A stretch of DNA of 64,000 nt. Source: an uncultured Eubacteriales bacterium (GTDB taxonomy: Bacteria; Bacillota; Clostridia; Peptostreptococcales; Anaerovoracaceae). How positions within the stretch are numbered: position 1 is the first letter of the stretch; each line of letters starts with the position of its first letter. Positions 1 through 64,000 of this stretch are shown piece by piece. Under the pieces are notes generated by a model. That model did not search any database. It was not told where the DNA came from and was given only the letters and a program-made list of their open reading frames with translations. Where the stretch lies: positions 6,189 to 70,188 of the forward strand of contig CACZAM010000006.1 in NCBI GenBank assembly GCA_902779185.1, read 5' to 3'. Both the position numbers and the translations under genes were made by a program.

Positions 1-275
1 TCATTCGCTTCGGACGCAGGCTCGGTAGCCTCCGGTTTTTCGTCTTCTTCTGCCGGCTCTTGCTCCGGCTCCTGAGCAGGTTCAGGCTCTGATGCCTTCT
101 CTTGCTCGTCGCCCGAGGCTTTTGGCTCTGCCGGTGCCTTCACTTCCTGTTCCACAGCTTCTTCATCACCTGTCTCATCAGCTAACGTGTAAACTGATGA
201 AGGCATATACGTGATCATCATTGCTGCGCAAAGAAGAAAAGCAAGAAACCTCTTAAAAGTTCCATTCTTCTTCAT
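1..275 (-). CDS. 5' end (first 91 codons) of a second giant secreted surface protein, paralog of 697..9522; continues past the left edge of the window
   Basis: Reverse complement of 181-275 reads ATGAAGAAGAATGGAACTTTTAAGAGGTTTCTTGCT... = MKKNGTFKRFLAFLLCAAMMITYMPSSVYTLA. This is the same signal-peptide pattern as MRKNTTFKRLLAFLLCAAMAITYMPSAAFALA of the 2941-aa ORF, followed by a similar E/P/A-rich region. GGAGGGA Shine-Dalgarno (rc of 284-290) lies 8 nt upstream. The frame stays open to position 1. Absent from the ORF track because it is truncated. Confidence 0.7.
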   Translation of the reverse strand, partial: MKKNGTFKRFLAFLLCAAMMITYMPSSVYTLADETGDEEAVEQEVKAPAEPKASGDEQEKASEPEPAQEPEQEPAEEDEKPEATEPASEAN

Positions 276-582
276 AGTTTAAATCCCTCCTATAAAATGG
301 ATTGATCAATTAGTAATGATTCTTTTTATTGTAAATAGTTATTAAAATGTGAAATTTGGCATACTATACCATTCTTTATTTTTATCCTGGTTATTGTATA
401 CTCAAGCGCCAAAAAACGCAACAAAGGCGCTACTATTTCATCTGGATTTTATCACTTGCTTCGTCATCAATATCGTCATTCGTTCGCAAACTTATGACAA
501 TTATTCAAATTTTTCCATCAGGGCCCCTATATATGACTCATATGCAATCCGTTGACCCAAAATATGCCGGTTCATCTCACAC

Positions 583-617
583 AAAAAGGAGAGGACAGCT
601 CATTGCCGTCCCCTCCT
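583..617 (-). terminator. Rho-independent terminator downstream of the 2941-aa adhesin gene
   Basis: On the minus strand: AGGAGGGGACGGC-AATGA-GCTGTCCTCTCCT (13-bp stem with two G-U pairs) followed by TTTTTG. Confidence 0.6.
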
Positions 618-696
618 TACTAATTTGATTTACCAGTTCTCCTCAGGAATCTGACAGAGAATTATGTCCCCGGTCATTCCTTGCAGTTTGCTGTCA

Positions 697-3600
697 TCAT
701 GCTTCAGCTTCTGCTTCCGGCTGCTCTTCTTCGTCATCGAGTTCCGATGCTTTCTTGTTCAGAACAGCTGCAACAATCTGTGCTGCCAGCATGATCAGCA
801 TGAGGAGTGTCCACTTGTCAGTCAATACCATCGGCAGGCTCATGTCCTCAGTGAGGATGAATGTGATCGGTGCGGCAACTCCGGCAATCGCGCCTGCGAT
901 CTTGGATGCAAGCATCTTCTTGCCCCTGTTGTCCTCCTCATCCTCATCCTTTTCACCTTCAGGCTTATTTGCGCCGTCCTGATTCTCATCACCCTCTTCA
1001 TCCTCGTCGTCTTCCTCTTTCTTGCGGAAGAGTGCAACGGCTGCTCCGAGAGCTGTCACTATAGCCGAGATCAGGTTGATCAGCGCCCATGTACCTTCTG
1101 CCAGCGGCGTTTCAGGATCAACGATGTCAACTTCAGGCTCGACCTCAGGTACCGGATTGTCAGGTACGACCGTACCGTCTGCAGGAATTCCGCCGTCTCC
1201 AGGAGTAATCGCCGGAGTTCCGCCGCCTGCAGGAGTACCGCCGCCCGGGTTTCCGCCGCCGCCAGGAGTGACGTTTCCGCCAGGGTTGTTTCCGCCGTCG
1301 TCAGGGGTTTCGGTCGTGACTTCAACTGTGTCTGTGCCAGGAGTATCTTTTCCGTTCGGGTCCTTTCCTGATGCTGTAGCTGTGTTGACTACACTGCCGT
1401 TTGCAACGTCAGCTGCTGTTACAGTGTAGTTGTATTTGATCACTGCCTTTGCGCCAGGAGCCAGCGACTCGATCCTGTCACTGCCGTCTGCGAATGCTAC
1501 CAGCGAGTCATCAATAGTGATGTCCCTGATCGTTACATTACCTGTGTTAGTTACTGTAATTGTATAAGCGATTACCTGTCCCTGTATGACGTTTCCTGCC
1601 GGTCTTGCAGTCTTGCTGACTGTGAGTTCAGGCTTTTCTTTCTCAACAGGTGGGTTTGGTCCATCCGGATCATCTTCGTCACCCGTTGTGACAGTATCTT
1701 CACCTTCAGGTGTCTTCGGATTCTCAGGATCCTTCGGATCAGGAATCGGATCTCCCTTAGCAGTTACTGTGTTAGTGTAGCTTCCTGCAAGGATGTCTTC
1801 CTCTGTTACTGTATGACTCGTCTCGAACGTCTTTTTATCGCCTACAGCCAGGCTTGCGATCTTTGTGCTGAAACCTGTCTGCTCATCGACTACATTCACG
1901 TTCTTATAGGTCGTATTACCCTCGTTCTTCACCGTGATCCTGTACTCGATAGTCTCGCCAAGCTTGAACGCCTTGCCTTCTGCAGGCTTGTTTGAAATCT
2001 CCTTGTTCACCGACATTGTGGTGTCAGGACCTTCAGTAGGATCTTCTGTTGTATCAGGATCAACATCCGGATCCTTACCTTCAGGGTCAACGCCTTTAGC
2101 TGTAGCACTATTCTTGACGCTGCCTGCCAGTATATCCTGCTCAGTGACTGCGTGCTCGAATGATGCTGTTGCTGTCTCACCAGGCTTCAGTTCTGTCTTA
2201 TCGAGCCTGTCGCTGATATCCTCAGCCGCATAGCCCTGAACAGTATCCGTTACCTTGATGTTTCTGATAGTTACATTACCATCATTTCTGACATCGATCC
2301 TGTAAGAGATCTTGTCGCCAAGTGCATATCCGTCTTTCGGAACTGCGCTTGTCGTGGTCTTTGTAACCGTCAGATGAGCGTTCTTGTCTGCTGTCGTTAC
2401 AGTTGCGTCAGCGGTCTTTGTGATGTTTCCGACCTTTGCCGTAACTGTGTTCGTGAATGATCCCTTCACGATGTCAGCTTCTTTGATTATGTAAGTTGCT
2501 GTTGTTTCAAACTTTTCACCGGCTGCTACCTTCTCTGATGCCTTTGAAAGGATTACTCCATCGATCTCGCTGAGAGTAATGGTCTGCTCCTTGTCATAGA
2601 TATTGGTTGCAACGATAGTGAATGTTACCGTATCTCCAAGGGCGAAATTCTCGCCCTTAGCTGACTTGGTTACCACCAGATCCGGATTGATCGGATCATC
2701 CGGCGTTTCATTGTCTGTTACGCTCAGCGTTCCGGTGACAGTTTTAATAGTGTAGTTCTTAGCCTTGGTTCCTTCATTCAGCGTGTAGGTGAATGTGTTT
2801 GGGCTGCTTCCTACCAGAGTCTGTGTTCCTGTAACAGTGTAAGCAGCACCATCGTTGCCGGCGAATCCTTCTGCCGTTACCGTGTTGTCAGTAAGAGCTG
2901 TTCCGTCATAGACCTTGCTGGCCGTTGCCGAAGTAAGCGTTACTGCAGCAGGTGTGATAGAGAGGCTTCCGTTCTTTGTGCTTACAGCGAATTCCGAAGT
3001 AACGTTATTACCATGTGCATCAGTTACTATTGCAGTACCTGTGATGTTGTTGGTGTATTCTCCTGCATCGGTCTTCTTAGGATCCTCTGTCTTAAGACCA
3101 CTTACAGTGTACATGTTACCTTCAACATTGAACGTAAGAGTCTTGAAGCCGGTGGCTGAGTGCTCTTTGCCATCGTAGACCGCCTCTGCGCTGTTTGCTT
3201 CTACTGTTATCTCGAACTTAGCACCTCTGTTTGTAACGGTCAGAGTACCAAGTGCAATAGTGATATCGTAGTTCTTGATCTTTGTTCCTTCATTCAGCGT
3301 GTATGCGAATGTGTTAGGGCTGGAGCCAGGCATCAGCTGTGATCCTGTCACATTGTATGCAGCGCCTTCGCCTGTAACGAATCCATCGCCGCCTACTGTA
3401 ACATTGCTGTTTGTAAGTGCTGTTCCATCATACTCCTTAGAATCGGTAGCCGATGTAAGTGTAACCGTTCTCTTAGCGATCTCAAGCTTTCCGTCAACGA
3501 TCACGAACTCTACGTTTGTGAAGTTGTCACTGCTGTTTCTGAAGTCTTCCGACTTGAGCTGCATTGGATAAACGCCTGCATCTGTGCCCTTGACCGTCGC

Positions 3601-6600
3601 ATCTCCACTGAATGCGAAGTCATCTTCTGTGTACAGAGGGTTGCTGATGCTGGTTACAGTGTAGCCTGTGACAGTCTTCTCTATACCATCGTACTTCTTG
3701 CTTCCGGAATTCTCTGTGATCGTTACAGTGACTTTGTCAGTTAAAGCAGTGACCGTCAGAGTTCCCTCAGCCTTTTTGATATCATAGTTGGCCGCCTCTG
3801 TGCCTTCATTCAGTGTGTAAGTGAATTTGTTAGCACTGCTGCCTTTGTCGATCTGGCTTCCTGTCACATCATATGTTGCGCCTTCGCCTGTAACGAATCC
3901 ATCGCCGCCTACTGTAACATTGCTGTTTGTAAGTGCTGTTCCATCATACTCCTTAGAATCAGTAGCCGATGTAAGCGTCACAGTTCTCGGCGTGATCGTA
4001 AGTGTGCCCGGCGTATATGTAACTGAATAGTAGCCTGGGATACCTGTGATAGCCGCCTGCTCTGTTTCAGTCAGATAATTCCTTGGGCTTTCCGACACAC
4101 CGGTGATCGATGGAGCATCACCAAGAACTGTTTCAATAGCAGCCTTGTCAGCATCCAGAGCGCCTTCGATTGTGTATTCACCATCAAGAGCCTTGCCATC
4201 GTACGTCTTGCTGTCAGTCTTGGCAGTAATTGTCAGAGGCAGTGTGTAGTAAATAGTTATAACATTGCCACCAGTTGATACAGTTACTTTCTGTGATGGA
4301 TCGTAACTGTCAACAGTCAGATCCATGCTCTGATATGTGGTTACCGGCTGTGCAGTGTACTCTGATCCGATTGTTAAGGTAATCCTTTCATCATCTGCAA
4401 CCTGAGTAGTCGTTCCTTTCAGGTAGTGATGAACTGTAACTGCAGCCTTGTTCTGTTTGAAGTAAACACTAAGGACAGTGCTGCCGTTTCCGTCTACTAT
4501 GCCGGTCCAGGCTTCCTTCCTGGTTTCATCCAGCAAATACGTTGCATCGTCTGGCACCTTGTCATCTGAGGTTACAGAGACCTCAGTGCCAGTCAGCGCC
4601 TGACGGGTAACGCTTTTTGCTTCTGTACCCGGATATGTACCATCATCGTTCATATAAAAGTACTTTACAGTGTAATTGACTTTCACCGCTTTCCATACAG
4701 CATACATGCCGTCATAAGGGGTATTTTCGTCTGCAAAAACTCCAGTTGCAGTTTTTGTTTCCTGATTGCTGGCAGTATATGTATATCTGTTGTTATCCTT
4801 GTCAAATGTAAGGTACAGATCGCCCTCGCCTACATCATATGTATAGTAGGTCTCCGTTTTATCAGGATTTGTTTCAGGCTTTCTTGCCCATCCGAGGAAC
4901 TCATACCCGGCACGCGAAGGTGCATCCGGAATAGTTACTGTTTCGTTGATAGCAAGGTCATCATCACTTCTAATGATTCCGTCAGCACTATTCGTATAGT
5001 TGTTGTACCAATAGATGTGTGTCGGCGTTGCATCTTCTGCCGAGCCATACTGAGCACGAAGCTGTACAGTGTATGTGGCGGACTTTATTGTTGTGCCATC
5101 CTCCTCGTATTCTATCCCGGTGATCTGCGCGTCTTCATATTTGACTGTGAATCTGTCACCCGCAAAGACTCTCTGATCTGTGTCTACATAGTCACCCTGA
5201 CCGTCTTCGCCTGCCTCCGGATCCCATTTCTGTACGACCCAGTACTGGAAAGCCAGCTGCGTCTCGCCTTCCTGTGCATCCGGAGCCCTGGCTGCCGGAC
5301 GTGCAATGGCCTGTGCCTGATCTGAATACATGTTTGGATCAATAGGCGCACCGCTGCCCACTACCTCATTACCGTCACCGTCCTTTCCGGTTGCGGTATA
5401 TGTGACATTGATACCGTCAGCGCCATCGAGTATCCTTCTCCAGCTTGCATACAGATTGATCTCTCCGACAGTTCCAGGATAATTTGTCTTGTCATATCTG
5501 GAGTCTGTACCGTCCAGATTGTAGAGCTCACCATACTTTCCAACGGTGGTACTATTTACAACAAAGGCGTCAAAATCCCACACTTTGCTGAGTTTCTCAT
5601 TGGTAAACCATCCGATAAGATCATACAGCTGACGCTCACCGCCTACATTTCCGACTTTTTCACCATTATCGGTATAGAAGGTGTCATTTGTCGGCTGCCC
5701 ATCTGTTGATCCGTAATAGCCAGCTCCATTTTCGTCAACGTATTTAAAAGTAGTATCACCATCTTCTCTCGGATGAAGCGTTACTTTAAACTCTTTAAGC
5801 ACCCACTTAGCATATACGGTAATACCGTCTTCAGGCATAGTAGTGAAGGTGTATTTCTTTGTACACAGATCATCAGAGTACCAGCCAAGGAAGACATAGT
5901 TAGAGCCGTCTGCAATCTTATTTGTCGGATCGTATTCATTATACTCACTGACATCTTCCTGGTATGTGATGGCATTGTCATCCTGAAGCGAATACAGAGT
6001 ATTCGATTTGTTATTCTTGATGATATTATGTCTGCCATCCTCATAAACACCATCTTTGAAAAGGATAGGGTATTTCACAGGATCATAGAAATAGTATATC
6101 TCACGACCTGTGGTGCCTGAATGCGGGCGATTATCCTGTCTCCCTACAAATTCATATCCTTTATATGAAGGATCATGCTGATCGCCCCACTCCGACCCTG
6201 AATATACATCAATGGTTTCATTCAGGTAGTAAAGATTGTTATTGTATTCTCTTGTATCCTCATACGAGGCACCCGTCTGTGCTTTAAAGTAAATGTAATA
6301 CTTATACTCATTTGGTCTGGTGTTATACTGAGCAATAAGATAGGCATCCGGTTTCGAAAGATCTCCAATGATCTGCTCGTCCAGAATGGTAAGCTTACCT
6401 TTTACCGTGCTTCCTCCATTGCCGCCGGTCCTCGCCTTTGCTCCAGGCATAAGGATCCAGCTGTTAAGATACTCGTTATTAGCGGCACCGCCGCCAACCG
6501 CTCTGTAATCATTGAAGTCTCCGTATGCAGGCCACTGACCGCTTATATTTGCTCCGTATTTAGCTGTAATATAAACATAGTAGAACGTTCCTCCCTGATC

Positions 6601-9522
6601 GTCACCGATGTTATCGCTGCCGGTTGGCAGGCTACTGCCTATATAACCCGGTGTAAAGCCATTGCTTGCATTTACCCACGAATATGTGCCATTGCGTGCA
6701 ATCTGCCAACGGTTGTTATAGTACCTTGCATAGTAGAACTTAAGTGTATAAGACCTGCGGTTAAAGTACACATTAAGAACAGATGTGCCGTTTGCAGAAA
6801 CCTTGCCGTCGTTATTGGAGTCACACTTATCATATATAAAGCCTTCACATGCTTTACCGTAATCAGAATCTGTTTGCGGAACACTTAGAAACGGAATGAA
6901 TACATCCTCTCCGTTCACCTGAATCTTAGACTCTCCGACAGTAGCATTAAGGTATTCCGACATATCGCTATCAGTCAGCGCATTGTCGATCTTAATGGAT
7001 CTGACAAAGTCATAACCACCGGAAAGGTCTTCCTGCCAAATCATTACGTTAAAGCTGGACTCAGTCTCTTGTGTCCACTTTGCATAAGCATGCGCAGTAT
7101 CTTTGATAGGCTGTGTGATATCAAATTCCTCTGTGCATCCAGCGTCTTTATACCATCCACCAAATATGTACCCGATACGTATTGGTTCATCCGGCATTCC
7201 CGCTGTCTCCGGTGTTTCATCCGTACCAACAAACAAAGGAGCGGTATAAGATGCACCCGATCCATTTTCATGGAATACCAGCCAATGGCCATAAGCGACC
7301 TGCGCATACAGAAGAAGCGTCGATGCTTCCAGATCATATGACGCCATATCGATAGTATCACCATTCTGATACGTCTCGGTAACAACCGGATTTTCAGGAT
7401 CAGTGTTGTCAACTAAAGCCCATCCGTCAAAGTTCGCAGCCTTGTCTTCATCTTCCGCATCACTGCCGGTCACATAATATGGAGTGTAGGTGAACTGGAC
7501 AGTATACGGTATTGTATCAGCTCCCTCTTTGTAAAGCACTTCATCCGTAAAAATGGTTACTCCAAGCTCATCGATATAAGAAACATGGTATGACTTGAAG
7601 ACCATTGCATAAAGGTCTATCTTGTCGCCATCTTCGACTGTACCGCTGTTCAGCCGAGCAGTTACCTTATCACGAACCTGAGCGATATCCATTCCGCTCT
7701 CGGAATCCGATACATCGAAGTCGCCTTTTTCGGTCCAGCCCTTGAACACTTCGCCAGTTCCCAGTTCGATACCCGGATCATAGATGTTAACGTTCATCTG
7801 ACCTGCATCAAGCTGGTTCTTGGTAAGGCTCATGGATGCAATAGGGTTTTCCACGCCTACTTTATAGAAATTGACTTCCAGACGCGCGTCCGGATCAGTG
7901 CCTTCTACCACTACATAAATCGAGAACCCGTCCGTCCTGAACTGTGCAGTGGTATCAGTTGCAGTTGTCAGATCCATGACTTCTGCCCTGTTGGAAGCAG
8001 TATCCTTGACATGAACAACAGTCAGGTCTTCATTAGAGCTGAAAGCTCCAGTCGAAAGTTTAACAGTTACATCTTTCTTTGGCTGGATATCACTATCTGT
8101 ATCTGTATAGAAAGTGATATCGACAGCTCTGAAGTCGCTGAAGTCACCGCTCATAGCGTTCTCTACAGCATCTTTCACCGCGGCCTTGCTCACAGAAGTG
8201 ACTCTCATTTTTGTCCCTTCCGGGAAAGTCCCCGGTTTTGCGAATACCATAACATCTACCGAGTTCGCTTTGCCTGTAAAGAAAATCGGCTCCCTGTTAA
8301 GGACCGGCTCTTTTTCAGTCACCTCTTCTTCAGGCTCAACTGCGAGCTCTTCTTCGATTGCTTCCTCTTCCGGTTCAGCTGCAGGTTCTTCTTCTGCGAG
8401 CTCTTCCTCGATTGCTTCTTCCAGTTCAGCTGCAGGTTTTTCTTCCGCGAGTTCTTCCTCTGCGTCTGTTACCTGCTCTTCTTCTGCGAGTTCTTCTTCT
8501 GCATTTTCTGCAGGAACATCAGAGTCGGGGTCTGCTTCTTCAGCATCCTCCTCTCCGCCGCCGCTCTCTTCAGTGTCAGCGCTCTCTTTGGCTTTCACTG
8601 TGACCATGACAAGTCTGGCAAAGTTACGACCTTCGAACTTACCACTGCTTGCTGTCATGGTGCCCTGGAGCCTTTTGACATTTCTGTTTGCGTCTCTGTT
8701 GTAAACAGTCAGATCGCTGCCGTTGATATTATCGCTGCTCAGCTTGACTGTTACCGCCTTCTTCGGCTCGACTTTTTTGCCGCCTTTTGTAAAGGCGATG
8801 TCGACAGAAAGCAACTCGTCAATGTCTTTGTCTTCAGCAATGAAGTCTGCTACCACCATCTCTGCCTCGCTGTCGGACACCTTATCAACGTCAAGTTTTA
8901 CGCCCTCAGGAAGTGCTCCTTTCGGTGCATTTACCTCAACGTCAACGCCTCCCGCTGTTCCTCTCAGCTTAACAGCCGGGAATTCCGGTGTATCGTCAGC
9001 CTTCTCCTCTGCAGCCGGTTCTTCTTTCTTTGCAGTGTCGTCGGCTTTTGCCGGTGTTTCCGGCTCTGCTTCGGCTTCAGGTTCGGCTGCCTCCGGTGCT
9101 GCAGCTTCTGCTGTGGACTCTGCTTCGGCCTCAGGCTCAGATGCCTCCGGCGCCGCAGTCTCTGCTGCCGGCTCTGGCTCCGGTTCCGGAGCAGGCTCAG
9201 GATCTGCCGGTGCCACAGCTTCCTCTTTCGGCTCTGGCTTAGGTTCCGGAGCAGGTTCAGGCTCTGCCGGCGCCGCAGCTTCTGCTTTCGGCTCTGGCTC
9301 CGGCTCCGGCTTCGGCTCCGGAGCAGGTTCAGGCTCCGGAGCCTTCTTCTGCTCACCAGCCGAGGCTTTCGGCTCTGCCGGTGCCTTCGCTTCCTGTTCC
9401 ACAGCGGCTTCATCACCCGTATCTTCAGCCAGCGCAAACGCTGCCGAAGGCATATAGGTGATGGCCATTGCTGCGCAGAGAAGAAACGCAAGCAACCTTT
9501 TAAAAGTTGTGTTTTTTCTCAT
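697..9522 (-). CDS. Giant (2941 aa) secreted, membrane-anchored multi-repeat adhesin; no LPXTG signal
   Basis: Uninterrupted 8.8-kb ORF with signal peptide MRKNTTFKRLLAFLLCAAMAITYMPSAAFA. It contains:
- P/E/A-rich low complexity (PEPEPAPEPKPEP) and acidic EEELAEEE repeats
- Listeria-Bacteroides-type repeats (GYIFGGWYKDAGCTEEF...AYAKW)
- MBG/YDG-type repeats (TVTLTSATDSKEYDGTALT, at least 3 copies)
- DUF11-type repeats (GQVIAYTITVTNTGNVTIRDITIDD and 4 relatives)
- a Gly/Pro linker
The tail is PLAEG-WALINLISAIVTALGAAVALF plus two more hydrophobic segments separated by acidic spacers. Confidence 0.9.
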   Translation of the reverse strand: MRKNTTFKRLLAFLLCAAMAITYMPSAAFALAEDTGDEAAVEQEAKAPAEPKASAGEQKKAPEPEPAPEPKPEPEPEPKAEAAAPAEPEPAPEPKPEPKEEAVAPADPEPAPEPEPEPAAETAAPEASEPEAEAESTAEAAAPEAAEPEAEAEPETPAKADDTAKKEEPAAEEKADDTPEFPAVKLRGTAGGVDVEVNAPKGALPEGVKLDVDKVSDSEAEMVVADFIAEDKDIDELLSVDIAFTKGGKKVEPKKAVTVKLSSDNINGSDLTVYNRDANRNVKRLQGTMTASSGKFEGRNFARLVMVTVKAKESADTEESGGGEEDAEEADPDSDVPAENAEEELAEEEQVTDAEEELAEEKPAAELEEAIEEELAEEEPAAEPEEEAIEEELAVEPEEEVTEKEPVLNREPIFFTGKANSVDVMVFAKPGTFPEGTKMRVTSVSKAAVKDAVENAMSGDFSDFRAVDITFYTDTDSDIQPKKDVTVKLSTGAFSSNEDLTVVHVKDTASNRAEVMDLTTATDTTAQFRTDGFSIYVVVEGTDPDARLEVNFYKVGVENPIASMSLTKNQLDAGQMNVNIYDPGIELGTGEVFKGWTEKGDFDVSDSESGMDIAQVRDKVTARLNSGTVEDGDKIDLYAMVFKSYHVSYIDELGVTIFTDEVLYKEGADTIPYTVQFTYTPYYVTGSDAEDEDKAANFDGWALVDNTDPENPVVTETYQNGDTIDMASYDLEASTLLLYAQVAYGHWLVFHENGSGASYTAPLFVGTDETPETAGMPDEPIRIGYIFGGWYKDAGCTEEFDITQPIKDTAHAYAKWTQETESSFNVMIWQEDLSGGYDFVRSIKIDNALTDSDMSEYLNATVGESKIQVNGEDVFIPFLSVPQTDSDYGKACEGFIYDKCDSNNDGKVSANGTSVLNVYFNRRSYTLKFYYARYYNNRWQIARNGTYSWVNASNGFTPGYIGSSLPTGSDNIGDDQGGTFYYVYITAKYGANISGQWPAYGDFNDYRAVGGGAANNEYLNSWILMPGAKARTGGNGGSTVKGKLTILDEQIIGDLSKPDAYLIAQYNTRPNEYKYYIYFKAQTGASYEDTREYNNNLYYLNETIDVYSGSEWGDQHDPSYKGYEFVGRQDNRPHSGTTGREIYYFYDPVKYPILFKDGVYEDGRHNIIKNNKSNTLYSLQDDNAITYQEDVSEYNEYDPTNKIADGSNYVFLGWYSDDLCTKKYTFTTMPEDGITVYAKWVLKEFKVTLHPREDGDTTFKYVDENGAGYYGSTDGQPTNDTFYTDNGEKVGNVGGERQLYDLIGWFTNEKLSKVWDFDAFVVNSTTVGKYGELYNLDGTDSRYDKTNYPGTVGEINLYASWRRILDGADGINVTYTATGKDGDGNEVVGSGAPIDPNMYSDQAQAIARPAARAPDAQEGETQLAFQYWVVQKWDPEAGEDGQGDYVDTDQRVFAGDRFTVKYEDAQITGIEYEEDGTTIKSATYTVQLRAQYGSAEDATPTHIYWYNNYTNSADGIIRSDDDLAINETVTIPDAPSRAGYEFLGWARKPETNPDKTETYYTYDVGEGDLYLTFDKDNNRYTYTASNQETKTATGVFADENTPYDGMYAVWKAVKVNYTVKYFYMNDDGTYPGTEAKSVTRQALTGTEVSVTSDDKVPDDATYLLDETRKEAWTGIVDGNGSTVLSVYFKQNKAAVTVHHYLKGTTTQVADDERITLTIGSEYTAQPVTTYQSMDLTVDSYDPSQKVTVSTGGNVITIYYTLPLTITAKTDSKTYDGKALDGEYTIEGALDADKAAIETVLGDAPSITGVSESPRNYLTETEQAAITGIPGYYSVTYTPGTLTITPRTVTLTSATDSKEYDGTALTNSNVTVGGDGFVTGEGATYDVTGSQIDKGSSANKFTYTLNEGTEAANYDIKKAEGTLTVTALTDKVTVTITENSGSKKYDGIEKTVTGYTVTSISNPLYTEDDFAFSGDATVKGTDAGVYPMQLKSEDFRNSSDNFTNVEFVIVDGKLEIAKRTVTLTSATDSKEYDGTALTNSNVTVGGDGFVTGEGAAYNVTGSQLMPGSSPNTFAYTLNEGTKIKNYDITIALGTLTVTNRGAKFEITVEANSAEAVYDGKEHSATGFKTLTFNVEGNMYTVSGLKTEDPKKTDAGEYTNNITGTAIVTDAHGNNVTSEFAVSTKNGSLSITPAAVTLTSATASKVYDGTALTDNTVTAEGFAGNDGAAYTVTGTQTLVGSSPNTFTYTLNEGTKAKNYTIKTVTGTLSVTDNETPDDPINPDLVVTKSAKGENFALGDTVTFTIVATNIYDKEQTITLSEIDGVILSKASEKVAAGEKFETTATYIIKEADIVKGSFTNTVTAKVGNITKTADATVTTADKNAHLTVTKTTTSAVPKDGYALGDKISYRIDVRNDGNVTIRNIKVTDTVQGYAAEDISDRLDKTELKPGETATASFEHAVTEQDILAGSVKNSATAKGVDPEGKDPDVDPDTTEDPTEGPDTTMSVNKEISNKPAEGKAFKLGETIEYRITVKNEGNTTYKNVNVVDEQTGFSTKIASLAVGDKKTFETSHTVTEEDILAGSYTNTVTAKGDPIPDPKDPENPKTPEGEDTVTTGDEDDPDGPNPPVEKEKPELTVSKTARPAGNVIQGQVIAYTITVTNTGNVTIRDITIDDSLVAFADGSDRIESLAPGAKAVIKYNYTVTAADVANGSVVNTATASGKDPNGKDTPGTDTVEVTTETPDDGGNNPGGNVTPGGGGNPGGGTPAGGGTPAITPGDGGIPADGTVVPDNPVPEVEPEVDIVDPETPLAEGTWALINLISAIVTALGAAVALFRKKEEDDEDEEGDENQDGANKPEGEKDEDEEDNRGKKMLASKIAGAIAGVAAPITFILTEDMSLPMVLTDKWTLLMLIMLAAQIVAAVLNKKASELDDEEEQPEAEAEA
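3343..3991 (-). repeat. Two ~130-bp near-identical direct repeats (3343-3475 and 3859-3991, offset 516 bp) inside the giant adhesin gene
   Basis: An 83-bp block is identical between 3362-3444 and 3878-3960 (gcgccttcgcctgtaacgaatccatcgccgcctactgtaacattgctg...), with only scattered mismatches around it. The repeats encode the duplicated peptide TVTLTSATDSKEYDGTALTNSNVTVGGDGFVTGEGA. Confidence 0.85.
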
Positions 9523-9651
9523 TTTGCGTTACCTCCCAATACTAAAAAATTAAAAAATGTAGAAATAGTTTATAAATGAGTACTTATGTCGCCGCATAGC
9601 GAAACCATTGTTACCCATTTCTATATAATATTGTAAACTTTATATAGTCAT

Positions 9652-9687
9652 AAAAAGCGTCACTATATAATAAATAGTGACGCTTTT
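9652..9687 (-). terminator. Hairpin terminator between the SipW gene and the giant adhesin gene (A-run/T-run on both sides, potentially bidirectional)
   Basis: Plus strand aaaaaGCGTCACTAT-ataataa-ATAGTGACGCtttt. This is a 10-bp perfect stem, followed by T-rich sequence on the minus strand. Confidence 0.6.
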
Positions 9688-9745
9688 AGATTATTTTCTT
9701 AACTTTTATACTTTTATGTTACATATACGAGCCTATCCAAGCCTT

Positions 9746-10342
9746 TTAACTGCGCTGTTTAAGCCGTCTGCCTATCTCATTCAGCAGCCAGCCCTCGAGC
9801 AGCAGAAGTACCGCAATGATTTTACCCAGCACGGTCGTGAACATCGCAACAGTAAACCCTATCCTCGGCACATGTGAAGATACCTTTCCGATCACTCTGT
9901 CATACGTGACCGGATTTATGTCTTCATGCTCATTGGCATCACCCTTGGTGGTAATGGTACCGGTCGAAGGATCGTTGGTTACCACTCTGTGTGTTATCGG
10001 AGTAGTACCGCGTGTCTCATTTATAAATACTATTATATCTCCGGTCTGCAAAAGTTCCGGATCCGTCTTTTTCGAATAAATGATGCTCCCGACCGGTATT
10101 GTCGGCTCCATGCTCCCGCTTACTACAACATAGCCCTCATAGCCGGCAACCCTGGGCATGATGAGGCAAAGGCAAGCAGCAATAACCAGAATCATAAGAG
10201 CGATACCGGCAACGCACAGTACGCGTCCGGCCCTTTTGCGGCTCTGCTTATCCTCTTCTTCAAACATGTCTTCGTATAATGACTGATTACGTTCTACTCT
10301 GCTCATGAATATCGTATCTAAAATATCAGCTGCCCTGATCAT
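9746..10342 (-). CDS. sipW: Signal peptidase I, SipW (archaeal/ER) type, copy 1
   Basis: 198 aa with one N-terminal TM segment. Motifs: VVSGSMEPTIPVGSIIYSKK (catalytic Ser), ITHRVV (His), TKGDANEHED, and a C-terminal TM segment. This layout is typical of SipW-like peptidases. Confidence 0.85.
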   Translation of the reverse strand: MIRAADILDTIFMSRVERNQSLYEDMFEEEDKQSRKRAGRVLCVAGIALMILVIAACLCLIMPRVAGYEGYVVVSGSMEPTIPVGSIIYSKKTDPELLQTGDIIVFINETRGTTPITHRVVTNDPSTGTITTKGDANEHEDINPVTYDRVIGKVSSHVPRIGFTVAMFTTVLGKIIAVLLLLEGWLLNEIGRRLKQRS

Positions 10343-10489
10343 AGTTTTACCCTTTCTGTTATTATCGGACGCATCTTTGCTGTTTTCAACAGCTTATTGT
10401 GGTCTGCGCACTTTGCCGTGCCACTGATACACGATATTGCATAATTATGATATCAGCGGCCTCGTCATTGTATCCGTCACTTTGCATAA

Positions 10490-10517
10490 TAAAAATGACG
10501 CAAAGACAGGTTTGCGC
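10490..10517 (-). terminator. Weak terminator-like hairpin after the sortase-like gene
   Basis: Minus strand CGCAAA-CCTGTC-TTTGCG followed by TCATTTTTATT. The stem is only 6 bp. Confidence 0.35.
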
Positions 10518-10540
10518 CATCTCTTTCACTTATCATTCCC

Positions 10541-11128
10541 TTACTCCGACAACATCATGTTGCAGCCAACTACGAAATATGTATCTTTATCGCTCTCGTA
10601 GCACAGCATGAGCTCATTGTCTCCTTCATCCCAGCGTTTGAGGTGGTATTGCGTCATCACCTCATATCTGTATCTGACCCCGTCGATATCGGTAAAGGCC
10701 ACCCGGTCTCCAGGCTTCAGGCCTGACAGTCTGCGGAAAAGGTCGTCTCTTCCGCCGATGATTTTAAAGTGCCCCTTTACAGGCGATCCATCAAGCCATT
10801 TGGCGAAGTACTCTTCGTCATCCTGTGCCTGTCCCATCACAGGTGCCATGATGTCGAGCGATGGTATCTCCAGCACCCCGACTATATCAATTCCCTCTAT
10901 CGGGACAGACGCCAGCGGATCGCGGCCAAGGCCCATTGCCACATCGCTGTCTACTCCGAGGCCGGGTATCATCTGTCCCAGAGCCTCTATAATACTCCGG
11001 GCTTTGCGGTCTCCGCGGGTTCCGTCGTAAAAGCTATATCCGGCATAAGAAATCACCCCGATAATTAATATCGGGATGATGATTCTTCTGATTATTGATG
11101 AACCGGTCCTTTCAGCCCTTCTATTCAT
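10541..11128 (-). CDS. Divergent sortase-like membrane protein (function tentative)
   Basis: N-terminal TM segment (IIRRIIIPILIIGVISYAGY). Sortase-like layout: GVLEIPSLDIMAPVMG, GHFKIIGG (His), LKPGDRVAFTDIDGVRYRYEV, ELMLCYES (Cys in place of TLxTC). No Arg follows the Cys, so the catalytic triad is incomplete. Start chosen at MNRRAERT (ATG 11128), overlapping the stop of the upstream gene. The longest ORF starts at 11164. Confidence 0.4.
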   Translation of the reverse strand: MNRRAERTGSSIIRRIIIPILIIGVISYAGYSFYDGTRGDRKARSIIEALGQMIPGLGVDSDVAMGLGRDPLASVPIEGIDIVGVLEIPSLDIMAPVMGQAQDDEEYFAKWLDGSPVKGHFKIIGGRDDLFRRLSGLKPGDRVAFTDIDGVRYRYEVMTQYHLKRWDEGDNELMLCYESDKDTYFVVGCNMMLSE

Positions 11129-12089
11129 CCTCTCCGCTTTCGTCGCTGATTCTGCGCCGTGCAATGGCTACTACTAAACCTGCGAGAATTGCTATGGCAG
11201 CTGCCACACCTGCAACTTTGGCCGGTGTCGACATATTTGAAAGAGGTGAATTGTTGTCTTCTATGTCTGCCGGATTCTCAGCTGGATTATCTGTAAGCGG
11301 CGTATTGTTGTCGTTGAGATCCACTGTGTCTGCAGGTCCTTCTGCAAGAGGCACACCTCCATCACCGATATTTGCTGCACCGCCATCTCCTACAGCTCCG
11401 CCAGCTCCTGCGGCACCACCTGCTCCGGCAGCTCCTCCGCCAGGGGCTGTGATAACAGTCGTTCCGTCAATTATCGTGATAGTACGTCCTTCTGCAGCGC
11501 CTTCCTCATCATATACGAAGGTGAAGTCGTTTTCATAAGGATCGGAGGACAATGTTGCAACTCCTGTAAGTGCCTGCGGGATATATCCGTCTACGTATTT
11601 GTAACTTACAACTACATTGTCGCCTGCCACTCCGTAGAACGTATCCGCATCGCGGATCTCCTCACCATCAGTACCCACATAGTGGACTACATACGATACC
11701 ATGCTGCTCTTCATTCCGTATGCAACAACGAACTCGAGGTCCTTGTCCTTGTACATACCGTCAAGCTTTATGTCGCTGGTGTTGGCTCCGCTGTTGTCAT
11801 CGCCTGCCAGCTTGACTCCTGTCATGAAGTACTTGCTCTCTGAAGGTGTCTTTCCGTCAGGCATGCTGCTGACCGTGAAAGACTGATCTCCGATCGTAAT
11901 TGTGTTGTTCGCCTGATCCACATTGATCGTGCTTGAAGCCGGCATCTTCACGCGGACACCTCCGCCACTGAATTCACCGTTTCCAGAAGAAAGAGATACC
12001 TCATAGTTGTAAGCGCTGACACTGAGCGTGCCCATTATCATGATCGCTATGAGTGTAAGGATAGGTGCTATCTTAGCCAGTTTTCTCAT
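11121..12089 (-). CDS. Secreted MucBP-like surface protein with C-terminal TM anchor
   Basis: Signal peptide MRKLAKIAPILTLIAIMIMGTLSVSA. MucBP-like segment VVHYVGTDGEEIRDADTFYGVAGDNVVVSYKYVDGYIP. Gly/Ala linker, VPLAEG motif, then AGVAAAIAILAGLVVAIARRR. ATGA overlap with the upstream gene. Confidence 0.75.
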   Translation of the reverse strand: MRKLAKIAPILTLIAIMIMGTLSVSAYNYEVSLSSGNGEFSGGGVRVKMPASSTINVDQANNTITIGDQSFTVSSMPDGKTPSESKYFMTGVKLAGDDNSGANTSDIKLDGMYKDKDLEFVVAYGMKSSMVSYVVHYVGTDGEEIRDADTFYGVAGDNVVVSYKYVDGYIPQALTGVATLSSDPYENDFTFVYDEEGAAEGRTITIIDGTTVITAPGGGAAGAGGAAGAGGAVGDGGAANIGDGGVPLAEGPADTVDLNDNNTPLTDNPAENPADIEDNNSPLSNMSTPAKVAGVAAAIAILAGLVVAIARRRISDESGEDE

Positions 12090-12835
12090 GCTCTGTCACC
12101 ATCCTTTCTGTCTTTCTTGTAGCTTCTGAACGCAAGGATCAGAAGGACAAGCGCTGCGAGGAATGCGATCGCAGGCAGGATCAGGTTTGTAGTATCGCCT
12201 GTGTTGACTTTCTTCCTGACGTGTTTGTAAACGTCCTTAGTTTCCTGAGATTCAACAGCATAGCTGAACTCGATCTCGGCATCCTTATCCTGGTAAGAGT
12301 TGATCTGCGATTCGCCGTCAAGCGAAACCTCGAGCTCAGTAGTACCGCTCTCATATGCTCCCAGCTCCTGAATGAAGAAGTAGTCAGGGCTGTTTGCGTA
12401 CTCACCTTCGGTCGCGTTCGTTGCCTGCTCAAGTCCTGTGCCGGCTCCGGAAGGTGAACCCTCACCGCCTACCGCGTCACTGTTGAAGATCTCTGTCTCT
12501 GTCCCGTCAGGACCAACATTCTTAAGAATGTATGTATAGCCTCCGTTCTGGGCTCCTGCTGACTCGAGTGTATCGATTACGGTGTTCTCCATGTACCACT
12601 CGGTCACATCGCCAGTGTCGTTGGTATATGTGAGTTCGATCGTAACAGTGTCACCAGGCTCTACGAGAGTGTTGATCTGATCTCTTATAGATGTTCCGCT
12701 GGTCGCGACTATATCTTTGCCATCAAATCTATATGTGCCGCCTTCGGCCTCATATGTTTCTGCCATTACCATCTGGCTCATTGCCAGCACCATCGAGAGG
12801 GTGAGCAGAAGTGTCAAAAGTCTTGTTTTCTTCAT
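12086..12835 (-). CDS. Secreted protein with a non-canonical cell-wall-sorting-like C-terminus (KVNTGD + TM + basic tail)
   Basis: Signal peptide MKKTRLLTLLLTLSMVLAMSQMVMA. The C-terminus KKVNTGDTTNLILPAIAFLAALVLLILAFRSYKKDRK has the tripartite shape of a sortase signal, but the motif lacks L-P. Confidence 0.75.
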   Translation of the reverse strand: MKKTRLLTLLLTLSMVLAMSQMVMAETYEAEGGTYRFDGKDIVATSGTSIRDQINTLVEPGDTVTIELTYTNDTGDVTEWYMENTVIDTLESAGAQNGGYTYILKNVGPDGTETEIFNSDAVGGEGSPSGAGTGLEQATNATEGEYANSPDYFFIQELGAYESGTTELEVSLDGESQINSYQDKDAEIEFSYAVESQETKDVYKHVRKKVNTGDTTNLILPAIAFLAALVLLILAFRSYKKDRKDGDRA

Positions 12836-12848
12836 GTCTCTTCCCTCC

Positions 12849-13571
12849 TTAGCGTACCGTCAGTGTGCTGCCCGATGCTGTAACGTTCGTTACGCCCCAG
12901 ATGCTTCTTACTGCATCCTGTGCATTGTGTGTCTGGATCGACTGCGCCTCAGCCTCGATGCATATCTGACGACCGTCATACTCATAAGCATATGTTATGA
13001 CGCCCTTGTCATCAGGACCCGAGACCGTGAAGAAATCAGCTACGCCGCCGTCTACCGTGAGCGAACTTGTCAGCGCGTCTGTTTCTTTGCCCGGCCGTAC
13101 TGCATTCTTATAGTAGTAGACTTTGCGCTCCGCTGTAGTCTCTGCCTTGTTTTCCTGCCACTTGCCGCCGTCTGCGAGTTCAAGCTTGATTACTTCGAGT
13201 TCTGGATACTTGCCGTCCTTCTCCTCTATATCTGTAATCTTGTTGCCCTCTGCGTCTCTCCAGTATTTTCTTAATACTATACGCACAAATTGATTAGCAT
13301 CGCTGTTGTTTCTGGCTGCAATCACTTCGTCATAAGTCTTGCCCGGTGATATAGCACCTTTAAGCTCTGTAAGCATTGAGTCATCGCCACTTACAGCAGT
13401 TCCGTTCTCCAGCACTACTACCGTCTGATTCGCTGTCTCGAAATCGAGGAAGTGCTCAGGGCTGTAGATGTTAAGGACTGCCCTTGTTGCCGTGAACCCG
13501 CCGCCTGCGAACAGCAGCGCAGCTACTGCGAGGAGGGCGATTGTTTTAACGGATAATCTTTGTTTCTTCAT
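12849..13571 (-). CDS. Secreted protein, possible TasA/camelysin-like (SipW-substrate-like) fibre subunit
   Basis: 240 aa. The N-terminus MKKQRLSVKTIALLAVAALLFAGGGFTATRAVL resembles the GGG(T/F)xA signal end of TasA-type proteins. No anchor motif. Tightly packed in the operon. Confidence 0.55.
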   Translation of the reverse strand: MKKQRLSVKTIALLAVAALLFAGGGFTATRAVLNIYSPEHFLDFETANQTVVVLENGTAVSGDDSMLTELKGAISPGKTYDEVIAARNNSDANQFVRIVLRKYWRDAEGNKITDIEEKDGKYPELEVIKLELADGGKWQENKAETTAERKVYYYKNAVRPGKETDALTSSLTVDGGVADFFTVSGPDDKGVITYAYEYDGRQICIEAEAQSIQTHNAQDAVRSIWGVTNVTASGSTLTVR

Positions 13572-13586
13572 TTCCTCGCCCCCTTA

Positions 13587-14096
13587 TTATTCTGTGAATG
13601 TGATGCTCTGATCCCAGTCTGCAGGTGTTATAACTGCAGTTCCGTTGTATATGGCTATCCTTGCCTCATGAGCAACTGTTACGTTGAAGTTGTCGCCGAG
13701 AATGGCTTTTTCTTCATCCGTCAGGTCGTCCTTGATCTTGGCTACGATCTTACCCTCTGTCGTTGCTCCGGCAGCGAGTACTTCTGTGTAGTAGTACCAG
13801 CCATCAGCGCCCTTCTTCCATTTTGCCGGTGCTGTCACCGTCATAAGAGGCTCATCAGGTCCGAATACCTGTACTCTTACAACGACTGCAGCTCCGTCTT
13901 CGCTGTTCGTGATCGCGATCTGCTTATCAGGACCGTCGCCCTCGTCTACAGTCGTCTCCTGCTTCAGCACTACGGCCGCTTTTCCCTCTGCATAGTCTGT
14001 ATCACTGAAGTATGCCACAGTTATACCGATCGTTGTGACAAGCAGCAGCGCCAGAGTCAGGAGGACTGTTAGTGATCGCCTGTTAAATATCTTCAT
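13587..14096 (-). CDS. TasA/camelysin-like protein with SipW-cognate-type signal peptide
   Basis: 169 aa. MKIFNRRSLTVLLTLALLLVTTIGITVAYFSDTD carries the (T/V)AYF(S/T)D motif characteristic of SipW-dependent signal peptides. No C-terminal anchor. Confidence 0.7.
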   Translation of the reverse strand: MKIFNRRSLTVLLTLALLLVTTIGITVAYFSDTDYAEGKAAVVLKQETTVDEGDGPDKQIAITNSEDGAAVVVRVQVFGPDEPLMTVTAPAKWKKGADGWYYYTEVLAAGATTEGKIVAKIKDDLTDEEKAILGDNFNVTVAHEARIAIYNGTAVITPADWDQSITFTE

Positions 14097-14117
14097 TACT
14101 ATCTGTACCTCCTTATG

Positions 14118-15554
14118 CTACTGTGTAAGACCCCTCTGGCCTTTGTATGTGTACTTGCCGTCACTGCCCTTGCTGTACTTGTTGACTACGCTGCCTGTGT
14201 ATGGAGGTGGATTGTCGTTCGGCGTGTGCGTATTTTTAAAGCTTGCAGTATATACGCCATCGGCTTCCGTTGCATTCACAGGGTTAGCTCCATCAACCTT
14301 GTAGTTTGTCGAGTAAACCTCCTTGACCTCAAGCCTTGTGAGGTTCACAGGAATGTTGCCGACCTCCACACTATCTGTGCCAGGCTTGTCGAATACAAGT
14401 CCGGTCCTTGTGTGGTACATCTCGACTTCCTTGCCGTCTTTCTCACCGTATCCCGTCACTTCGAATACGACACTCGCATTCATGCCTTCACCTATAGTTG
14501 CGAAGTTTGTGAGAGTCTTGTCGATGATCAGTTTCTTGGTTCCGAAAGTATTGCCGATTGTGATGAACTCCTGTGCGCCATCCTCAGACTCGATGCTTCC
14601 TACTGTCTCTTCATTGATGACAACACCAATAGCCTCCTGTATGTAGTAGTTGTACAGAAGCTTGTTGTCTGTTGTGAATATCTCTCTTGCAGACCAGGTA
14701 TGGGAACCTTCAGCCTCTTCTGCTGTCAGCTTGTAGGTGTAAGGTCCCTCGCCAGGGAAATCTGCCTCATTGAACTTCTTCGTCCTCTGCTCGCTGGAGT
14801 AGGTCTTGTCACCGGACTCGGTTGTATTCCATGTGAAGTTCCAGTTGTTTGCATCATTCAGAGTGACTGTATCAATCACCTTATCGCCATACAGGATCTC
14901 CACATCAAGAGATTCCGGTCTGAGACCCTTTTCGTCGTTGTTGTCATTCCAGACTTTCTTGACATTGTGCGAGTGTGCGACAGGCGTACTCTTGATCTTG
15001 GCATTTACATGAGCCTTGTCGAATGTAAAGGTTGCATCATCGTTGAGCACCTGTACAAGCACTGGAACAGGGCTCCAGTAATTATCACCAACCTTGATCT
15101 CACCGCCGACGATCAGGTAGATACCGTTCTCACTTGCTGTGGCTAAAGTCGCAGTATTACCCACTGTGATGGAGACTGGCCCTCCAACTTTCACCGTACC
15201 GAGCTTGTCCTCGTACTGTGCTATCGTATTGGCCGCGTCGATCATTCCATCCAGATTCTCCACATCAGAGAATACCTCGTCCTTCAGATCAACGCCGGCG
15301 ATCGATTTTACAGCAGGATCAACTACCAGTATGGATTTGCCGGTCACTTCGTCATGGCTGTATGCACCCACCTTGTAGACATTGAACTCAAATGTCTGGC
15401 CAGTCAGATCCGCGACCTCCGGGTTGAACGTCAAGCTGATAGCACCGCCCGCTGCATACACCGGCAAAGCGGTCACCGACATCGTCAGGACCATTGCCAG
15501 AGTCAGCATCAGACTCCCCAGCTTCTTTCCTATTCTTCTTCTCTTCATATGCAT
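14118..15554 (-). CDS. Secreted CnaB-domain / pilin-like protein lacking a complete sorting signal
   Basis: Signal peptide ...MSVTALPVYAAG. CnaB-type segment KKVWNDNNDEKGLRPESLDVEILYGDKVIDTVTLNDANNWNFTW. The C-terminus ...NPPPYTGSVVNKYSKGSDGKYTYKGQRGLTQ has a PPxTG-like motif but no hydrophobic segment. Confidence 0.8.
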   Translation of the reverse strand: MHMKRRRIGKKLGSLMLTLAMVLTMSVTALPVYAAGGAISLTFNPEVADLTGQTFEFNVYKVGAYSHDEVTGKSILVVDPAVKSIAGVDLKDEVFSDVENLDGMIDAANTIAQYEDKLGTVKVGGPVSITVGNTATLATASENGIYLIVGGEIKVGDNYWSPVPVLVQVLNDDATFTFDKAHVNAKIKSTPVAHSHNVKKVWNDNNDEKGLRPESLDVEILYGDKVIDTVTLNDANNWNFTWNTTESGDKTYSSEQRTKKFNEADFPGEGPYTYKLTAEEAEGSHTWSAREIFTTDNKLLYNYYIQEAIGVVINEETVGSIESEDGAQEFITIGNTFGTKKLIIDKTLTNFATIGEGMNASVVFEVTGYGEKDGKEVEMYHTRTGLVFDKPGTDSVEVGNIPVNLTRLEVKEVYSTNYKVDGANPVNATEADGVYTASFKNTHTPNDNPPPYTGSVVNKYSKGSDGKYTYKGQRGLTQ

Positions 15555-15593
15555 CTCCCTATCGTTAATTGATTGGTGATTATTGACTTTGAT

Positions 15594-16529
15594 TTATTTC
15601 TCCAGCTTCCTGCGCTCCATGTACATGCGCATTATGGCTGCTGAATCAAACATCTTGGCTCTCCGCGTACTTATCAGTAGCACTATGAGCAGTATTATTA
15701 TTGCCGGAATCGCCAGAACCGGTGCGATATATATCGGTTCTATCTGTATTCCGTCAGCTATGACATCTGCGGTACCCTGGGCATTAGGCACTCTGTGGCC
15801 CCTGACCAGAAGCCGGTGCGTATTGATGCCATACGGCGTACAAGTGATCAGTGTACAGAAGTCTTCGCCTTCTACTATCTGCAGCTCCGACAGATCCTCT
15901 GGCTCTATAATGCGTATCTGGTCGCATTCATAAGTCAGTGTTTCGTTCAGAACATTCAGCGTCCAGGTATCGCCTTCACGCATTTTATCGACATCGGTAA
16001 AAAGCCTTGCTGACGGCAGCCCTCTGTGGCCTGATATCTGTACGTGGGTATTCTCTCCGCCTACAGGGAGAGATGTAGTCTCCAAATGTCCTATGGCTCT
16101 TTGAAGAACATTTTCGTCTGTCCCATGGTAGATAGGTGCTCTGACATGGAACTTAGGGATGCTTACATACCCCATGATACCGGTACCATCGATATCGAGT
16201 TCCTTCTCGTACGCTTTTCGCTCAGCTTCTGTCATCACCCAGTGAAGCCCGCGCTCTGCCAGTCTTTCGTTATACTCTCTGGCGCTTTTGAGGATCTTTT
16301 CGTAATCCTCCTTGCTCATCTTGTCCACAGCCTCGCTGTAAGACATGATTGCGTGGGTTTGATGGAACTGGTTCCAGTAGTTAGCGACCGATGGATAGAC
16401 AAGAAGCCCTATTCCCACCAGGAGCCCGATGACCATCACTCCCGATAACAGATTCCTTCTTATCCATCTCATCATCTGATGTCTGTAGTCTCCTTTTCCG
16501 GCTCTCATGAGCCTCCGGATAACCGTCAT
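15594..16529 (-). CDS. srtC: Class C (pilin-polymerising) sortase
   Basis: N-terminal TM segment, HVQISGHRG (His), CTLITCTPYGINTHRLLVRGHRV (TLxTC Cys and Arg), C-terminal TM segment (PVLAIPAIIILLIVLLI). The start is uncertain: the longest ORF begins at 16607, and I place it at MTVIRRLMRAG (16529). Confidence 0.9.
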   Translation of the reverse strand: MTVIRRLMRAGKGDYRHQMMRWIRRNLLSGVMVIGLLVGIGLLVYPSVANYWNQFHQTHAIMSYSEAVDKMSKEDYEKILKSAREYNERLAERGLHWVMTEAERKAYEKELDIDGTGIMGYVSIPKFHVRAPIYHGTDENVLQRAIGHLETTSLPVGGENTHVQISGHRGLPSARLFTDVDKMREGDTWTLNVLNETLTYECDQIRIIEPEDLSELQIVEGEDFCTLITCTPYGINTHRLLVRGHRVPNAQGTADVIADGIQIEPIYIAPVLAIPAIIILLIVLLISTRRAKMFDSAAIMRMYMERRKLEK

Positions 16530-16648
16530 CTCTGTGACAGCTCTCCGCAGGTCATGAGAACACATTTTCTGCCTGCGCGTATCCAGCCCTAAGCACCCGG
16601 ATATCATTCATGTTTCTCTATATTCCTTTACCCCAAAGCTTTGACTTT

Positions 16649-16673
16649 GGGCGGCCGGCCATACCGGCCGCCC
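16649..16673 (-). terminator. All-GC 10-bp hairpin between the pilin and sortase genes (attenuator or mRNA-stability element; no U-tract)
   Basis: GGGCGGCCGG-ccata-CCGGCCGCCC, seen directly in the sequence. No T-run follows on either strand. Confidence 0.4.
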
Positions 16674-16718
16674 AAATAGTGTTTTCTGTTAGTAATCAAC
16701 TGTATTCGTTGCAGTCAA

Positions 16719-18242
16719 TTATTTGTTGTTCTGCATTCTTCTTCTGCTAACGAGGACGATTCCGCATCCAACTACGAGGAGAGAACCGAGAACGTAGAAG
16801 ATAGTTGTTCCGATACCACCAGTTGCTGGAAGCTCTGCGCCAGTCTTGTTGACAACTACTACTGGAGTAGCTGCAAGCTCTTCAATTGACACGATTACAT
16901 CAAAACCAGTTTCAGAATGCTGATCAATCGGATTACCATCTGCATCGAAGTACGTAGTTGTATTTGTTGTTGTAGAACCTGTCTGTACTGCTTTTACAGA
17001 AACAGGACCCGCAAGCTTGTTATATCCTGCCGGTGCTTCGGTCTCAGTAATGCTATAATCGCCAGTTGCAACACCCTTTACGATGATCAGACCTGAATCA
17101 GGAGTTGTAAGCTCATTTACAAGACCATCACCAGCTGTTGTTCCTGCATATACATAAGCGCCATCAGCAGCAGCTGTTGCCTGTACATAGAATGGAAGCT
17201 TGAATTTTGCACCTGCAAGAGGAGCACCTGCCTGGTCAACTTTCTTGAGAGCAATGGCATAAGTGTAAACAGTTTCAGTTACAGGAATCTCATATGGCAC
17301 TGGCTGCCCATCTGTAACATAGGAAAGTGTTACACTATTTGTGTTACCATCTCCATCAATGGCAGCAGAAGCAGCTACTGTGGCTGTATATGTAATTGTA
17401 AGAGTTGCACCGTTTTTATAGAGTGATTTACCAGCTGTATCAACCCAATCGATTTCGATCTTTCCATTAGCATCGAACTGAGGAGAATATGCACCAGCTG
17501 TTGTTGTTCCAATGTCAGTTCCACCAACTTTAACGGAAGTAACCTTGACATCAGTCAATACACCATTTGCAAAATCATCTTCGATGATGTACTTCGTAAT
17601 TGGCTTTTCTCCATTCTCAAAGTTTGCGGTATCGAAAGAAACTGTATAGGTTACAGTCTGTCCGATGAATACGTCGTCATCATCAGCAGTCTTCTTAGGG
17701 TTATTGATCGGAGGTGTGGTGTTCTTGTCAATAACCTTGGCAACCGGATTTGTTGAATCAACAGTCAGAAGAGCCTGTCCCTGTGTGGTTGTGATAATAT
17801 AGTATCCATATGGAAGGCCTGTGAAATTAAGTGGCTTTGTACCATCACTTTCTGCGGATTTTGTCACATGTGCCGCTGCCCATGTTTTCAGAGCATTCTG
17901 AGTATTTGTATCACTCAGATCCAAATCATCTGCAGCAGTAATACCAAGAGTGTCATCTGTTCCGTTTACATACTTAAAATAAGCACTTAATTCTGTCGGG
18001 ATTGTCCCTTTATAAGCAATAGAGGTGCTAACTCCCTCTGTTGTAGTAGTTTTGCTTACTGTCGCATCAAACAGCTTAGCGACTGCGTAAGTTTCTCCAC
18101 TTGCCGGATTTGAGATTGTGATTGTTGCATTATCTTCGTCCGCTGGACTAAGCGGAACATCCTGCGCAAATACAGTTGCACTCATTGCCAGTACCATGAT
18201 TGTGGACAGTACCAGAACGAGAACTTTGCTAAGTTTCTTCAT
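16719..18242 (-). CDS. Major pilin, LPXTG (LPATG) isopeptide-type fimbrial subunit
   Basis: Signal peptide MKKLSKVLVLVLSTIMVLAMSATVFA. E-box-like GDYSITETEAPAGYNKL. Sorting signal ELPATGGIGTTIFYVLGSLLVVGCGIVLVSRRRM. It lies immediately upstream of the class C sortase. Confidence 0.9.
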   Translation of the reverse strand: MKKLSKVLVLVLSTIMVLAMSATVFAQDVPLSPADEDNATITISNPASGETYAVAKLFDATVSKTTTTEGVSTSIAYKGTIPTELSAYFKYVNGTDDTLGITAADDLDLSDTNTQNALKTWAAAHVTKSAESDGTKPLNFTGLPYGYYIITTTQGQALLTVDSTNPVAKVIDKNTTPPINNPKKTADDDDVFIGQTVTYTVSFDTANFENGEKPITKYIIEDDFANGVLTDVKVTSVKVGGTDIGTTTAGAYSPQFDANGKIEIDWVDTAGKSLYKNGATLTITYTATVAASAAIDGDGNTNSVTLSYVTDGQPVPYEIPVTETVYTYAIALKKVDQAGAPLAGAKFKLPFYVQATAAADGAYVYAGTTAGDGLVNELTTPDSGLIIVKGVATGDYSITETEAPAGYNKLAGPVSVKAVQTGSTTTNTTTYFDADGNPIDQHSETGFDVIVSIEELAATPVVVVNKTGAELPATGGIGTTIFYVLGSLLVVGCGIVLVSRRRMQNNK

Positions 18243-18532
18243 GAGTTTTTCCTTCCTTTCATGCCCTCTCGGGGCGATTTTCTATGACCCTTCGGTCGTT
18301 GATCGGAGCGGGCCTTAGTGCCTGCCCATTCTGTCTGACCTTACGGTCATAGTTTTGCCCTTTAGGGCTAGTTTCTAAGTGCCGCGTTTGCGGTCGGTTT
18401 ATTCTGCAAAGTCACCCCTGCAGCCGGGTCCGCTTGCCGCGGCGAGGCCTGTTCCTATTCTGTAAGCCCGGATCAGTGGGCTTCCCTCGTGCACGGCCTA
18501 GGGTTCGTACGCACACAAGGCTTTGTTAGCTT
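18243..18532 (-). ncRNA. Long GC-rich structured 5' leader of the pilin mRNA (candidate cis-regulatory RNA, class unassigned)
   Basis: There is a 323-nt gap between the signal peptidase and pilin genes, with no ORF. Minus-strand hairpins with stable loops include TGACC-GUAA-GGTCA (18336-18349) and GACC-GAAG-GGTC (18286-18297), plus GCCC-UAAA-GGGC, CCGC-AAAC-GCGG and AGCCC-N8-GGGCT. In addition, CTATGACC (rc of 18345-18352) is perfectly complementary to GGTCATAG (rc of 18282-18289), giving mutually exclusive folds. Confidence 0.4.
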
Positions 18533-18561
18533 ATTTATCTTCAATGGCTTATGCCAGTGAA
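18533..18561 (-). promoter_or_regulatory. Candidate sigma-A promoter for the pilin leader (TTCACT-17 nt-ATAAAT)
   Basis: Minus strand gaaTTCACTggcataagccattgaagATAAATaagc. Spacing counted as 17 nt. Confidence 0.3.
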
Positions 18562-18565
18562 TTCG

Positions 18566-19186
18566 TTAATGTATTGGACCTATTCTATTGAGCGGCCACA
18601 CTCTGAAAACGATCCTGCCGACCACCTGCTCTGATGTTACGCATCCGATTGCCATATGACGCGAGTCTATCGATACATCTCTGTTGTCTCCAAGTACGAA
18701 TATCCTCTCGTCAGGCACCTGATAAGGGAAGTCTATATCAGGTTCACCAAATGCTTTTTTATCCAGATACGGTTCTTCGATCTGTACTCCATTTACATAG
18801 ACATTTCCTTGCAGATCTATGTCTACCCAGTCGCCGCTATTCGCAATAACTCGCTTCACCAGAATGTTGTTGTTGTAGTAGAACGCTATGACATCGCCTG
18901 TCTTGAAATGTGCGTTCTTGACTGATACAACCAGCTCGCCGCTGACAAGTGTACTGTTCATCGACTGTCCGTAGATCCTCAGCACCGGCAGGAATAGCAT
19001 TGCTACCAGTATAGCCATTGCCGCTACTACGATCAGGATGTTTGTAGTGCTGACGATGGACTTGCGCAGCCTGTCCCTGAACGAGACCTTGTCGTAGGCT
19101 TCCTGGATCACTTCGGTTGATGGCATTTTGACTGTTCCGCTCTCCACAGCCTCCATGGCCTGCTGAAGCATCTTATTCGTCGCCAT
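18566..19186 (-). CDS. lepB: Signal peptidase I, LepB (bacterial S26A) type
   Basis: TM segment ILIVVAAMAILVAMLFL, then GQSMNSTL (Ser), ILVKRVIANSGD (Lys), VFVLGDNRDVSIDSRH. Start chosen at MATNK (ATG 19186) behind AGGAGG. It overlaps the preceding ORF by 14 nt. The longest ORF starts at 19240. Confidence 0.9.
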   Translation of the reverse strand: MATNKMLQQAMEAVESGTVKMPSTEVIQEAYDKVSFRDRLRKSIVSTTNILIVVAAMAILVAMLFLPVLRIYGQSMNSTLVSGELVVSVKNAHFKTGDVIAFYYNNNILVKRVIANSGDWVDIDLQGNVYVNGVQIEEPYLDKKAFGEPDIDFPYQVPDERIFVLGDNRDVSIDSRHMAIGCVTSEQVVGRIVFRVWPLNRIGPIH

Positions 19187-19457
19187 GGCGCCTCCTGACA
19201 TTATCCAGGTAGATATTGGCGGCTTTCTCTGCCTCCTCAAAGATCTTTGTCACTGCCAGTGAGGCCTCTGCTATCGAACCGATCTTGCTGAATTCGAATT
19301 CTCTGTTTGCCAGCTGCGACTCCAGATCTATAATTCTGGCGTTTAGCTTATCTATCTCTTTTCCCTGTGCCAGCATGATCTCAAGAAGTTCTTTCTTCTT
19401 CATCTTTGTGAGATCTAGCTCATCTGGCTTTGCTTTCTCTTTTCTGTCTGATCTCAT
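19173..19457 (-). CDS. 94-aa coiled-coil protein of unknown function, translationally coupled to lepB
   Basis: ORF with heptad-like K/E/L-rich sequence (KKKELLEIMLAQGKEIDKLNARIIDLESQLANRE). No TM segment or signal peptide. Confidence 0.55.
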   Translation of the reverse strand: MRSDRKEKAKPDELDLTKMKKKELLEIMLAQGKEIDKLNARIIDLESQLANREFEFSKIGSIAEASLAVTKIFEEAEKAANIYLDNVRRRHGDE

Positions 19458-19541
19458 TCGAAATCATTATTCCTTTCTTGTTGCTATCTGCATATCCCAA
19501 CTGTCATTCAAGATGGCAGCTCGGATCCGCAGATATGATGT

Positions 19542-19574
19542 TACCGGGCACGGGCGCATTACCCGCGCCCGGTA
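19542..19574 (-). terminator. GC-rich hairpin after the tip-adhesin gene (no U-tract)
   Basis: TACCGGGC...GCCCGGTA outer stem (8 bp) plus an inner CGGG/CCCG stem, seen directly in the sequence. Confidence 0.35.
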
Positions 19575-19600
19575 TTCATATTTAATTGTTGTTTAAAGGA

Positions 19601-22600
19601 TTATTTCTCTTCAGATTTCATCCTTCTTCGTGCTACCAGCACAACTCCACATCCAACTACCAGCAGTGAGCCGAGTACATAGAAGATCGTAGTGCCGATG
19701 CCACCTGTGGTAGGTAATGGAGTACCAGCTGTATTCGTAATATTGATCTGGTAAGCACCATTACTATTGATAGAGGCTTGTGTCGGTTGACCAGATGTTC
19801 CCTGTGTATAGCTAACTCCATCTGCACTGACAGTTATTGTGCTAGGATTTTCAAGCTTGGCATATCCAGCTGGAGCAACGGTCTCTTCAAGCTCATATGC
19901 GGTTTCTCTAACCGGTAATGTAACTGTTCCGGTGTATCCGTCAGGGCCTGATGTAATTGTGCTTCCGTTCAATGTGAACTGTGCCCCCTCAAGAGCTGTT
20001 CCATCCTGCGTATCAGTCTTATATACCTGAACAATCTGTCTGTTTCTGGTGTTGGTATACTTAACAGTCATGTTTCCGTCCACCGTCAGATTACCGGTAT
20101 CGGTTCCAGTAACATTAGTAGTTGTGTTATCAGCCTTTGTTACTACTATAGATGTATCAAATGCCTGAACCGGTGTTTCTGCAACCGAGAAGACTGTTCC
20201 ATATGGGATTTCTGTATACTCTTTCTTTCCTTGATCAACAAGTTGGAATGAGTCTGCAGATGCGGTCAGTCCTGTAGCAGTAAAGCTGAACTCAGTTGTC
20301 TTATCAGTGCTATTGCCTACTACAGCCTTCTCGACAGTTACTTTATAGCGCTCACGCGGGTTAACTACATTGATGGTGTAAACGCCATCAGAGTCAGGAC
20401 CAGATATGGAGAATTTGCCAGTATCTGCATCCGCTACCTGTACAGATATGCCAGTAGATCCGACAGTTACGGTATTACCATCGCTAAGACCCGTGTAATG
20501 ATCGATCGGAGTTTCCGTTAACGCATATGGGTCGTCACTTGCATTTACATCAATTACATCAGTATATCCATTCGAACCTGTTTCAACACTCTGACCAGCA
20601 AGGGTGAATCCAACTCCCTCAAGCGGAACAGCCGGATCGGAATCATCGACCTTGTAGAACCTGATCTTCTTAGCTTTACGCGTATTCGTAAATGTTATTA
20701 CAGTGTCACCTTGAATCTGTATTGATGATCCATTTACAAGGTCAGCTATTGGAACATCTACTTCCTCATCAGCTTCGTTTGTAGTTTTGTATGAGCCTTC
20801 AACACTGATTTCGAAATCAGGATTTTCAGCTTCAGTAAAGCTGACTGTGGTACCAAGGGAGAGATCTTTATAAACCTTAGTTTCTGTATCAGCTAACTGG
20901 AACGTGTCTAACGGTGTTACTCCTGTTGGAGTAAATGTAAACTTTGTGGTTAAATCATCACCTGCGCCTACAACAACCTTTTTAACCGTTACAGTGTACA
21001 GTTTCTCCCATACAGCATACATGTCGTGATATGGTGTTATTTCGTCAGCTGCGACCCCTTTGGCTGTTCTTACAGTTTCACCATCTTTATCAATAAAGGT
21101 CCATGTGCCATCATCATGAGGGGTCAGATAGACATCATCCTTAGTCAAATTGAGAACATTCGCTTGTGGTACAGGCTCGCCGTGACTCTGGGATTGTGTT
21201 GTTGGAACGCGAGCCCATCCAAGGAATTTGTAGCCTTCACGAGTCGGGGCAGGATATATACTCGTCGCCTGGTTGATCTGCAGATTTTTATCCTGATGGA
21301 TCGCGTAGTTGTCACCATAGTTCGGATACCAGTCGATATGTGTCGGAGTCTCATTACCCTTATCCAGATAAACCGCCTTCAACTGGATTGTGTAAGTTGC
21401 CTCTGAAATATATGGGAATCCAGTTGGTCCGGTAATTTCATCCTTTCCAGAGTAAACAGCCGGAGTGCCGTCTGTTGAGGTTACTGCAGTATTGTCTTTT
21501 GCGGACTTCCATTCAGTAACTACGACCTTCGAATCATTCTTCAGTACCTCGAAATCACCGCCAGGGAATACTACAACTGACGTGTCCTCATATTCTCCTG
21601 TTTCATTGTTCCATGTTTGTAGTACCCAATGGTCGAAAGTCTTATTTTCCGGCGGAGTTATATCAGCAGACTGGGCAGCTGCATGAGCAGTGTCCTTATA
21701 TAATGTTTCATCCTCAACGTTTCCTGTACCTCCGTCAAGTTCATAGATAATGCGTATTCCAGGCGCACCAGGAATCTCTTTACGCCATCTGCCGTAAAGA
21801 TCTATTTTCTTTGTGATCCAGAAACGATTTCTAGGATTACCATACTGGTCCTGAACATCAGAGTTCCAGGTAGCGCCTTCGCCCCACTTATCCATCACAT
21901 CTGTCATGTCTACGGCTTTGTTATACGCTACTGTATTGTCATCAGTAAGTTTCGTTTCTTCGTTGTATGGTGCTCCACTCTCCGTGAACCAACCAGCAAA
22001 CTCATAACCGCTTCTGGTTCCGAAAGGCAAGCTGATTGTGCCGAGATAGTCAATACGGAAGTTCAATGCCTGGTCATCGGAACCCCAATCCAATGTCATG
22101 TCTTTTTTAGTTGGATCGTCATCAATATATGCATTTGGATGCAGGAATGCACGATACTGTATTCTATGCCACTTAGCGTATACTATGATACCGTCCAGAG
22201 GCATGGTATCCCACGGATAAGGTACTGTGCATCCTTCATCAAGATACCAACCCTCGAATACATATCCTGCTTCAGGCGGCTCAGGTATATAATTTCTGTA
22301 CTCGTCTGCAATCACTGCACCAAAAGGTATTTCTGGGCTTTCATGCAAAAGTTGTCCGGCCTTGTTCTGAATAGTAGTTTCACCACTAGATGTATCGCCT
22401 ACATAGTTTCCATCAAAATATTCAATTTTAAATTTCTGACGATTGTAAACATAATTCAGATGATACAGCGTTGGATTGTTGCCGGTGGTCCAATAATTAC
22501 CAACTTTACGCCCATTATCATCTAAAGTAGTAAGTGTGGACGAAGCCGGCCAGACTCCCTGATTGTTCTGCCCTAATCGCAGCTGATAATCAAATCCCGT

Positions 22601-25219
22601 ATACTTTGGTTCATTCTGGTTTCTTGGTGTCGTATTACTCGAACGAACTGTCAGAACAGTCTCCTCATAATAAGTCTTGCCCTCGTAGGTATATGTGTTT
22701 TTATCTGAATAATCTTCTCCTTCAACGGTTTCAAACCATATATGATATCTCCAGTTGTAGTAACTATCCGGGAAACGAATTACTACATAATTGCCATCAG
22801 CATCATTCAAAGCGCCAAGAATGTTCTCATTCATGACCGTTATGACGCCTTTAACAGTACCGTTACCATCACTCGTTGGGTTCGGTTTTAGCTTCGTCCC
22901 GACCATCATTACAAAGCTAACTGCCTGACGCCCGTTTGCTCCTGTAATCTTGTCGTATGTAGGCCACTTTGAACTTATATCCTCCCCATAGTAAGCGGAT
23001 ATCGTGAAGTAATAATATGTCCTTCCGCCAACCGTCTCGGATTGTATTGTATAGCCATTAACTGATGGATGAGCATCTTGATTAGAATGCCATGTTACAA
23101 GATCGTTTAGCGCCCTACCATTACCCGAGTTGTTCGCATAATCATACCGGTTATTCTGAGTTCCATCTCTATACAGATAGAACTTGAACTCATACTCAAT
23201 CCTGTCGAAATACAGATTCAGTACCGCATCACCTTCCGGCGTAATCGCTACCTCTTGATTCTTGCTGGCTTCTGTTAAGCAAAAGCCCATATAATGTCCA
23301 TTGTCGTAAACATTTGTGCCGCTAGAATCTTCGCCTACTCCAGTCACATAGTCCTCATCGCCATTATCTACAAATGTATAAGGGATATTCTGACCAACCT
23401 GACCATGTTCATTTACCCAGGAATCTGCAACCTCATAGCCAGTTCTGTTTGTATTCTGCGTCCAGCAGATTACCATGTAAGGAGCTTCCGTATTCTTAAT
23501 CCAACCGGCATACACATGAGTACGATCCGTAATAGGATTTCCAAATTCAAATGGAGTTGTGCAGCCCTCATCAGCATACCATTTATCAAATGTATAGCCG
23601 GTGCGCTCCATCTCTTTGGTAGGCTTGACTGTGTTTTCACCAGATTTTACGAACTGAGGTGCAATGTATGTACCCTTATTCTCATGGAAAATCAGCCACT
23701 GACCTTCAGGTGCGTTTACAGAGAAAGTCACACTTCCACTAATCGTAATCTCATCCTCATTTTTATAAACTTTTCCTGAAGTCCATCCATCGATATTGTT
23801 GCCGCCTTCTTTGACCAGCCAGCCCTCAAAATTATGGGTTGAATCCGCAGAGTACGACATATTTACAGTATAGCTGAATGATTCCGGATCACTTGGTGTC
23901 CTAAGGAAGGCATCTGTTCCAAGAGCAACACCACCATCTCCCAGGTAGGTTACGTCAACGACTTTATAGATTGCAGCATAGTAATTCTTAACATCGCCTT
24001 CCGTTATGCTGTCTGCTGCAGTAATTTCCTTGATATCGTCACGGATAGCATCAATAGTCTTTCTCGTCGATGTGGCAGTATAGTTAGAATCCTCCGTCCA
24101 TCCCAGGAAGCTCCAGCCTTCAGGGATTTCGCCTGTACCAGGGTCGAAGATGATCTTCTTCAGTTCTGCCATATCATCATCGGCATTCTTGACATACATT
24201 GTTTTGATCAGTGTTGTGCCGTTGTAGAAATTGACTGCCATGCGGGCATTGTCTCCGCCTCCGCCCGGCTCTACCACTGCATATACCGAAAATCCATCCG
24301 TCTCAAATGAAGCTGCAGTCATCTGGTCGTCTGCATTAACAGTGGTTTTAACACTATTTGCATCAGAGTCGAGAACTTCCGGCTTAACTTTGCCGTTGTT
24401 TTGTTCAGCAAAATGCACGATGCGAACGTTATCTGCATCGCTTACCTTGATACCCTTATCGAATGCGATTTTGACGTTAACCGTATCCTCAGGCTCAACA
24501 GAGTCTTCCAGCATATCGGACTCAAGTGAGATATCATAGAATTTGATCATCTTGATATCAGTGATTCCACTGTTCTCTTCCTGAAGAACCTTAAGAACTT
24601 CTTTGTAATACTTTTCGTAATCAAAGTCCTTAGTGTTTCTATCCAGTTCCGAAGCTACGATATTAACGTCTTCAGGTAACTTGGCACTTTTGCCGACTTC
24701 TGCGGTCACTGTAAAATCGTCACCTTTGGCCTTCCTTGCCTCAAGTGTCTTGTTTGATGTCAGAAGTTTAACCTCATCATTTTTGCTGTCTTTTGACTCT
24801 TTTGCAGCTTTGGCATTGTCACCTTTGTCATCTCCTGCATCTGTAGCCTTGACATCATTCTCTTCCTTGACTTCGCCAGGAGTGACTGTCTCTTCGACAT
24901 TGTCGCCTTCGTCACCTCCTGCGTCTGTATCCTTGACATCGGTCTCTTCCTTGACTTCGCCAGGAGCGGCTGTCTCTTCGACAGTCACGCTATCCTCAGA
25001 TGCCTCTGCATCAACTTCCGCTGTAGTCTCTTCTACAGCTATGTCGATGCCACCTTGCTGTGCCGCTTCTTCCTGGTCGAGTGTGAATGCCGGGAGTACC
25101 AGCAGATAAGTTGTCGTGAACACAACAATCGCTGCCAGTGTTACTACCAGCGATTTAAGGTTCATCTTTTTCTTGAGCTGCGCCAGAAACGCTCTCATCT
25201 TGTCTGGAGTTGGCCTCAT
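19601..25219 (-). CDS. 1872-aa LPXTG surface protein, probable pilus tip adhesin
   Basis: N-terminal signal-anchor ...VVFTTTYLLVLPAFTLDQ. Listeria-Bacteroides-type repeats (GYTFDKWYADEGCTTPFEF...VYAGW). C-terminal pilin-like modules (FYKVDDSDPAVPLEGVGFTLAG; YKTDTQDGTALEGAQFTLNG; YELEETVAPAGY). The sorting signal LPTTGGIGTTIFYVLGSLLVVGCGVVLVARRRM is almost identical to that of the pilin. Confidence 0.9.
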   Translation of the reverse strand: MRPTPDKMRAFLAQLKKKMNLKSLVVTLAAIVVFTTTYLLVLPAFTLDQEEAAQQGGIDIAVEETTAEVDAEASEDSVTVEETAAPGEVKEETDVKDTDAGGDEGDNVEETVTPGEVKEENDVKATDAGDDKGDNAKAAKESKDSKNDEVKLLTSNKTLEARKAKGDDFTVTAEVGKSAKLPEDVNIVASELDRNTKDFDYEKYYKEVLKVLQEENSGITDIKMIKFYDISLESDMLEDSVEPEDTVNVKIAFDKGIKVSDADNVRIVHFAEQNNGKVKPEVLDSDANSVKTTVNADDQMTAASFETDGFSVYAVVEPGGGGDNARMAVNFYNGTTLIKTMYVKNADDDMAELKKIIFDPGTGEIPEGWSFLGWTEDSNYTATSTRKTIDAIRDDIKEITAADSITEGDVKNYYAAIYKVVDVTYLGDGGVALGTDAFLRTPSDPESFSYTVNMSYSADSTHNFEGWLVKEGGNNIDGWTSGKVYKNEDEITISGSVTFSVNAPEGQWLIFHENKGTYIAPQFVKSGENTVKPTKEMERTGYTFDKWYADEGCTTPFEFGNPITDRTHVYAGWIKNTEAPYMVICWTQNTNRTGYEVADSWVNEHGQVGQNIPYTFVDNGDEDYVTGVGEDSSGTNVYDNGHYMGFCLTEASKNQEVAITPEGDAVLNLYFDRIEYEFKFYLYRDGTQNNRYDYANNSGNGRALNDLVTWHSNQDAHPSVNGYTIQSETVGGRTYYYFTISAYYGEDISSKWPTYDKITGANGRQAVSFVMMVGTKLKPNPTSDGNGTVKGVITVMNENILGALNDADGNYVVIRFPDSYYNWRYHIWFETVEGEDYSDKNTYTYEGKTYYEETVLTVRSSNTTPRNQNEPKYTGFDYQLRLGQNNQGVWPASSTLTTLDDNGRKVGNYWTTGNNPTLYHLNYVYNRQKFKIEYFDGNYVGDTSSGETTIQNKAGQLLHESPEIPFGAVIADEYRNYIPEPPEAGYVFEGWYLDEGCTVPYPWDTMPLDGIIVYAKWHRIQYRAFLHPNAYIDDDPTKKDMTLDWGSDDQALNFRIDYLGTISLPFGTRSGYEFAGWFTESGAPYNEETKLTDDNTVAYNKAVDMTDVMDKWGEGATWNSDVQDQYGNPRNRFWITKKIDLYGRWRKEIPGAPGIRIIYELDGGTGNVEDETLYKDTAHAAAQSADITPPENKTFDHWVLQTWNNETGEYEDTSVVVFPGGDFEVLKNDSKVVVTEWKSAKDNTAVTSTDGTPAVYSGKDEITGPTGFPYISEATYTIQLKAVYLDKGNETPTHIDWYPNYGDNYAIHQDKNLQINQATSIYPAPTREGYKFLGWARVPTTQSQSHGEPVPQANVLNLTKDDVYLTPHDDGTWTFIDKDGETVRTAKGVAADEITPYHDMYAVWEKLYTVTVKKVVVGAGDDLTTKFTFTPTGVTPLDTFQLADTETKVYKDLSLGTTVSFTEAENPDFEISVEGSYKTTNEADEEVDVPIADLVNGSSIQIQGDTVITFTNTRKAKKIRFYKVDDSDPAVPLEGVGFTLAGQSVETGSNGYTDVIDVNASDDPYALTETPIDHYTGLSDGNTVTVGSTGISVQVADADTGKFSISGPDSDGVYTINVVNPRERYKVTVEKAVVGNSTDKTTEFSFTATGLTASADSFQLVDQGKKEYTEIPYGTVFSVAETPVQAFDTSIVVTKADNTTTNVTGTDTGNLTVDGNMTVKYTNTRNRQIVQVYKTDTQDGTALEGAQFTLNGSTITSGPDGYTGTVTLPVRETAYELEETVAPAGYAKLENPSTITVSADGVSYTQGTSGQPTQASINSNGAYQINITNTAGTPLPTTGGIGTTIFYVLGSLLVVGCGVVLVARRRMKSEEK

Positions 25220-25314
25220 AATTAACCCCTTCTCATATATCTTTACATTAGTTATTCACGCACGTTTAAGTGGCTGCGCAGTGACAGCCAATATACAGAA
25301 CAAATATAAAAAAA

Positions 25315-25335
25315 GTTGCGCAACACGTGCGCAAC
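25315..25335. promoter_or_regulatory. Perfect 10-bp palindrome GTTGCGCAAC plus an adjacent TGCGCAAC half-site upstream of the tip-adhesin gene (candidate operator)
   Basis: The sequence gTTGCGCAACacgTGCGCAAC lies in the 212-nt AT-rich gap between the SipW copy 2 and adhesin genes. Confidence 0.3.
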
Positions 25336-25431
25336 AGATAGGTGCCTTAACCGTCATTAAAACCGTCTCATTTAAAGTTTTTTATGATTTATTAAGAAAA
25401 TTTTCTTGTATTAATTCATATCCATAGTTTT

Positions 25432-26040
25432 TTAGCTCCTTTTGCGGATAGAACTGCCCACTTCAGTCAGCAGATATCCGGCCAGTATTATCAGGGCTAT
25501 TGCTATCTTACCCATCGTAGATGACAGCGGCGCTGCCAGATATCCCAGATGCGGTATATGGAATATCACTTTGCCTTCTACATTTAAATATGTAACTTTA
25601 AATATATCGGCTTGCTCATTGGCGTCGCCTTTGGTGGTGATCTCGCCGGCTTTAGTGTCATTCAGCACAACTCTGTGTGTGATCGGGATGATATCTTCTG
25701 TGCCTGCATCCCCCTGTCCGGCCTTGCTGCTGTAGAAGACTATTACATCGCCGGTCTCGAGGGTTTTGGGATCTACCTCTTTGGAATAGACCATGCTACC
25801 TACCGGGATGGCCGGCTCCATACTGCCGCTGATGACAACGTAGGTTTTGATGCCGGCCAGACGAGGCGCCGCGAGCACAAGGCACAGCAAGATGGCAGCC
25901 CACATTATAAGGCTGCCCAGAAAATTGAAAAACCGTCCGAGCGGCGCCGGTTTGCCCTTATCTTTTTTAGGCTTTGAGCGCTTTTCGTTTTCCTTGCTTA
26001 TTGCAGCTTCTTCTGCCGCATGCCTTTCTACTCTGCTCAT
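25432..26040 (-). CDS. sipW: Signal peptidase I, SipW type, copy 2
   Basis: 202 aa with VVISGSMEPAIPVGSMVYSKEV, ITHRVV and TKGDANEQAD. Same architecture as 9746..10342. Confidence 0.85.
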   Translation of the reverse strand: MSRVERHAAEEAAISKENEKRSKPKKDKGKPAPLGRFFNFLGSLIMWAAILLCLVLAAPRLAGIKTYVVISGSMEPAIPVGSMVYSKEVDPKTLETGDVIVFYSSKAGQGDAGTEDIIPITHRVVLNDTKAGEITTKGDANEQADIFKVTYLNVEGKVIFHIPHLGYLAAPLSSTMGKIAIALIILAGYLLTEVGSSIRKRS

Positions 26041-26047
26041 TCCTCTT

Positions 26048-26785
26048 TTACCAACCCATCACCTGTGCAAATACCTCACCGATCTTATCATGGATCACCA
26101 GATCAGCCCTGCTGTCTGCACTCGTTGAGCTCATGTTGATCAGCACCAGCTTTTTGCCGTGGAAGTAGTGGATGAGTCCCGCGGCCGGATACACGATGAG
26201 AGTTGTACCTCCTACTATGAGTGTATCGGCATTCGAGATAGCTCTTACTGCTCCGTCAATCACATCGCTGTCGAGTCCCTCTTCATACAGAACAACATCA
26301 GGCTTGATCCTGCCGCCGCACTTGTCGCAATACGGAACGCCCTTTGACTCCAGCACTTTCTCGAGTCCGTAGTACGCATGGCATCTCTCGCAGTAGTTGC
26401 GCAGTGTCGATCCGTGGAGTTCCCACACAACCTTGCTGCCCGCCTTCTGATGCAGACCGTCGATGTTCTGTGTGACAACAGCTTTCACCTTGCCCTGCCG
26501 CTCGAGCTCGGCCAGAGCTTTGTGGCAGTTATTCGGCTGCGCGTTTTCGTATATGAGCTTGTCCTTGTAGAACTCATAGAAATCTTCGGTGTGTCTCATG
26601 TAGAACGAGTGGGATATCATCTCCTCAGGCGAGACCGTTCTGCCGAGGTCCTGGTTATAAATCCCGTTGGCGCTCCTGAAGTCAGGGATGCCGCTCTCTG
26701 TGGACACGCCTGCGCCGCCAAAGAATACGATATTATTGCTCTCGTCGATTATCTTCTTTAATTCCTTGATCTTATCGTCCATATC
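26048..26785 (-). CDS. cobB: NAD-dependent protein deacylase (Sir2/CobB family)
   Basis: GAGVSTESGIPDFRS, VTQNIDGLH, Zn-ribbon cysteines (CERCHAYY...CDKCGG), GTTLIVYPA. Start placed at MDDKIKELKK (26785). The longest ORF starts at 26833. The stop is 7 nt from the start of SipW copy 2. Confidence 0.9.
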   Translation of the reverse strand, partial: DMDDKIKELKKIIDESNNIVFFGGAGVSTESGIPDFRSANGIYNQDLGRTVSPEEMISHSFYMRHTEDFYEFYKDKLIYENAQPNNCHKALAELERQGKVKAVVTQNIDGLHQKAGSKVVWELHGSTLRNYCERCHAYYGLEKVLESKGVPYCDKCGGRIKPDVVLYEEGLDSDVIDGAVRAISNADTLIVGGTTLIVYPAAGLIHYFHGKKLVLINMSSTSADSRADLVIHDKIGEVFAQVMGW

Positions 26786-26908
26786 CGACCGCCTTTCCGT
26801 ATAACCCTGCTGCTGTATCTTTTTCGCCATCATTATACCACCATTTGCATTCCTATTGCTCTATTCCAAAGACAGCAAATTCATGCGCTTTTTTGCGCTA
26901 TTTTGAAA

Positions 26909-26936
26909 TTGATTACACCCTGTGAATAGTTAGAAT
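26909..26936 (+). promoter_or_regulatory. Candidate promoter TTGATT-16 nt-TAGAAT for an orphan plus-strand transcript
   Basis: Read directly from the sequence. It lies ~85 nt upstream of two strong Shine-Dalgarno sites and ~220 nt upstream of a terminator. Confidence 0.35.
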
Positions 26937-27052
26937 TAAATGTGTCAGGAAAGCAGTGACTCGCGGCTGGCTCGACCTAAGAATTGTTTACTACATCTTC
27001 TAACGTCAGGGAGGTGAGGCCATGGTAAATCTTTCGAAGGGAGGGACCTGAG

Positions 27053-27136
27053 ATGGTGAAGGTTACGATTACGTTCGACCGGCGGGTAGTTCGTGTAACC
27101 ATAACAATCAAAAAAGCCGTCTGCTCGCTTAACTAG
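27053..27136 (+). CDS. 27-aa small ORF MVKVTITFDRRVVRVTITIKKAVCSLN, preceded by a 9-codon ORF (27022-27051, MVNLSKGGT)
   Basis: GGGAGGG lies 7 nt upstream of ATG 27053, and GGAGGTG lies 5 nt upstream of ATG 27022. The peptide has an internal V(K/R)VTIT repeat. The stop codon sits inside the terminator hairpin. Too short for the ORF track. Confidence 0.35.
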   Translation: MVKVTITFDRRVVRVTITIKKAVCSLN

Positions 27137-27155
27137 ACGGCTCCAAGATTTTTTT
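27115..27155 (+). terminator. Hairpin + T7 terminator ending the orphan plus-strand unit
   Basis: AGCCGTCT-gctcgcttaact-AGACGGCT, then ccaagaTTTTTTT. An A6 run lies on the 5' side. Confidence 0.5.
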
Positions 27156-27356
27156 GGTTGAGTTAGTCGTTGACGAACGATGCTCTTCCTGACTCAATTA
27201 TAAGCGGCTTATGTTTAACCCGCAAGCCCTTTTCCTGTTGCTGAAGTCGCATATTTTCGCAAAAAAGCGCGCCCCTTTGCTGAAATGAGAACAGGAGCCC
27301 GTAGGCTCCCGCTCATTATGCGTACTGCTTATTGTGTCATTAGTCCCCATTGACAC

Positions 27357-28133
27357 TTACGCCAGATTAAGTCTTTTTTCCATCAGATACTTGCAGACGA
27401 AGAAGTATATTGCCGAGAAGGCTAATGTCGCTATGAATGTAGGAATGAAGATCCGGTTGAAATTCATGAATCCGTCTGTGCCGTACTCTACCTTCAGCAA
27501 CAGCGGCAGGAATGCTCTTCCGACCGATGATTCGAATATCATTATCAGAATGTATGCTCCGATCGACGCGAGGGTCGTACGGTTCGGCGCCTGATGTCCG
27601 ATTGTGATAGCTGCGTAGATCTGCATGATGGTTTTGACTATGCTTCCAATTGACAGAATCAGCACCTCGAAGAAGTACAGTCCGAAGTGTTCCGGCAGGT
27701 CGATCTCGTAGAAGACCTTGATCAGATCCCTTAGACTTAAGGCTTCTCCCGAAACGATGAGTGCGCCGATCCCGATCAGGATCCCGGTCAACACTGCCAC
27801 CAGGATCGTCACCAATATCCATATCATTGCGGATATCGCCTTGTTGCCAATGTGCGCTGAAACGCTTACCGGCAGCACGTGATTGAAGTACGCCTCATCG
27901 CCCAGCAGACTGTTGTTATATCTCTGGACTATCAGGATTATGGTCATCACGAAGATGACAGTTGCTATCGCTGTGTAGAGCAGCGCGGATATTACTACCA
28001 TGAATTCGCTTTTTGTCTCTGCCGCCTGTGCCGTCAGTCCGAGCAGCAGCGCCGTTACAGCCCATGCCGCATACAGCGGGAGCAGCTTGCGTCCCATTGC
28101 CGGGATCTCATATTTAAGAAGTTTACCTAACAT
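27357..28133 (-). CDS. ABC-2-type transporter permease-like membrane protein
   Basis: 258 aa with about 6 hydrophobic segments. It overlaps the upstream ATPase gene by 7 nt, the typical layout of YtrA-regulated ABC operons. Confidence 0.7.
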   Translation of the reverse strand: MLGKLLKYEIPAMGRKLLPLYAAWAVTALLLGLTAQAAETKSEFMVVISALLYTAIATVIFVMTIILIVQRYNNSLLGDEAYFNHVLPVSVSAHIGNKAISAMIWILVTILVAVLTGILIGIGALIVSGEALSLRDLIKVFYEIDLPEHFGLYFFEVLILSIGSIVKTIMQIYAAITIGHQAPNRTTLASIGAYILIMIFESSVGRAFLPLLLKVEYGTDGFMNFNRIFIPTFIATLAFSAIYFFVCKYLMEKRLNLA

Positions 28134-28822
28134 TTGAACACCTCCCTGAAGAGCTTGTCTATGCTTTCGCCCTTCTCTTCGCGAATCTCATCCGCCGCTT
28201 TGTGAAGGACTACTCTGCCGTCCTTGATAAACACTACGTCATCGAGCACCGATTCAACATCTGAGATCAGGTGGGTCGATATCAGCACGACCGCGTTCTC
28301 GTTGTAGTTTGAGATGATCGTTCTGAGGATGTAGTCTCTCGTTGCCGGATCGACTCCGCCGATAGGCTCATCGAGCAGATACACCTCGGCCTGCCTTGCC
28401 ATCACCAGGCAGAGCTGCAGTTTCTCTTTTGTACCCTTCGACATCTTCTTCATGGTCTGCTTGCGGTTTATGCCGAGGTCGTCTACCATGGCTTCAGCCT
28501 TTATTCGATCGAAGTCTTCGAAGAAGTCTTCGTAGATGTCCATGAGCTGCGATGCTGTCATATAGTCTGGCAGCGCGTTCCTGTCCGGCAGGTATGCCAC
28601 CACTTTCTTTGTTTCAACGCCCGGCGCGCTGCCGTTGATGGTAACGCTGCCCGATGTAGGCTGAAGCAGTCCGTTCAGTATTTTAATGAGCGTCGTCTTG
28701 CCGCTTCCGTTCGGTCCGAGCAGTCCCACGATCTGTCCCTGCTCCAGCGAGACAGTGACATCGTCAAGAGCTGTAAGATCGCCGAACTTCTTTGTAAGAT
28801 TGTTGATCTCTATTCTTGCCAT
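28127..28822 (-). CDS. ABC transporter ATP-binding protein
   Basis: Walker A GPNGSGKTT, signature MSKGTKEKL, Walker B VYLLDEP. Confidence 0.9.
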   Translation of the reverse strand: MARIEINNLTKKFGDLTALDDVTVSLEQGQIVGLLGPNGSGKTTLIKILNGLLQPTSGSVTINGSAPGVETKKVVAYLPDRNALPDYMTASQLMDIYEDFFEDFDRIKAEAMVDDLGINRKQTMKKMSKGTKEKLQLCLVMARQAEVYLLDEPIGGVDPATRDYILRTIISNYNENAVVLISTHLISDVESVLDDVVFIKDGRVVLHKAADEIREEKGESIDKLFREVFKC

Positions 28823-28837
28823 CTCTCTGCCTCCTTT

Positions 28838-29215
28838 CTATTTATCCTCAGTCATTTCTTTCATCCAGTTGTTTACGGACGTCTTTATCGCACTATCGTC
28901 CATTCCTATCTTGCGAAGCTTCTCTGTGAGTTCTTCGAAGTATTTCTTCGCAAGCTCCTCGTGCAGATCTCTAAGCACAGCTTCCTCCTTTGTAACAAAT
29001 CTCCCGCTTGTACGCTCTGAATAGACCAATCCCCTGCGTTCCAGCTCGGCAAGAGCTCTCTGCATGGTGTTTGGATTGACTCCGGCATCCACCGCCAGAT
29101 CTCTTACCGACGGAAGTTTGTCGCCGGGCGCGTATGCGTTGCTCGCGATACGCATTGTCATCTCGTCTATTATCTGAGTGTAGATAGGGATTCCATCTTT
29201 AAAATTCCATTCCAT
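28838..29215 (-). CDS. GntR-family transcriptional regulator, YtrA subfamily
   Basis: MEWNFKDGIPIYTQIIDEMTMRIASNAYAPGDKLPSVRDLAVDAGVNPNTMQRALAELERRGLVYSERTSGRFVT. Short C-terminal domain. Start at MEWNF (29215); the longest ORF starts at 29278. Confidence 0.9.
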   Translation of the reverse strand: MEWNFKDGIPIYTQIIDEMTMRIASNAYAPGDKLPSVRDLAVDAGVNPNTMQRALAELERRGLVYSERTSGRFVTKEEAVLRDLHEELAKKYFEELTEKLRKIGMDDSAIKTSVNNWMKEMTEDK

Positions 29216-29373
29216 TGTTTCGTCCCTTTTCTTTCCGCCCGTATCCCCTCTGACTTTCGAAGTTCTGTTTTTCAACATTCTTCCCGGTCTCGCGAAATTC
29301 CCCGGGCCTTACGTAGTTTCAGCGCAACGGCCGATTGCACTGTTATGTATAACGATATCGATTCATATACTTT

Positions 29374-29409
29374 TGTATTACTGTATTAACTACTTAGTAC
29401 AATAGTACA
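29374..29409. promoter_or_regulatory. Candidate YtrA-type operator: inverted repeat TGTATTACTGTA ... TACAATAGTACA
   Basis: The two 12-mers are reverse complements at 10 of 12 positions and lie ~160 nt upstream of the GntR gene. They contain GTAC-N4-GTAC. Confidence 0.35.
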
Positions 29410-29563
29410 AAGATGCTTCCCTGTCAACACCTTTTTTGGATATTTCCAGATATTTGGAGTTTGTCTTCTGCGGTAAATCGTTAACGCTACCAGAATCGTA
29501 GCATTACCACGATGGAGCGAGCTGATGCAAACTAAAAGGAGCCTCTATGAGATGATGGGAACT

Positions 29564-29603
29564 AAAAAAGGAGCAGCTGATATTGAAATCAGGGAGCTGC
29601 TCC
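29564..29603 (-). terminator. Rho-independent terminator closing the TIR island
   Basis: Minus strand GGAGCAGCT-N16-AGCTGCTCC followed by TTTTTT. It lies 28 nt after the stop of the 131-aa ORF. Confidence 0.65.
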
Positions 29604-29630
29604 CAAGCATCGTCTTTCGTGTTTAGTTGT

Positions 29631-30026
29631 TTATATAAATATTCTTTCTGAGTCTGTATCTGAACTGCCATCACGATAAGCAGTGTTCATGGTGTGTGAT
29701 TGTGAGCGGAGGTTAACGAGATGTTCAATACTCTCTACGAATCCTTGATCGCTCGTGTTCTGATAGAGAATTCTAATTGTGTCTACATGCGTGACATTCC
29801 ATGAATAGTTTCGGATCTCTCTAAGCATGCCCATATCGAGTTGGAAGCAGCTTTTCATATTATCTGCAGGCACTATTATCTCAACATTTCTACTATCTAT
29901 ATATATAGTGGCGCCCGGCAATCTCATATGAACATACTTCTCAAGCAGATCAGCATTTCTGTAACCAAAGAGATTCTCAAGATAAGCCGTAAAAACTTTA
30001 TAATACCCCTCTCTTACACCAGGCAC
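29631..30026 (-). CDS. Hypothetical protein (up to 131 aa), AT-rich island gene 3
   Basis: ORF only. No ATG exists upstream of the GTG at 30026 (in-frame TAG at 30080-30082), and the RBS is weak. An internal ATG (MRLPGATIY) is an alternative start. I recognise no motif. Confidence 0.45.
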   Translation of the reverse strand: MPGVREGYYKVFTAYLENLFGYRNADLLEKYVHMRLPGATIYIDSRNVEIIVPADNMKSCFQLDMGMLREIRNYSWNVTHVDTIRILYQNTSDQGFVESIEHLVNLRSQSHTMNTAYRDGSSDTDSERIFI

Positions 30027-30112
30027 TTCCGTTTTCAGAAGATCTTTTACATGCTCAGGATACGATGAGCGGATACTCTATAAATCTTGCAGTCTTCTAC
30101 TGTTTATCATTT

Positions 30113-31201
30113 TCATTTATCTAAACGTATATGAGCATCGTTTACCAAATCAACAATCTCAATGAAGTTGCTGTACTTATACTTGATATCTTCCAATGCA
30201 TTAGAGGAAGTAGTATTTTCTATTTCTTCCTTTACCTGCTTGAAAAGCGTTTCTTTTTCTTCATTGGTTATTGGTATGAAATAATCATATCCGGAAGACT
30301 GTAACGACCGTATCTCCATTTCCATTTCGTTTTCGAGATACTCTGTTCTGTATCCTAAAGGCTCAAGATTTGTGGTCTTTTTCTCACAGTCATATCTTCC
30401 ATGTGACCAGCCCCGTTCATTCATTGCTTTTCCGTACAGCATCTGTGCTTTTTCAAAAATTTCAATAGGGTCAGAGTTGTCACCAAATATCTTAATTCCC
30501 ATCGTGTAATCTTTAGGATATATTTTTCCTCCCGCAGCTTCAGCAATCAGGAAAGTACGGAGAGCTCTGTGTTCTGCATTTATTCTTGTCTCCTTTGAAA
30601 ACTCTTCAGGACCAGGATCCTTGTAAGCGTTCTTTAACAACATCTCTGCAATCATGCCTAAGTTCTCGTTGTTTATTTCCAGAGGGTCGTAATTATCGGT
30701 TTTTTCATTATTCCTTAAGATTGATGGTATCTTAAACCCATATGCGTTGAATGCTGTTGCATATTTGTATATATACTCTTCTTCATTCATGTTGTACTTC
30801 AGAATCGCCTGAATTGAACTCATCCTGAGCTTTAATCCACCCTTGAGTGCTGTTTCTTTTAAATATATAGCAATGATCGGCAGCTTATCATCGAGTGCAA
30901 AGTAGATTTCGTCTCTGCAGTTCTGGGATTCGACAGATTCAGGAGTAATAAACACTACAAAAAGAGTGCAGTTTTCAAGAGCATTTGCAATCTCATCTTC
31001 CCATTCGTTGCCGGGAGCTATTCCCTCGTCATACCAGATATTGTAGCCTTGTTTATTCCACCTATTGATTTCAGCAAAAACAATATCTGCGTTATTATGA
31101 GCATAGCTAACAAAAATATACGGCTCATCTCCGCGATACGCCGGAAAGGGAATTCTGCCGATTCCCGGTATCAGCTTACTATTAGATGAATTAATTTCCA
31201 T
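30113..31201 (-). CDS. TIR-domain protein (362 aa) with an unassigned ~210-aa C-terminal domain
   Basis: N-terminal PAYRGDEPYIFVSYAHNNADIVFAEINRWNKQGYNIWYDEGIAPGNEWEDEIANALENCTLFVVFITPESVESQNCRDEIYFAL is a bacterial TIR signature, including the conserved Glu (E98, codon 30908-30910). RBS GGAG lies 10 nt upstream. The C-terminal part has a GWSHGRYDCEKKT segment. Confidence 0.85.
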   Translation of the reverse strand: MEINSSNSKLIPGIGRIPFPAYRGDEPYIFVSYAHNNADIVFAEINRWNKQGYNIWYDEGIAPGNEWEDEIANALENCTLFVVFITPESVESQNCRDEIYFALDDKLPIIAIYLKETALKGGLKLRMSSIQAILKYNMNEEEYIYKYATAFNAYGFKIPSILRNNEKTDNYDPLEINNENLGMIAEMLLKNAYKDPGPEEFSKETRINAEHRALRTFLIAEAAGGKIYPKDYTMGIKIFGDNSDPIEIFEKAQMLYGKAMNERGWSHGRYDCEKKTTNLEPLGYRTEYLENEMEMEIRSLQSSGYDYFIPITNEEKETLFKQVKEEIENTTSSNALEDIKYKYSNFIEIVDLVNDAHIRLDK

Positions 31202-31349
31202 ATCTGTTTTCTCCTATCCATATAATAATTACTGCTTCAAGCGCAGAGATGTATCAAAATGTGGCATATTCTACCGGACCGCGTGCTTAGCTTCGGAGCA
31301 CACGCCCTACACGGTATTCATTATAGCAAAAGAGGCCGCTACAGCAGCC

Positions 31350-31380
31350 TTGATAATAATATTTATTCTGCACAGATTGC
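31350..31380 (-). promoter_or_regulatory. Terminator-like hairpin (31363-31380) immediately followed by an extended -10 box TGCTATAAT (31350-31358) ahead of the TIR gene
   Basis: Minus strand AGGCTGC-TGTA-GCGGCCT CTTT TGCTATAAT. An 8-bp GC-rich hairpin (31310-31334) lies in the resulting 5' UTR. Confidence 0.4.
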
Positions 31381-31386
31381 ATTTTA

Positions 31387-31656
31387 TTACAATTCCATAG
31401 CCTCCCGTTGCAGCTGTCTTAACATCTCAGCACATCGCTCAACATCCTCCAAATCTTCAGGTTCATCACCCCACCAGAGATGCTGAAGTTCGGGGCAATC
31501 CATAAGCTCTATAATACTAGAATCAAAGACATAGTTATTAAATGCATTAAGCGCTTTAATAAAAAGGCGACGGATTTCTATGTCTCCTGCCTGGAATATC
31601 GGCACTTCCCCACTTATTATCTGTTCCTGTCTTTTAGAGTATTTTGTGAAGTCCAT
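31387..31656 (-). CDS. Hypothetical 89-aa acidic protein, AT-rich island gene 1
   Basis: ORF with a strong RBS (ctaGGAGGattaacATG). No TM segment or signal peptide, and no motif I recognise. Confidence 0.6.
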   Translation of the reverse strand: MDFTKYSKRQEQIISGEVPIFQAGDIEIRRLFIKALNAFNNYVFDSSIIELMDCPELQHLWWGDEPEDLEDVERCAEMLRQLQREAMEL

Positions 31657-31864
31657 AGAGTTAATCCTCCTAGTACGATTGTACTTGAATCTCCCCTAAT
31701 AATCCGCTCCAAATATTTCTTACAGGAACATAGTAGCAGCCGCACACAGGCTCGTATAGAGAAACCCACATAAAAGAGCTTTATGAGCCATCTCAAAGAA
31801 AGCGAAAAGACCAGGCTTCGCTAAATCGTGAAACCCGGCCTTTATGTTTTACGTTGAAATGCGA

Positions 31865-32026
31865 TTAAAAATCGTCGTTCTTTTTTACCAGGCAGTATAT
31901 CCCCAGCATGAGCCACAGGACTGACGCGACAAGATACCCCCAGCTATGTCCGCGAAAGAATGACAGTAAGCATCCGATAAACGCAATGAAATAAAGTGCT
32001 GCCACCGCTTTATTGTTACTGAACAT
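31865..32026 (-). CDS. 53-aa small membrane protein (not in ORF track)
   Basis: ATGTTCAGTAACAATAAAGCG... = MFSNNKAVAALYFIAFIGCLLSFFRGHSWGYLVASVLWLMLGIYCLVKKNDDF, with two hydrophobic segments. GGAGGTG lies 8 nt upstream, 15 nt after the adh stop. Confidence 0.5.
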   Translation of the reverse strand: MFSNNKAVAALYFIAFIGCLLSFFRGHSWGYLVASVLWLMLGIYCLVKKNDDF

Positions 32027-32041
32027 GTCTGCCGCACCTCC

Positions 32042-33217
32042 TTATTTCAGGCCGGAGGCCATCATGTAGATGTTGAAGATGTCTTCGGTGTCGAGAACCC
32101 TGAAGTTGCCGATCTTACGCACATTCTGGAATGTGACTCCCAGAGCGGCAGTGCGGCAGGCTGCCTCGTCGAAGCTGAGCCCAAGGCCCTTGATGTCTGT
32201 AGGCATGTCGATCGAGCGGAAGAACGCTTCGAATTTTTCTATCGTCTTTACCGGGTCGCTTTCGCCGAATACGCCCTCGCCCAGCTTGACGAATCTTGAC
32301 GGATCGACCTCGAGCACGTATCTTGCCCATGAGCCCCAGATAGCAGCGAGCCCGGCGCCGTGCGCTACGTCGTACTCTGCTGAGAGTTCGTGCTCTATCT
32401 GGTGGCAGGCCCAGTCGCCCTTGTTGGAGTTGCCGGCCGCCATGAGTCCGTTGTGTGAGAGTGAGCCGCACCACATGAGGTTGGCTCTCGCGTCGTAGTC
32501 CTCAGGGTTTTCGAGCGCGGCAGGAGCCCACTTCATAACCTCCTTGAGGAGTGTGAATGAGAGCTGATCCGTAAAGTCGAGAGCGTAGCCCTGATGGAAG
32601 TATCTCTCGAGTGTATGCATCATGATATCTGTAGCGCCACATGCCGTCTGGTATTTTGAAACCGTTGCGGTCAGCATAGGGTCGAGCATCGCGAACTTCA
32701 CTCTTCCGAAGTCAGTGTTGACTCCTCTCTTGAAAACAGGATCGGTCTCGTCGTTGGTGATGACGGAAGAGTCGCTCATCTCAGAGCCCGTAGCTGAAAG
32801 CGTCAGCACGCAGCCGACCGGCGCTGTGCCTTCAACCTTGCGCTTGCCGCAGTAGAAGTCCCACACATCTCCGCCTCCGTATACGCCGTAGCCGATGGCC
32901 TTGGCGCTGTCGAGAACGGAGCCGCCGCCGACCGCCAGTATGAAGTCGCAGCCTTCGCTCTCGTAGAGCTTGATGCCCTTGCGGACCAGCGAGACTCTCG
33001 GGTTAGGAACAACACCGCCGAGTTCGACATACTCTATGCCGGCGTCTCTGAGCTTTTCCTCGATATCGTCCAGCAGGCCTGTCCTTCTGACCGAACCGCT
33101 CCCGAAATGAACGAGCACCTTGATCGCGCCGTAGCTCTTCAGCACTTCGCCGACCTGATCCTCGGCGCCGATGCCAAAGTATACGTGGGTAGGTGTGAAG
33201 TATTCCATAATCGCCAT
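32042..33217 (-). CDS. Iron-containing (group III) alcohol dehydrogenase
   Basis: ILAVGGGSVLDSAKAI, metal-binding His region (HTLERYF, HELSAEYDVAHGAGLA). 391 aa. Confidence 0.9.
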   Translation of the reverse strand: MAIMEYFTPTHVYFGIGAEDQVGEVLKSYGAIKVLVHFGSGSVRRTGLLDDIEEKLRDAGIEYVELGGVVPNPRVSLVRKGIKLYESEGCDFILAVGGGSVLDSAKAIGYGVYGGGDVWDFYCGKRKVEGTAPVGCVLTLSATGSEMSDSSVITNDETDPVFKRGVNTDFGRVKFAMLDPMLTATVSKYQTACGATDIMMHTLERYFHQGYALDFTDQLSFTLLKEVMKWAPAALENPEDYDARANLMWCGSLSHNGLMAAGNSNKGDWACHQIEHELSAEYDVAHGAGLAAIWGSWARYVLEVDPSRFVKLGEGVFGESDPVKTIEKFEAFFRSIDMPTDIKGLGLSFDEAACRTAALGVTFQNVRKIGNFRVLDTEDIFNIYMMASGLK

Positions 33218-33256
33218 AATGAATCTCCTTCTTTCAAATTGTGTAAACTCTGTTAT

Positions 33257-34963
33257 TTATTTTTTGTTCTCCTCGAACAGTATAGCCTCGTAAGGCTTCA
33301 TATGCATTATCTCTTCGACTTCGGCATCCGTGCGGTCCCTGTTGGTCATGCGGATCGTGAGCTCATCGAGCTCGAAGTCGCCCGGCATGATGAAATCTGC
33401 CCGCACGCCTGAGAAGTTGCCGACGATCAGGAATCGCTTGTCGCCGTAACCTCTGCTGTATGCGATGACCTGCCTGTCGTCAGGATAGTATTCGATCGTG
33501 TTGCCGTAGATAAGAGTCTCTTCGGACTTTCTGAGCGCGAGCAGCTTCTGATAGAACCTGTAGATGGATTTGCCCGCAGCCAGATCGGTCTCAACATTTA
33601 TCGTCTTATAGTCCGGATTCATGCACTGCCAAGGCTTCGCGCCTATGTTGAAGCCGGCGTTGTGCGTCGAATCCCACTGCATCGGAGTCCTCGCGTTATC
33701 CCTGGCAGCGCCCCTCATCATCCTGAATGCCAGACGTTCCGGGATATGCAGTTCCTCCGTCATCTCAAATATGAAATGCGTAACCGGGTCCTTCATCTCC
33801 TTGCGGCTCTTGAACTTCGTATTGGTCATGCCGATCTCTTCGCCCTGATAGATGAACGGCGTGCCCCAGCCGAGGAAGGTTATCATCGCCAGAAATGTGG
33901 CTGCCTCATATCTGTACTTCTTTGTGTTGATGCCGAACCTGCTGACGCTCCTCGCCTGGTCGTGGTTCTCGAGCACGAGGGTGTTCCAGCCGCTCCCGTG
34001 ATACTTCAGCTGCGGGTCGATCAGGCCGCGCTTGAACTGTCTCAGGTTGAAAGGCTTCGGTATCATCTTGAGTCCGAACGCGTTGTCCGATGTGAGGTGC
34101 TCGAAATCGAAGATGGTGTCGAGCTCACCGGACTCTTCATTTATATATCTGTGCGCGTGCTCCTCATCCGGGATGTAGGACTCGCCGACGGTGTATGTGT
34201 CGTAAAGCGAGAGCGCCTTGTCATTCAGCTCCTGGAGGAACTCGTGCATGCGCGGTCCGTCGACATAGAAAGGTGTGCCCTTCTGGAAGCGCAGCGGATT
34301 CTTGTCATCTTTGAGCGGATACACCTTCGAGATCATGTTGAACACATCGAACCTGAAGCCGTCGACTCCCTTATCGAGCCAGAAACGCAGCACATCCACC
34401 ATCTCCTCCCTGACCTTAGGGTTCTCCCAGTTGAGATCAGGCTGCTCAGGAGCAAACAGATGCAGGTAGTATTCGTCGGTTCCGAGTATTCTCTCCCATG
34501 CCGGACCTGTGAACGAGGATGTCCAGTTGGTCGGCGGTATGAGCTCGCCATCCTTGTCCTTCCTGCCCTCGCGGATTATGTAGTAGTCGCGGTAAGGGGA
34601 GTCTTTGTCGGCAAGCGCAGCCTTGAACCACGCGTGCTCGTTGCTCGTGTGATTGAACACCGCGTCCATGATCACTCTGAGGCCGCGCCTATGGCACTCG
34701 GCCACGAGCCTGTCGAAGTCCTCCATAGTTCCGAACGAAGGATGGATCGATTTATAGTCGGCTATGTCGTAGCCGTAGTCTTTCCACGGCGAATCATATA
34801 GCGGCGAGAACCAGATGGCTGTCGCCCCGAGATCCCTGATGTAGTCGAGCTTCGAGATGATGCCGGGGATGTCGCCTATGCCGTCATTATTCGAATCCAT
34901 GAAGCTGAGCGGATATATCTGATAGACTACCGCTTCTTTATACCAATTGGTCTTTACAGACAT
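33257..34963 (-). CDS. GH13 alpha-glucosidase / oligo-1,6-glucosidase family
   Basis: WYKEAVVYQIYPLSFMDSNNDGIGD, GVDGFRFDVFNMI, YQGEEIGMTN, ENHDQARS. 568 aa. Confidence 0.9.
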   Translation of the reverse strand: MSVKTNWYKEAVVYQIYPLSFMDSNNDGIGDIPGIISKLDYIRDLGATAIWFSPLYDSPWKDYGYDIADYKSIHPSFGTMEDFDRLVAECHRRGLRVIMDAVFNHTSNEHAWFKAALADKDSPYRDYYIIREGRKDKDGELIPPTNWTSSFTGPAWERILGTDEYYLHLFAPEQPDLNWENPKVREEMVDVLRFWLDKGVDGFRFDVFNMISKVYPLKDDKNPLRFQKGTPFYVDGPRMHEFLQELNDKALSLYDTYTVGESYIPDEEHAHRYINEESGELDTIFDFEHLTSDNAFGLKMIPKPFNLRQFKRGLIDPQLKYHGSGWNTLVLENHDQARSVSRFGINTKKYRYEAATFLAMITFLGWGTPFIYQGEEIGMTNTKFKSRKEMKDPVTHFIFEMTEELHIPERLAFRMMRGAARDNARTPMQWDSTHNAGFNIGAKPWQCMNPDYKTINVETDLAAGKSIYRFYQKLLALRKSEETLIYGNTIEYYPDDRQVIAYSRGYGDKRFLIVGNFSGVRADFIMPGDFELDELTIRMTNRDRTDAEVEEIMHMKPYEAILFEENKK

Positions 34964-35005
34964 TTGAAGTCCTTTCTTTTAGCAAAATGTGTGGCGCGCT
35001 CTGTT

Positions 35006-36622
35006 TTATGCTGATGTTACTGACAGCAGTACCGGCAGGAGCTGCTTTTTGCGGCTCATCACTCCCGGCATGTCGTATGTCTGCTCCGCGAGCTTCTGGT
35101 ATGGCAGATCGCGGTTCGCCTTGTTGTTCGACGCGAGCAGCACGCTGTTCTCTCTGAGAACATCCGTGACCATGAGCAGAGTCCAGTCGAGGCCCTGCGA
35201 ATCGGCGATCTTCTGCAGCGCGTCGATGTATGCCTGCGCATATACATCTATATCCGAAAGCGTAGTGACTTCGCACTGACCGATGCCCATCTTTGTTCCG
35301 GCGTTCTCGTACTTCTTGAAGTCCGAGAGTATCATCTCATCCGGATCCTGCGTCGCCAGATTATCCGAGATACTGAACAGCTTCTCGCCGAATTCCTGTA
35401 CGCTCGGCACCTTGGCGAGCCTTGCGAGCATCTCCACCGCCTGCATGTCCTGCATGGTCGTTGTAGGGCTGCGGAGGATCAGCGTGTCGGCGATTATGCC
35501 GGTCAGCATAGTCCTTGCCGCGTACGGATCAGGCATGATGCCGTGCCTCATGTACTGCTGATAGATTATCGTGTTGACGCTGCCGAGCGGCTCGGCTGCG
35601 ATGAATATAGGCATCGTCGTTGAGAGCGAGTCGAGTCTGTGGTGGTCGATGATCTCCACGACGTCCGCTGTCTCGATCCCCTCGATGCTCTGCGCCGGTT
35701 CGTTGTGGTCCACCATGATCACTTTATTGACCGGTCTTTCGAGGAAGCACCGCCTTGTGACGAAGCCCTTGAATTCGCCATTCTCCATTACAGCGAGACC
35801 TCTGATGTGAGAGCTCATGAATATCTTTCTGCCCTCCACGAAAAGGTCATCTATGTCGATGGTCTCAGTTTTGGTCTCCATCATCGATTCGATCGACTCT
35901 GCGAGCCTGATCCTTCTGAGAGTCTCCGCAGTGCCGAGCTCTGTCATGATAACCGACCCCTCGTATCCGCTGAAGTCCACATCCGGAGCTTCGTTTGTCG
36001 CTGCTATTATGATAGCAGGCACCTGCTTTTCGACCGCCAGTTTGATATGCTCCTTGCGCGGCCCGAGCACCACGATGCAGTTCCCGATCTCGTCGAGCAT
36101 CTCGCCGAACGCCTCGTATGTGCCGGCTCCTACCAGAAGCGAGCCTTCGATGGTATCTTTCTTACCCCTGCACAAAAGCTTGCCCGGAATGACGCGGAGT
36201 ATGTTGTCTACCGTGAAATTGTACACAGGTACTTCTTCCTTGTTGTCAGTCAGGAACCAGCCCGTGATGTCGTCGACGCTCAGAAGGCCCTTGAATTCCT
36301 TGCCGTCATAGATCGGAACAACAGAAGGGTTTTCCGCGTTATACGCATTCACGAGCGCGAAGATCGGCGCGCCGGCCTGTATCTGACCCTGCGGCTCGAG
36401 CATAACGTCTCTCACCTTTGGGAATACATCCTTCTTATACGGCGGCACCTCGATCCCCATCGCTTCCATCTGCTCCCTTACCTGATCGGATACAGGACTG
36501 CAGTGGATCGCGATGTACTCGTTTTCGCTGTCTGTGAGGTTCTTGAGATTGGCGTACGAGGAAGCCGCGCATAGACTGTCAATATCCGGATTCCTGTGCC
36601 CTGTAATATATACTTTTCCCAT
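35006..36622 (-). CDS. CBS-domain-containing family II (DHH/DHHA2) inorganic pyrophosphatase
   Basis: GHRNPDIDS, MVDHNEPAQS, IIDHHRL, with an insertion of CBS/DRTGG-like sequence between the DHH motifs. 538 aa. Confidence 0.8.
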   Translation of the reverse strand: MGKVYITGHRNPDIDSLCAASSYANLKNLTDSENEYIAIHCSPVSDQVREQMEAMGIEVPPYKKDVFPKVRDVMLEPQGQIQAGAPIFALVNAYNAENPSVVPIYDGKEFKGLLSVDDITGWFLTDNKEEVPVYNFTVDNILRVIPGKLLCRGKKDTIEGSLLVGAGTYEAFGEMLDEIGNCIVVLGPRKEHIKLAVEKQVPAIIIAATNEAPDVDFSGYEGSVIMTELGTAETLRRIRLAESIESMMETKTETIDIDDLFVEGRKIFMSSHIRGLAVMENGEFKGFVTRRCFLERPVNKVIMVDHNEPAQSIEGIETADVVEIIDHHRLDSLSTTMPIFIAAEPLGSVNTIIYQQYMRHGIMPDPYAARTMLTGIIADTLILRSPTTTMQDMQAVEMLARLAKVPSVQEFGEKLFSISDNLATQDPDEMILSDFKKYENAGTKMGIGQCEVTTLSDIDVYAQAYIDALQKIADSQGLDWTLLMVTDVLRENSVLLASNNKANRDLPYQKLAEQTYDMPGVMSRKKQLLPVLLSVTSA

Positions 36623-36688
36623 ACTCTCTCCTTTTCTGTCTTTGGGATCTGTCTTTTTATTATAGACCGGCCACTGTGCGGCCTTTAC

Positions 36689-37078
36689 TTATTTAAGTTT
36701 TTCCGCCGTGCGGGCCATGAATTTTTCTGTGTTTATTATAAAGCGCTCGTGCATGCCTCCGCCTATCGGGCCGGCATCGTCACTCGCACTTACTTTGAAG
36801 ACGAGCCTGCGGCCGTCGACTTCCACCAGCTCGCTCTCGCATGTGATATGAGCGCCGACCGGACTCGCCGACAGATGTGATACGTCGAGCTTTGTGCCGA
36901 CCGTGCTCCTGCCCTCTTCCATGAAAGGTTCAACGCTCGCCCAGGCCGTGTTTTCCATGAGAGCTATCATCGCCGGAGTCGCATAGACTGTAAGTCCGCC
37001 GCTTCCCCACGCGTCAGCACACAGATCTTTGGTAACTGTCATTTCACCTTTGTTTTTTATTCCTGCTTTCAGTTCCAT
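36689..37078 (-). CDS. Hotdog-fold thioesterase
   Basis: 129 aa. GGLTVYATPAMIALMENTA...GTKLDVSHLSASPVG...DDAGPIGGGMHERFII is typical of the small thioesterase family. Confidence 0.75.
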   Translation of the reverse strand: MELKAGIKNKGEMTVTKDLCADAWGSGGLTVYATPAMIALMENTAWASVEPFMEEGRSTVGTKLDVSHLSASPVGAHITCESELVEVDGRRLVFKVSASDDAGPIGGGMHERFIINTEKFMARTAEKLK

Positions 37079-37139
37079 TATCGCACCTTTTTAAACAATG
37101 AGTAAACTTTCAAAAATCTTTTCAATGCCGCTCACAATG

Positions 37140-38291
37140 TTATGCTTCGCATTCCGCCGCTTCCTCGGCGGCAACTTTCCTTCCGGTTACGAAGAATACT
37201 GCAAACACGCTCCACACATAGATGACCGTAAGCAGTATATGCGCCCACGGCACGTTCATGAACACCATCATCAGCAGCACAAAGCATATGGTTATGATCC
37301 AGAGCCTCTGCATAAATGCTCCGTTGATGTGGCATCTCACTTTTGCGTATCTGCCCAGCGCGAACAGGAACGCGAAGTACCCCACCATCGACGCAACGAG
37401 GAACAGCATCTTCGGCCTGATTGCCACCTCTGCCTCACGCATGAACTCGAGCGACGCAGTTATATTGTTGAGCCCGAATATGATGAAGATGTGGATCAAC
37501 ATGTAGAGCAGACCGTTATCTTCCTTATTCCTGTCGAGGAGTTTGTCGTAGATGACCTCGTACGACAGGAAAAGTCCGACGACTACGAGGAAGCCCATCA
37601 GTGAGAAATAGATGATGTTCCAGTCGAAGCTTCCGTTCCCCGCAAAGTATGATGAGATGACGACTATCATCTCGCCGAATGTGAATACCACATAGAGCAT
37701 GGCGCGTTCAGTCAGGTGACTGAAATCAATCATGCCGCTCACGCCGGCCCGCTTGCTGAATAATGTCATAGCTATGCCCAGAATCACTGCGGCGAGATCT
37801 ATCGCCGGTACAAGAGCCGGCTTCACCGCCGAAGCTGCGAGTACCACGATCGCTTCAGCAAACAGCGTGCCCGCCATGCGTTTTATTACGTCCCGGTTCC
37901 AGACGTCATTCTGATGATTGCGCAGCTCTATCACGTACTGCATCCCGATGTTGACGAGTATGAGTGCCCACGCGATGTGATACTGCGCCTGATAAGCATG
38001 CCAGTCGCTGCGTGTGCTCTCGCCGAGAAAGTACATCAGGTACATCGTGATCAGCAGAAAGACGTGATCGCGCACTCCGTTGCGCCCGAACATGTTTATG
38101 TAGAACGTGGTGAAGTTCCAGATCTGAATGATCGCCAGCGTGCAGAGTATGTACGCGAGAAATGTGTCAAGCGAAACGAAGCCTCCCTCGATATGCCCAA
38201 GGAGCGCATTGTTGCGGCCTGCCATGTATACGAATACAAGATCGTATATGAGCTCCAGATATTCTACTTTCCGCTCTTCCTGTTTAATCAC
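37140..38291 (-). CDS. LtrA (low temperature requirement A) family membrane protein
   Basis: N-terminal KVEYLELIYDLVFVY signature and more than 9 hydrophobic segments. Confidence 0.75.
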   Translation of the reverse strand: MIKQEERKVEYLELIYDLVFVYMAGRNNALLGHIEGGFVSLDTFLAYILCTLAIIQIWNFTTFYINMFGRNGVRDHVFLLITMYLMYFLGESTRSDWHAYQAQYHIAWALILVNIGMQYVIELRNHQNDVWNRDVIKRMAGTLFAEAIVVLAASAVKPALVPAIDLAAVILGIAMTLFSKRAGVSGMIDFSHLTERAMLYVVFTFGEMIVVISSYFAGNGSFDWNIIYFSLMGFLVVVGLFLSYEVIYDKLLDRNKEDNGLLYMLIHIFIIFGLNNITASLEFMREAEVAIRPKMLFLVASMVGYFAFLFALGRYAKVRCHINGAFMQRLWIITICFVLLMMVFMNVPWAHILLTVIYVWSVFAVFFVTGRKVAAEEAAECEA

Positions 38292-38318
38292 TGATCCGGA
38301 TGATTTCTTTGCCGGTTG

Positions 38319-38837
38319 TTATCCCAGATGCTTCTTTGCCCAGGCGGCTACTTTTTCTTCAGAGTGCGGTACCGCCGAGCCCTGGATGGCGAAAGCCTTT
38401 TCGACCTTGGCGTGTGTGCAGAATTTCTTAAGATCGCTCCTGCTATTCGCATCGCCGCTGCCCTCGTGGGTCATTACCGGAAACACACGCTTGCCCCTGA
38501 AGTGAAGCTTCTCGAGCTGAGCGAATACGGCACATGGATATGTGCCCCACCAGCACGGACCCGCGATCACGATGTTGTCGTATTCCTTTATGTCGTGCAG
38601 GTACGCCTTGAGCTTAGGGCGGGCATTGTCTCTCTGCTCCTGCTTTGCCACCTCGGTGCACTCAATATAGTCAGCCGGATATTCCTTTACAGTCTCAATC
38701 TCGAAAAGGTCGGCTCCTACCGCGTCGCGTATGTACTCTGCTACGAGCTGGGTGTTTCCCTTCTCGAGCTCAACTATATCTCCGTCCACATAATTCTGTC
38801 CCTTGCGGGAAAAATAGATCACCAGATTCTTTGCCAT
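38319..38837 (-). CDS. Flavodoxin-family protein
   Basis: MAKNLVIYFSRKGQNY..., 172 aa, flavodoxin-like alternating pattern. Confidence 0.8.
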   Translation of the reverse strand: MAKNLVIYFSRKGQNYVDGDIVELEKGNTQLVAEYIRDAVGADLFEIETVKEYPADYIECTEVAKQEQRDNARPKLKAYLHDIKEYDNIVIAGPCWWGTYPCAVFAQLEKLHFRGKRVFPVMTHEGSGDANSRSDLKKFCTHAKVEKAFAIQGSAVPHSEEKVAAWAKKHLG

Positions 38838-39025
38838 TTTTTGCTCCTGTTCAGTTTTTCATCCTAAATATTATAACATATGGCTTGTATTGTTTTTATA
38901 CATGATGCACGCATGTTTTTTCTCGTATTCATCACATGCGTAATGTACTATCTTGGGTAGATAAGCAACCTCATATACGGCGAGCCGTTAACGGTCTGCG
39001 CCATTTCATAAGAAAGGGGAATAAT

Positions 39026-41590
39026 ATGAGTTCGATCAAGCTCACGGATACGCTGTGGTGGAACGGCGCGCTCGATCCGGATACCCATATCTCGGATGTC
39101 ATCGTGCAGATGGAGTTCGGCACCACATACAACTCATACACTCTTAAGGGCAGCGAAAAGACCGCTCTTATAGAGACTTCAAAGTACAAATTCTGGGAGG
39201 CTTTCAAGGGCGAGCTCGATGACGCCGTCGACATCACAAAGGTCGACTACATCATCATGGATCACACCGAGCCGGATCATTCCGGAACGCTCGAGAAGCT
39301 CCTCGCGATCAATCCAAAGATCACGGTCGTCTGCACCGGTACGGCGGCAAGCTTCCTGAAGGAGATCATGAACACGGACTTCCGCGTCATGACTGTAAAG
39401 GAGGGCGACACACTTTCGCTCGGCGACAAGACCCTGCACTTCATGCCTGTGCCTAACCTGCACTGGCCTGACACCATGTTCACCTACTGCGAGGAGGACA
39501 AGACTCTATATACCTGCGACGTGTTCGGCGCTCACTACTGCCCTCCGTCGGGTGATGTAAGGCGCAGCATGCTGACCGGTCAGGACGAGGCCAACTACAT
39601 GCGCACTATGCAGGATTACTTCAACATCATCATCGGGCCGTACAAGAATCCGTTCATGAACATGGCTCTCGAGAGGATCGAGGATCTCGACATCCGGATG
39701 ATCTGCCCGGGCCACGGCCCTGTGCTGGATGCGGGCATCGACTGGGTGATGGAGAAATACCACGAATGGTGCGCAAGACCTGAGAAGAAGGATACCAAGC
39801 TGGTCGTCATCCCATACGTAAGCGCTTACGGATACACCGGCCTCCTCGCCGAGAAGATCGAAGAAGGCCTTAAGGCGAGCGGTCCTATCGAGGTGCACAA
39901 ATACGACATGGTATTCGAAGAGGACGTCGCCGGAGTCATCGCTGACCTCAACGCTGCAGACGGAATCCTCTTCGGAACGCCGACCATCGTTGCGGACGCT
40001 CTCAAGCCGATCTGGGATCTCACCACGAGCATCTTCCCTCCTCTGATGAAGGGCAAGCTTGCCAGCGCGTTCGGATGCTACGGCTGGAGCGGCGAAGGTG
40101 TTCCTAACATTATTGAAAGGCTCAAACAGCTGAAGATGAAGGTGCTTGACGGCTACCGCATCAGGTTCAAGCCGAGCGAGACCGAGCAGCTCGACGCATT
40201 CGACTTCGGATACAACTTCGGCTGCGTGCTGCAGAATAAAGAAGTAAAGAAATCCGACACTCCTGCCGGAGCGAAGAAGATGGTAAAGTGCGTGGTCTGC
40301 GGAGCCGAGTTCGAGGAAGGAACAGACACATGCCCGGTATGCGGAGTCGGAAGCGACAAATTCGTGCCGGTCGAGTCCAAGGCGACCAGCTTCAGGAAGG
40401 ATACGGACGAGAAGTTCGTGATTCTGGGCGGCGGTCCGGCAGCGAAGAGCGCGGCCGAGGCGATAAGGGACCGCAACAGCACGGCGGTCATTACCATCGT
40501 GACCCAGGAGTCAGCTCTGCCATACAACAGGCCGATGCTCACCAAGGCTCTCCTCTCCGATTTCACGGACAACCAGGCTGCGATCGAAGGACCTGAATGG
40601 TACGAGGAAAGAAACATCTACTTCATGGCTGACACGACTGTGACAAAGGTCAATACCGGCGAGAAGAAGGTCGAATTCGAACTCCCTGACGGAAGCAGCG
40701 GGGCTCTCATCTATGACAAGCTGATTTACGCGCTCGGCGCGTTCTGCTTCGTGCCTCCTATCAAGGGCTCCGACCTCGGACATGTGGCAAGCGTCAGAAA
40801 CATCGCGGATACCGTCCGCATCAAGAAAGTGCTTGAAGAGCGCAACGCCAAAGAGGTCGTCTGCATAGGCGGCGGAGTCATGGGTCTTGAAGGCGCGTGG
40901 GAGCTCAAACTCGGCGGCTACGATGTGACTGTGCTTGAGACTGCTCCGGGACTGCTCCCTCGTCAGCTCGATGACCCTGCTTCAGCAATGGTCGAAAGCA
41001 TCTGCAACTCTGCCGGTGTCAAGATCGTCACAGGAGCTAAGATCGTGGAGATCACGGAAGACGCGGTACTGCTCGACGACGGCAGATCATTCCCTGCTCA
41101 GCTCGTCATCATGTCGACAGGCATGAGACCATACACAAAGGTCGCTGAGGACAGCGGCATCGAAGTCGACAAGTGGGTCAAGGCAAACGACCGCATGGAG
41201 ACGAATGTTAAGGACGTATACGCCGCGGGCGACTGCTGCGTCATAAACGGACAGCCGCAGGCATTCTGGGCGCAGGCTATCGAGACCGGACGCATCGCGG
41301 GAGCAAACGCCGCGGGCGAAGCCCTGGAGTACAAAGCACTCGGAAGCGCGCTGGTCATCAACGCGATGAACACGAGCATATTCGCGCTCGGAACAAACGG
41401 AAAGGACCCTGACAAGAAGTTCCGTACTGTTGAGTTCAGGGACGACCAGAGAGGCAATTACGAGAAGTACTACTTCCACAACAACCGCCTCGAGGGCGTC
41501 ATCCTGGTAGGCGACACTGACCGCATGATAGAGCTCAGCGAAAAAGTCGACAAGCACGCAACATACAAAGAGATGTTCGGCCGCAAGTAG
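39026..41590 (+). CDS. Multidomain flavodiiron protein: metallo-beta-lactamase diiron + flavodoxin + rubredoxin + NAD(P)H:rubredoxin oxidoreductase fusion
   Basis: Diiron motif DHTEPDHSG. Flavodoxin-like KLVVIPYVSAYGYTG. Rubredoxin CVVCGAEF...CPVCG. FAD/NAD folds FVILGGGPAAKSAAE and VVCIGGGVMGLE. Start at MSSIKLTD (39026) behind AAAGGGGA; the longest ORF starts at 38936. Confidence 0.9.
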   Translation: MSSIKLTDTLWWNGALDPDTHISDVIVQMEFGTTYNSYTLKGSEKTALIETSKYKFWEAFKGELDDAVDITKVDYIIMDHTEPDHSGTLEKLLAINPKITVVCTGTAASFLKEIMNTDFRVMTVKEGDTLSLGDKTLHFMPVPNLHWPDTMFTYCEEDKTLYTCDVFGAHYCPPSGDVRRSMLTGQDEANYMRTMQDYFNIIIGPYKNPFMNMALERIEDLDIRMICPGHGPVLDAGIDWVMEKYHEWCARPEKKDTKLVVIPYVSAYGYTGLLAEKIEEGLKASGPIEVHKYDMVFEEDVAGVIADLNAADGILFGTPTIVADALKPIWDLTTSIFPPLMKGKLASAFGCYGWSGEGVPNIIERLKQLKMKVLDGYRIRFKPSETEQLDAFDFGYNFGCVLQNKEVKKSDTPAGAKKMVKCVVCGAEFEEGTDTCPVCGVGSDKFVPVESKATSFRKDTDEKFVILGGGPAAKSAAEAIRDRNSTAVITIVTQESALPYNRPMLTKALLSDFTDNQAAIEGPEWYEERNIYFMADTTVTKVNTGEKKVEFELPDGSSGALIYDKLIYALGAFCFVPPIKGSDLGHVASVRNIADTVRIKKVLEERNAKEVVCIGGGVMGLEGAWELKLGGYDVTVLETAPGLLPRQLDDPASAMVESICNSAGVKIVTGAKIVEITEDAVLLDDGRSFPAQLVIMSTGMRPYTKVAEDSGIEVDKWVKANDRMETNVKDVYAAGDCCVINGQPQAFWAQAIETGRIAGANAAGEALEYKALGSALVINAMNTSIFALGTNGKDPDKKFRTVEFRDDQRGNYEKYYFHNNRLEGVILVGDTDRMIELSEKVDKHATYKEMFGRK

Positions 41591-41652
41591 GTGCGGAGAA
41601 AGCCAGGATCGGCAATCGAGACAAAACTATGTCCGCAAATTTAGCGGAAGCA

Positions 41653-41693
41653 AAGAGAGGCAGGGGGCAAATTCCCTGTCTCTTCCTGTTTTT
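41653..41693 (+). terminator. Terminator after the flavodiiron gene
   Basis: AGAGAGGCAGGG-ggcaaatt-CCCTGTCTCT, then TCCTGTTTTT. Confidence 0.55.
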
Positions 41694-41926
41694 ACCTTTC
41701 TTATTCTGTCTCTACCTTTCTTCTTCAGTCTCTGCCGTCTCTGATCCCGCAAATTTGAAATTCTATGCACGCCCACGCATAAGGTTTCAGCAATCTCGAC
41801 AGCACCCTTTTATCTGTGAGGAGTTTTATTTTTTTTGCTAAAAATATTGGCGCAAAGGGTCGTAATATTTATCAATTGAGTCCGGCTTACGGAGACCCCG
41901 GGCTCACGGCACGCTCTTGCAAGCTT

Positions 41927-41973
41927 CTCAGCTTGACAATAACCCCATAATGCAACGTTATTGTTAAGCTGAG
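41927..41973. repeat. Inverted repeat with 17-nt arms (1 mismatch) and a 13-nt spacer
   Basis: CTCAGCTTGACAATAAC-cccataatgcaac-GTTATTGTTAAGCTGAG. No flanking T-run. Confidence 0.6.
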
Positions 41974-42085
41974 CAGCTGTATAGTTTATGCATAGCCATG
42001 CGGCCTGCCTCTTTTGCTAAATAGAATGAGGTTTTTGATGCAGTTTTTTAGCATTTTTCAAAAAAGTCCTCTGAAGAACTGTCTG

Positions 42086-42799
42086 TTATTGCATTCCGAG
42101 CGGGAGCTCCATGCGGTTGGCCTCGAGGAGCTCCTTATTGCTCAGGATCTCCCTGGCCGGGCCGTCTGCTGCTATGCGTCCGCCCGAGATAAGTATCACT
42201 CTGTCGCAGGTGTCGAGTATCATATCGAGGTCGTGGGACGCGAGCAGCTTTGTCTGCTCCAGTTCGCGTATGGTGTTGATGACGATGCGGCGGTTATACG
42301 GATCGAGGGCGGACGTCGGCTCGTCCATTAGGATGGCGGCCGGCTCCATTGCGAGTATTGTCGCGATGGCACCCATGCGCTTCTCGCCCCCTGAAATCTT
42401 GTGGTTGTAGCGGTGCTTGATGTACTCCAGATTCAGGCGGGCCAGCACTTCGTCAACGCGCCGGTCGACCTCCTCGCGCGGCAGCCCGTAATTGAGCGGT
42501 CCGAAAATCATGTCTTCGTAGACCGTAGGCATGAACATCTGGTTGTCGGAGTTCTGCAGCACAAAGCCGAGCTTGGCGCGGATCTCGCCGAGCGTCTCCT
42601 TCTTCACTTCGATGCCGTCGATCAGCACCTTGCCCTCTCCCTGCAGGAGGCCGAGCAGGAGCTTCATAATAGTAGACTTTCCCGCGCCGTTTGCACCGAT
42701 CAGTCCGACCGACTCTCCCTTATCGATCCTGAACGACATGTCGTGCAGGACTTCCTTGCCTTTTTCATATTCAAAATTTACATTCTGGAATTCAATCAT
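42086..42799 (-). CDS. cbiO: ECF/cobalt transporter ATP-binding protein
   Basis: Walker A GANGAGKST, signature ISGGEKRM, Walker B ILMDEP. It lies next to cbiQ and cbiM. Confidence 0.85.
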   Translation of the reverse strand: MIEFQNVNFEYEKGKEVLHDMSFRIDKGESVGLIGANGAGKSTIMKLLLGLLQGEGKVLIDGIEVKKETLGEIRAKLGFVLQNSDNQMFMPTVYEDMIFGPLNYGLPREEVDRRVDEVLARLNLEYIKHRYNHKISGGEKRMGAIATILAMEPAAILMDEPTSALDPYNRRIVINTIRELEQTKLLASHDLDMILDTCDRVILISGGRIAADGPAREILSNKELLEANRMELPLGMQ

Positions 42800-42805
42800 T
42801 ATATA

Positions 42806-43609
42806 TCACCTCACAACCAGCCCGCCGATGAGCTGAGCGATATTTGCGTATCTGAGCAGCAGGAAGAACAATATGCAGCCTGCCATGAACAGTGCGTCGC
42901 GCGCCTTGAAGCGGTCGATGTCCGCATAGTGGAAATGCTCGTGGTAACCACGGAGCATCATGCTCGAGAAGAGCTCCTGCGCGCGGTCCATGCTCCGCAG
43001 GAGCAGCTGGCCCAGGAACGAACCCCATGCGGAAATATGAATGCCCTTCTGCCCCGGCGCGCGCAGATGATACGCGTCTGTCATTACCGCAAGTTCTTCT
43101 GTCATGACTCCAACGTATCGGTAGGTCAGCTGCAGGAGCGATACCATCATGGCCGGCACATGCAGCTTGCGCAGAGCTGCGCATAGGCTGTCGATCTTTG
43201 TGGTCGCCATGAGCAGGAACGACGCCATCAGGCAGAACACGCCTTTCAGCATCAGTGTGATCATGGAAATCACCCCGCCCGAGACTCCTATGTTGCCGAT
43301 GGTCAGCATTATTTCCCTGTCGAAGAACGGATTGAAAAGCCCCACCGCCATCACGAGCGGAAGCACTATGCGCAGCTTGTAGAAGCAGGTGCGCACATTC
43401 ACGCCGCTGACCGTGAACATCAAAACAGGCCACAGCACCATCGGGACGATGCCGCTGAGGTCGTACTTGTCGAACGAAAGCGTGACAAGGATGTATACGA
43501 TTGTGGTGAGCAGCTTGGCCGCCGGGTGCAGAGTGTGGACCGGTGAGCGGCGCGCTGCCAGTTCGTCCATCTCTGAAAGCTCGGCCAGAGCTTTCTGCAT
43601 TTTGTTCAT
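42806..43609 (-). CDS. cbiQ: ECF transporter transmembrane (T) component
   Basis: 267 aa, multi-TM, AxxxR-type loops (MTDAYHLRAPG). Position between cbiM and cbiO. The start has a poor RBS. Confidence 0.75.
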   Translation of the reverse strand: MNKMQKALAELSEMDELAARRSPVHTLHPAAKLLTTIVYILVTLSFDKYDLSGIVPMVLWPVLMFTVSGVNVRTCFYKLRIVLPLVMAVGLFNPFFDREIMLTIGNIGVSGGVISMITLMLKGVFCLMASFLLMATTKIDSLCAALRKLHVPAMMVSLLQLTYRYVGVMTEELAVMTDAYHLRAPGQKGIHISAWGSFLGQLLLRSMDRAQELFSSMMLRGYHEHFHYADIDRFKARDALFMAGCILFFLLLRYANIAQLIGGLVVR

Positions 43610-43815
43610 TTCTGTAATAGTCCGGCAGCAGAACCTTTAATTTCCGAATAAAGATTCCTGCTGTATGTTCCGCTTTAAAAGAAGCGGTCCGCCACACGCT
43701 CTTCTTGTAAGTAAGGAGTGGGCTGCTATATGTTTTTTCATTAATAAGGGGCATCGTTTGATGCCCCTTAAAATATACCATAATTCTTTAGAGAGAGAGG
43801 GAAAGAAAGTATGGT

Positions 43816-44871
43816 TTATTCCGTTTGTACCTTCTTTTTACGGAAGAAGCCTCCGATCAGGCAGATCAGGATGGCGACTCCTGCAACAATAGCGGATCCG
43901 ACTATTCCGGATACCGTTGTTCCGGCGACCGATTCGCTGTCAGGGAACGCGTAGTCAGGCAGGAACGATGTCTTCTCCTGTATCTGTTCCGCAGTATCCG
44001 CCGCGCCGCTCGATACGCCGAAGTTCTCTTCATCGAGTCCCATGTTGGTGGAGTATCCGCCGTCCGCGTTTCCGAAGAGAGCCCACTCAAGGCCGTCCGG
44101 ATTGGAGCTTGCCAGGAGGCTCAGTCCGCCGCCTACTACGAGCGCGACCACCGCCAGGATGGCAACGACTGTCTTGAGCGAACGCTTGCCGCTTTCGCCC
44201 TCGCTGAGCTCAACACCCGAAAGGAGCTCTGGGCGGGAGTCATGCACAAATACCAGTACTGCCGCAGTGATCAGTCCTTCTACCAGACCGATAGCCAGGT
44301 GGATAGGCTGCATCAGCGCGCAGAACGCGCCGAACGGCAGCTCAGTTATTCCTGAAAGGCTGGTCTCAAGCACCACAGAGAACGCCCCCAGTTGCAAAGT
44401 GATCACGCAGCCTATTATCGAGGCAGCGATTATGCGTCCCCTTTCGGCGCTCTTGCCCTCGCCGAACCATTTGCCGTTCATTATCGGACGCCAGATCAGG
44501 AAGTAGCCGACGAAGCACCCGTAGAAGGCCATGTTCCAGCAGTTGGCCCCCAGGGCCATGAGCCCCCCGTCGGCGAAGAATAAGCATTGGATCGCCAGTA
44601 TCACTATCATGGACAGGAAACCGGCGTACGGCCCAAGCAAGGCCGACAGCAACATTCCTCCGCACATATGTCCCGAAGATCCGGTTCCCGGGATCGTATA
44701 GTTTATCATCTGTCCTGCGAAAACGAGCGCGGACGTTACCGCCATTACCGGAAGCTTTGACGGTTCATCATCTTTCTTGAGTTTATGAATCGAAACGCCG
44801 GCAGCTGTCGCGGAAGCAGCGTACATTGTCGCAGCTACTGCAGGAGCCAGCAGAGCATCTGCCATATGCAT
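43816..44871 (-). CDS. cbiM: CbiM-type ECF substrate component fused to a PDGLE domain
   Basis: MHMADALLAPAVA N-terminus, multi-TM core, C-terminal SNPDGLEWA motif plus a final TM segment. Start at ATG 44871 behind GGGAGGTG; the longest ORF starts at 44880 (GTG). Confidence 0.85.
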   Translation of the reverse strand: MHMADALLAPAVAATMYAASATAAGVSIHKLKKDDEPSKLPVMAVTSALVFAGQMINYTIPGTGSSGHMCGGMLLSALLGPYAGFLSMIVILAIQCLFFADGGLMALGANCWNMAFYGCFVGYFLIWRPIMNGKWFGEGKSAERGRIIAASIIGCVITLQLGAFSVVLETSLSGITELPFGAFCALMQPIHLAIGLVEGLITAAVLVFVHDSRPELLSGVELSEGESGKRSLKTVVAILAVVALVVGGGLSLLASSNPDGLEWALFGNADGGYSTNMGLDEENFGVSSGAADTAEQIQEKTSFLPDYAFPDSESVAGTTVSGIVGSAIVAGVAILICLIGGFFRKKKVQTE

Positions 44872-44903
44872 AAAAAGCACCTCCCATACCTTTGTACACT
44901 CAA

Positions 44904-44932
44904 ATTATATGGGCGGTTTCCGAGGCTCACAA
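44904..44932 (-). promoter_or_regulatory. Candidate promoter TTGTGA-17 nt-TATAAT for the cbi operon
   Basis: Minus strand cTTGTGAgcctcggaaaccgcccaTATAATttg, ~25 nt upstream of the RBS. Confidence 0.4.
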
Positions 44933-45021
44933 GCCCCCGCAGGGGATGCAATTTGAAGTTTTTTATAGTTTTTGGGAAAAGAAAAATGGTCCGCTGAAAC
45001 GCGGGCCGTTCGTTTGCGACT

Positions 45022-45897
45022 TCATTTTTCTTTGCACCTTCCGCAGTCGCTGCAGCCGTTGCAGATCAGCTTCATCGCGCACTCCCTGCAGTTGTCGCAG
45101 TAGTGCTTCACGTACAGAAGCTCATCGGGCACAGGCAGTCCCCAGGTATCGACAAGATCGAAGTGCATCGGTTTGCCCTGGTAGTTCATACCGGATTTCA
45201 GTGCCTGACTGGTCTGTAAGCGCTTGCCGTTAAGGGTGTACTGTTTGCCGTCCTTGATGAACGTCGTCCCGGTTTCCATAAAGCAGAACGTTATATCTCT
45301 CGACTCGCATTCCTCTCTCAGCGACTTCACCCAGTCAAAATCGCAGGGCCTTCTTCCGCCGTAGTTTTCTCCTCCGCAGACGACCTGTTCTATCTGACCG
45401 CTGTCCAGGTATCTGCCAAGTTTTACGGGACCCAGGATAGGCGCGACATATATACCTTTATGTTTGAATGGGAGCTCCAGCAGTATAGGGAGCCGCTCGT
45501 CCGCGCGTTTCTGGTTCTCTGTTGTCACATTCAGGAATATGTTGTCCCATCCGTCTCCCCAGTCGGAAGGCAGGCACTCGGCGATCCGCTGCGGTCTCTT
45601 GGTCACCAGAATGAAAATCACATCGCTCCTCATGCGCATGATGCTCCACGCTTCGCTGCGCCACTGATCCGCCTCCTCGAGGAAGAAATCGGATGTCATG
45701 CAGACGCTGATCTTTTCACCGCTCTGTATTTTGTAGCTTCCGTTCCTGTTTTTTGACAGGGGATATCTGACATTCGAGGTAAGGTAGATCTCGGATCCTT
45801 TCTTATCCCGCATGTCATCCAGATAGTACATGTAACAGTTTTCGCAGCCCTCGCTGCATTTGACACATCCGTGCCACGGGTTCCAGATATCGTGCAT
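45022..45897 (-). CDS. DUF5131 (phage Gp37/Gp68-like) family protein with a Cys-rich C-terminal tail
   Basis: The N-terminus MHDIWNPWHGCVKCSEGCENCYMYY matches the family hallmark WNPWxGCxxxSxGCxxCY. The C-terminus is HYCDNCRECAMKLICNGCSDCGRCKEK. Confidence 0.75.
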   Translation of the reverse strand: MHDIWNPWHGCVKCSEGCENCYMYYLDDMRDKKGSEIYLTSNVRYPLSKNRNGSYKIQSGEKISVCMTSDFFLEEADQWRSEAWSIMRMRSDVIFILVTKRPQRIAECLPSDWGDGWDNIFLNVTTENQKRADERLPILLELPFKHKGIYVAPILGPVKLGRYLDSGQIEQVVCGGENYGGRRPCDFDWVKSLREECESRDITFCFMETGTTFIKDGKQYTLNGKRLQTSQALKSGMNYQGKPMHFDLVDTWGLPVPDELLYVKHYCDNCRECAMKLICNGCSDCGRCKEK

Positions 45898-45938
45898 AGT
45901 TTTTCTCCAAAAGGAGGCAGAGAACCGTCACCGGTCTC

Positions 45939-46838
45939 CTACATCAGTGAGCGGGCTTTCTGCCACGCAGCCTCCCTGCTGCACTCAGCGCATAGCGAAG
46001 GAGCAACAGCACAGCCGCCTTTGGCCGTTTCGCGGAGGCTTTCAGGGAGCGCCCTTCCTACGTCGTATGTTATCTGTATCATTTCATCCAGAGGAATATG
46101 CGGACCGACACCGGCCATTGCCAGCTCAGCCGCGGTATACGCGCCGACTGCTCCCATGGTGTTCCTTGTCTGGCACGGCACCTCAACAAGTCCGCGGACA
46201 GGGTCGCACGCAAGCCCCAGCAGATTTGACAGGGCGATGCTTGCCGCATCGCAGCACTGCTCCGGTGTTCCGCCCATGATCTCGACCAGGGCGCTTGCCG
46301 CCATAGCCGATGCGGAACCGACCTCCGCCTGGCATCCCGCCTCAGCTCCGGATACGGATCCGTTTCTTGTGATTATATAGCCTATCGCACCGGCATTTAT
46401 CACCCCGCTTCTCAAAGCGTCTATGCTTATGTCATAGCACTCGTAAAGCGACATGAGGACTGCCGGCAGAACTCCTGCTGAGCCTGCTGTCGGAGCTGCA
46501 ACTATTACTCCCATGCTCGCATTAGTTTCAGCGACCGCCAGCGCATTGATTATTGCCCTGTGTATGACCGGGCCGCATATGGCTTTTGACTCATCGAGCT
46601 GGCTGAGTTTGCTTGCCTCTCCTCCGATCAGACCGCCCATGGATCTGACCGGTTCGGAAATCGGACGGTCGACCGCTATGCTCATGATCCTCATATTCTC
46701 ATCTATGCGGTCGAGTATTACCTTTCTTCGGCTTTCTCCCAGCTGCATCTCTCTTCTGATCATGACCTCCGATATAGGCATGTCATTTTCATTGCACAGC
46801 CTGAGCAGCTCTTCTGTATTTCTGAAATCCCAGTTCAT
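45939..46838 (-). CDS. sdaAA: L-serine dehydratase, iron-sulfur-dependent, alpha subunit
   Basis: VIVAAPTAGSAGVLPAV, GAEAGCQAEVGSASAMAA and related motifs. It lies adjacent to the beta subunit. Confidence 0.9.
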   Translation of the reverse strand: MNWDFRNTEELLRLCNENDMPISEVMIRREMQLGESRRKVILDRIDENMRIMSIAVDRPISEPVRSMGGLIGGEASKLSQLDESKAICGPVIHRAIINALAVAETNASMGVIVAAPTAGSAGVLPAVLMSLYECYDISIDALRSGVINAGAIGYIITRNGSVSGAEAGCQAEVGSASAMAASALVEIMGGTPEQCCDAASIALSNLLGLACDPVRGLVEVPCQTRNTMGAVGAYTAAELAMAGVGPHIPLDEMIQITYDVGRALPESLRETAKGGCAVAPSLCAECSREAAWQKARSLM

Positions 46839-46850
46839 GACATACCTCCT

Positions 46851-47525
46851 CTATATCTCGATCAGGTCAACGCTGGTGACGGTCTCATACTGCAGGATCT
46901 TCTCTTTCAGCTCCTCCGAAATAGTACTGTCGGTCTCGACCACAGTAACAGCCTTTAGGCCCTTTCCTTCTCTGAAGAGCTTGAGTGTTGCTACATTGAC
47001 TTCCTCTTCAGCCAGACAGCTTGTAATGTAGGCGACTGTTCCCGTCACATCCTGATGACCTATGATCATGGTGCTGTACTCACCGTTGAAGTCTACTTCT
47101 ATATCGTTGATTCTTCTGATACGTACCCGGCCGCCGCCTATGGATTCACCTCTTATAAGAAGGGTATGTCCGTCATCGCCCGTCACCAGTATATCTACGG
47201 TATTCGGGTGGCTCACCTGCGTCTCCTTGTCGACATTAAAGTCCACCTTAAGCCAGTTCTTCCGCGCCTCAGCATATGCCTTTCTTATGCGTACATCACT
47301 CGACTTGTAGCCGAGTATGCCGCCGATCAGGGCCCTGTCAGTCCCATGGCCCTTGTAGGTTTCCGCAAATGAGCCGTACAGTGTGAACTCTGCTTTTACC
47401 GGGGTGCCCGAGAATATCTGCCTGGTCATCCAGGCGATAGTTGCGGCGCCTGAGGTGTGTGAACTGGACGGTCCCACCATTACAGGTCCTATTACATCGA
47501 AAAGCCCTATGTAATTATTTGCCAT
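46851..47525 (-). CDS. sdaAB: L-serine dehydratase, iron-sulfur-dependent, beta subunit
   Basis: GLFDVIGPVMVGPSSSHTSGA and a C-terminal ACT-like domain. Start at MANNY (47525) behind AAAGGAGGAA; the longest ORF starts at 47603. Confidence 0.9.
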   Translation of the reverse strand: MANNYIGLFDVIGPVMVGPSSSHTSGAATIAWMTRQIFSGTPVKAEFTLYGSFAETYKGHGTDRALIGGILGYKSSDVRIRKAYAEARKNWLKVDFNVDKETQVSHPNTVDILVTGDDGHTLLIRGESIGGGRVRIRRINDIEVDFNGEYSTMIIGHQDVTGTVAYITSCLAEEEVNVATLKLFREGKGLKAVTVVETDSTISEELKEKILQYETVTSVDLIEI

Positions 47526-47884
47526 GGTTCCTCCTTTTCCGCAGCCTGCTACCTTTTGCCTGCGGCAAATTCCCTGTCTGCCGCAAGCTGTTTCTGATTC
47601 CATCGTTTCTTTTATTCTATTATTTTATGCTTGATTATACTATACATCTCCGCTGAGCGTTGCTGCGAGATTGAGAAAGGATGCCCTGGCAATAGGATGC
47701 TCTTGAATTATGTGAAAAAGTACAATTTTTAGCCGGTATTTTGTGGATTTTCACAAACATTTATTGTATTATCTGTAGCATCTGCGCAGGAATTGTTGCC
47801 AGGTTTATGGTCATGGGTTGACATCGAAGGCAGTATGCGTAGAAGCATGTTATTACAGATATTGAGACTGAAAGAGATTATTTT

Positions 47885-49105
47885 ATGAACCTTATTTTCA
47901 TTGCACCGAACTTCCCCGAGAATTACCGGCACTTCTGTGACAGGCTGCACCGCAACGGGGTCACTGTTCTTGGCATTGGCGATGCTCCTTATGACTCGCT
48001 CAGTGAAACTGTCAAGAATGCTCTGACCGAATACTACAAAGTTGACTCCCTCGAAGACTACAGCCAGGTTTACCGCGCTGTCGCGTTTATGGCTTTTAAG
48101 CATGGGCGCATCGACTGGATAGAATCCAACAATGAGTACTGGCTCGGGCTTGATGCGCAGCTGCGTCAGGATTTCAACGTCACTACGGGAGTACAGCCTG
48201 ATGATCTCGCTCTGTGGAGGAGCAAGGCTGCAATGAAGCCGGTATACAGATCCGCAGGAATCCCTTCCGCTCGTCAGCACCACGTTTCGACCATCGAAGC
48301 CGCGCGCGGTTTTCTTGACGAGATAGGCGGATATCCTGTATTCGCGAAACCGAATGTCGGCGTAGGCGCAAGCGATACATTCAAGATAGAAAGCGATGCT
48401 GATCTGGAGGCATTCTTCGAAGCAACATCCGGCCACGATTATGTAATGGAGGAATTTGTCACAGGAGATATCTACTCTTATGACGCGGTCTGTGATTCAA
48501 ACGGCGATCCGCTCTTCGAGTCATCATTCATGTGCATCAATGTCGCCGACGCAGTGAACAACGGAACAGAGACCGTCTACTATGTGCTCCCTGAGGTCCC
48601 GGAGCAGCTCCGTGGTTATGGCCGAAAAGCTCTGAAGGAGTTCCGTATAAAGAGCCGCTTTGTCCATTTTGAGTTTTTCAGACTGACTGAAGCAAAGAAG
48701 GGCCTTGGTGATGTAGGTGATTTTGTAGGACTTGAAGTAAATATGAGACCGGCCGGAGGCTTTACTCCGGACATGATAAATTTCTCTCACTCAACAGATG
48801 TGTATCAGATATGGGCGGACATGGTCAGCACCGGAACGAGTACGGGAAGGAAGAACGGGCCTGACCGCTGGTGCGCTTTTGCCAGCCGCAAAGATAAATT
48901 CAGGCATGTGCATACCCACGAAGAGATCCTGGCTCGCTATGACGGTAAGATTGTAATGTGCCAGCGGATGCCGGATATCTTCTCTGAAGCCATGGGCAAC
49001 CAGATGTATGTAGCCCTTCTGGATACAGAGGATGAGGTGCGCGAATACGTTGAGTACATACTGGATGAGCAGGCGCGGATAGTGATCCCAAGCCTGTACG
49101 CATAA
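47885..49105 (+). CDS. ATP-grasp domain protein (carboxylate-amine ligase-like)
   Basis: 406 aa with an ATP-grasp-like core (GYPVFAKPNVGVGASDTFKI, YVMEEFVTGDIYSYD, GLEVNMRPAGG). Confidence 0.75.
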   Translation: MNLIFIAPNFPENYRHFCDRLHRNGVTVLGIGDAPYDSLSETVKNALTEYYKVDSLEDYSQVYRAVAFMAFKHGRIDWIESNNEYWLGLDAQLRQDFNVTTGVQPDDLALWRSKAAMKPVYRSAGIPSARQHHVSTIEAARGFLDEIGGYPVFAKPNVGVGASDTFKIESDADLEAFFEATSGHDYVMEEFVTGDIYSYDAVCDSNGDPLFESSFMCINVADAVNNGTETVYYVLPEVPEQLRGYGRKALKEFRIKSRFVHFEFFRLTEAKKGLGDVGDFVGLEVNMRPAGGFTPDMINFSHSTDVYQIWADMVSTGTSTGRKNGPDRWCAFASRKDKFRHVHTHEEILARYDGKIVMCQRMPDIFSEAMGNQMYVALLDTEDEVREYVEYILDEQARIVIPSLYA

Positions 49106-49120
49106 ATACGTATGAAAATG

Positions 49121-49146
49121 AAGACTGGGTCAGCTGACCCAGTCTT
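49121..49146. terminator. Perfect 26-nt palindrome acting as a shared bidirectional terminator of the convergent ATP-grasp and esterase genes
   Basis: AAGACTGGGTCAGCTGACCCAGTCTT, with T-rich sequence following on both strands. It overlaps the last codons of the esterase ORF. Confidence 0.6.
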
Positions 49147-50170
49147 TTACGATGCTGCCGATGCGGTCCAGCAGTTCTCCTGCCCTGCTGAATCTCTGCC
49201 AGTAAAGGGCAAAACCATGCATCATTCCATCCATGCGTATGAGTTCCGTATTGCAGCCGCTTTCTTTCAGCCTTCGCGCAAAGCATTCGCCGTCATCCCT
49301 CAGCGGATCGAATTCCGCAGTAACGATTACTGAGGGCGGCATTCCGCTAAGGTCTGCCGCTTTGCCCGGATATAATCTTATATCGTCTGGATCTGTTCCT
49401 GCCGGGATATACAGATCCATCATTTTTCTGATTGCGTCTGCAGGCAGCACGTATTCACCATTCCCATACAGCCTTGCTGATTCCGAATCTTCATGGGTGA
49501 TGCATCCGAAGACTCCGTAAAGGAGTATCAGCCCGGCTATAGGAGGTATCGAAAGTGTCTGCCCTGCTTCTGTCTCCCCTTTTGTCTCTCCCGCTTCTGT
49601 TTTTCTTTCTTTTGACAGAAGTGCAAGTGCGGCGCTGATGGTGGCGCCGGAGCTGTCTCCTGCCGCCATTATGCACTCCGGGTCTCCCCCGTAGCTTGCT
49701 GCATTCTCTACAGCCCATTCCGCCAGACAGACGGCATCTTCGATGCATGCCGGGAAGGGATGCTCGGGAGCAAGCCGGTATTCTGCTGCGATAACAATGG
49801 CGCCGGCGGCATCTGCAAGCTTGCCGCAGAGAGGATCATGATCTTCTATGCTGCCCATGATGAAGCCGCCGCCGTGAAAGTAAAGGATCACAGGGACCTG
49901 ACCCGCTGCGTCAGCAGCGCCTTCCGGCACGTAGATGCGGGCCGGAAGGGATCCCGCGCCGGCGCGCGGGATGGTCAGGTCGATCTTTTCATGTACCTCG
50001 TATGGATCGAGATGCGCGGCATGGCCTGTTATCTCAGCCTCCCTCATACGGGGAATATCCTCAGCACTGAAGGACGCGGCAAAACCCGCACCCTCCAGCG
50101 CCGCCTTATAGAATTCATATACTTCCGGATCAAACTTGGATTTGTCTATTTTCATTTCACCTAGAGGCAC
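49130..50170 (-). CDS. Alpha/beta hydrolase, hormone-sensitive-lipase-like esterase
   Basis: Oxyanion motif HGGGF, nucleophile elbow GDSSG, C-terminal DPLRD ... H. GTG start behind GGTGGAG. Confidence 0.85.
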   Translation of the reverse strand: MPLGEMKIDKSKFDPEVYEFYKAALEGAGFAASFSAEDIPRMREAEITGHAAHLDPYEVHEKIDLTIPRAGAGSLPARIYVPEGAADAAGQVPVILYFHGGGFIMGSIEDHDPLCGKLADAAGAIVIAAEYRLAPEHPFPACIEDAVCLAEWAVENAASYGGDPECIMAAGDSSGATISAALALLSKERKTEAGETKGETEAGQTLSIPPIAGLILLYGVFGCITHEDSESARLYGNGEYVLPADAIRKMMDLYIPAGTDPDDIRLYPGKAADLSGMPPSVIVTAEFDPLRDDGECFARRLKESGCNTELIRMDGMMHGFALYWQRFSRAGELLDRIGSIVKDWVS

Positions 50171-50208
50171 GTCTTATCTCCACCCTGAGCGGCGCGGCAC
50201 TTCCTTCG

Positions 50209-51753
50209 CTAGAAGCACTTCTCCAGCACATCCGCGTCCGGCTCATTCTTATTAAGCATGCCGACAACGAAGTATGCGATTCCACCCGCCAGCAGTCCGA
50301 GTACGATCTCATGGATCCCGAACGGAGCAATCTTGTTAAGGTTGAAGAATACGAAGGTAGATACTCCGCAGATTATGGAAGCGATGCAGGCAGCTGCGTT
50401 GCCGCGCTTCCAGTAAAGTCCGCCTATGAGAGGCCAGAAGAAAGTAGCCTCGAGCCCGCCCATTGCAAACAGGTTGATCCATACCAGAATTGACGGTGGA
50501 TTCATCGCGAGGATGAACACGATCATTCCCAGTATTATAGTCAGAGCAAAGCTGCTGTATTTGAGCTTCTTTTCAGTTTCTTCGCTTACAGTAACGTTTT
50601 CATCCTGGTCAGCGCGGACAGCCTCCACGGCATCCTTTTTCGCGATATATGTTATGTACAGATTCTTGAGGATCGTAGCCGATGCCAGTATCAGCAGAGA
50701 GTCCACAGTCGACATTACAGCCGCGAGCGGAGCTGCCAGGAAAAGTCCGGCCGCCCATACAGGCATGTACTTATTGACAACATATGGAATGATGGAGTCA
50801 GTGTTGGCAAGCTGCTCCTCGCCTACCAGCGGAAGCGCCAGAGTTCCGGCAAAGTGCATGCCGATCATGAGGATGCCTACAACTACCGTTCCCCATATCA
50901 TCGCCTTGTGCAGCGACTCGGTATCCTTGAAGCCCATGCTCCTGACCGCTGTCTGCGGAAGTCCCAGAACTCCTACGCCGACGAGCACCCAGAACGATAT
51001 CAGGTATCCCGGTCTCAGCGCAGCGATCTCAGCTCCGTACTGGCCCTTGCCTATGAGATCCCAGCCCGGATTGTTGGCAGCGTTGAATTCGAGTATGTTC
51101 TCCAGGCCGCCGCCCGCGCGGATCACGAAGAAGAGCAGCAGGAACGTGCCGCAGGACATAATGAATCCCTGTATCGTGTCGGTAATTACAACGGCCTTGA
51201 ATCCGCCGATCGATGTGTAGATTATGACGACAGCGGAGAACAGTATCAGTGCGCTTATGTACGAGAGTCCTGTTACCGACTGCAGCAGGGTCGCTCCGCC
51301 CTTGAACTGGGCGATCATCTGTGTGATGAAGAAAACAACGAGCATTATACTGCAGATAATGTCCACAGCCGGAGATTTATACCTTGCCCTGAGGTAGTCC
51401 GAGATGGTGACCGCCTTGATGCGGCGCGATATCAGACCGAGCTTTTTACCCACGATGCCAAGAGTAAGGAACGCGGTGCCGATCTGTATTGCCGCTACCC
51501 ATGACTGCGTGAGGCCCCAGCTTGCGGCAAGTCCCGGTCCTCCGAGGAACGAGCTCGCGCTTGTATATGTTGCGATAAGTGTCATTGCGAGGACAACGCC
51601 ACCCATTGTGCGTCCGCCCACAAAGTAGTTCTGAAGGAAGCCGCTTTCCGCGTTCTTTCTTGCCGAAGCACGGCTGGCCCATACGCCCACGCAGGCGTTT
51701 AAGACCATGTATCCGAGGAGGATTGCAAGTATAGCTATCTGTCTGCCGCTCAT
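50209..51753 (-). CDS. Sodium:solute symporter family transporter (PanF/PutP-like)
   Basis: 514 aa with about 13 TM segments, an SSF-like pattern, and ATGA overlap with an upstream small DUF997-like ORF. Confidence 0.8.
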   Translation of the reverse strand: MSGRQIAILAILLGYMVLNACVGVWASRASARKNAESGFLQNYFVGGRTMGGVVLAMTLIATYTSASSFLGGPGLAASWGLTQSWVAAIQIGTAFLTLGIVGKKLGLISRRIKAVTISDYLRARYKSPAVDIICSIMLVVFFITQMIAQFKGGATLLQSVTGLSYISALILFSAVVIIYTSIGGFKAVVITDTIQGFIMSCGTFLLLFFVIRAGGGLENILEFNAANNPGWDLIGKGQYGAEIAALRPGYLISFWVLVGVGVLGLPQTAVRSMGFKDTESLHKAMIWGTVVVGILMIGMHFAGTLALPLVGEEQLANTDSIIPYVVNKYMPVWAAGLFLAAPLAAVMSTVDSLLILASATILKNLYITYIAKKDAVEAVRADQDENVTVSEETEKKLKYSSFALTIILGMIVFILAMNPPSILVWINLFAMGGLEATFFWPLIGGLYWKRGNAAACIASIICGVSTFVFFNLNKIAPFGIHEIVLGLLAGGIAYFVVGMLNKNEPDADVLEKCF

Positions 51754-52016
51754 GCCTGTACCTCCTCTCCGCTTTCCTCATCATCGAGGCTGAAGTTCAC
51801 GAACACCTTTTTCAGCAGTATCACAACACCGATCACTGCTATTACGAATACCCCCGGTGTGCTCAGAAGCCACCACAGAGGCAGCCCGCCCACCGTGACT
51901 CCCGTGCCGGAAAGCAGATAAGCGCATCCGACATGCCACAGGAAACAGATGCAGAAAAGGATCGCGGTAGCGCGGGCTTCTTTTCTGATCTGAGCATTCT
52001 TCTCTTCTCTTGTCAT
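51750..52016 (-). CDS. Small two-TM protein (YhdT/DUF997-like) coupled to the symporter
   Basis: 88 aa with two hydrophobic segments. Its stop overlaps the symporter start. Confidence 0.6.
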   Translation of the reverse strand: MTREEKNAQIRKEARATAILFCICFLWHVGCAYLLSGTGVTVGGLPLWWLLSTPGVFVIAVIGVVILLKKVFVNFSLDDEESGEEVQA

Positions 52017-52414
52017 TGAAATAACTCCTTTCGATGCGGCGCCCGGGGCAGCAGTTAAAACCGCTCAGCCATTGATACAGGCTGGATAATAACCGCTTAG
52101 TCTATGACGCCGGATAAAATAAAAACCGCACAGCACCTGGCCGGCGGATGGACATTTCATATAACAAAAGGACAACAACAGAAAAGCTTATTATGCCGCC
52201 GGGTCGCGTTCACGATCGGATACGCGCCTCATTGGTGCAGCTTCACCTGAAATTAACCTCGTTTATATGATGGTATTGTTCCGAAACGGATACCGTCCAT
52301 CAATGCGAATATAACACTTCAGGTCCGAATTGTAAAGAATAAGCGCAACGAATTGTATCAAGCTTCAAATATAAAGAGTAGAGAAGCGGGGCATTTTCTT
52401 TCTTTGTTTATACG

Positions 52415-52448
52415 AAAAAACGCGGCCTACAGTTGCCTGCAAGCCGCA
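52415..52448 (-). terminator. Rho-independent terminator after the DDAH-like gene
   Basis: Minus strand GCGGCTTGCAGGCAACTGTAGGCCGC followed by GTTTTTT. Confidence 0.6.
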
Positions 52449-52463
52449 TCAGTTGTCATCATA

Positions 52464-53234
52464 TCAGAATCTGAGTGACAGGCAGCTGAGCCCGCCGTCG
52501 ATCTTCCTGAATTCAGAGGTATCCACCAGGATCACAGGATATCCTGCCTCCTCTACAGCCTTCTGTACTGCATCATATCCCAGAGGTACTATGACAGTGC
52601 CGTTCATCCATATGCAGTTGGCTCCATATGCTTCCTCCTCCGGAACGATTATCTTCTCGTATGAAGCGAAGTCCGGTTTGTCTATGAATTCTCCCGATAC
52701 GAGCATCTTGTTGTTCTCGATATAGTTGACACCCGTCTTGAGGTGAAGGACCTCCGTCAGAGGGACCGCCTTTACCTCATAGCCGTACTTGCCGAAAAAC
52801 TCAGCGAACTGCTTTATGCCTTCTTCATTGGTCCTTGCGGATACGCCTACATAAAAGGTGTCTCCGACCTTCATAACATCGCCGCCCTCGAGTGTGCCCG
52901 GAGCCTTGATGTATCCGATCTGATCATCTGAATAGAACTGTTTGATCGCATCCACAATGTATTCGGTCTCGCCGTTTCTTGTACCTGCGCCCGGATTGGT
53001 GATTATCGCGCACTTTTCTGCTACTACAGCTACGTCTTCGACGAAGCACGAGTCAGGATATTCCTCAAGTGCAGGCAGCACCAGCACATCCACGCCCGTA
53101 GCTTTCAGCGCCTCAATGTATTTTGCATGCTGTTCGAGAGCCTTCTCGTAAATCGGCTGGCCAAGCTCGGGAGCCGAAGTTATCCCGTCACAGATCTTTG
53201 AACACGGTGTCCGTACAATCGTATGCTTAAACAT
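52464..53234 (-). CDS. Amidinotransferase-fold enzyme, dimethylarginine dimethylaminohydrolase (DDAH)-like
   Basis: 256 aa. SCFVEDVAVV, a C-terminal DGGLSCLSLRF (catalytic Cys context) and an overall DDAH-like pattern. Confidence 0.75.
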   Translation of the reverse strand: MFKHTIVRTPCSKICDGITSAPELGQPIYEKALEQHAKYIEALKATGVDVLVLPALEEYPDSCFVEDVAVVAEKCAIITNPGAGTRNGETEYIVDAIKQFYSDDQIGYIKAPGTLEGGDVMKVGDTFYVGVSARTNEEGIKQFAEFFGKYGYEVKAVPLTEVLHLKTGVNYIENNKMLVSGEFIDKPDFASYEKIIVPEEEAYGANCIWMNGTVIVPLGYDAVQKAVEEAGYPVILVDTSEFRKIDGGLSCLSLRF

Positions 53235-53255
53235 TTTGATATCGTTCTCCTTTTT

Positions 53256-53978
53256 CTATAATACTTTGGACAGGAAGTCCTGAAGTCTCGGGTTCTGCGG
53301 GTTCTCAAAGAATTCGCACGGCTCATTCTCTTCCGCTATGACGCCTTCGTCCATGAACAGTACGCGGGTCCCTACTTCTTTCGCGAAACCCATCTCATGC
53401 GTTACGATCGCCATTGTCATCCCGTCATTTGCCAGTTCTCTTATCAGCTCGAGCACTTCGCCTACCATCTCAGGGTCGAGAGCCGAGGTCGGTTCGTCGA
53501 ACAGCATCACATCCGGGCCCATTGCAAGCGCGCGCACTATCGCAACACGCTGCTTCTGTCCTCCGGAAAGCGTCGAAGGATATACGTTGGCTTTATCCGC
53601 AAGGCCGATCCTTGTCAGCAGTTCCATCGCCCTGTCCTTTGCTTCCGCCTCGCTCATCATCTTATGGTAAAGCGGAGCAAGCGTCATGTTCTCGAGTATC
53701 GTCTTGTGGGGAAAGAGGTTGAACTGCTGGAACACCATGCCCATCTTGCATCTTACGCTGTCAAGGTCTGTCTTCTTGTCCGTCAGGTCAGTCCCTTCGA
53801 AAATGATCTGTCCGCCGGTCGGCACCTCGAGCAGGTTCATGCATCTGAGCAGTGTGCTTTTGCCGGAGCCCGACGGTCCGATTATTACAACACGCTCACC
53901 CTTGTCTATATGCAGGTCGATCCCCTTCAGCACCTCAAGATTGCCGAAGTCCTTCTTAAGTCCTTTAATGTCTATCAC
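53256..53978 (-). CDS. Polar amino-acid ABC transporter ATP-binding protein
   Basis: [38 protein letters not shown] start (VIDIKGL) overlaps the permease stop; the longest ORF starts at 54026. Confidence 0.9.
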
Positions 53979-54687
53979 TCTGAGCCAGCCTCCTTTCAAG
54001 TCTCTTAACAGCCTTGGACAGGCCATAGACCAGTATGAAGTACACTATAGCTACCGATATGAGTGTAAAGTACGGTGACATCGTCCTGCTTCTGATGAGG
54101 TCGCCCGCTCTGGTCAGGTCGACTACGGCAACCATTCCTACGATCGATGTTTCCTTGAGGACCGCGATCGCCTCATTGCAAAGTGCCGGCAGGATATTTT
54201 TGATCGCCTGAGGGAGTACAATCAGGCGGAGCGTCCCGATCTGGGAGAGACCGAGTGAACGCCCGGCCTCTGTCTGTCCGTAATCTACCGAACCGATACC
54301 GCCTCTGATAACCTCAGATACATATGCTCCCGAGTTGACGCCGAAGGCAATACAGCATACGAGCACCTTGTTTGGAAATCCGCTCATTATGATGAACGTC
54401 ATGATCATAAGCTGGATCGCAAGCGGCGTTCCGCGCATGACCGCAACATATGCGGCGCAGATCTTGTCCAGTATTATAAGGCACTTTGCCCCGATCGTAT
54501 CCTGATGCTTGTCACGCGCGTTCTCCGCAAGTGAATGTATGAAAGAGACTATGACTCCCAGGATGATTCCGATCAGAGCAGCCACTATGGTTATGATCAG
54601 CGTATTTTTGAAACCTTCAATAAAGATCTTGTAGCGGTTGTCTCTTATGAAGGTTTTGATGAATCCCTGTTTAATACTTTCAAACAA
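53965..54687 (-). CDS. Polar amino-acid ABC transporter permease
   Basis: 240 aa with an EAA-like loop ([25 protein letters not shown]). Confidence 0.9.
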
Positions 54688-54725
54688 TTATGGTCTCCTG
54701 ATCTTTTGCTATTACTATCTCAATA

Positions 54726-55574
54726 TTACAGCTTGGAAGCTTCCTCACTGTGCTTTACGAACCACTCGTCGATCTGTCCGTTTGATACGAGCTCCTGAAC
54801 GATCTCGTTGATCTTTGCTGTGAACTCATCATCTCCCTGAGCCATTGCAGCGCCGATGTTCTCAACTTCAGCTTCTGTTCCGTCTGCATATACAACAGGG
54901 AAGCACTTCAGAGCATCTCCGTTTGCCTTTACGAGGTTCTCAGCAAGAACTGAGTCGCATACGATAGCTGAAAGTGTGCCGCTCTTGAGCTCCTCGGCAG
55001 CATCAGGCAGAGCCTTGTACTGATTGTTCTGAGCGCCGGAACCTGCAAGAACTCCGCTATCCACTTCATCACTGACGAGGAAGTCACCTGTTGTTCCGAG
55101 GTGTGTTCCAATCATTTTGCCGGCAAGGTCGTCCATCGCGTCGATGTCGCTGTCTGCGGTGACTACCATGTACTGCTGTACAGATGTGTACGGATCAGTG
55201 AAAGCCATCTGCTCCTTACGCTCATCTGTGATAGTGATGCATGCAAGAGCCAGATCTGCATCGCCGTTTACCAGTGCAGTCGGGATGGTATCAAACGCGA
55301 TATTGGATATTTCGAGTTCTACACCGAGCTGATCGGCAATGTACTGAGCGATCTCGATATCTATTCCGGTTGGCTGTCCGCCTTCGCCAATGTACTCAAA
55401 CGGAGCCCATGCCGCATCTGTGCAGACTACTATCTTGCCCTTTTCCTGAATGGCTGCGAGCTTTCCGCCCTCGCTGTCGCTGCTGCTTCCGCTGCCACCG
55501 CCGCATGCTGCAAGCGCCAGAACCATTACTGCGGAAAGTGCGATCATCATCATTTTCTTGATTGTCTTACTCAT
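54726..55574 (-). CDS. Amino-acid ABC transporter substrate-binding lipoprotein
   Basis: Lipobox ALAAC at the N-terminus, a Ser/Gly linker, and a family-3 SBP pattern (PFEYIGEGG, LALACITITDERK). Confidence 0.9.
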   Translation of the reverse strand: MSKTIKKMMMIALSAVMVLALAACGGGSGSSSDSEGGKLAAIQEKGKIVVCTDAAWAPFEYIGEGGQPTGIDIEIAQYIADQLGVELEISNIAFDTIPTALVNGDADLALACITITDERKEQMAFTDPYTSVQQYMVVTADSDIDAMDDLAGKMIGTHLGTTGDFLVSDEVDSGVLAGSGAQNNQYKALPDAAEELKSGTLSAIVCDSVLAENLVKANGDALKCFPVVYADGTEAEVENIGAAMAQGDDEFTAKINEIVQELVSNGQIDEWFVKHSEEASKL

Positions 55575-55856
55575 TTCTCAATGTTTCCCTTCTTAGTTGA
55601 TCTTTTGCGTTTATTTATTCGTTATTTTGAATAAATATACCGAATATTCATAATAGTTGCATTATAAATATTCGTGTTTGCATTGTCAATATTTTCGCTT
55701 GTATATATACAGGAACATATGGCGTTCTGTCTAGGGTCCCTGATATTTCAACGGTTATGTGCCATCCGCATCTTTTTCTCCTGTTATTATATTTCTGTAT
55801 ATTTATTCATTTTGCGCAAAAAAGCAATGAACCCCAGGCAGTTCTGTTCAATTCAA

Positions 55857-55883
55857 TAGCCAGGCTCCTAAAAAGCCTGGCTA
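55857..55883 (-). terminator. 10-bp hairpin downstream of a gene remnant
   Basis: TAGCCAGGCT-cctaaaa-AGCCTGGCTA, with moderately T-rich sequence after it on the minus strand. Confidence 0.4.
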
Positions 55884-55940
55884 TATTGACATTTCTGAAA
55901 GCATGAATCGCAGTGTTTTCCACACTCTCTCGGGAGCAAC

Positions 55941-56069
55941 TCACTTGACAGTGACCTTTATTTTGGTGAACACTCCGCTCTGCGCATATACGTAGACGTA
56001 GCAGCTGCCTTTCTTCTTGCCCTTGATCACGCCTTTGCTCGAGCATTCCTCAAATAAAGCATGCCCAAC
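55941..56069 (-). pseudogene. Orphan 3' fragment resembling the end of a bacterial Ig-like (Big_2-type) surface protein
   Basis: The frame reads ...SSKGVIKGKKKGSCYVYVYAQSGVFTKIKVTVK*. It has no ATG and is in frame with, and separated by a single TAA from, the 72-aa ORF upstream. Confidence 0.3.
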
Positions 56070-56288
56070 TTATCCGTGTACGAACGGCGACCTATACTCC
56101 GCGTTTATCTCGCTTATCTCTTTTTCTCCGTCGATGTACGGCTGGTAAATCGACTCTATCGTTCCTCCACCGCGGTTGTCGCAGCCCGAGCAGAATTCAC
56201 AATCGATCCCGCAATCGCCCCAAAGCGCCTGTTGAACGATCTGCTCTCGCTCCTCACGAGTTGTATCCTTGATAAGAATTGATTTCAT
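56070..56288 (-). CDS. 72-aa Cys-rich hypothetical protein
   Basis: ORF with WGDCGIDCEFCSGCDNRGGG. No family recognised. Confidence 0.45.
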   Translation of the reverse strand: MKSILIKDTTREEREQIVQQALWGDCGIDCEFCSGCDNRGGGTIESIYQPYIDGEKEISEINAEYRSPFVHG

Positions 56289-56306
56289 AATGCCACCTCT
56301 TTATTC

Positions 56307-56939
56307 CTATTCTTTAAGGTGTATTCTCCAACCTGTATCGATCTTTTCTTTCACTGTTTTCATTGTTTCAGGATCAAGCTTAGGCCAATCAACTACCTTA
56401 GTTGCTTTGTCCTTTACCAGATGCGCTTTTTCGGCGCATAAGGCGATCGGAGTATCTGCCAATGAATCGGAATAGAAATTCTCGATCACCGGGAAGCCAT
56501 TATCGATCATATATTTTGCCTTTTCCCTGGCATACATAAGATTGTTTGTAAAGACTCCATATTCACGATCGAATTCAGTTGCCATAAAGCTGACTCCAAG
56601 CCTTTTCGCGATCGGTTCGATAATACAAGTTGGAGACGCGCTTATAATGAGATCGTCCTCCCTTTTTTGCGCAAGATACCACGCGGATATCTTGCTTTCA
56701 TATTTATCCCAATACTTTTCTATTTGCACATCAAAATCATCTATCATTGTAAGATAGCTGAACATTTCACGCTGTAGCCGATAGTTCAACACTTTGCCTC
56801 GTTTGTATAAGACAAGTGTCTTCATCATGCGCGGAAACCAGGTAACCCATAGTTTAGGATTGCGTTTCATGCACCAAAGAGCAAAGCCTATTGAGCAATC
56901 CGAATAAAAAATCGTACCATCAAAATCGTAAACATTCAT
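56307..56939 (-). CDS. HAD-superfamily hydrolase
   Basis: MNVYDFDGTIFYSD (DxDGT motif I), and later SASP and YSDSLADTP. Start at 56939; the longest ORF starts at 57002. Confidence 0.8.
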   Translation of the reverse strand: MNVYDFDGTIFYSDCSIGFALWCMKRNPKLWVTWFPRMMKTLVLYKRGKVLNYRLQREMFSYLTMIDDFDVQIEKYWDKYESKISAWYLAQKREDDLIISASPTCIIEPIAKRLGVSFMATEFDREYGVFTNNLMYAREKAKYMIDNGFPVIENFYSDSLADTPIALCAEKAHLVKDKATKVVDWPKLDPETMKTVKEKIDTGWRIHLKE

Positions 56940-57051
56940 AATTGCTTCGATGAATTCCAAAATGCCAATCTTTTCATCTATGTTTAATAATAGCATAATC
57001 AACGCAAAATAAATGCCCTGGAGTTATTCCAGAGCATTCGCTGTCTCACGA

Positions 57052-57678
57052 TTAAAAAATCTGTCCCGGGAGTTTCAGTTTCTCCTTAAATGGAAATGCG
57101 CTGTCGAAAGCTTCGACATCTTTGTCGTCCACATAATACCCACTTGGGGTCTGATACACCCCTGTGATCCCATCGAGATACCCCGGGATCAGCTCTATAC
57201 ATAGAAAGAATGAGTCATCTGCGCCTTCGGGCAGATCATGGTATCTGATGCCAAAGTTACGGGCGTAGCCAAAGCCGCTTTTGCCGTAGAAGTCGATATT
57301 GCCTTCAAACAAAACTGCGCCAAATCCCATTTCTCCGGCCTTATCAAGAGAATAGTCGAGCAGCAGCTTGCCGTAGCCTTTGCGTTTGAGCTCCGGCGCG
57401 ATGCAGATCGGTCCCATCGTCAGCACATCGATATCGCTGCCATCGTCCGAATTGATCACAGTTCGCATGAACATGTTCTGTCCTATAAGCTTACCGTTTA
57501 TTTCCATAACAAAATCAAGTTCCTTCACGAAGGCGGGATCATCGCGAAGCACATGGATCACATAGTGTTCACTGCAGCCCGGCCTGTAAATGTTCCAGAA
57601 CGACTCTCTTATAAGATTCTCTACTTCTCTGTAGTCTTCTTTCTTTTCTAAACGTATCTTTGCATTATTTATGTTCAT
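57052..57678 (-). CDS. GNAT-family N-acetyltransferase
   Basis: 208 aa. IAPELKRKGYGKLLLDYSL is a typical acetyl-CoA-binding motif A. Confidence 0.85.
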   Translation of the reverse strand: MNINNAKIRLEKKEDYREVENLIRESFWNIYRPGCSEHYVIHVLRDDPAFVKELDFVMEINGKLIGQNMFMRTVINSDDGSDIDVLTMGPICIAPELKRKGYGKLLLDYSLDKAGEMGFGAVLFEGNIDFYGKSGFGYARNFGIRYHDLPEGADDSFFLCIELIPGYLDGITGVYQTPSGYYVDDKDVEAFDSAFPFKEKLKLPGQIF

Positions 57679-57690
57679 GGCTAATCCCTG

Positions 57691-58116
57691 CTAATTTGTC
57701 TTATTCTGAAAAGCTTTGAGCTGGTCTGTCATCTCCTGCGCTGTTTTCTGATCCATCTTATACCTGATAAGCAGAACACCGAAGTAGATCACAACTACAC
57801 TGACAGCTACAGCAACAGCCTGCGGGGTAAACTCACTAATATGTCCTCTGAAAACCATTGCTTCGACGATCGCCAAAATGATGATCAATTGAATGATATT
57901 GCGGATCAGCACCTGCCTTACGCTAAGTTCCTTGTTAGTGTACATGACGAAACTCGGAATACAGGCAAGAAAGCCGTAAATCAATGGATAGATCATTACC
58001 TCGTAACCGAATGTCTGATCGGGAGCAAACAGGGAACCGGTCACATACATTGCGGCAATGATAAGCACCGTGCTTATGAAGAAGTTTTTTGCTGTTTCTC
58101 TTAACCGTTCTTTCAT
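57691..58116 (-). CDS. DUF3021-like four-TM membrane protein
   Basis: 141 aa with 4 hydrophobic segments, directly downstream of a LytTR regulator (a common gene pair). Confidence 0.65.
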   Translation of the reverse strand: MKERLRETAKNFFISTVLIIAAMYVTGSLFAPDQTFGYEVMIYPLIYGFLACIPSFVMYTNKELSVRQVLIRNIIQLIIILAIVEAMVFRGHISEFTPQAVAVAVSVVVIYFGVLLIRYKMDQKTAQEMTDQLKAFQNKTN

Positions 58117-58120
58117 CTTG

Positions 58121-58558
58121 TTACCTCGAGATCTTTTCCTTTACTCCAGCGACATACTTGCGCGAAATGATGACATCTTCGCCATTCATCAGACGGCACA
58201 TATATCTTCCATTCAAAGCGGGTCTTATAGATTCCACCTTCATAAGATTCACGATCACAGACTTCGATATGCGGACAAAGCTGTGTCCGCTGAGAGCTTC
58301 TTCGAGCTCATACAGCCTGAGCCCGGATTCATAGCAAACTTTCTGCAGATAAATGAAGGTTTTGTTATCCACAGACTCCGCGTAGAATATGTCCGTCACC
58401 GGAATACTGACCAGCGAATCTCCGTCCTTTCCATCGATCTTGCCCTGACGCGATTCAATGAAACGTACGATCTCCTTGATGTTGGAGTCCACTCTGTGAC
58501 AGCCTATTTTTATATACTCTTTCTTATCTTCACCAATCGTGATTACTTCTATTTCCAT
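58121..58558 (-). CDS. LytTR-family DNA-binding protein
   Basis: 145 aa. The pattern ...IFYAESVDNKTFIYL....RISKSVIVNL is typical of LytTR domains. Confidence 0.8.
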   Translation of the reverse strand: MEIEVITIGEDKKEYIKIGCHRVDSNIKEIVRFIESRQGKIDGKDGDSLVSIPVTDIFYAESVDNKTFIYLQKVCYESGLRLYELEEALSGHSFVRISKSVIVNLMKVESIRPALNGRYMCRLMNGEDVIISRKYVAGVKEKISR

Positions 58559-58564
58559 ATCTCA

Positions 58565-59929
58565 TCAATAGTATTCTTTAACCTTAAATGTCCCTTTACC
58601 TTTCAGATAGTAATCGAAGAATTCGAGGACAAGCGCATTTACCTGATCGATGCACTCTTCCGGATCGACGTCACCCGTACCAAGAGCATTAGCTATAAAT
58701 GGCGAGATAAGCGGCAGATCCGTAAAGTTCATATGGCCGCTTCCTTTAAAATATGTCGAGTGACCTTCGGTCGCATTGTCTATTATAACATTGTTCACGT
58801 AATCCTTTTGCAGTCTGTGAGCCTCCTCGCAGCTTTCCTGGTGACTCTGGTTCCTTACGTCCAGGATCGGTGTCGTATAAGGCTCCGTGCTGCAGACCTC
58901 TTCGCCGTTTTCGATGCCCAGAACTTCGCCGAACATGGTGCCATCGAGGTCTATGACTGCGGATACATCGTTTCTTCTCCCGGCCGTAACGGAAGTGGCG
59001 CCTCCCATAGAGTGCCCAAAGAGACCGATCTTCTTTATATTTATGAGTGAGAGAGCGCTGCCGACATCACCGCGTTCCTCATCGCTGCTGAATGCCCATG
59101 CATTGTCCGGCTCCGCTTTGACGGCCGATTTAACAGTATCGAGCACATAGTTCATATCGTCGAGCCTAAGCTTCATCGCTTTGGACATAATATCAAAGGT
59201 CGTTTCCTCGTCGTACACATCGTTCTCGATATTTATCGCGGACTGTATGAATTCCTTGTCCACAATTACCGCCTTACCGCTCGAATCCGTCGCAAAGAAT
59301 GAGTGATGCGGGTGGTCAAGAGCTATGACGACGTACCCGTTGCTTGCCAGTTCCATATACGCGGACATGTTGCTCTGATAGTATCCGAACGCGCCGTGGC
59401 TGAAAACGACCAGCGGAAGCGAATGAGCTTCTATCGCATCGGTGTTTTCAGGATAGAAGAAATGCACCGGTACCTCGCGGAATGATCCATCGTTTTCAAA
59501 TTCATCTGTTCTTGACGAATCGACCAGAATGGCCTCAGTCTCCGCCACCTTATATTCACCGGTCAGATGGCGTCCCTTGTAATCGGTAAAGATAAACGCC
59601 GGAACCATAGCCAACACGATAACCAAGATGCCCAATATCGCTCTTACTACGATCGGTGGCTTACCCTTGATGGTTTCATTCTTTCTCTTGATGAGCCAGA
59701 AGATCGCGGAAAAAATAAGCTGCAGAACGAGGATCACCAGTATCCCCATGAATCTGAAGCTGAAGTCGATCCCCGGCAATAGCGTCATGACCAGATAGGC
59801 TAGCAATTCGACCGCAGAAACGCACAGACGGCGCATCGCCCATTCTCCTCGAGTGAACTTTCCGGACAGTGCGAAAGCCGCAAATCCTATTTCAGTCAGT
59901 ATCAAAACCAGCAACAACAGCATTACCAT
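58565..59929 (-). CDS. Membrane-anchored alpha/beta hydrolase (PAF-acetylhydrolase / lipase-like)
   Basis: Four N-terminal TM segments, then PLVVFSHGAFG and the nucleophile elbow GHSMGG. Confidence 0.8.
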   Translation of the reverse strand: MVMLLLLVLILTEIGFAAFALSGKFTRGEWAMRRLCVSAVELLAYLVMTLLPGIDFSFRFMGILVILVLQLIFSAIFWLIKRKNETIKGKPPIVVRAILGILVIVLAMVPAFIFTDYKGRHLTGEYKVAETEAILVDSSRTDEFENDGSFREVPVHFFYPENTDAIEAHSLPLVVFSHGAFGYYQSNMSAYMELASNGYVVIALDHPHHSFFATDSSGKAVIVDKEFIQSAINIENDVYDEETTFDIMSKAMKLRLDDMNYVLDTVKSAVKAEPDNAWAFSSDEERGDVGSALSLINIKKIGLFGHSMGGATSVTAGRRNDVSAVIDLDGTMFGEVLGIENGEEVCSTEPYTTPILDVRNQSHQESCEEAHRLQKDYVNNVIIDNATEGHSTYFKGSGHMNFTDLPLISPFIANALGTGDVDPEECIDQVNALVLEFFDYYLKGKGTFKVKEYY

Positions 59930-60066
59930 GATTGGCTCCTTTCAAATATCTTTCTCCATTTGACTTCTTTCTTTGATTGCCTGTTTCGAGTGTAAAAAAA
60001 GAAGAGGCTATTCTTCAATAGCCTCAGCGGTAAGATGCATTTTGGGTTGGTGAAATGCAATGACCA

Positions 60067-60549
60067 TCAGTTGTCGACCTCAAATGAATATGCGCAGAGA
60101 GACAGCGCCAGCATCATGCAAAGCATGCTGATCTCTTTCAGCCATATGGATGCCGATATCTTCCGCAGAACAGTGTTCCACTCATGGACAGTGTATTTGC
60201 CTTCATATTCTAGTATTTTTAGGTATATAGCATCAACAGGCGAGTCTTCCTGTAGCCTGAAAGGTGATTTTCTCAGCAAAACCCTGGAATCATAAATGCT
60301 AAGTTTCAAGGCAACGCACACAGATATGATCATTTCCCTTGTTGGCATATAATCATCTACGTTTTTCATCCTCCTGATTGTAGCTTCGGACATATTTGCG
60401 ATGGAAGCCAGGCTTTTGCAGGAATATCCAGCTTCATTCATATAGTGTGCCAACATTTCACAGAAGCCAGTTTTTTGATTATCCGTTCTTACTTTTAGTT
60501 TTGCTTTCTTTAGAATATCCCCAAGATCTGCGCGTTCTTTATTATCCAT
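60067..60549 (-). CDS. Putative HTH protein with a hydrophobic C-terminus
   Basis: The segment SCKSLASIANMSEATIRRMKN resembles an XRE-type helix-turn-helix. The C-terminal ISMLCMMLALSLCAY is hydrophobic. Confidence 0.5.
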   Translation of the reverse strand: MDNKERADLGDILKKAKLKVRTDNQKTGFCEMLAHYMNEAGYSCKSLASIANMSEATIRRMKNVDDYMPTREMIISVCVALKLSIYDSRVLLRKSPFRLQEDSPVDAIYLKILEYEGKYTVHEWNTVLRKISASIWLKEISMLCMMLALSLCAYSFEVDN

Positions 60550-60668
60550 ATTGTATCCTCACTAAGCTATCTCAATATAACGGTCTCCTCCATTATATTT
60601 TTTAAAAGCTTCTTGATACTAATATGTAAAATTGGGTAGTTCAGCCACTACGATAATGCAGCTACCAA

Positions 60669-60691
60669 GCTGCCACAATGAATGTGGCAGC
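60669..60691 (-). terminator. 9-bp hairpin downstream of the 888-aa gene (no clear U-tract)
   Basis: GCTGCCACA-atgaa-TGTGGCAGC. Confidence 0.3.
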
Positions 60692-60739
60692 TCAGGATTA
60701 AAATGCAATATTTTGTTTCTCGCAAATGCTTGATATTTA

Positions 60740-63406
60740 TTAGCGGATCTTTATCTTCTTTCCTGCATTTGCTTTGGTAAAGATCTTCTTATACTTCTTA
60801 ATATAAGTCTTGTTCTGTTTCTTAGATCCTACCTTGACTTGAACTGTTTTCAAAATTAGCTTGGTCGCTTTCGATCCTTTTAACGCATTCTTCTTGATTA
60901 CCTTAACGTTCTTTCCAATAGTTACATTGCGGATCTTTGCACCCTTGAAGGCTTTTGCATTGACAGTAGTGACCTTATAGGTATTTCCGTCGGACAAATT
61001 AACTGTCGCAGGTACTACTATTGACTTAACGTTCTTGGCCTTAGTGAGGGCGACTGTTTTCGATTCAGTCGAGAGCACCTTGTATGCACTGCCCTTCACT
61101 TTTTCGGTAGTCCCTACCTTTAGTGAAGCGCTGTTCTCTGAAGTGATCGAACCAGTACTGTTTATCTGCGCGGATGTAGCATCATTTATCTTTCCGTCAA
61201 TGAAATCGCTTCCGTTGTAATACGAAACGGAAACATCTTTCATTACACTCGGTGAAACCACTTCGAACGGATCTCCATCGGCAGATTTTTTAATCTGGAT
61301 GTCTTTGTCTTCTTTTCCAGAAAGCAGAACCAGCGGTTTTTCTGCATTTTCATCTGAAGCGTATCCGGATATACCTATTGCATAGTCTGATACATCTCCG
61401 TCGATTTTAATCCCATCATTCATTGATACAGACGCTTTGCTGATATTTCCTTTCAGAATGGCTGCGTCATCTGCAGTTCTGATTTCAACGCTTAATTCCT
61501 TTCCAGATGTATTCTCAATGATCAAGTCATCTGTCCTGTCTATTTCTACCTGAATATACGCTTCTCCCTGAAGTGCATCGCTGTCACCCACTAATGGAAT
61601 TAAATCGTAAACTAAGGCATTAATAACAAACTCTCCGCCTTTTTTCATCGAAATAATGTTTTTCTGTCCTGTCATTATTTTGATACCCTCTCTCAATGGA
61701 ACAGTGATCCAGCTTCTGTTCTTTGCAGTCTGGATTCCCGACTTTGTTGCGTCAGCAATGCCTTTGACCGGCATTATGCACAAAGTCGTTTCCTTGCCGG
61801 CAGTGCTGTCCAATATAACCTCGCCCTTGTGGTTAGTATATTTCAGGCTATGATTGTTCAGATCTATATCTATCGCATAAAATACGCCTTTCGGACATGA
61901 AGATGAGATGCAGTTTTCGTCATACACTGCGAGTGTATATGTTTTTGTTGCTTTATTGTATATTTGATCAACAATTAATACTGCGTGACCACCGCCTTCA
62001 CCTGCGTACCCAAATACAATATCCTGAGACTTAGAGCATGTAACAAGGGTCTCCAAAAAATCATCGAAGTTCTGGATATGATCAGCGGAACTATCCAATT
62101 CTCCTGCTAGGCTGTCTTTAGGAAAAGTCACATAATGACCCGCCTTAGAAGAAATAATGCCATTTGCTACATGGTAATAATTGATCGTATTCTTCAGCCT
62201 CTCATTACGGGCAGGCGGAGCCATGTCAAAATATGTAGATGCATTATCATCACTAATGTCACTCACAGAAAGGTAGCCCTCATGCACAAGGCCCATGGTA
62301 GTTGCTATGCCATAACACCAACCACCAATCCAGTTCTTATTTTTCATGCGTTCCGGAAGATTGCTGCTTAAATATAGAAGTGCTGCATCTCCCCTTCCTA
62401 TACCCGAGTCCTTTTTGTATGCATTTAAGTATTCAAGACCCATATCATAAGTATAAACTCCGAAAAACCCGCTGTTTATGTCATTAGGCGACCCATGATA
62501 AAAGCTGTTGTTATCCTTTCCAAGGACAAATCTGCTGGTCAGACGGCTTATATCTCTTTTTATTGCTTTTTCTTCTTCAGGGGCTGTCTTAACAGCACTC
62601 TTCGAAACGACGATTACAGGTCGCACGCCACGTCCATAAGTCTGGTAATAACTGGCTGACTGCCCGTTTTCCTTTATATATTCATTCTGCCTGTTGCCAT
62701 AGCTCCAGCCGGAGTAGCCTCTCAGCCACCACTTGTATGCCGCGTTTTCCTTATTCACAAAATCGGTTGCATACGCGATCCTTGACTCATCATCGGTGAA
62801 GCCAAAGCTTTCATCAAAGGCTTCATCTGAATAGAGCAACCATACCTTGTCACTGGTAACATCCCATGTGCCATCTTTTCTTGTGCGCCAGTCATCATAT
62901 GTTTTGTCCAGAGTCTCAACATCGGTCGTAACGATTGCAGCTTTCTCTTCGTCTGTGAATGCATCGTTATAGAATTCTTCATTCAGCCACCTACGCATGT
63001 CCGAATCTCTCCAGACGTTCTCCCCTCCGAAATGTCTGTCAGCCAGAACTTTTTCGGATATCAGGGTGTAAGTGCTTCCGTTATCTTTAAGAATCCGCCA
63101 TTGTATGGGTACACTTTTGAAGTACCCGCTTCTAGTTTTTATTACTTTGATACCATCAATGACAGCCTTACCGCTTTCATCAAAATCCTCGTCCTGCATC
63201 TGAATCGCATCCAGCTCAGCAGGGTCATCAATTAGAGTCTGATAGTAATGACCAAAGTAAACTGCATTTCCACCATCTTCTGCAAACACTTTGCCCATCT
63301 GCATCGTGCCTGAAGGTACTGCACCAAACACGGCAAGTAACAGAATCAGCAATATTAAACCCGAATCTCTGATTATCCCAACAAACCCGTGTGTTTTGTT
63401 ACGCAT
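60740..63406 (-). CDS. 888-aa secreted multidomain protein: DUF6273-like N-domain, papain-like Cys/His peptidase-like core, BspA-type leucine-rich repeats, basic tail
   Basis: Signal-anchor LILLILLLAVFGAV. DUF6273-like segment PIQWRILKDNGSTYTLISEKVL...WRDSDMRRWLNEEFYNDAFTDEEK. Peptidase-like core WIGGWCYGIATTMG (Cys codon 62315-62317), then GEGGGHAVLIVDQ (His codon 61985-61987), then VYDEN. LRR-like NAKAFKGAKIRNVTIGKNVKVIKKNALKGSKATKLIL. Confidence 0.85.
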   Translation of the reverse strand: MRNKTHGFVGIIRDSGLILLILLLAVFGAVPSGTMQMGKVFAEDGGNAVYFGHYYQTLIDDPAELDAIQMQDEDFDESGKAVIDGIKVIKTRSGYFKSVPIQWRILKDNGSTYTLISEKVLADRHFGGENVWRDSDMRRWLNEEFYNDAFTDEEKAAIVTTDVETLDKTYDDWRTRKDGTWDVTSDKVWLLYSDEAFDESFGFTDDESRIAYATDFVNKENAAYKWWLRGYSGWSYGNRQNEYIKENGQSASYYQTYGRGVRPVIVVSKSAVKTAPEEEKAIKRDISRLTSRFVLGKDNNSFYHGSPNDINSGFFGVYTYDMGLEYLNAYKKDSGIGRGDAALLYLSSNLPERMKNKNWIGGWCYGIATTMGLVHEGYLSVSDISDDNASTYFDMAPPARNERLKNTINYYHVANGIISSKAGHYVTFPKDSLAGELDSSADHIQNFDDFLETLVTCSKSQDIVFGYAGEGGGHAVLIVDQIYNKATKTYTLAVYDENCISSSCPKGVFYAIDIDLNNHSLKYTNHKGEVILDSTAGKETTLCIMPVKGIADATKSGIQTAKNRSWITVPLREGIKIMTGQKNIISMKKGGEFVINALVYDLIPLVGDSDALQGEAYIQVEIDRTDDLIIENTSGKELSVEIRTADDAAILKGNISKASVSMNDGIKIDGDVSDYAIGISGYASDENAEKPLVLLSGKEDKDIQIKKSADGDPFEVVSPSVMKDVSVSYYNGSDFIDGKINDATSAQINSTGSITSENSASLKVGTTEKVKGSAYKVLSTESKTVALTKAKNVKSIVVPATVNLSDGNTYKVTTVNAKAFKGAKIRNVTIGKNVKVIKKNALKGSKATKLILKTVQVKVGSKKQNKTYIKKYKKIFTKANAGKKIKIR

Positions 63407-63449
63407 ACAATCCTCCTTTTTAAAACCTCTCTATACAATTGCTACTATG

Positions 63450-63677
63450 TTATTTGACCGTAACCTTGCGGCCGACATTACCTTTGGTAAAGAACTTCTT
63501 GTACTTCTTGATGTAGGTATTATTGGTCTTATTGCTGGCCTTCTTTACGATTCTGACTTTGATGTTCTTGATCTTAGAGTTCTTAAGAGATTTCTTTACA
63601 GTTGCCTTCTTGAACAGCTTTGTCTTGACCGTAAGCGTTGTCGCCTTGGATACCTTGAACGCGTATATGACAAGCAA
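63450..63677 (-). pseudogene. Duplicated 3' fragment of an LRR/basic-tail protein paralogous to 60740..63406
   Basis: AFKVSKATTLTVKTK...NKTNNTYIKKYKKFFTKGNVGRKVTVK parallels ALKGSKATKLILKT...NKTYIKKYKKIFTKANAGKKIKIR at the end of the 888-aa protein. There is no N-terminal part and no RBS. Confidence 0.5.
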
Positions 63678-63781
63678 GAATCATAGTTGCCTATATGCCC
63701 GGCATCTACTTCCTGAAGAGCCTTTCTCAAACCGACGAAGTGCGATTCCGGTATGAATATTTCCAGTTTATAGTATTCCAT
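63596..63781 (-). pseudogene. Truncated gene: the first ~39 codons look genuine, then the frame runs into the paralog fragment
   Basis: MEYYKLEIFIPESHFVGLRKALQEVDAGHIGNYDSC resembles the N-terminus of small NIF3-associated/PII-like-fold proteins. The remainder (RSRYPRRQRLRSRQSCSRRQL) is an out-of-frame reading of 63450..63677. Confidence 0.35.
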
Positions 63782-63782
63782 A

Positions 63783-63974
63783 TCAGTCTATCAAACCATA
63801 CTGCTTGTATTTTTCAAGCATCATTTTATACAGCATTCGATTTCCGAAATACTGTTTATAAGTTGCAGTTTTTTCTTTTCCGGCCTTCTTAAGCCTATCC
63901 ATCTCTGCCTGCTCATATTCTACTTGTTCAATTATTTCAGCAAGCATCTTTTCAAAGCTTTCCAATCTGTCCAT
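63783..63974 (-). CDS. Small (~63 aa) hypothetical coiled-coil protein
   Basis: ORF MDRLESFEKMLAEIIEQVEYEQAEMDRLKKAGKEK.... Its stop is 1 nt from the next ATG. The longest ORF begins with TTG at 63992. Confidence 0.45.
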   Translation of the reverse strand: MDRLESFEKMLAEIIEQVEYEQAEMDRLKKAGKEKTATYKQYFGNRMLYKMMLEKYKQYGLID

Positions 63975-64000
63975 ATCTTTACTCCCAGGCAACTTTGAAT

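Follow-up and report, generated by a model that had tools for sequence, protein, structure and literature searches.

A gene for a 362-aa protein, in which a TIR domain is followed by a rare C-terminal domain (CTD), lies on the minus strand of the 64,000-nucleotide stretch of DNA analysed here (the window). A first-pass annotation of the same DNA had proposed a three-gene system at this site. This model is largely refuted because of the co-occurrence data: one small flanking ORF (ORF89) is confined to a single lineage and the other (ORF131) to a single site, and the TIR gene alone is common to the contexts in which the protein occurs. We consider the chances about even that it is a stand-alone mobile defence gene of the TIR NADase type, with a divergent RyR-like CTD acting as its sensor or oligomerisation module. 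The features of the locus, in window coordinates, are as follows.

29449..31864, minus strand: AT-rich variable islet (2.4 kb, GC 0.396), at which homology to the TIR-less relative L064 is interrupted
31387..31656, minus strand: ORF89 (89 aa), from a single contig lineage and not part of the unit
31350-31333, minus strand: terminator-like hairpin (dG -11.3), upstream of the TIR gene and outside the cassette
31328-31320, minus strand: extended -10 element TGCTATAAT, read from the sequence, after the hairpin and outside the cassette
30078..31222, minus strand: promoterless cassette of 1,145 bp, made up of ribosome-binding site, TIR-CTD gene and a 35-nt tail past the stop codon
31211..31215, minus strand: AGGAG ribosome-binding site of the TIR gene, within the cassette and 9 nt before the ATG, read from the sequence
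30113..31201, minus strand: gene for the 362-aa TIR-CTD protein, from the ORF list; the identical protein occurs in 144 blocks of the searched collection
30722..31117, minus strand: TIR domain, about aa 29-160, placed by the Pfam TIR_2 profile, Foldseek and the E98 alignments
30116..30709, minus strand: CTD, aa 165-362, with a helical core at about aa 178-302 and a C-terminal three-helix extension
29631..30026, minus strand: ORF131 (131 aa), an orphan with a GTG start, no clear ribosome-binding site and uncertain coding status
29564-29603, minus strand: intrinsic-terminator-like hairpin plus U6, 3' of ORF131 (9-bp stem, 16-nt loop; dG -17.9 kcal/mol, z = -2.7)

The identical TIR protein is also encoded in an unrelated phage-remnant island, which consists of HNH, small terminase and TIR genes (context (b)). 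The only DNA common to this island and the window locus is the 1,145-bp cassette, found by blastn to be 99.5% identical and to have the same end points in L003-L007 and L125-L130. For homologs at 82-86% identity, homology begins 16-17 nt upstream of the ATG and stops at the stop codon. Five more unrelated contexts hold diverged homologs (56-89% identity): a conjugative-element defence island, a prophage-like region, a position beside a TIR-LRR gene, and two others. No neighbour is shared among these five, nor is any neighbour of the TIR gene shared across all seven contexts. The homologs in L014 and L022 adjoin other TIR genes and that in L122 adjoins a tail-sheath-initiator gene; in L119 and L121, genes of mobile elements or of defence are not obvious in the surroundings. 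Where the context is phage-like, it is a decayed remnant that has become fixed in a chromosome.

A search of relatives for an empty site between the flanking genes was successful. The relative L064 has the synteny of the window without the TIR gene, with homology stopping at window position 31872 and resuming at 29448. Because of this empty site and the presence of the same gene in unrelated contexts, sequence comparison identifies the TIR gene as horizontally acquired, as the first-pass annotation had supposed. Here a gene of defence type has moved between unrelated islands as nothing more than the unit from ribosome-binding site to stop codon, a clean natural case of such transfer. The ends of the cassette are not transposon-like, with neither a target-site duplication nor inverted repeats. 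An integron gene cassette was rejected: the 35-nt tail has no significant structure (z = 0.05) and no attC-like fold, and the flanks contain no integrase. An apparent duplication of the cassette 3' end in L010 proved to be a scaffold N-gap joining the two contexts.

In both hosts the TIR gene is richer in AT than the DNA that flanks it. In the window, the islet is bordered by a conserved 53-aa gene (31865-32026) on one side and by the promoter of a GntR operon (29427-29399) on the other. The compositional break noted earlier for 29.5-31.9 kb is present, with 500-bp windows at GC 0.37-0.41 over 29250-31999 versus 0.47-0.57 in the flanks. The TIR gene has the lowest GC of the 41 window ORFs of at least 150 aa (0.380; mean 0.503, sd 0.046, z = -2.7), and its GC3 is 0.387 versus a mean of 0.573. 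Low GC is also seen in other genes of the window, at 56.3-57.0 kb and 60-63.4 kb, and the break at the islet is not unique.

The N-terminal region, previously described as carrying a textbook TIR signature, is a true TIR domain. Pfam TIR_2 (PF13676) matches aa 29-131 of the 362-aa protein with 64 bits against a cut-off of 28, and the AF2 model retrieves the TIR domains of RPS4, B. cereus TIR, TLR1, SPARTA, SARM1 and AbTir with a Foldseek probability of 1.0. The residue that had been proposed as the catalytic Glu, E98 (codon 30908-30910), falls opposite the Glu of the 'WCxYEL' motif in TLR alphaC and is kept in 11 of the 11 family members whose sequence includes the TIR domain. In a local alignment E98 also pairs with what we take to be SARM1 E642, in a SARM1 sequence whose numbering is self-consistent. 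The domain is predicted to be of the NAD+-cleaving type, with a Glu at the catalytic position, and would be expected to have NADase activity. The position at -4 from E98 is Asn, where the cyclising 'WxxxE' TIRs have Trp.

Both domains of the protein are under purifying selection. Against homologs of 85-89% identity, dN/dS of the whole TIR-CTD gene is 0.07-0.08, while by domain the TIR has 0.027 and the CTD 0.13; non-synonymous change in the CTD is approximately 3-4 times faster than in the TIR, as in sensor domains. Hundreds of Firmicute proteins with other C-terminal modules have TIRs that share 60-68% identity with this TIR domain. LRR_5 is present in about half of the best 120 matches to the TIR, and some proteins with Sel1 or PMP repeats give weak CTD-like matches. 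Judged from these comparisons, this is the pattern of a modular family, with a constant TIR effector and swapped sensors.

The CTD itself is exceedingly rare, with 9 representatives among 1.84 billion proteins. The TIR-CTD family as a whole is tiny and, in the collections searched, limited to ruminant-gut metagenomes. A scan of GTDB genomes located the CTD in only two species, an Oscillospiraceae MAG and a Clostridiales MAG whose copy carries an internal deletion. There were no relatives among 2.9 million viral contigs and 50,697 phage genomes, and no full-length relative in viral contigs, phage genomes or plasmids.

The first-pass annotation had described the C-terminal region as an unassigned domain of ~210 aa. 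This stands in so far as no Pfam family was found for the CTD, and NCBIfam, PADLOC and PHROGs searches with the 362-aa protein gave TIR matches only; it no longer holds at the level of fold, where the CTD model matches RyR Repeat12-type domains. The AF2 model is confident (pLDDT 89.9, pTM 0.85), and each of the best 20 Foldseek matches in the PDB is either RyR Repeat12 or the RyR domain of B. thetaiotaomicron. The best of these have E values from 5e-3 and probabilities of 0.99-1.0, with TM-scores of only 0.33-0.38 and an rmsd of about 10 Å. In BFVD, phage proteins with a named RyR domain head the list and make up 6 of the best 12 matches, all of them weak (E of at least 0.06). Alignment of the CTD with the RyR profile by hhalign is likewise weak (probability 5-7%, P 0.005-0.008, 28 columns) and falls at the RyR signature motif; the score is 23.5 versus 11.7 ± 2.0 for shuffles, and none of 200 column shuffles reaches it. 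By contrast with these matches at the level of fold and profile, the PF02026 profile gave no match to the CTD at E values up to 10, and an unfiltered hmmsearch with a validated RyR HMM returned only 0-4 bits.

The RyR-like motif of the CTD spans A252-L279 and includes G264-W265, G268, D271 and K275, which retain RyDEP G86/W87/G90, D94 and K98. RyDEP H75, W78 and H100 correspond to Q253, Y256 and T277, and RyDEP D117 lies outside the aligned region. No internal tandem duplication is detectable in the CTD. A relationship with PDE10A, seen only as weak PDB sequence matches of the CTD profile (E 0.024), was judged to be due to chance, as the HD metal ligands are absent. Overall, the CTD core seems to have a divergent RyR/Repeat12-like fold, at marginal scores.

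As the first-pass annotation had stated, the usual partners of bacterial TIR proteins are not nearby: no ThsA, cyclase, SAVED, STING, NLR or reverse transcriptase is found near the locus. The idea that a SIR2 gene located 3 kb away serves as a ThsA-like partner was dismissed, since its product is a canonical sirtuin (PF02146, 176 bits) and the gene is part of the conserved core, occurring at the TIR-less site as well. With regard to CBASS, Pycsar and type III CRISPR, there is no STING, SAVED or CARF Pfam domain, and no cyclase occurs in any context. A PADLOC run, which had been suggested as a check, did not place the protein in a named system: there is no model for the 362-aa protein, and the weak matches are confined to the TIR domain, that to SAVED_TIR spanning TIR residues 28-98 only.

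In the reading that we favour, the TIR-CTD protein would be a cytoplasmic two-domain protein acting without a partner gene. By analogy with SpbK, TIR-STING, TIR-SAVED and Cat1, the CTD may be both sensor and oligomerisation module, binding a trigger that could be either a phage component or an adenine/ADP-ribose-type nucleotide. Binding would cluster the TIR domains into catalytically competent assemblies, and these might go on to deplete NAD+ or to form a product derived from ADPR, aborting the infection. A defence role for the protein and a ligand or sensor function for its CTD are both suggested by these analogies. ORF89 and ORF131 would be local debris of a variable chromosomal islet, as opposed to partners.

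SpbK from B. subtilis ICEBs1 is likewise a single gene on mobile DNA with no partner gene; it, too, joins a TIR NADase domain to a helical sensor domain, and is activated by clustering of its TIR domains (PMC12847820, PMC8880864). It differs in that the order is reversed, the 4-helix bundle being N-terminal and the TIR C-terminal, whereas the CTD described here looks RyR-like. In TIR-STING (PMC9402430), TIR-SAVED (doi 10.1101/2022.05.04.490601) and the CARF-TIR protein Cat1 (PMC12162218), the TIR is also fused to a sensor, in their case a nucleotide-binding one, and ligand binding leads to filaments and NAD+ depletion; TIR-STING and TIR-SAVED share the arrangement of N-terminal TIR and C-terminal sensor. 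However, these are multigene systems that obtain their ligand from a cyclase or CRISPR complex, while no signal-making partner is present in any context of the TIR-CTD gene, and its sensor is not STING, SAVED or CARF. Stand-alone TIRs have been left out of systematic Thoeris surveys (doi 10.64898/2025.12.03.692087), so that what is known of their triggering comes mostly from SpbK.

A more specific version, which we put forward tentatively and regard as unlikely, is a one-gene combination of signal maker and signal reader: a cellular TIR immune protein with a built-in, divergent Repeat12-type nucleotide-pocket sensor. The TIR NADase or cyclase would here be gated by an ADPR-type or adenine nucleotide, or by feedback from its own product, and the promoterless cassette would spread among phage remnants, conjugative elements and chromosomal islets. 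RyR R12-type domains bind 2'/3'cADPR, cADPR and ATP, which speaks for the favoured reading too, and in 2026 the RyR Repeat12 fold of phage counter-defence proteins was reported to bind or cleave TIR-derived cADPR isomers (PMC13232231; doi 10.64898/2026.06.04.730250). R12-type domains, as in RyDEP, RyR Tad (PF02026) and animal RyR Repeat12, are the best, though marginal, predicted-fold match of the CTD core, and part of the RyDEP/RyR Tad signature (G-W-x-x-G, D, K) is kept. In contrast to RyDEP and RyR Tad, the CTD has no PF02026 match, and other residues stand in place of the catalytic dyad and of key ligand residues; it also has an extra beta-hairpin and the C-terminal three-helix extension. 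The phage RyDEP and RyR Tad proteins are, moreover, stand-alone sponges, while on the cellular side the CTD forms one protein with a TIR. A host-side union of TIR and RyR-like domain, if true, would suggest that this fold also serves within immune proteins, and would offer a compact system, consisting of one protein, in which to study how sensing of a nucleotide or ligand controls TIR assembly.

It is also conceivable, though we think it unlikely, that the protein is a stand-alone TIR abortive-infection protein whose CTD is solely a protein-binding sensor, the RyR likeness being a coincidence of fold without nucleotide binding. SpbK works in this manner, its helical domain binding the phage portal (PMC12847820), and paralogous TIRs bear protein-binding repeats such as LRR_5 and Sel1. 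The lack of conservation of RyR ligand residues in the CTD and the low TM-scores (0.33-0.38) point the same way. On the other hand, RyR R12 dominates the Foldseek ranking with striking specificity in two independent libraries, and the profile match occurs exactly at the RyR signature, above all 200 shuffles. If the likeness is superficial, the protein is an ordinary new member of a large modular class of TIR-sensor proteins in gut Firmicutes.

Rather less probable is an orphan ThsB-like signal generator, producing a cADPR-type signal for an effector elsewhere in the genome, with the RyR-like domain perhaps binding the product as feedback. Like Thoeris ThsB, the protein combines a TIR_2-type, possibly ThsB_TIR-type, domain and catalytic Glu with a variable non-TIR part. 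The score with Pfam ThsB_TIR, 30.2 bits, exceeds the cut-off of 21.2; the PADLOC ThsB models match weakly (E 8e-4 to 0.015), as does NCBIfam Thoeris type III ThcB4, which covers the TIR domain only. That gcADPR is bound by RyR domains (PMC13232231) and that other TIR genes lie beside the L014 and L022 homologs are also in keeping with such a role. However, an adjacent Thoeris effector (ThsA SIR2-SLOG, Macro or other Ths) is found in none of the seven contexts; the Thoeris surveys define systems by such a neighbour and leave out stand-alone TIRs (doi 10.64898/2025.12.03.692087). A gene moving alone between genomes cannot depend on a specific trans effector, and there is no Trp at -4 from E98.

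We judge it very unlikely that the gene is a counter-defence moron of a phage or satellite, its RyR-like domain sequestering host TIR signals and its TIR fold degrading these or NAD+ derivatives. Such a role would fit the phage RyR-domain proteins, which act against Thoeris as sponges or glycosidases (PMC13232231; doi 10.64898/2026.06.04.730250), and a TIR-fold cADPR hydrolase that has been reported (PMC13455253); it would also fit the location directly after HNH and small terminase in context (b) and the tail-sheath-initiator neighbour in L122. Against this, viral contigs and phage genomes (2.9 million and 50,697, respectively) hold no relatives, and the phage-like contexts are decayed and chromosomally fixed. 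The residues of sponges and glycosidases are not conserved in the CTD, and by its TIR domain the protein belongs with the abundant cellular TIR-LRR proteins.

The three minus-strand ORFs of the originally proposed module are all present in the ORF list, and the first has the GGAGG ribosome-binding site described for it (31670-31666, 9 nt before the ORF89 ATG). ORF89 was found only in contig k141_1659457 (L002, L011, L026, L028); other contigs with the window's synteny have a different 1.6-kb segment in its place. Its C-terminal 53 aa (aa 37-89) are 75% identical to aa 73-125 of P0130, a 125-aa gene product from a phage-like array of small genes, and ORF89 is probably what recombination has left of a small phage-like gene. 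For ORF131, the only copies found are near-identical and all at the window's site, where it lies next to the TIR gene in every contig with that synteny; it is absent from context (b) and from all five diverged-homolog contexts. Neither ORF has a family match in Pfam, NCBIfam, PADLOC or PHROGs. A check of co-occurrence wherever the TIR protein is found showed that the three ORFs do not occur together.

A single acquired module for defence or toxicity, in which ORF89 and ORF131 act jointly with the TIR protein, would agree with the shared orientation of the three ORFs in one AT-rich islet closed by a terminator, with the constant adjacency of ORF131 at the window's site and with the 35-nt cassette tail being in frame with ORF131, but is extremely improbable, given that ORF89 is a gene remnant of one contig lineage separated from the TIR gene by a terminator-like hairpin, that ORF131, an orphan, starts with GTG and lacks a ribosome-binding site, that the identical TIR protein persists in many samples of context (b) without ORF131, that the diverged homologs also lack it, and that the ORFs downstream of the TIR gene are different in each context.

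The hairpin and extended -10 element reported upstream of the TIR gene both exist, although the position given for them (31350-31380) was ~30 nt off. The segment that contains these upstream signals (31393-31223) is common only to contigs with the window's synteny and is absent from context (b). An Rfam search of the whole window gave no matches. A '161-aa variant' of ORF131 is not real, being an alternative-genetic-code gene call that reads through an in-frame TAG. ORF131 is in frame with a 12-codon ATG..TAG mini-frame of the cassette tail, and downstream of it the hairpin and T6 terminator described at 29564-29603 was confirmed by its predicted folding energy.

The three minus-strand ORFs of the AT-rich islet are present exactly as given in the first-pass annotation, and its compositional contrast is confirmed, with a GC content of 0.37-0.41 over approximately 29250-32000 compared with 0.47-0.57 in both flanks. 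Of the 41 window ORFs of at least 150 aa, none is poorer in GC than the TIR gene (0.380, z = -2.7); GC3 averages 0.573 but is 0.387 in this gene. Because a few further low-GC genes occur elsewhere along the window, the break is clear yet not unique. The expression signals described previously were also recovered, although the coordinates of the hairpin and -10 box upstream of the TIR gene had been placed about 30 nt off.

Features of the islet
31387-31656, minus strand: ORF89, with a GGAGG ribosome-binding site 9 nt upstream of its ATG
31350-31333, minus strand: hairpin upstream of the TIR gene, then TGCTATAAT at 31328-31320
30113-31201, minus strand: TIR gene (362 aa), with an AGGAG ribosome-binding site 9 nt upstream of its ATG
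29631-30026, minus strand: ORF131
29564-29603, minus strand: hairpin followed by U6 (dG -17.9 kcal/mol, z = -2.7)

Rfam yielded no matches across the entire window. Elsewhere the window has a 2,941-aa ORF (697-9522), a SpaA/LPXTG pilin cluster of low GC3 (16719-25219) and a canonical sirtuin (26048-26830); at 56307-63406, GC is low a second time, in a stretch encoding a HAD hydrolase, an HTH_26 protein and a DUF6273 + LRR_5 protein.

In ruminant-gut metagenome assemblies, 144 indexed blocks contain exactly this 362-aa protein, which was found in two unrelated genomic contexts, (a) and (b); homologs of 56-89% identity occupy five further ones.

Genomic contexts of the TIR gene and its homologs
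Context (a), that of the window: GH13 - Fe-ADH - 53-aa gene - islet - GntR/YtrA-ABC operon
Context (b): TIR gene between a CDF transporter gene and HSP33
Context (b) remnant, L125:5171-9911 (also L126-L130, L003-L007): 257/273-aa ORF, HNH endonuclease, Terminase_4 small terminase, TIR cassette
85% homolog, L022:2764-17089: conjugative-element defence island
Homolog: directly downstream of a TIR-LRR_5 gene
Homolog: adjoining a DUF4379 protein
Homolog: adjoining HTH and GNAT genes
Homolog: prophage-like region with a tail-sheath-initiator gene

The DNA common to contexts (a) and (b) amounts to just 1,145 bp (window 31222-30078, 99.5% identity), running from 21 nt 5' of the ATG, ribosome-binding site included, to 35 nt beyond the stop codon, with the same end points in all context (b) contigs examined. 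In the longer of these contigs, the TIR gene closes a 4.7-kb stretch that is AT-rich and of phage origin, and is followed by an N-terminal metK fragment; this island is what remains of a phage or satellite after decay. Deletions distinguish the shorter contigs, those of the L003 type lacking 2.3 kb, and L003 itself carries an IS256-family transposase insertion. In the five homolog contexts, nucleotide homology to the window is limited to the TIR gene, any upstream extension being 16-17 nt, and the small ORFs 3' of the gene are different in each context. The L022 island encodes AAA_25, NikA, a relaxase, a Phd antitoxin and a DUF4062 protein of >1,270 aa, as well as a second TIR_2 protein (313 aa) adjoining a Nuc_deoxyrib_tr-like protein (175 aa), a pair that might itself be a Thoeris-like system.

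The related genome L064 offers an empty site, preserving the synteny without the TIR gene or ORF131. Its gene order is GH13-ADH-orf53-(283-aa gene)-GntR-ABC-permease-SIR2, with amino acid identities to the window proteins of 94% (ADH), 98% (ABC ATPase) and 87% (GntR). In other contigs of context (a) synteny, window 31734-31393 is swapped for a 1.6-kb segment encoding the 283-aa gene on the opposite strand; the C-terminus of its product has a PADLOC match to the candidate PDC-S68 (E 5.5e-15) and, by eye, looks PD-(D/E)xK-like. This gene is found in most contigs of this synteny (e.g. L008:1602-2453), the window carrying the ORF89 segment instead, and also in the TIR-less L064 (L064:5165-6016, 59% amino acid identity). 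The ADH gene and the GntR operon are separated by an islet of variable content.

The gene-confined homology across contexts and the empty site in L064 therefore establish the TIR gene as a solitary, horizontally mobile, promoterless cassette. What is new here is that the mobility of the unit is strictly gene-sized; no target-site duplication, terminal repeat, attC-like structure or adjacent recombinase was found at the cassette. A further copy at L038:7492-8293 (MAG RUG11951, Clostridiales; 82-87% nucleotide identity) is internally deleted by about 180 bp and is probably a pseudogene. Scaffolds L010 (3675-3818) and L033 link the right flank of (b) to (a) sequence over a run of N; we rejected this as a cassette duplication and attribute it to assembly ambiguity arising from two occurrences of the cassette within a single metagenome.

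The TIR domain (aa 29-131) is genuine, reaching 64 bits with Pfam TIR_2, for which the cut-off is 28, and the AF2 model of the 362-aa protein resembles solved TIR domains. E98 (codon 30908-30910) occupies the catalytic position as predicted: it aligns to the alphaC Glu of the 'WCxYEL' motif and, in a local alignment with consistent SARM1 numbering, to SARM1 E642. The domain is 60-68% identical to TIRs in hundreds of Firmicute proteins from gut and rumen that carry different C-terminal modules, about half of the best 120 matches carry LRR_5, and a TIR-LRR_5 gene lies directly upstream of a homolog at L014:5841-9116. Together, these sequence relationships suggest that modular TIR-sensor proteins form a large uncharacterised clade. 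Compared with 85-89% identical homologs, the TIR domain has a dN/dS of 0.027 and the C-terminal domain (CTD, aa 165-362) one of 0.13. The C-terminal half thus evolves faster, and strong purifying selection on both domains indicates that the TIR gene is functional.

The CTD had been described as unassigned, which holds in that it has no matches to families in Pfam, NCBIfam, PADLOC or PHROGs, but the best Foldseek matches of its AF2 model in the PDB are all of RyR type. It is very rare, with 9 representatives among 1.84 billion proteins and 10 clusters among 5.8 billion, the full-length members all joined to this TIR and the rest short fragments; in GTDB it is present in two species. The AF2 model of the CTD alone is confident (pLDDT 89.9, pTM 0.85). 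Against the PDB, the best 20 Foldseek matches are RyR Repeat12, a RyR chimera or a B. thetaiotaomicron RyR-domain protein (E from 5e-3, best probabilities 0.99-1.0, with TM just 0.33-0.38 and rmsd about 10 Å), and 6 of the 12 top BFVD matches are phage 'Ryr domain' proteins. We built a RyR profile from RyDEP family sequences (PMC13232231 supplement) and checked it on animal RyRs (E about 1e-36). Using hhalign, CTD residues 88-115 (full-length A252-L279, 'AQMLYGKAMNERGWSHGR-YDCEKKTTNL') aligned to the RyR signature with P 0.005-0.008 and a score of 23.5, which none of 200 column shuffles (11.7 ± 2.0) reached. Plain HMM scores of this profile on the CTD were negligible (0-4 bits), PF02026 was never reported for it in Pfam searches, and no internal duplication was detectable within it. 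We read the core (approximately aa 178-302) as a single four-helix unit, RyR-like but divergent, that has a β-hairpin insertion and is followed by a three-helix extension, and consider true homology to RyR domains fairly probable.

G264/W265, G268, D271 and K275 of the RyR signature are kept, whereas RyDEP H75, W78 and H100 correspond to Q253, Y256 and T277, and D117 is unaligned. As the cADPR-isomer binding and cleaving residues are mostly replaced, the CTD is no RyDEP-type glycosidase, and any ligand may differ from that of RyDEP or RyR Tad. Weak CTD matches (P0125, P0126 and P0128; E 1e-9 to 1e-5) sit at the ends of or inside far larger proteins with LRR_5 repeats, with a TIR and Sel1 repeats, or with PMP repeats and a TIR, on which basis the CTD may be a shuffled module among such proteins.

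This TIR and its relatives show the pattern of a constant effector and exchangeable sensors. Effector TIR plus sensor is the working mode of SpbK (PMC12847820), TIR-STING (PMC9402430), TIR-SAVED (doi 10.1101/2022.05.04.490601) and Cat1 (PMC12162218). By analogy, we propose that the 362-aa protein is a stand-alone abortive-infection-type protein: the CTD would sense a trigger, the trigger-bound CTD would cluster the TIR domains, and these in turn would consume NAD+. The genomic contexts are compatible with a role in conflict, though no proof of one; among them are a phage remnant, a conjugative-element defence island, a prophage-like region, tandem TIR genes and a variable islet adjoining the PDC-S68-like gene. 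TIR plus sensor in one gene on mobile DNA is an already known architecture, with SpbK the closest stand-alone example; in domain logic, ligand-gated TIR effectors are closest. New is the very rare CTD, whose best and only structural relatives among the matches listed appear from the model to be RyR R12 domains. Two 2026 preprints (PMC13232231; doi 10.64898/2026.06.04.730250) show that phage counter-defence proteins use this fold to bind or cleave the cADPR isomers produced by TIRs, and full-text literature searches found no description of a cellular TIR-RyR fusion. A self-contained nucleotide-gated TIR with a RyR-type pocket is a tentative possibility. A pure protein-sensing TIR protein, working without nucleotide binding, seems rather unlikely, an orphan ThsB-like signal generator is distinctly so, and a phage-derived counter-defence protein is improbable.

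Least tenable is the three-gene operon of the first-pass annotation, which co-occurrence data essentially exclude: the distributions of both small ORFs leave it unsupported. ORF89 is confined to the window's own contig lineage, and since its last 53 residues share 75% identity with the C-terminus of a 125-aa protein encoded within a small-gene array, it looks like a recombined gene remnant; one gene of this array matches a phage family in PHROGs. ORF131 has a GTG start without a convincing ribosome-binding site, its relatives are only near-identical copies at the same site, and it was never beside the TIR gene in any other context examined. A 161-aa 'variant' of ORF131 was rejected as an alternative-code gene call reading through an in-frame TAG. 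The 35-nt cassette tail (window 30078-30116) has a 12-codon ATG..TAG mini-frame (MKMINSRRLQDL, then stop) right after the TIR stop codon, which is in frame with ORF131 and is the source of the 161-aa call in some pipelines.
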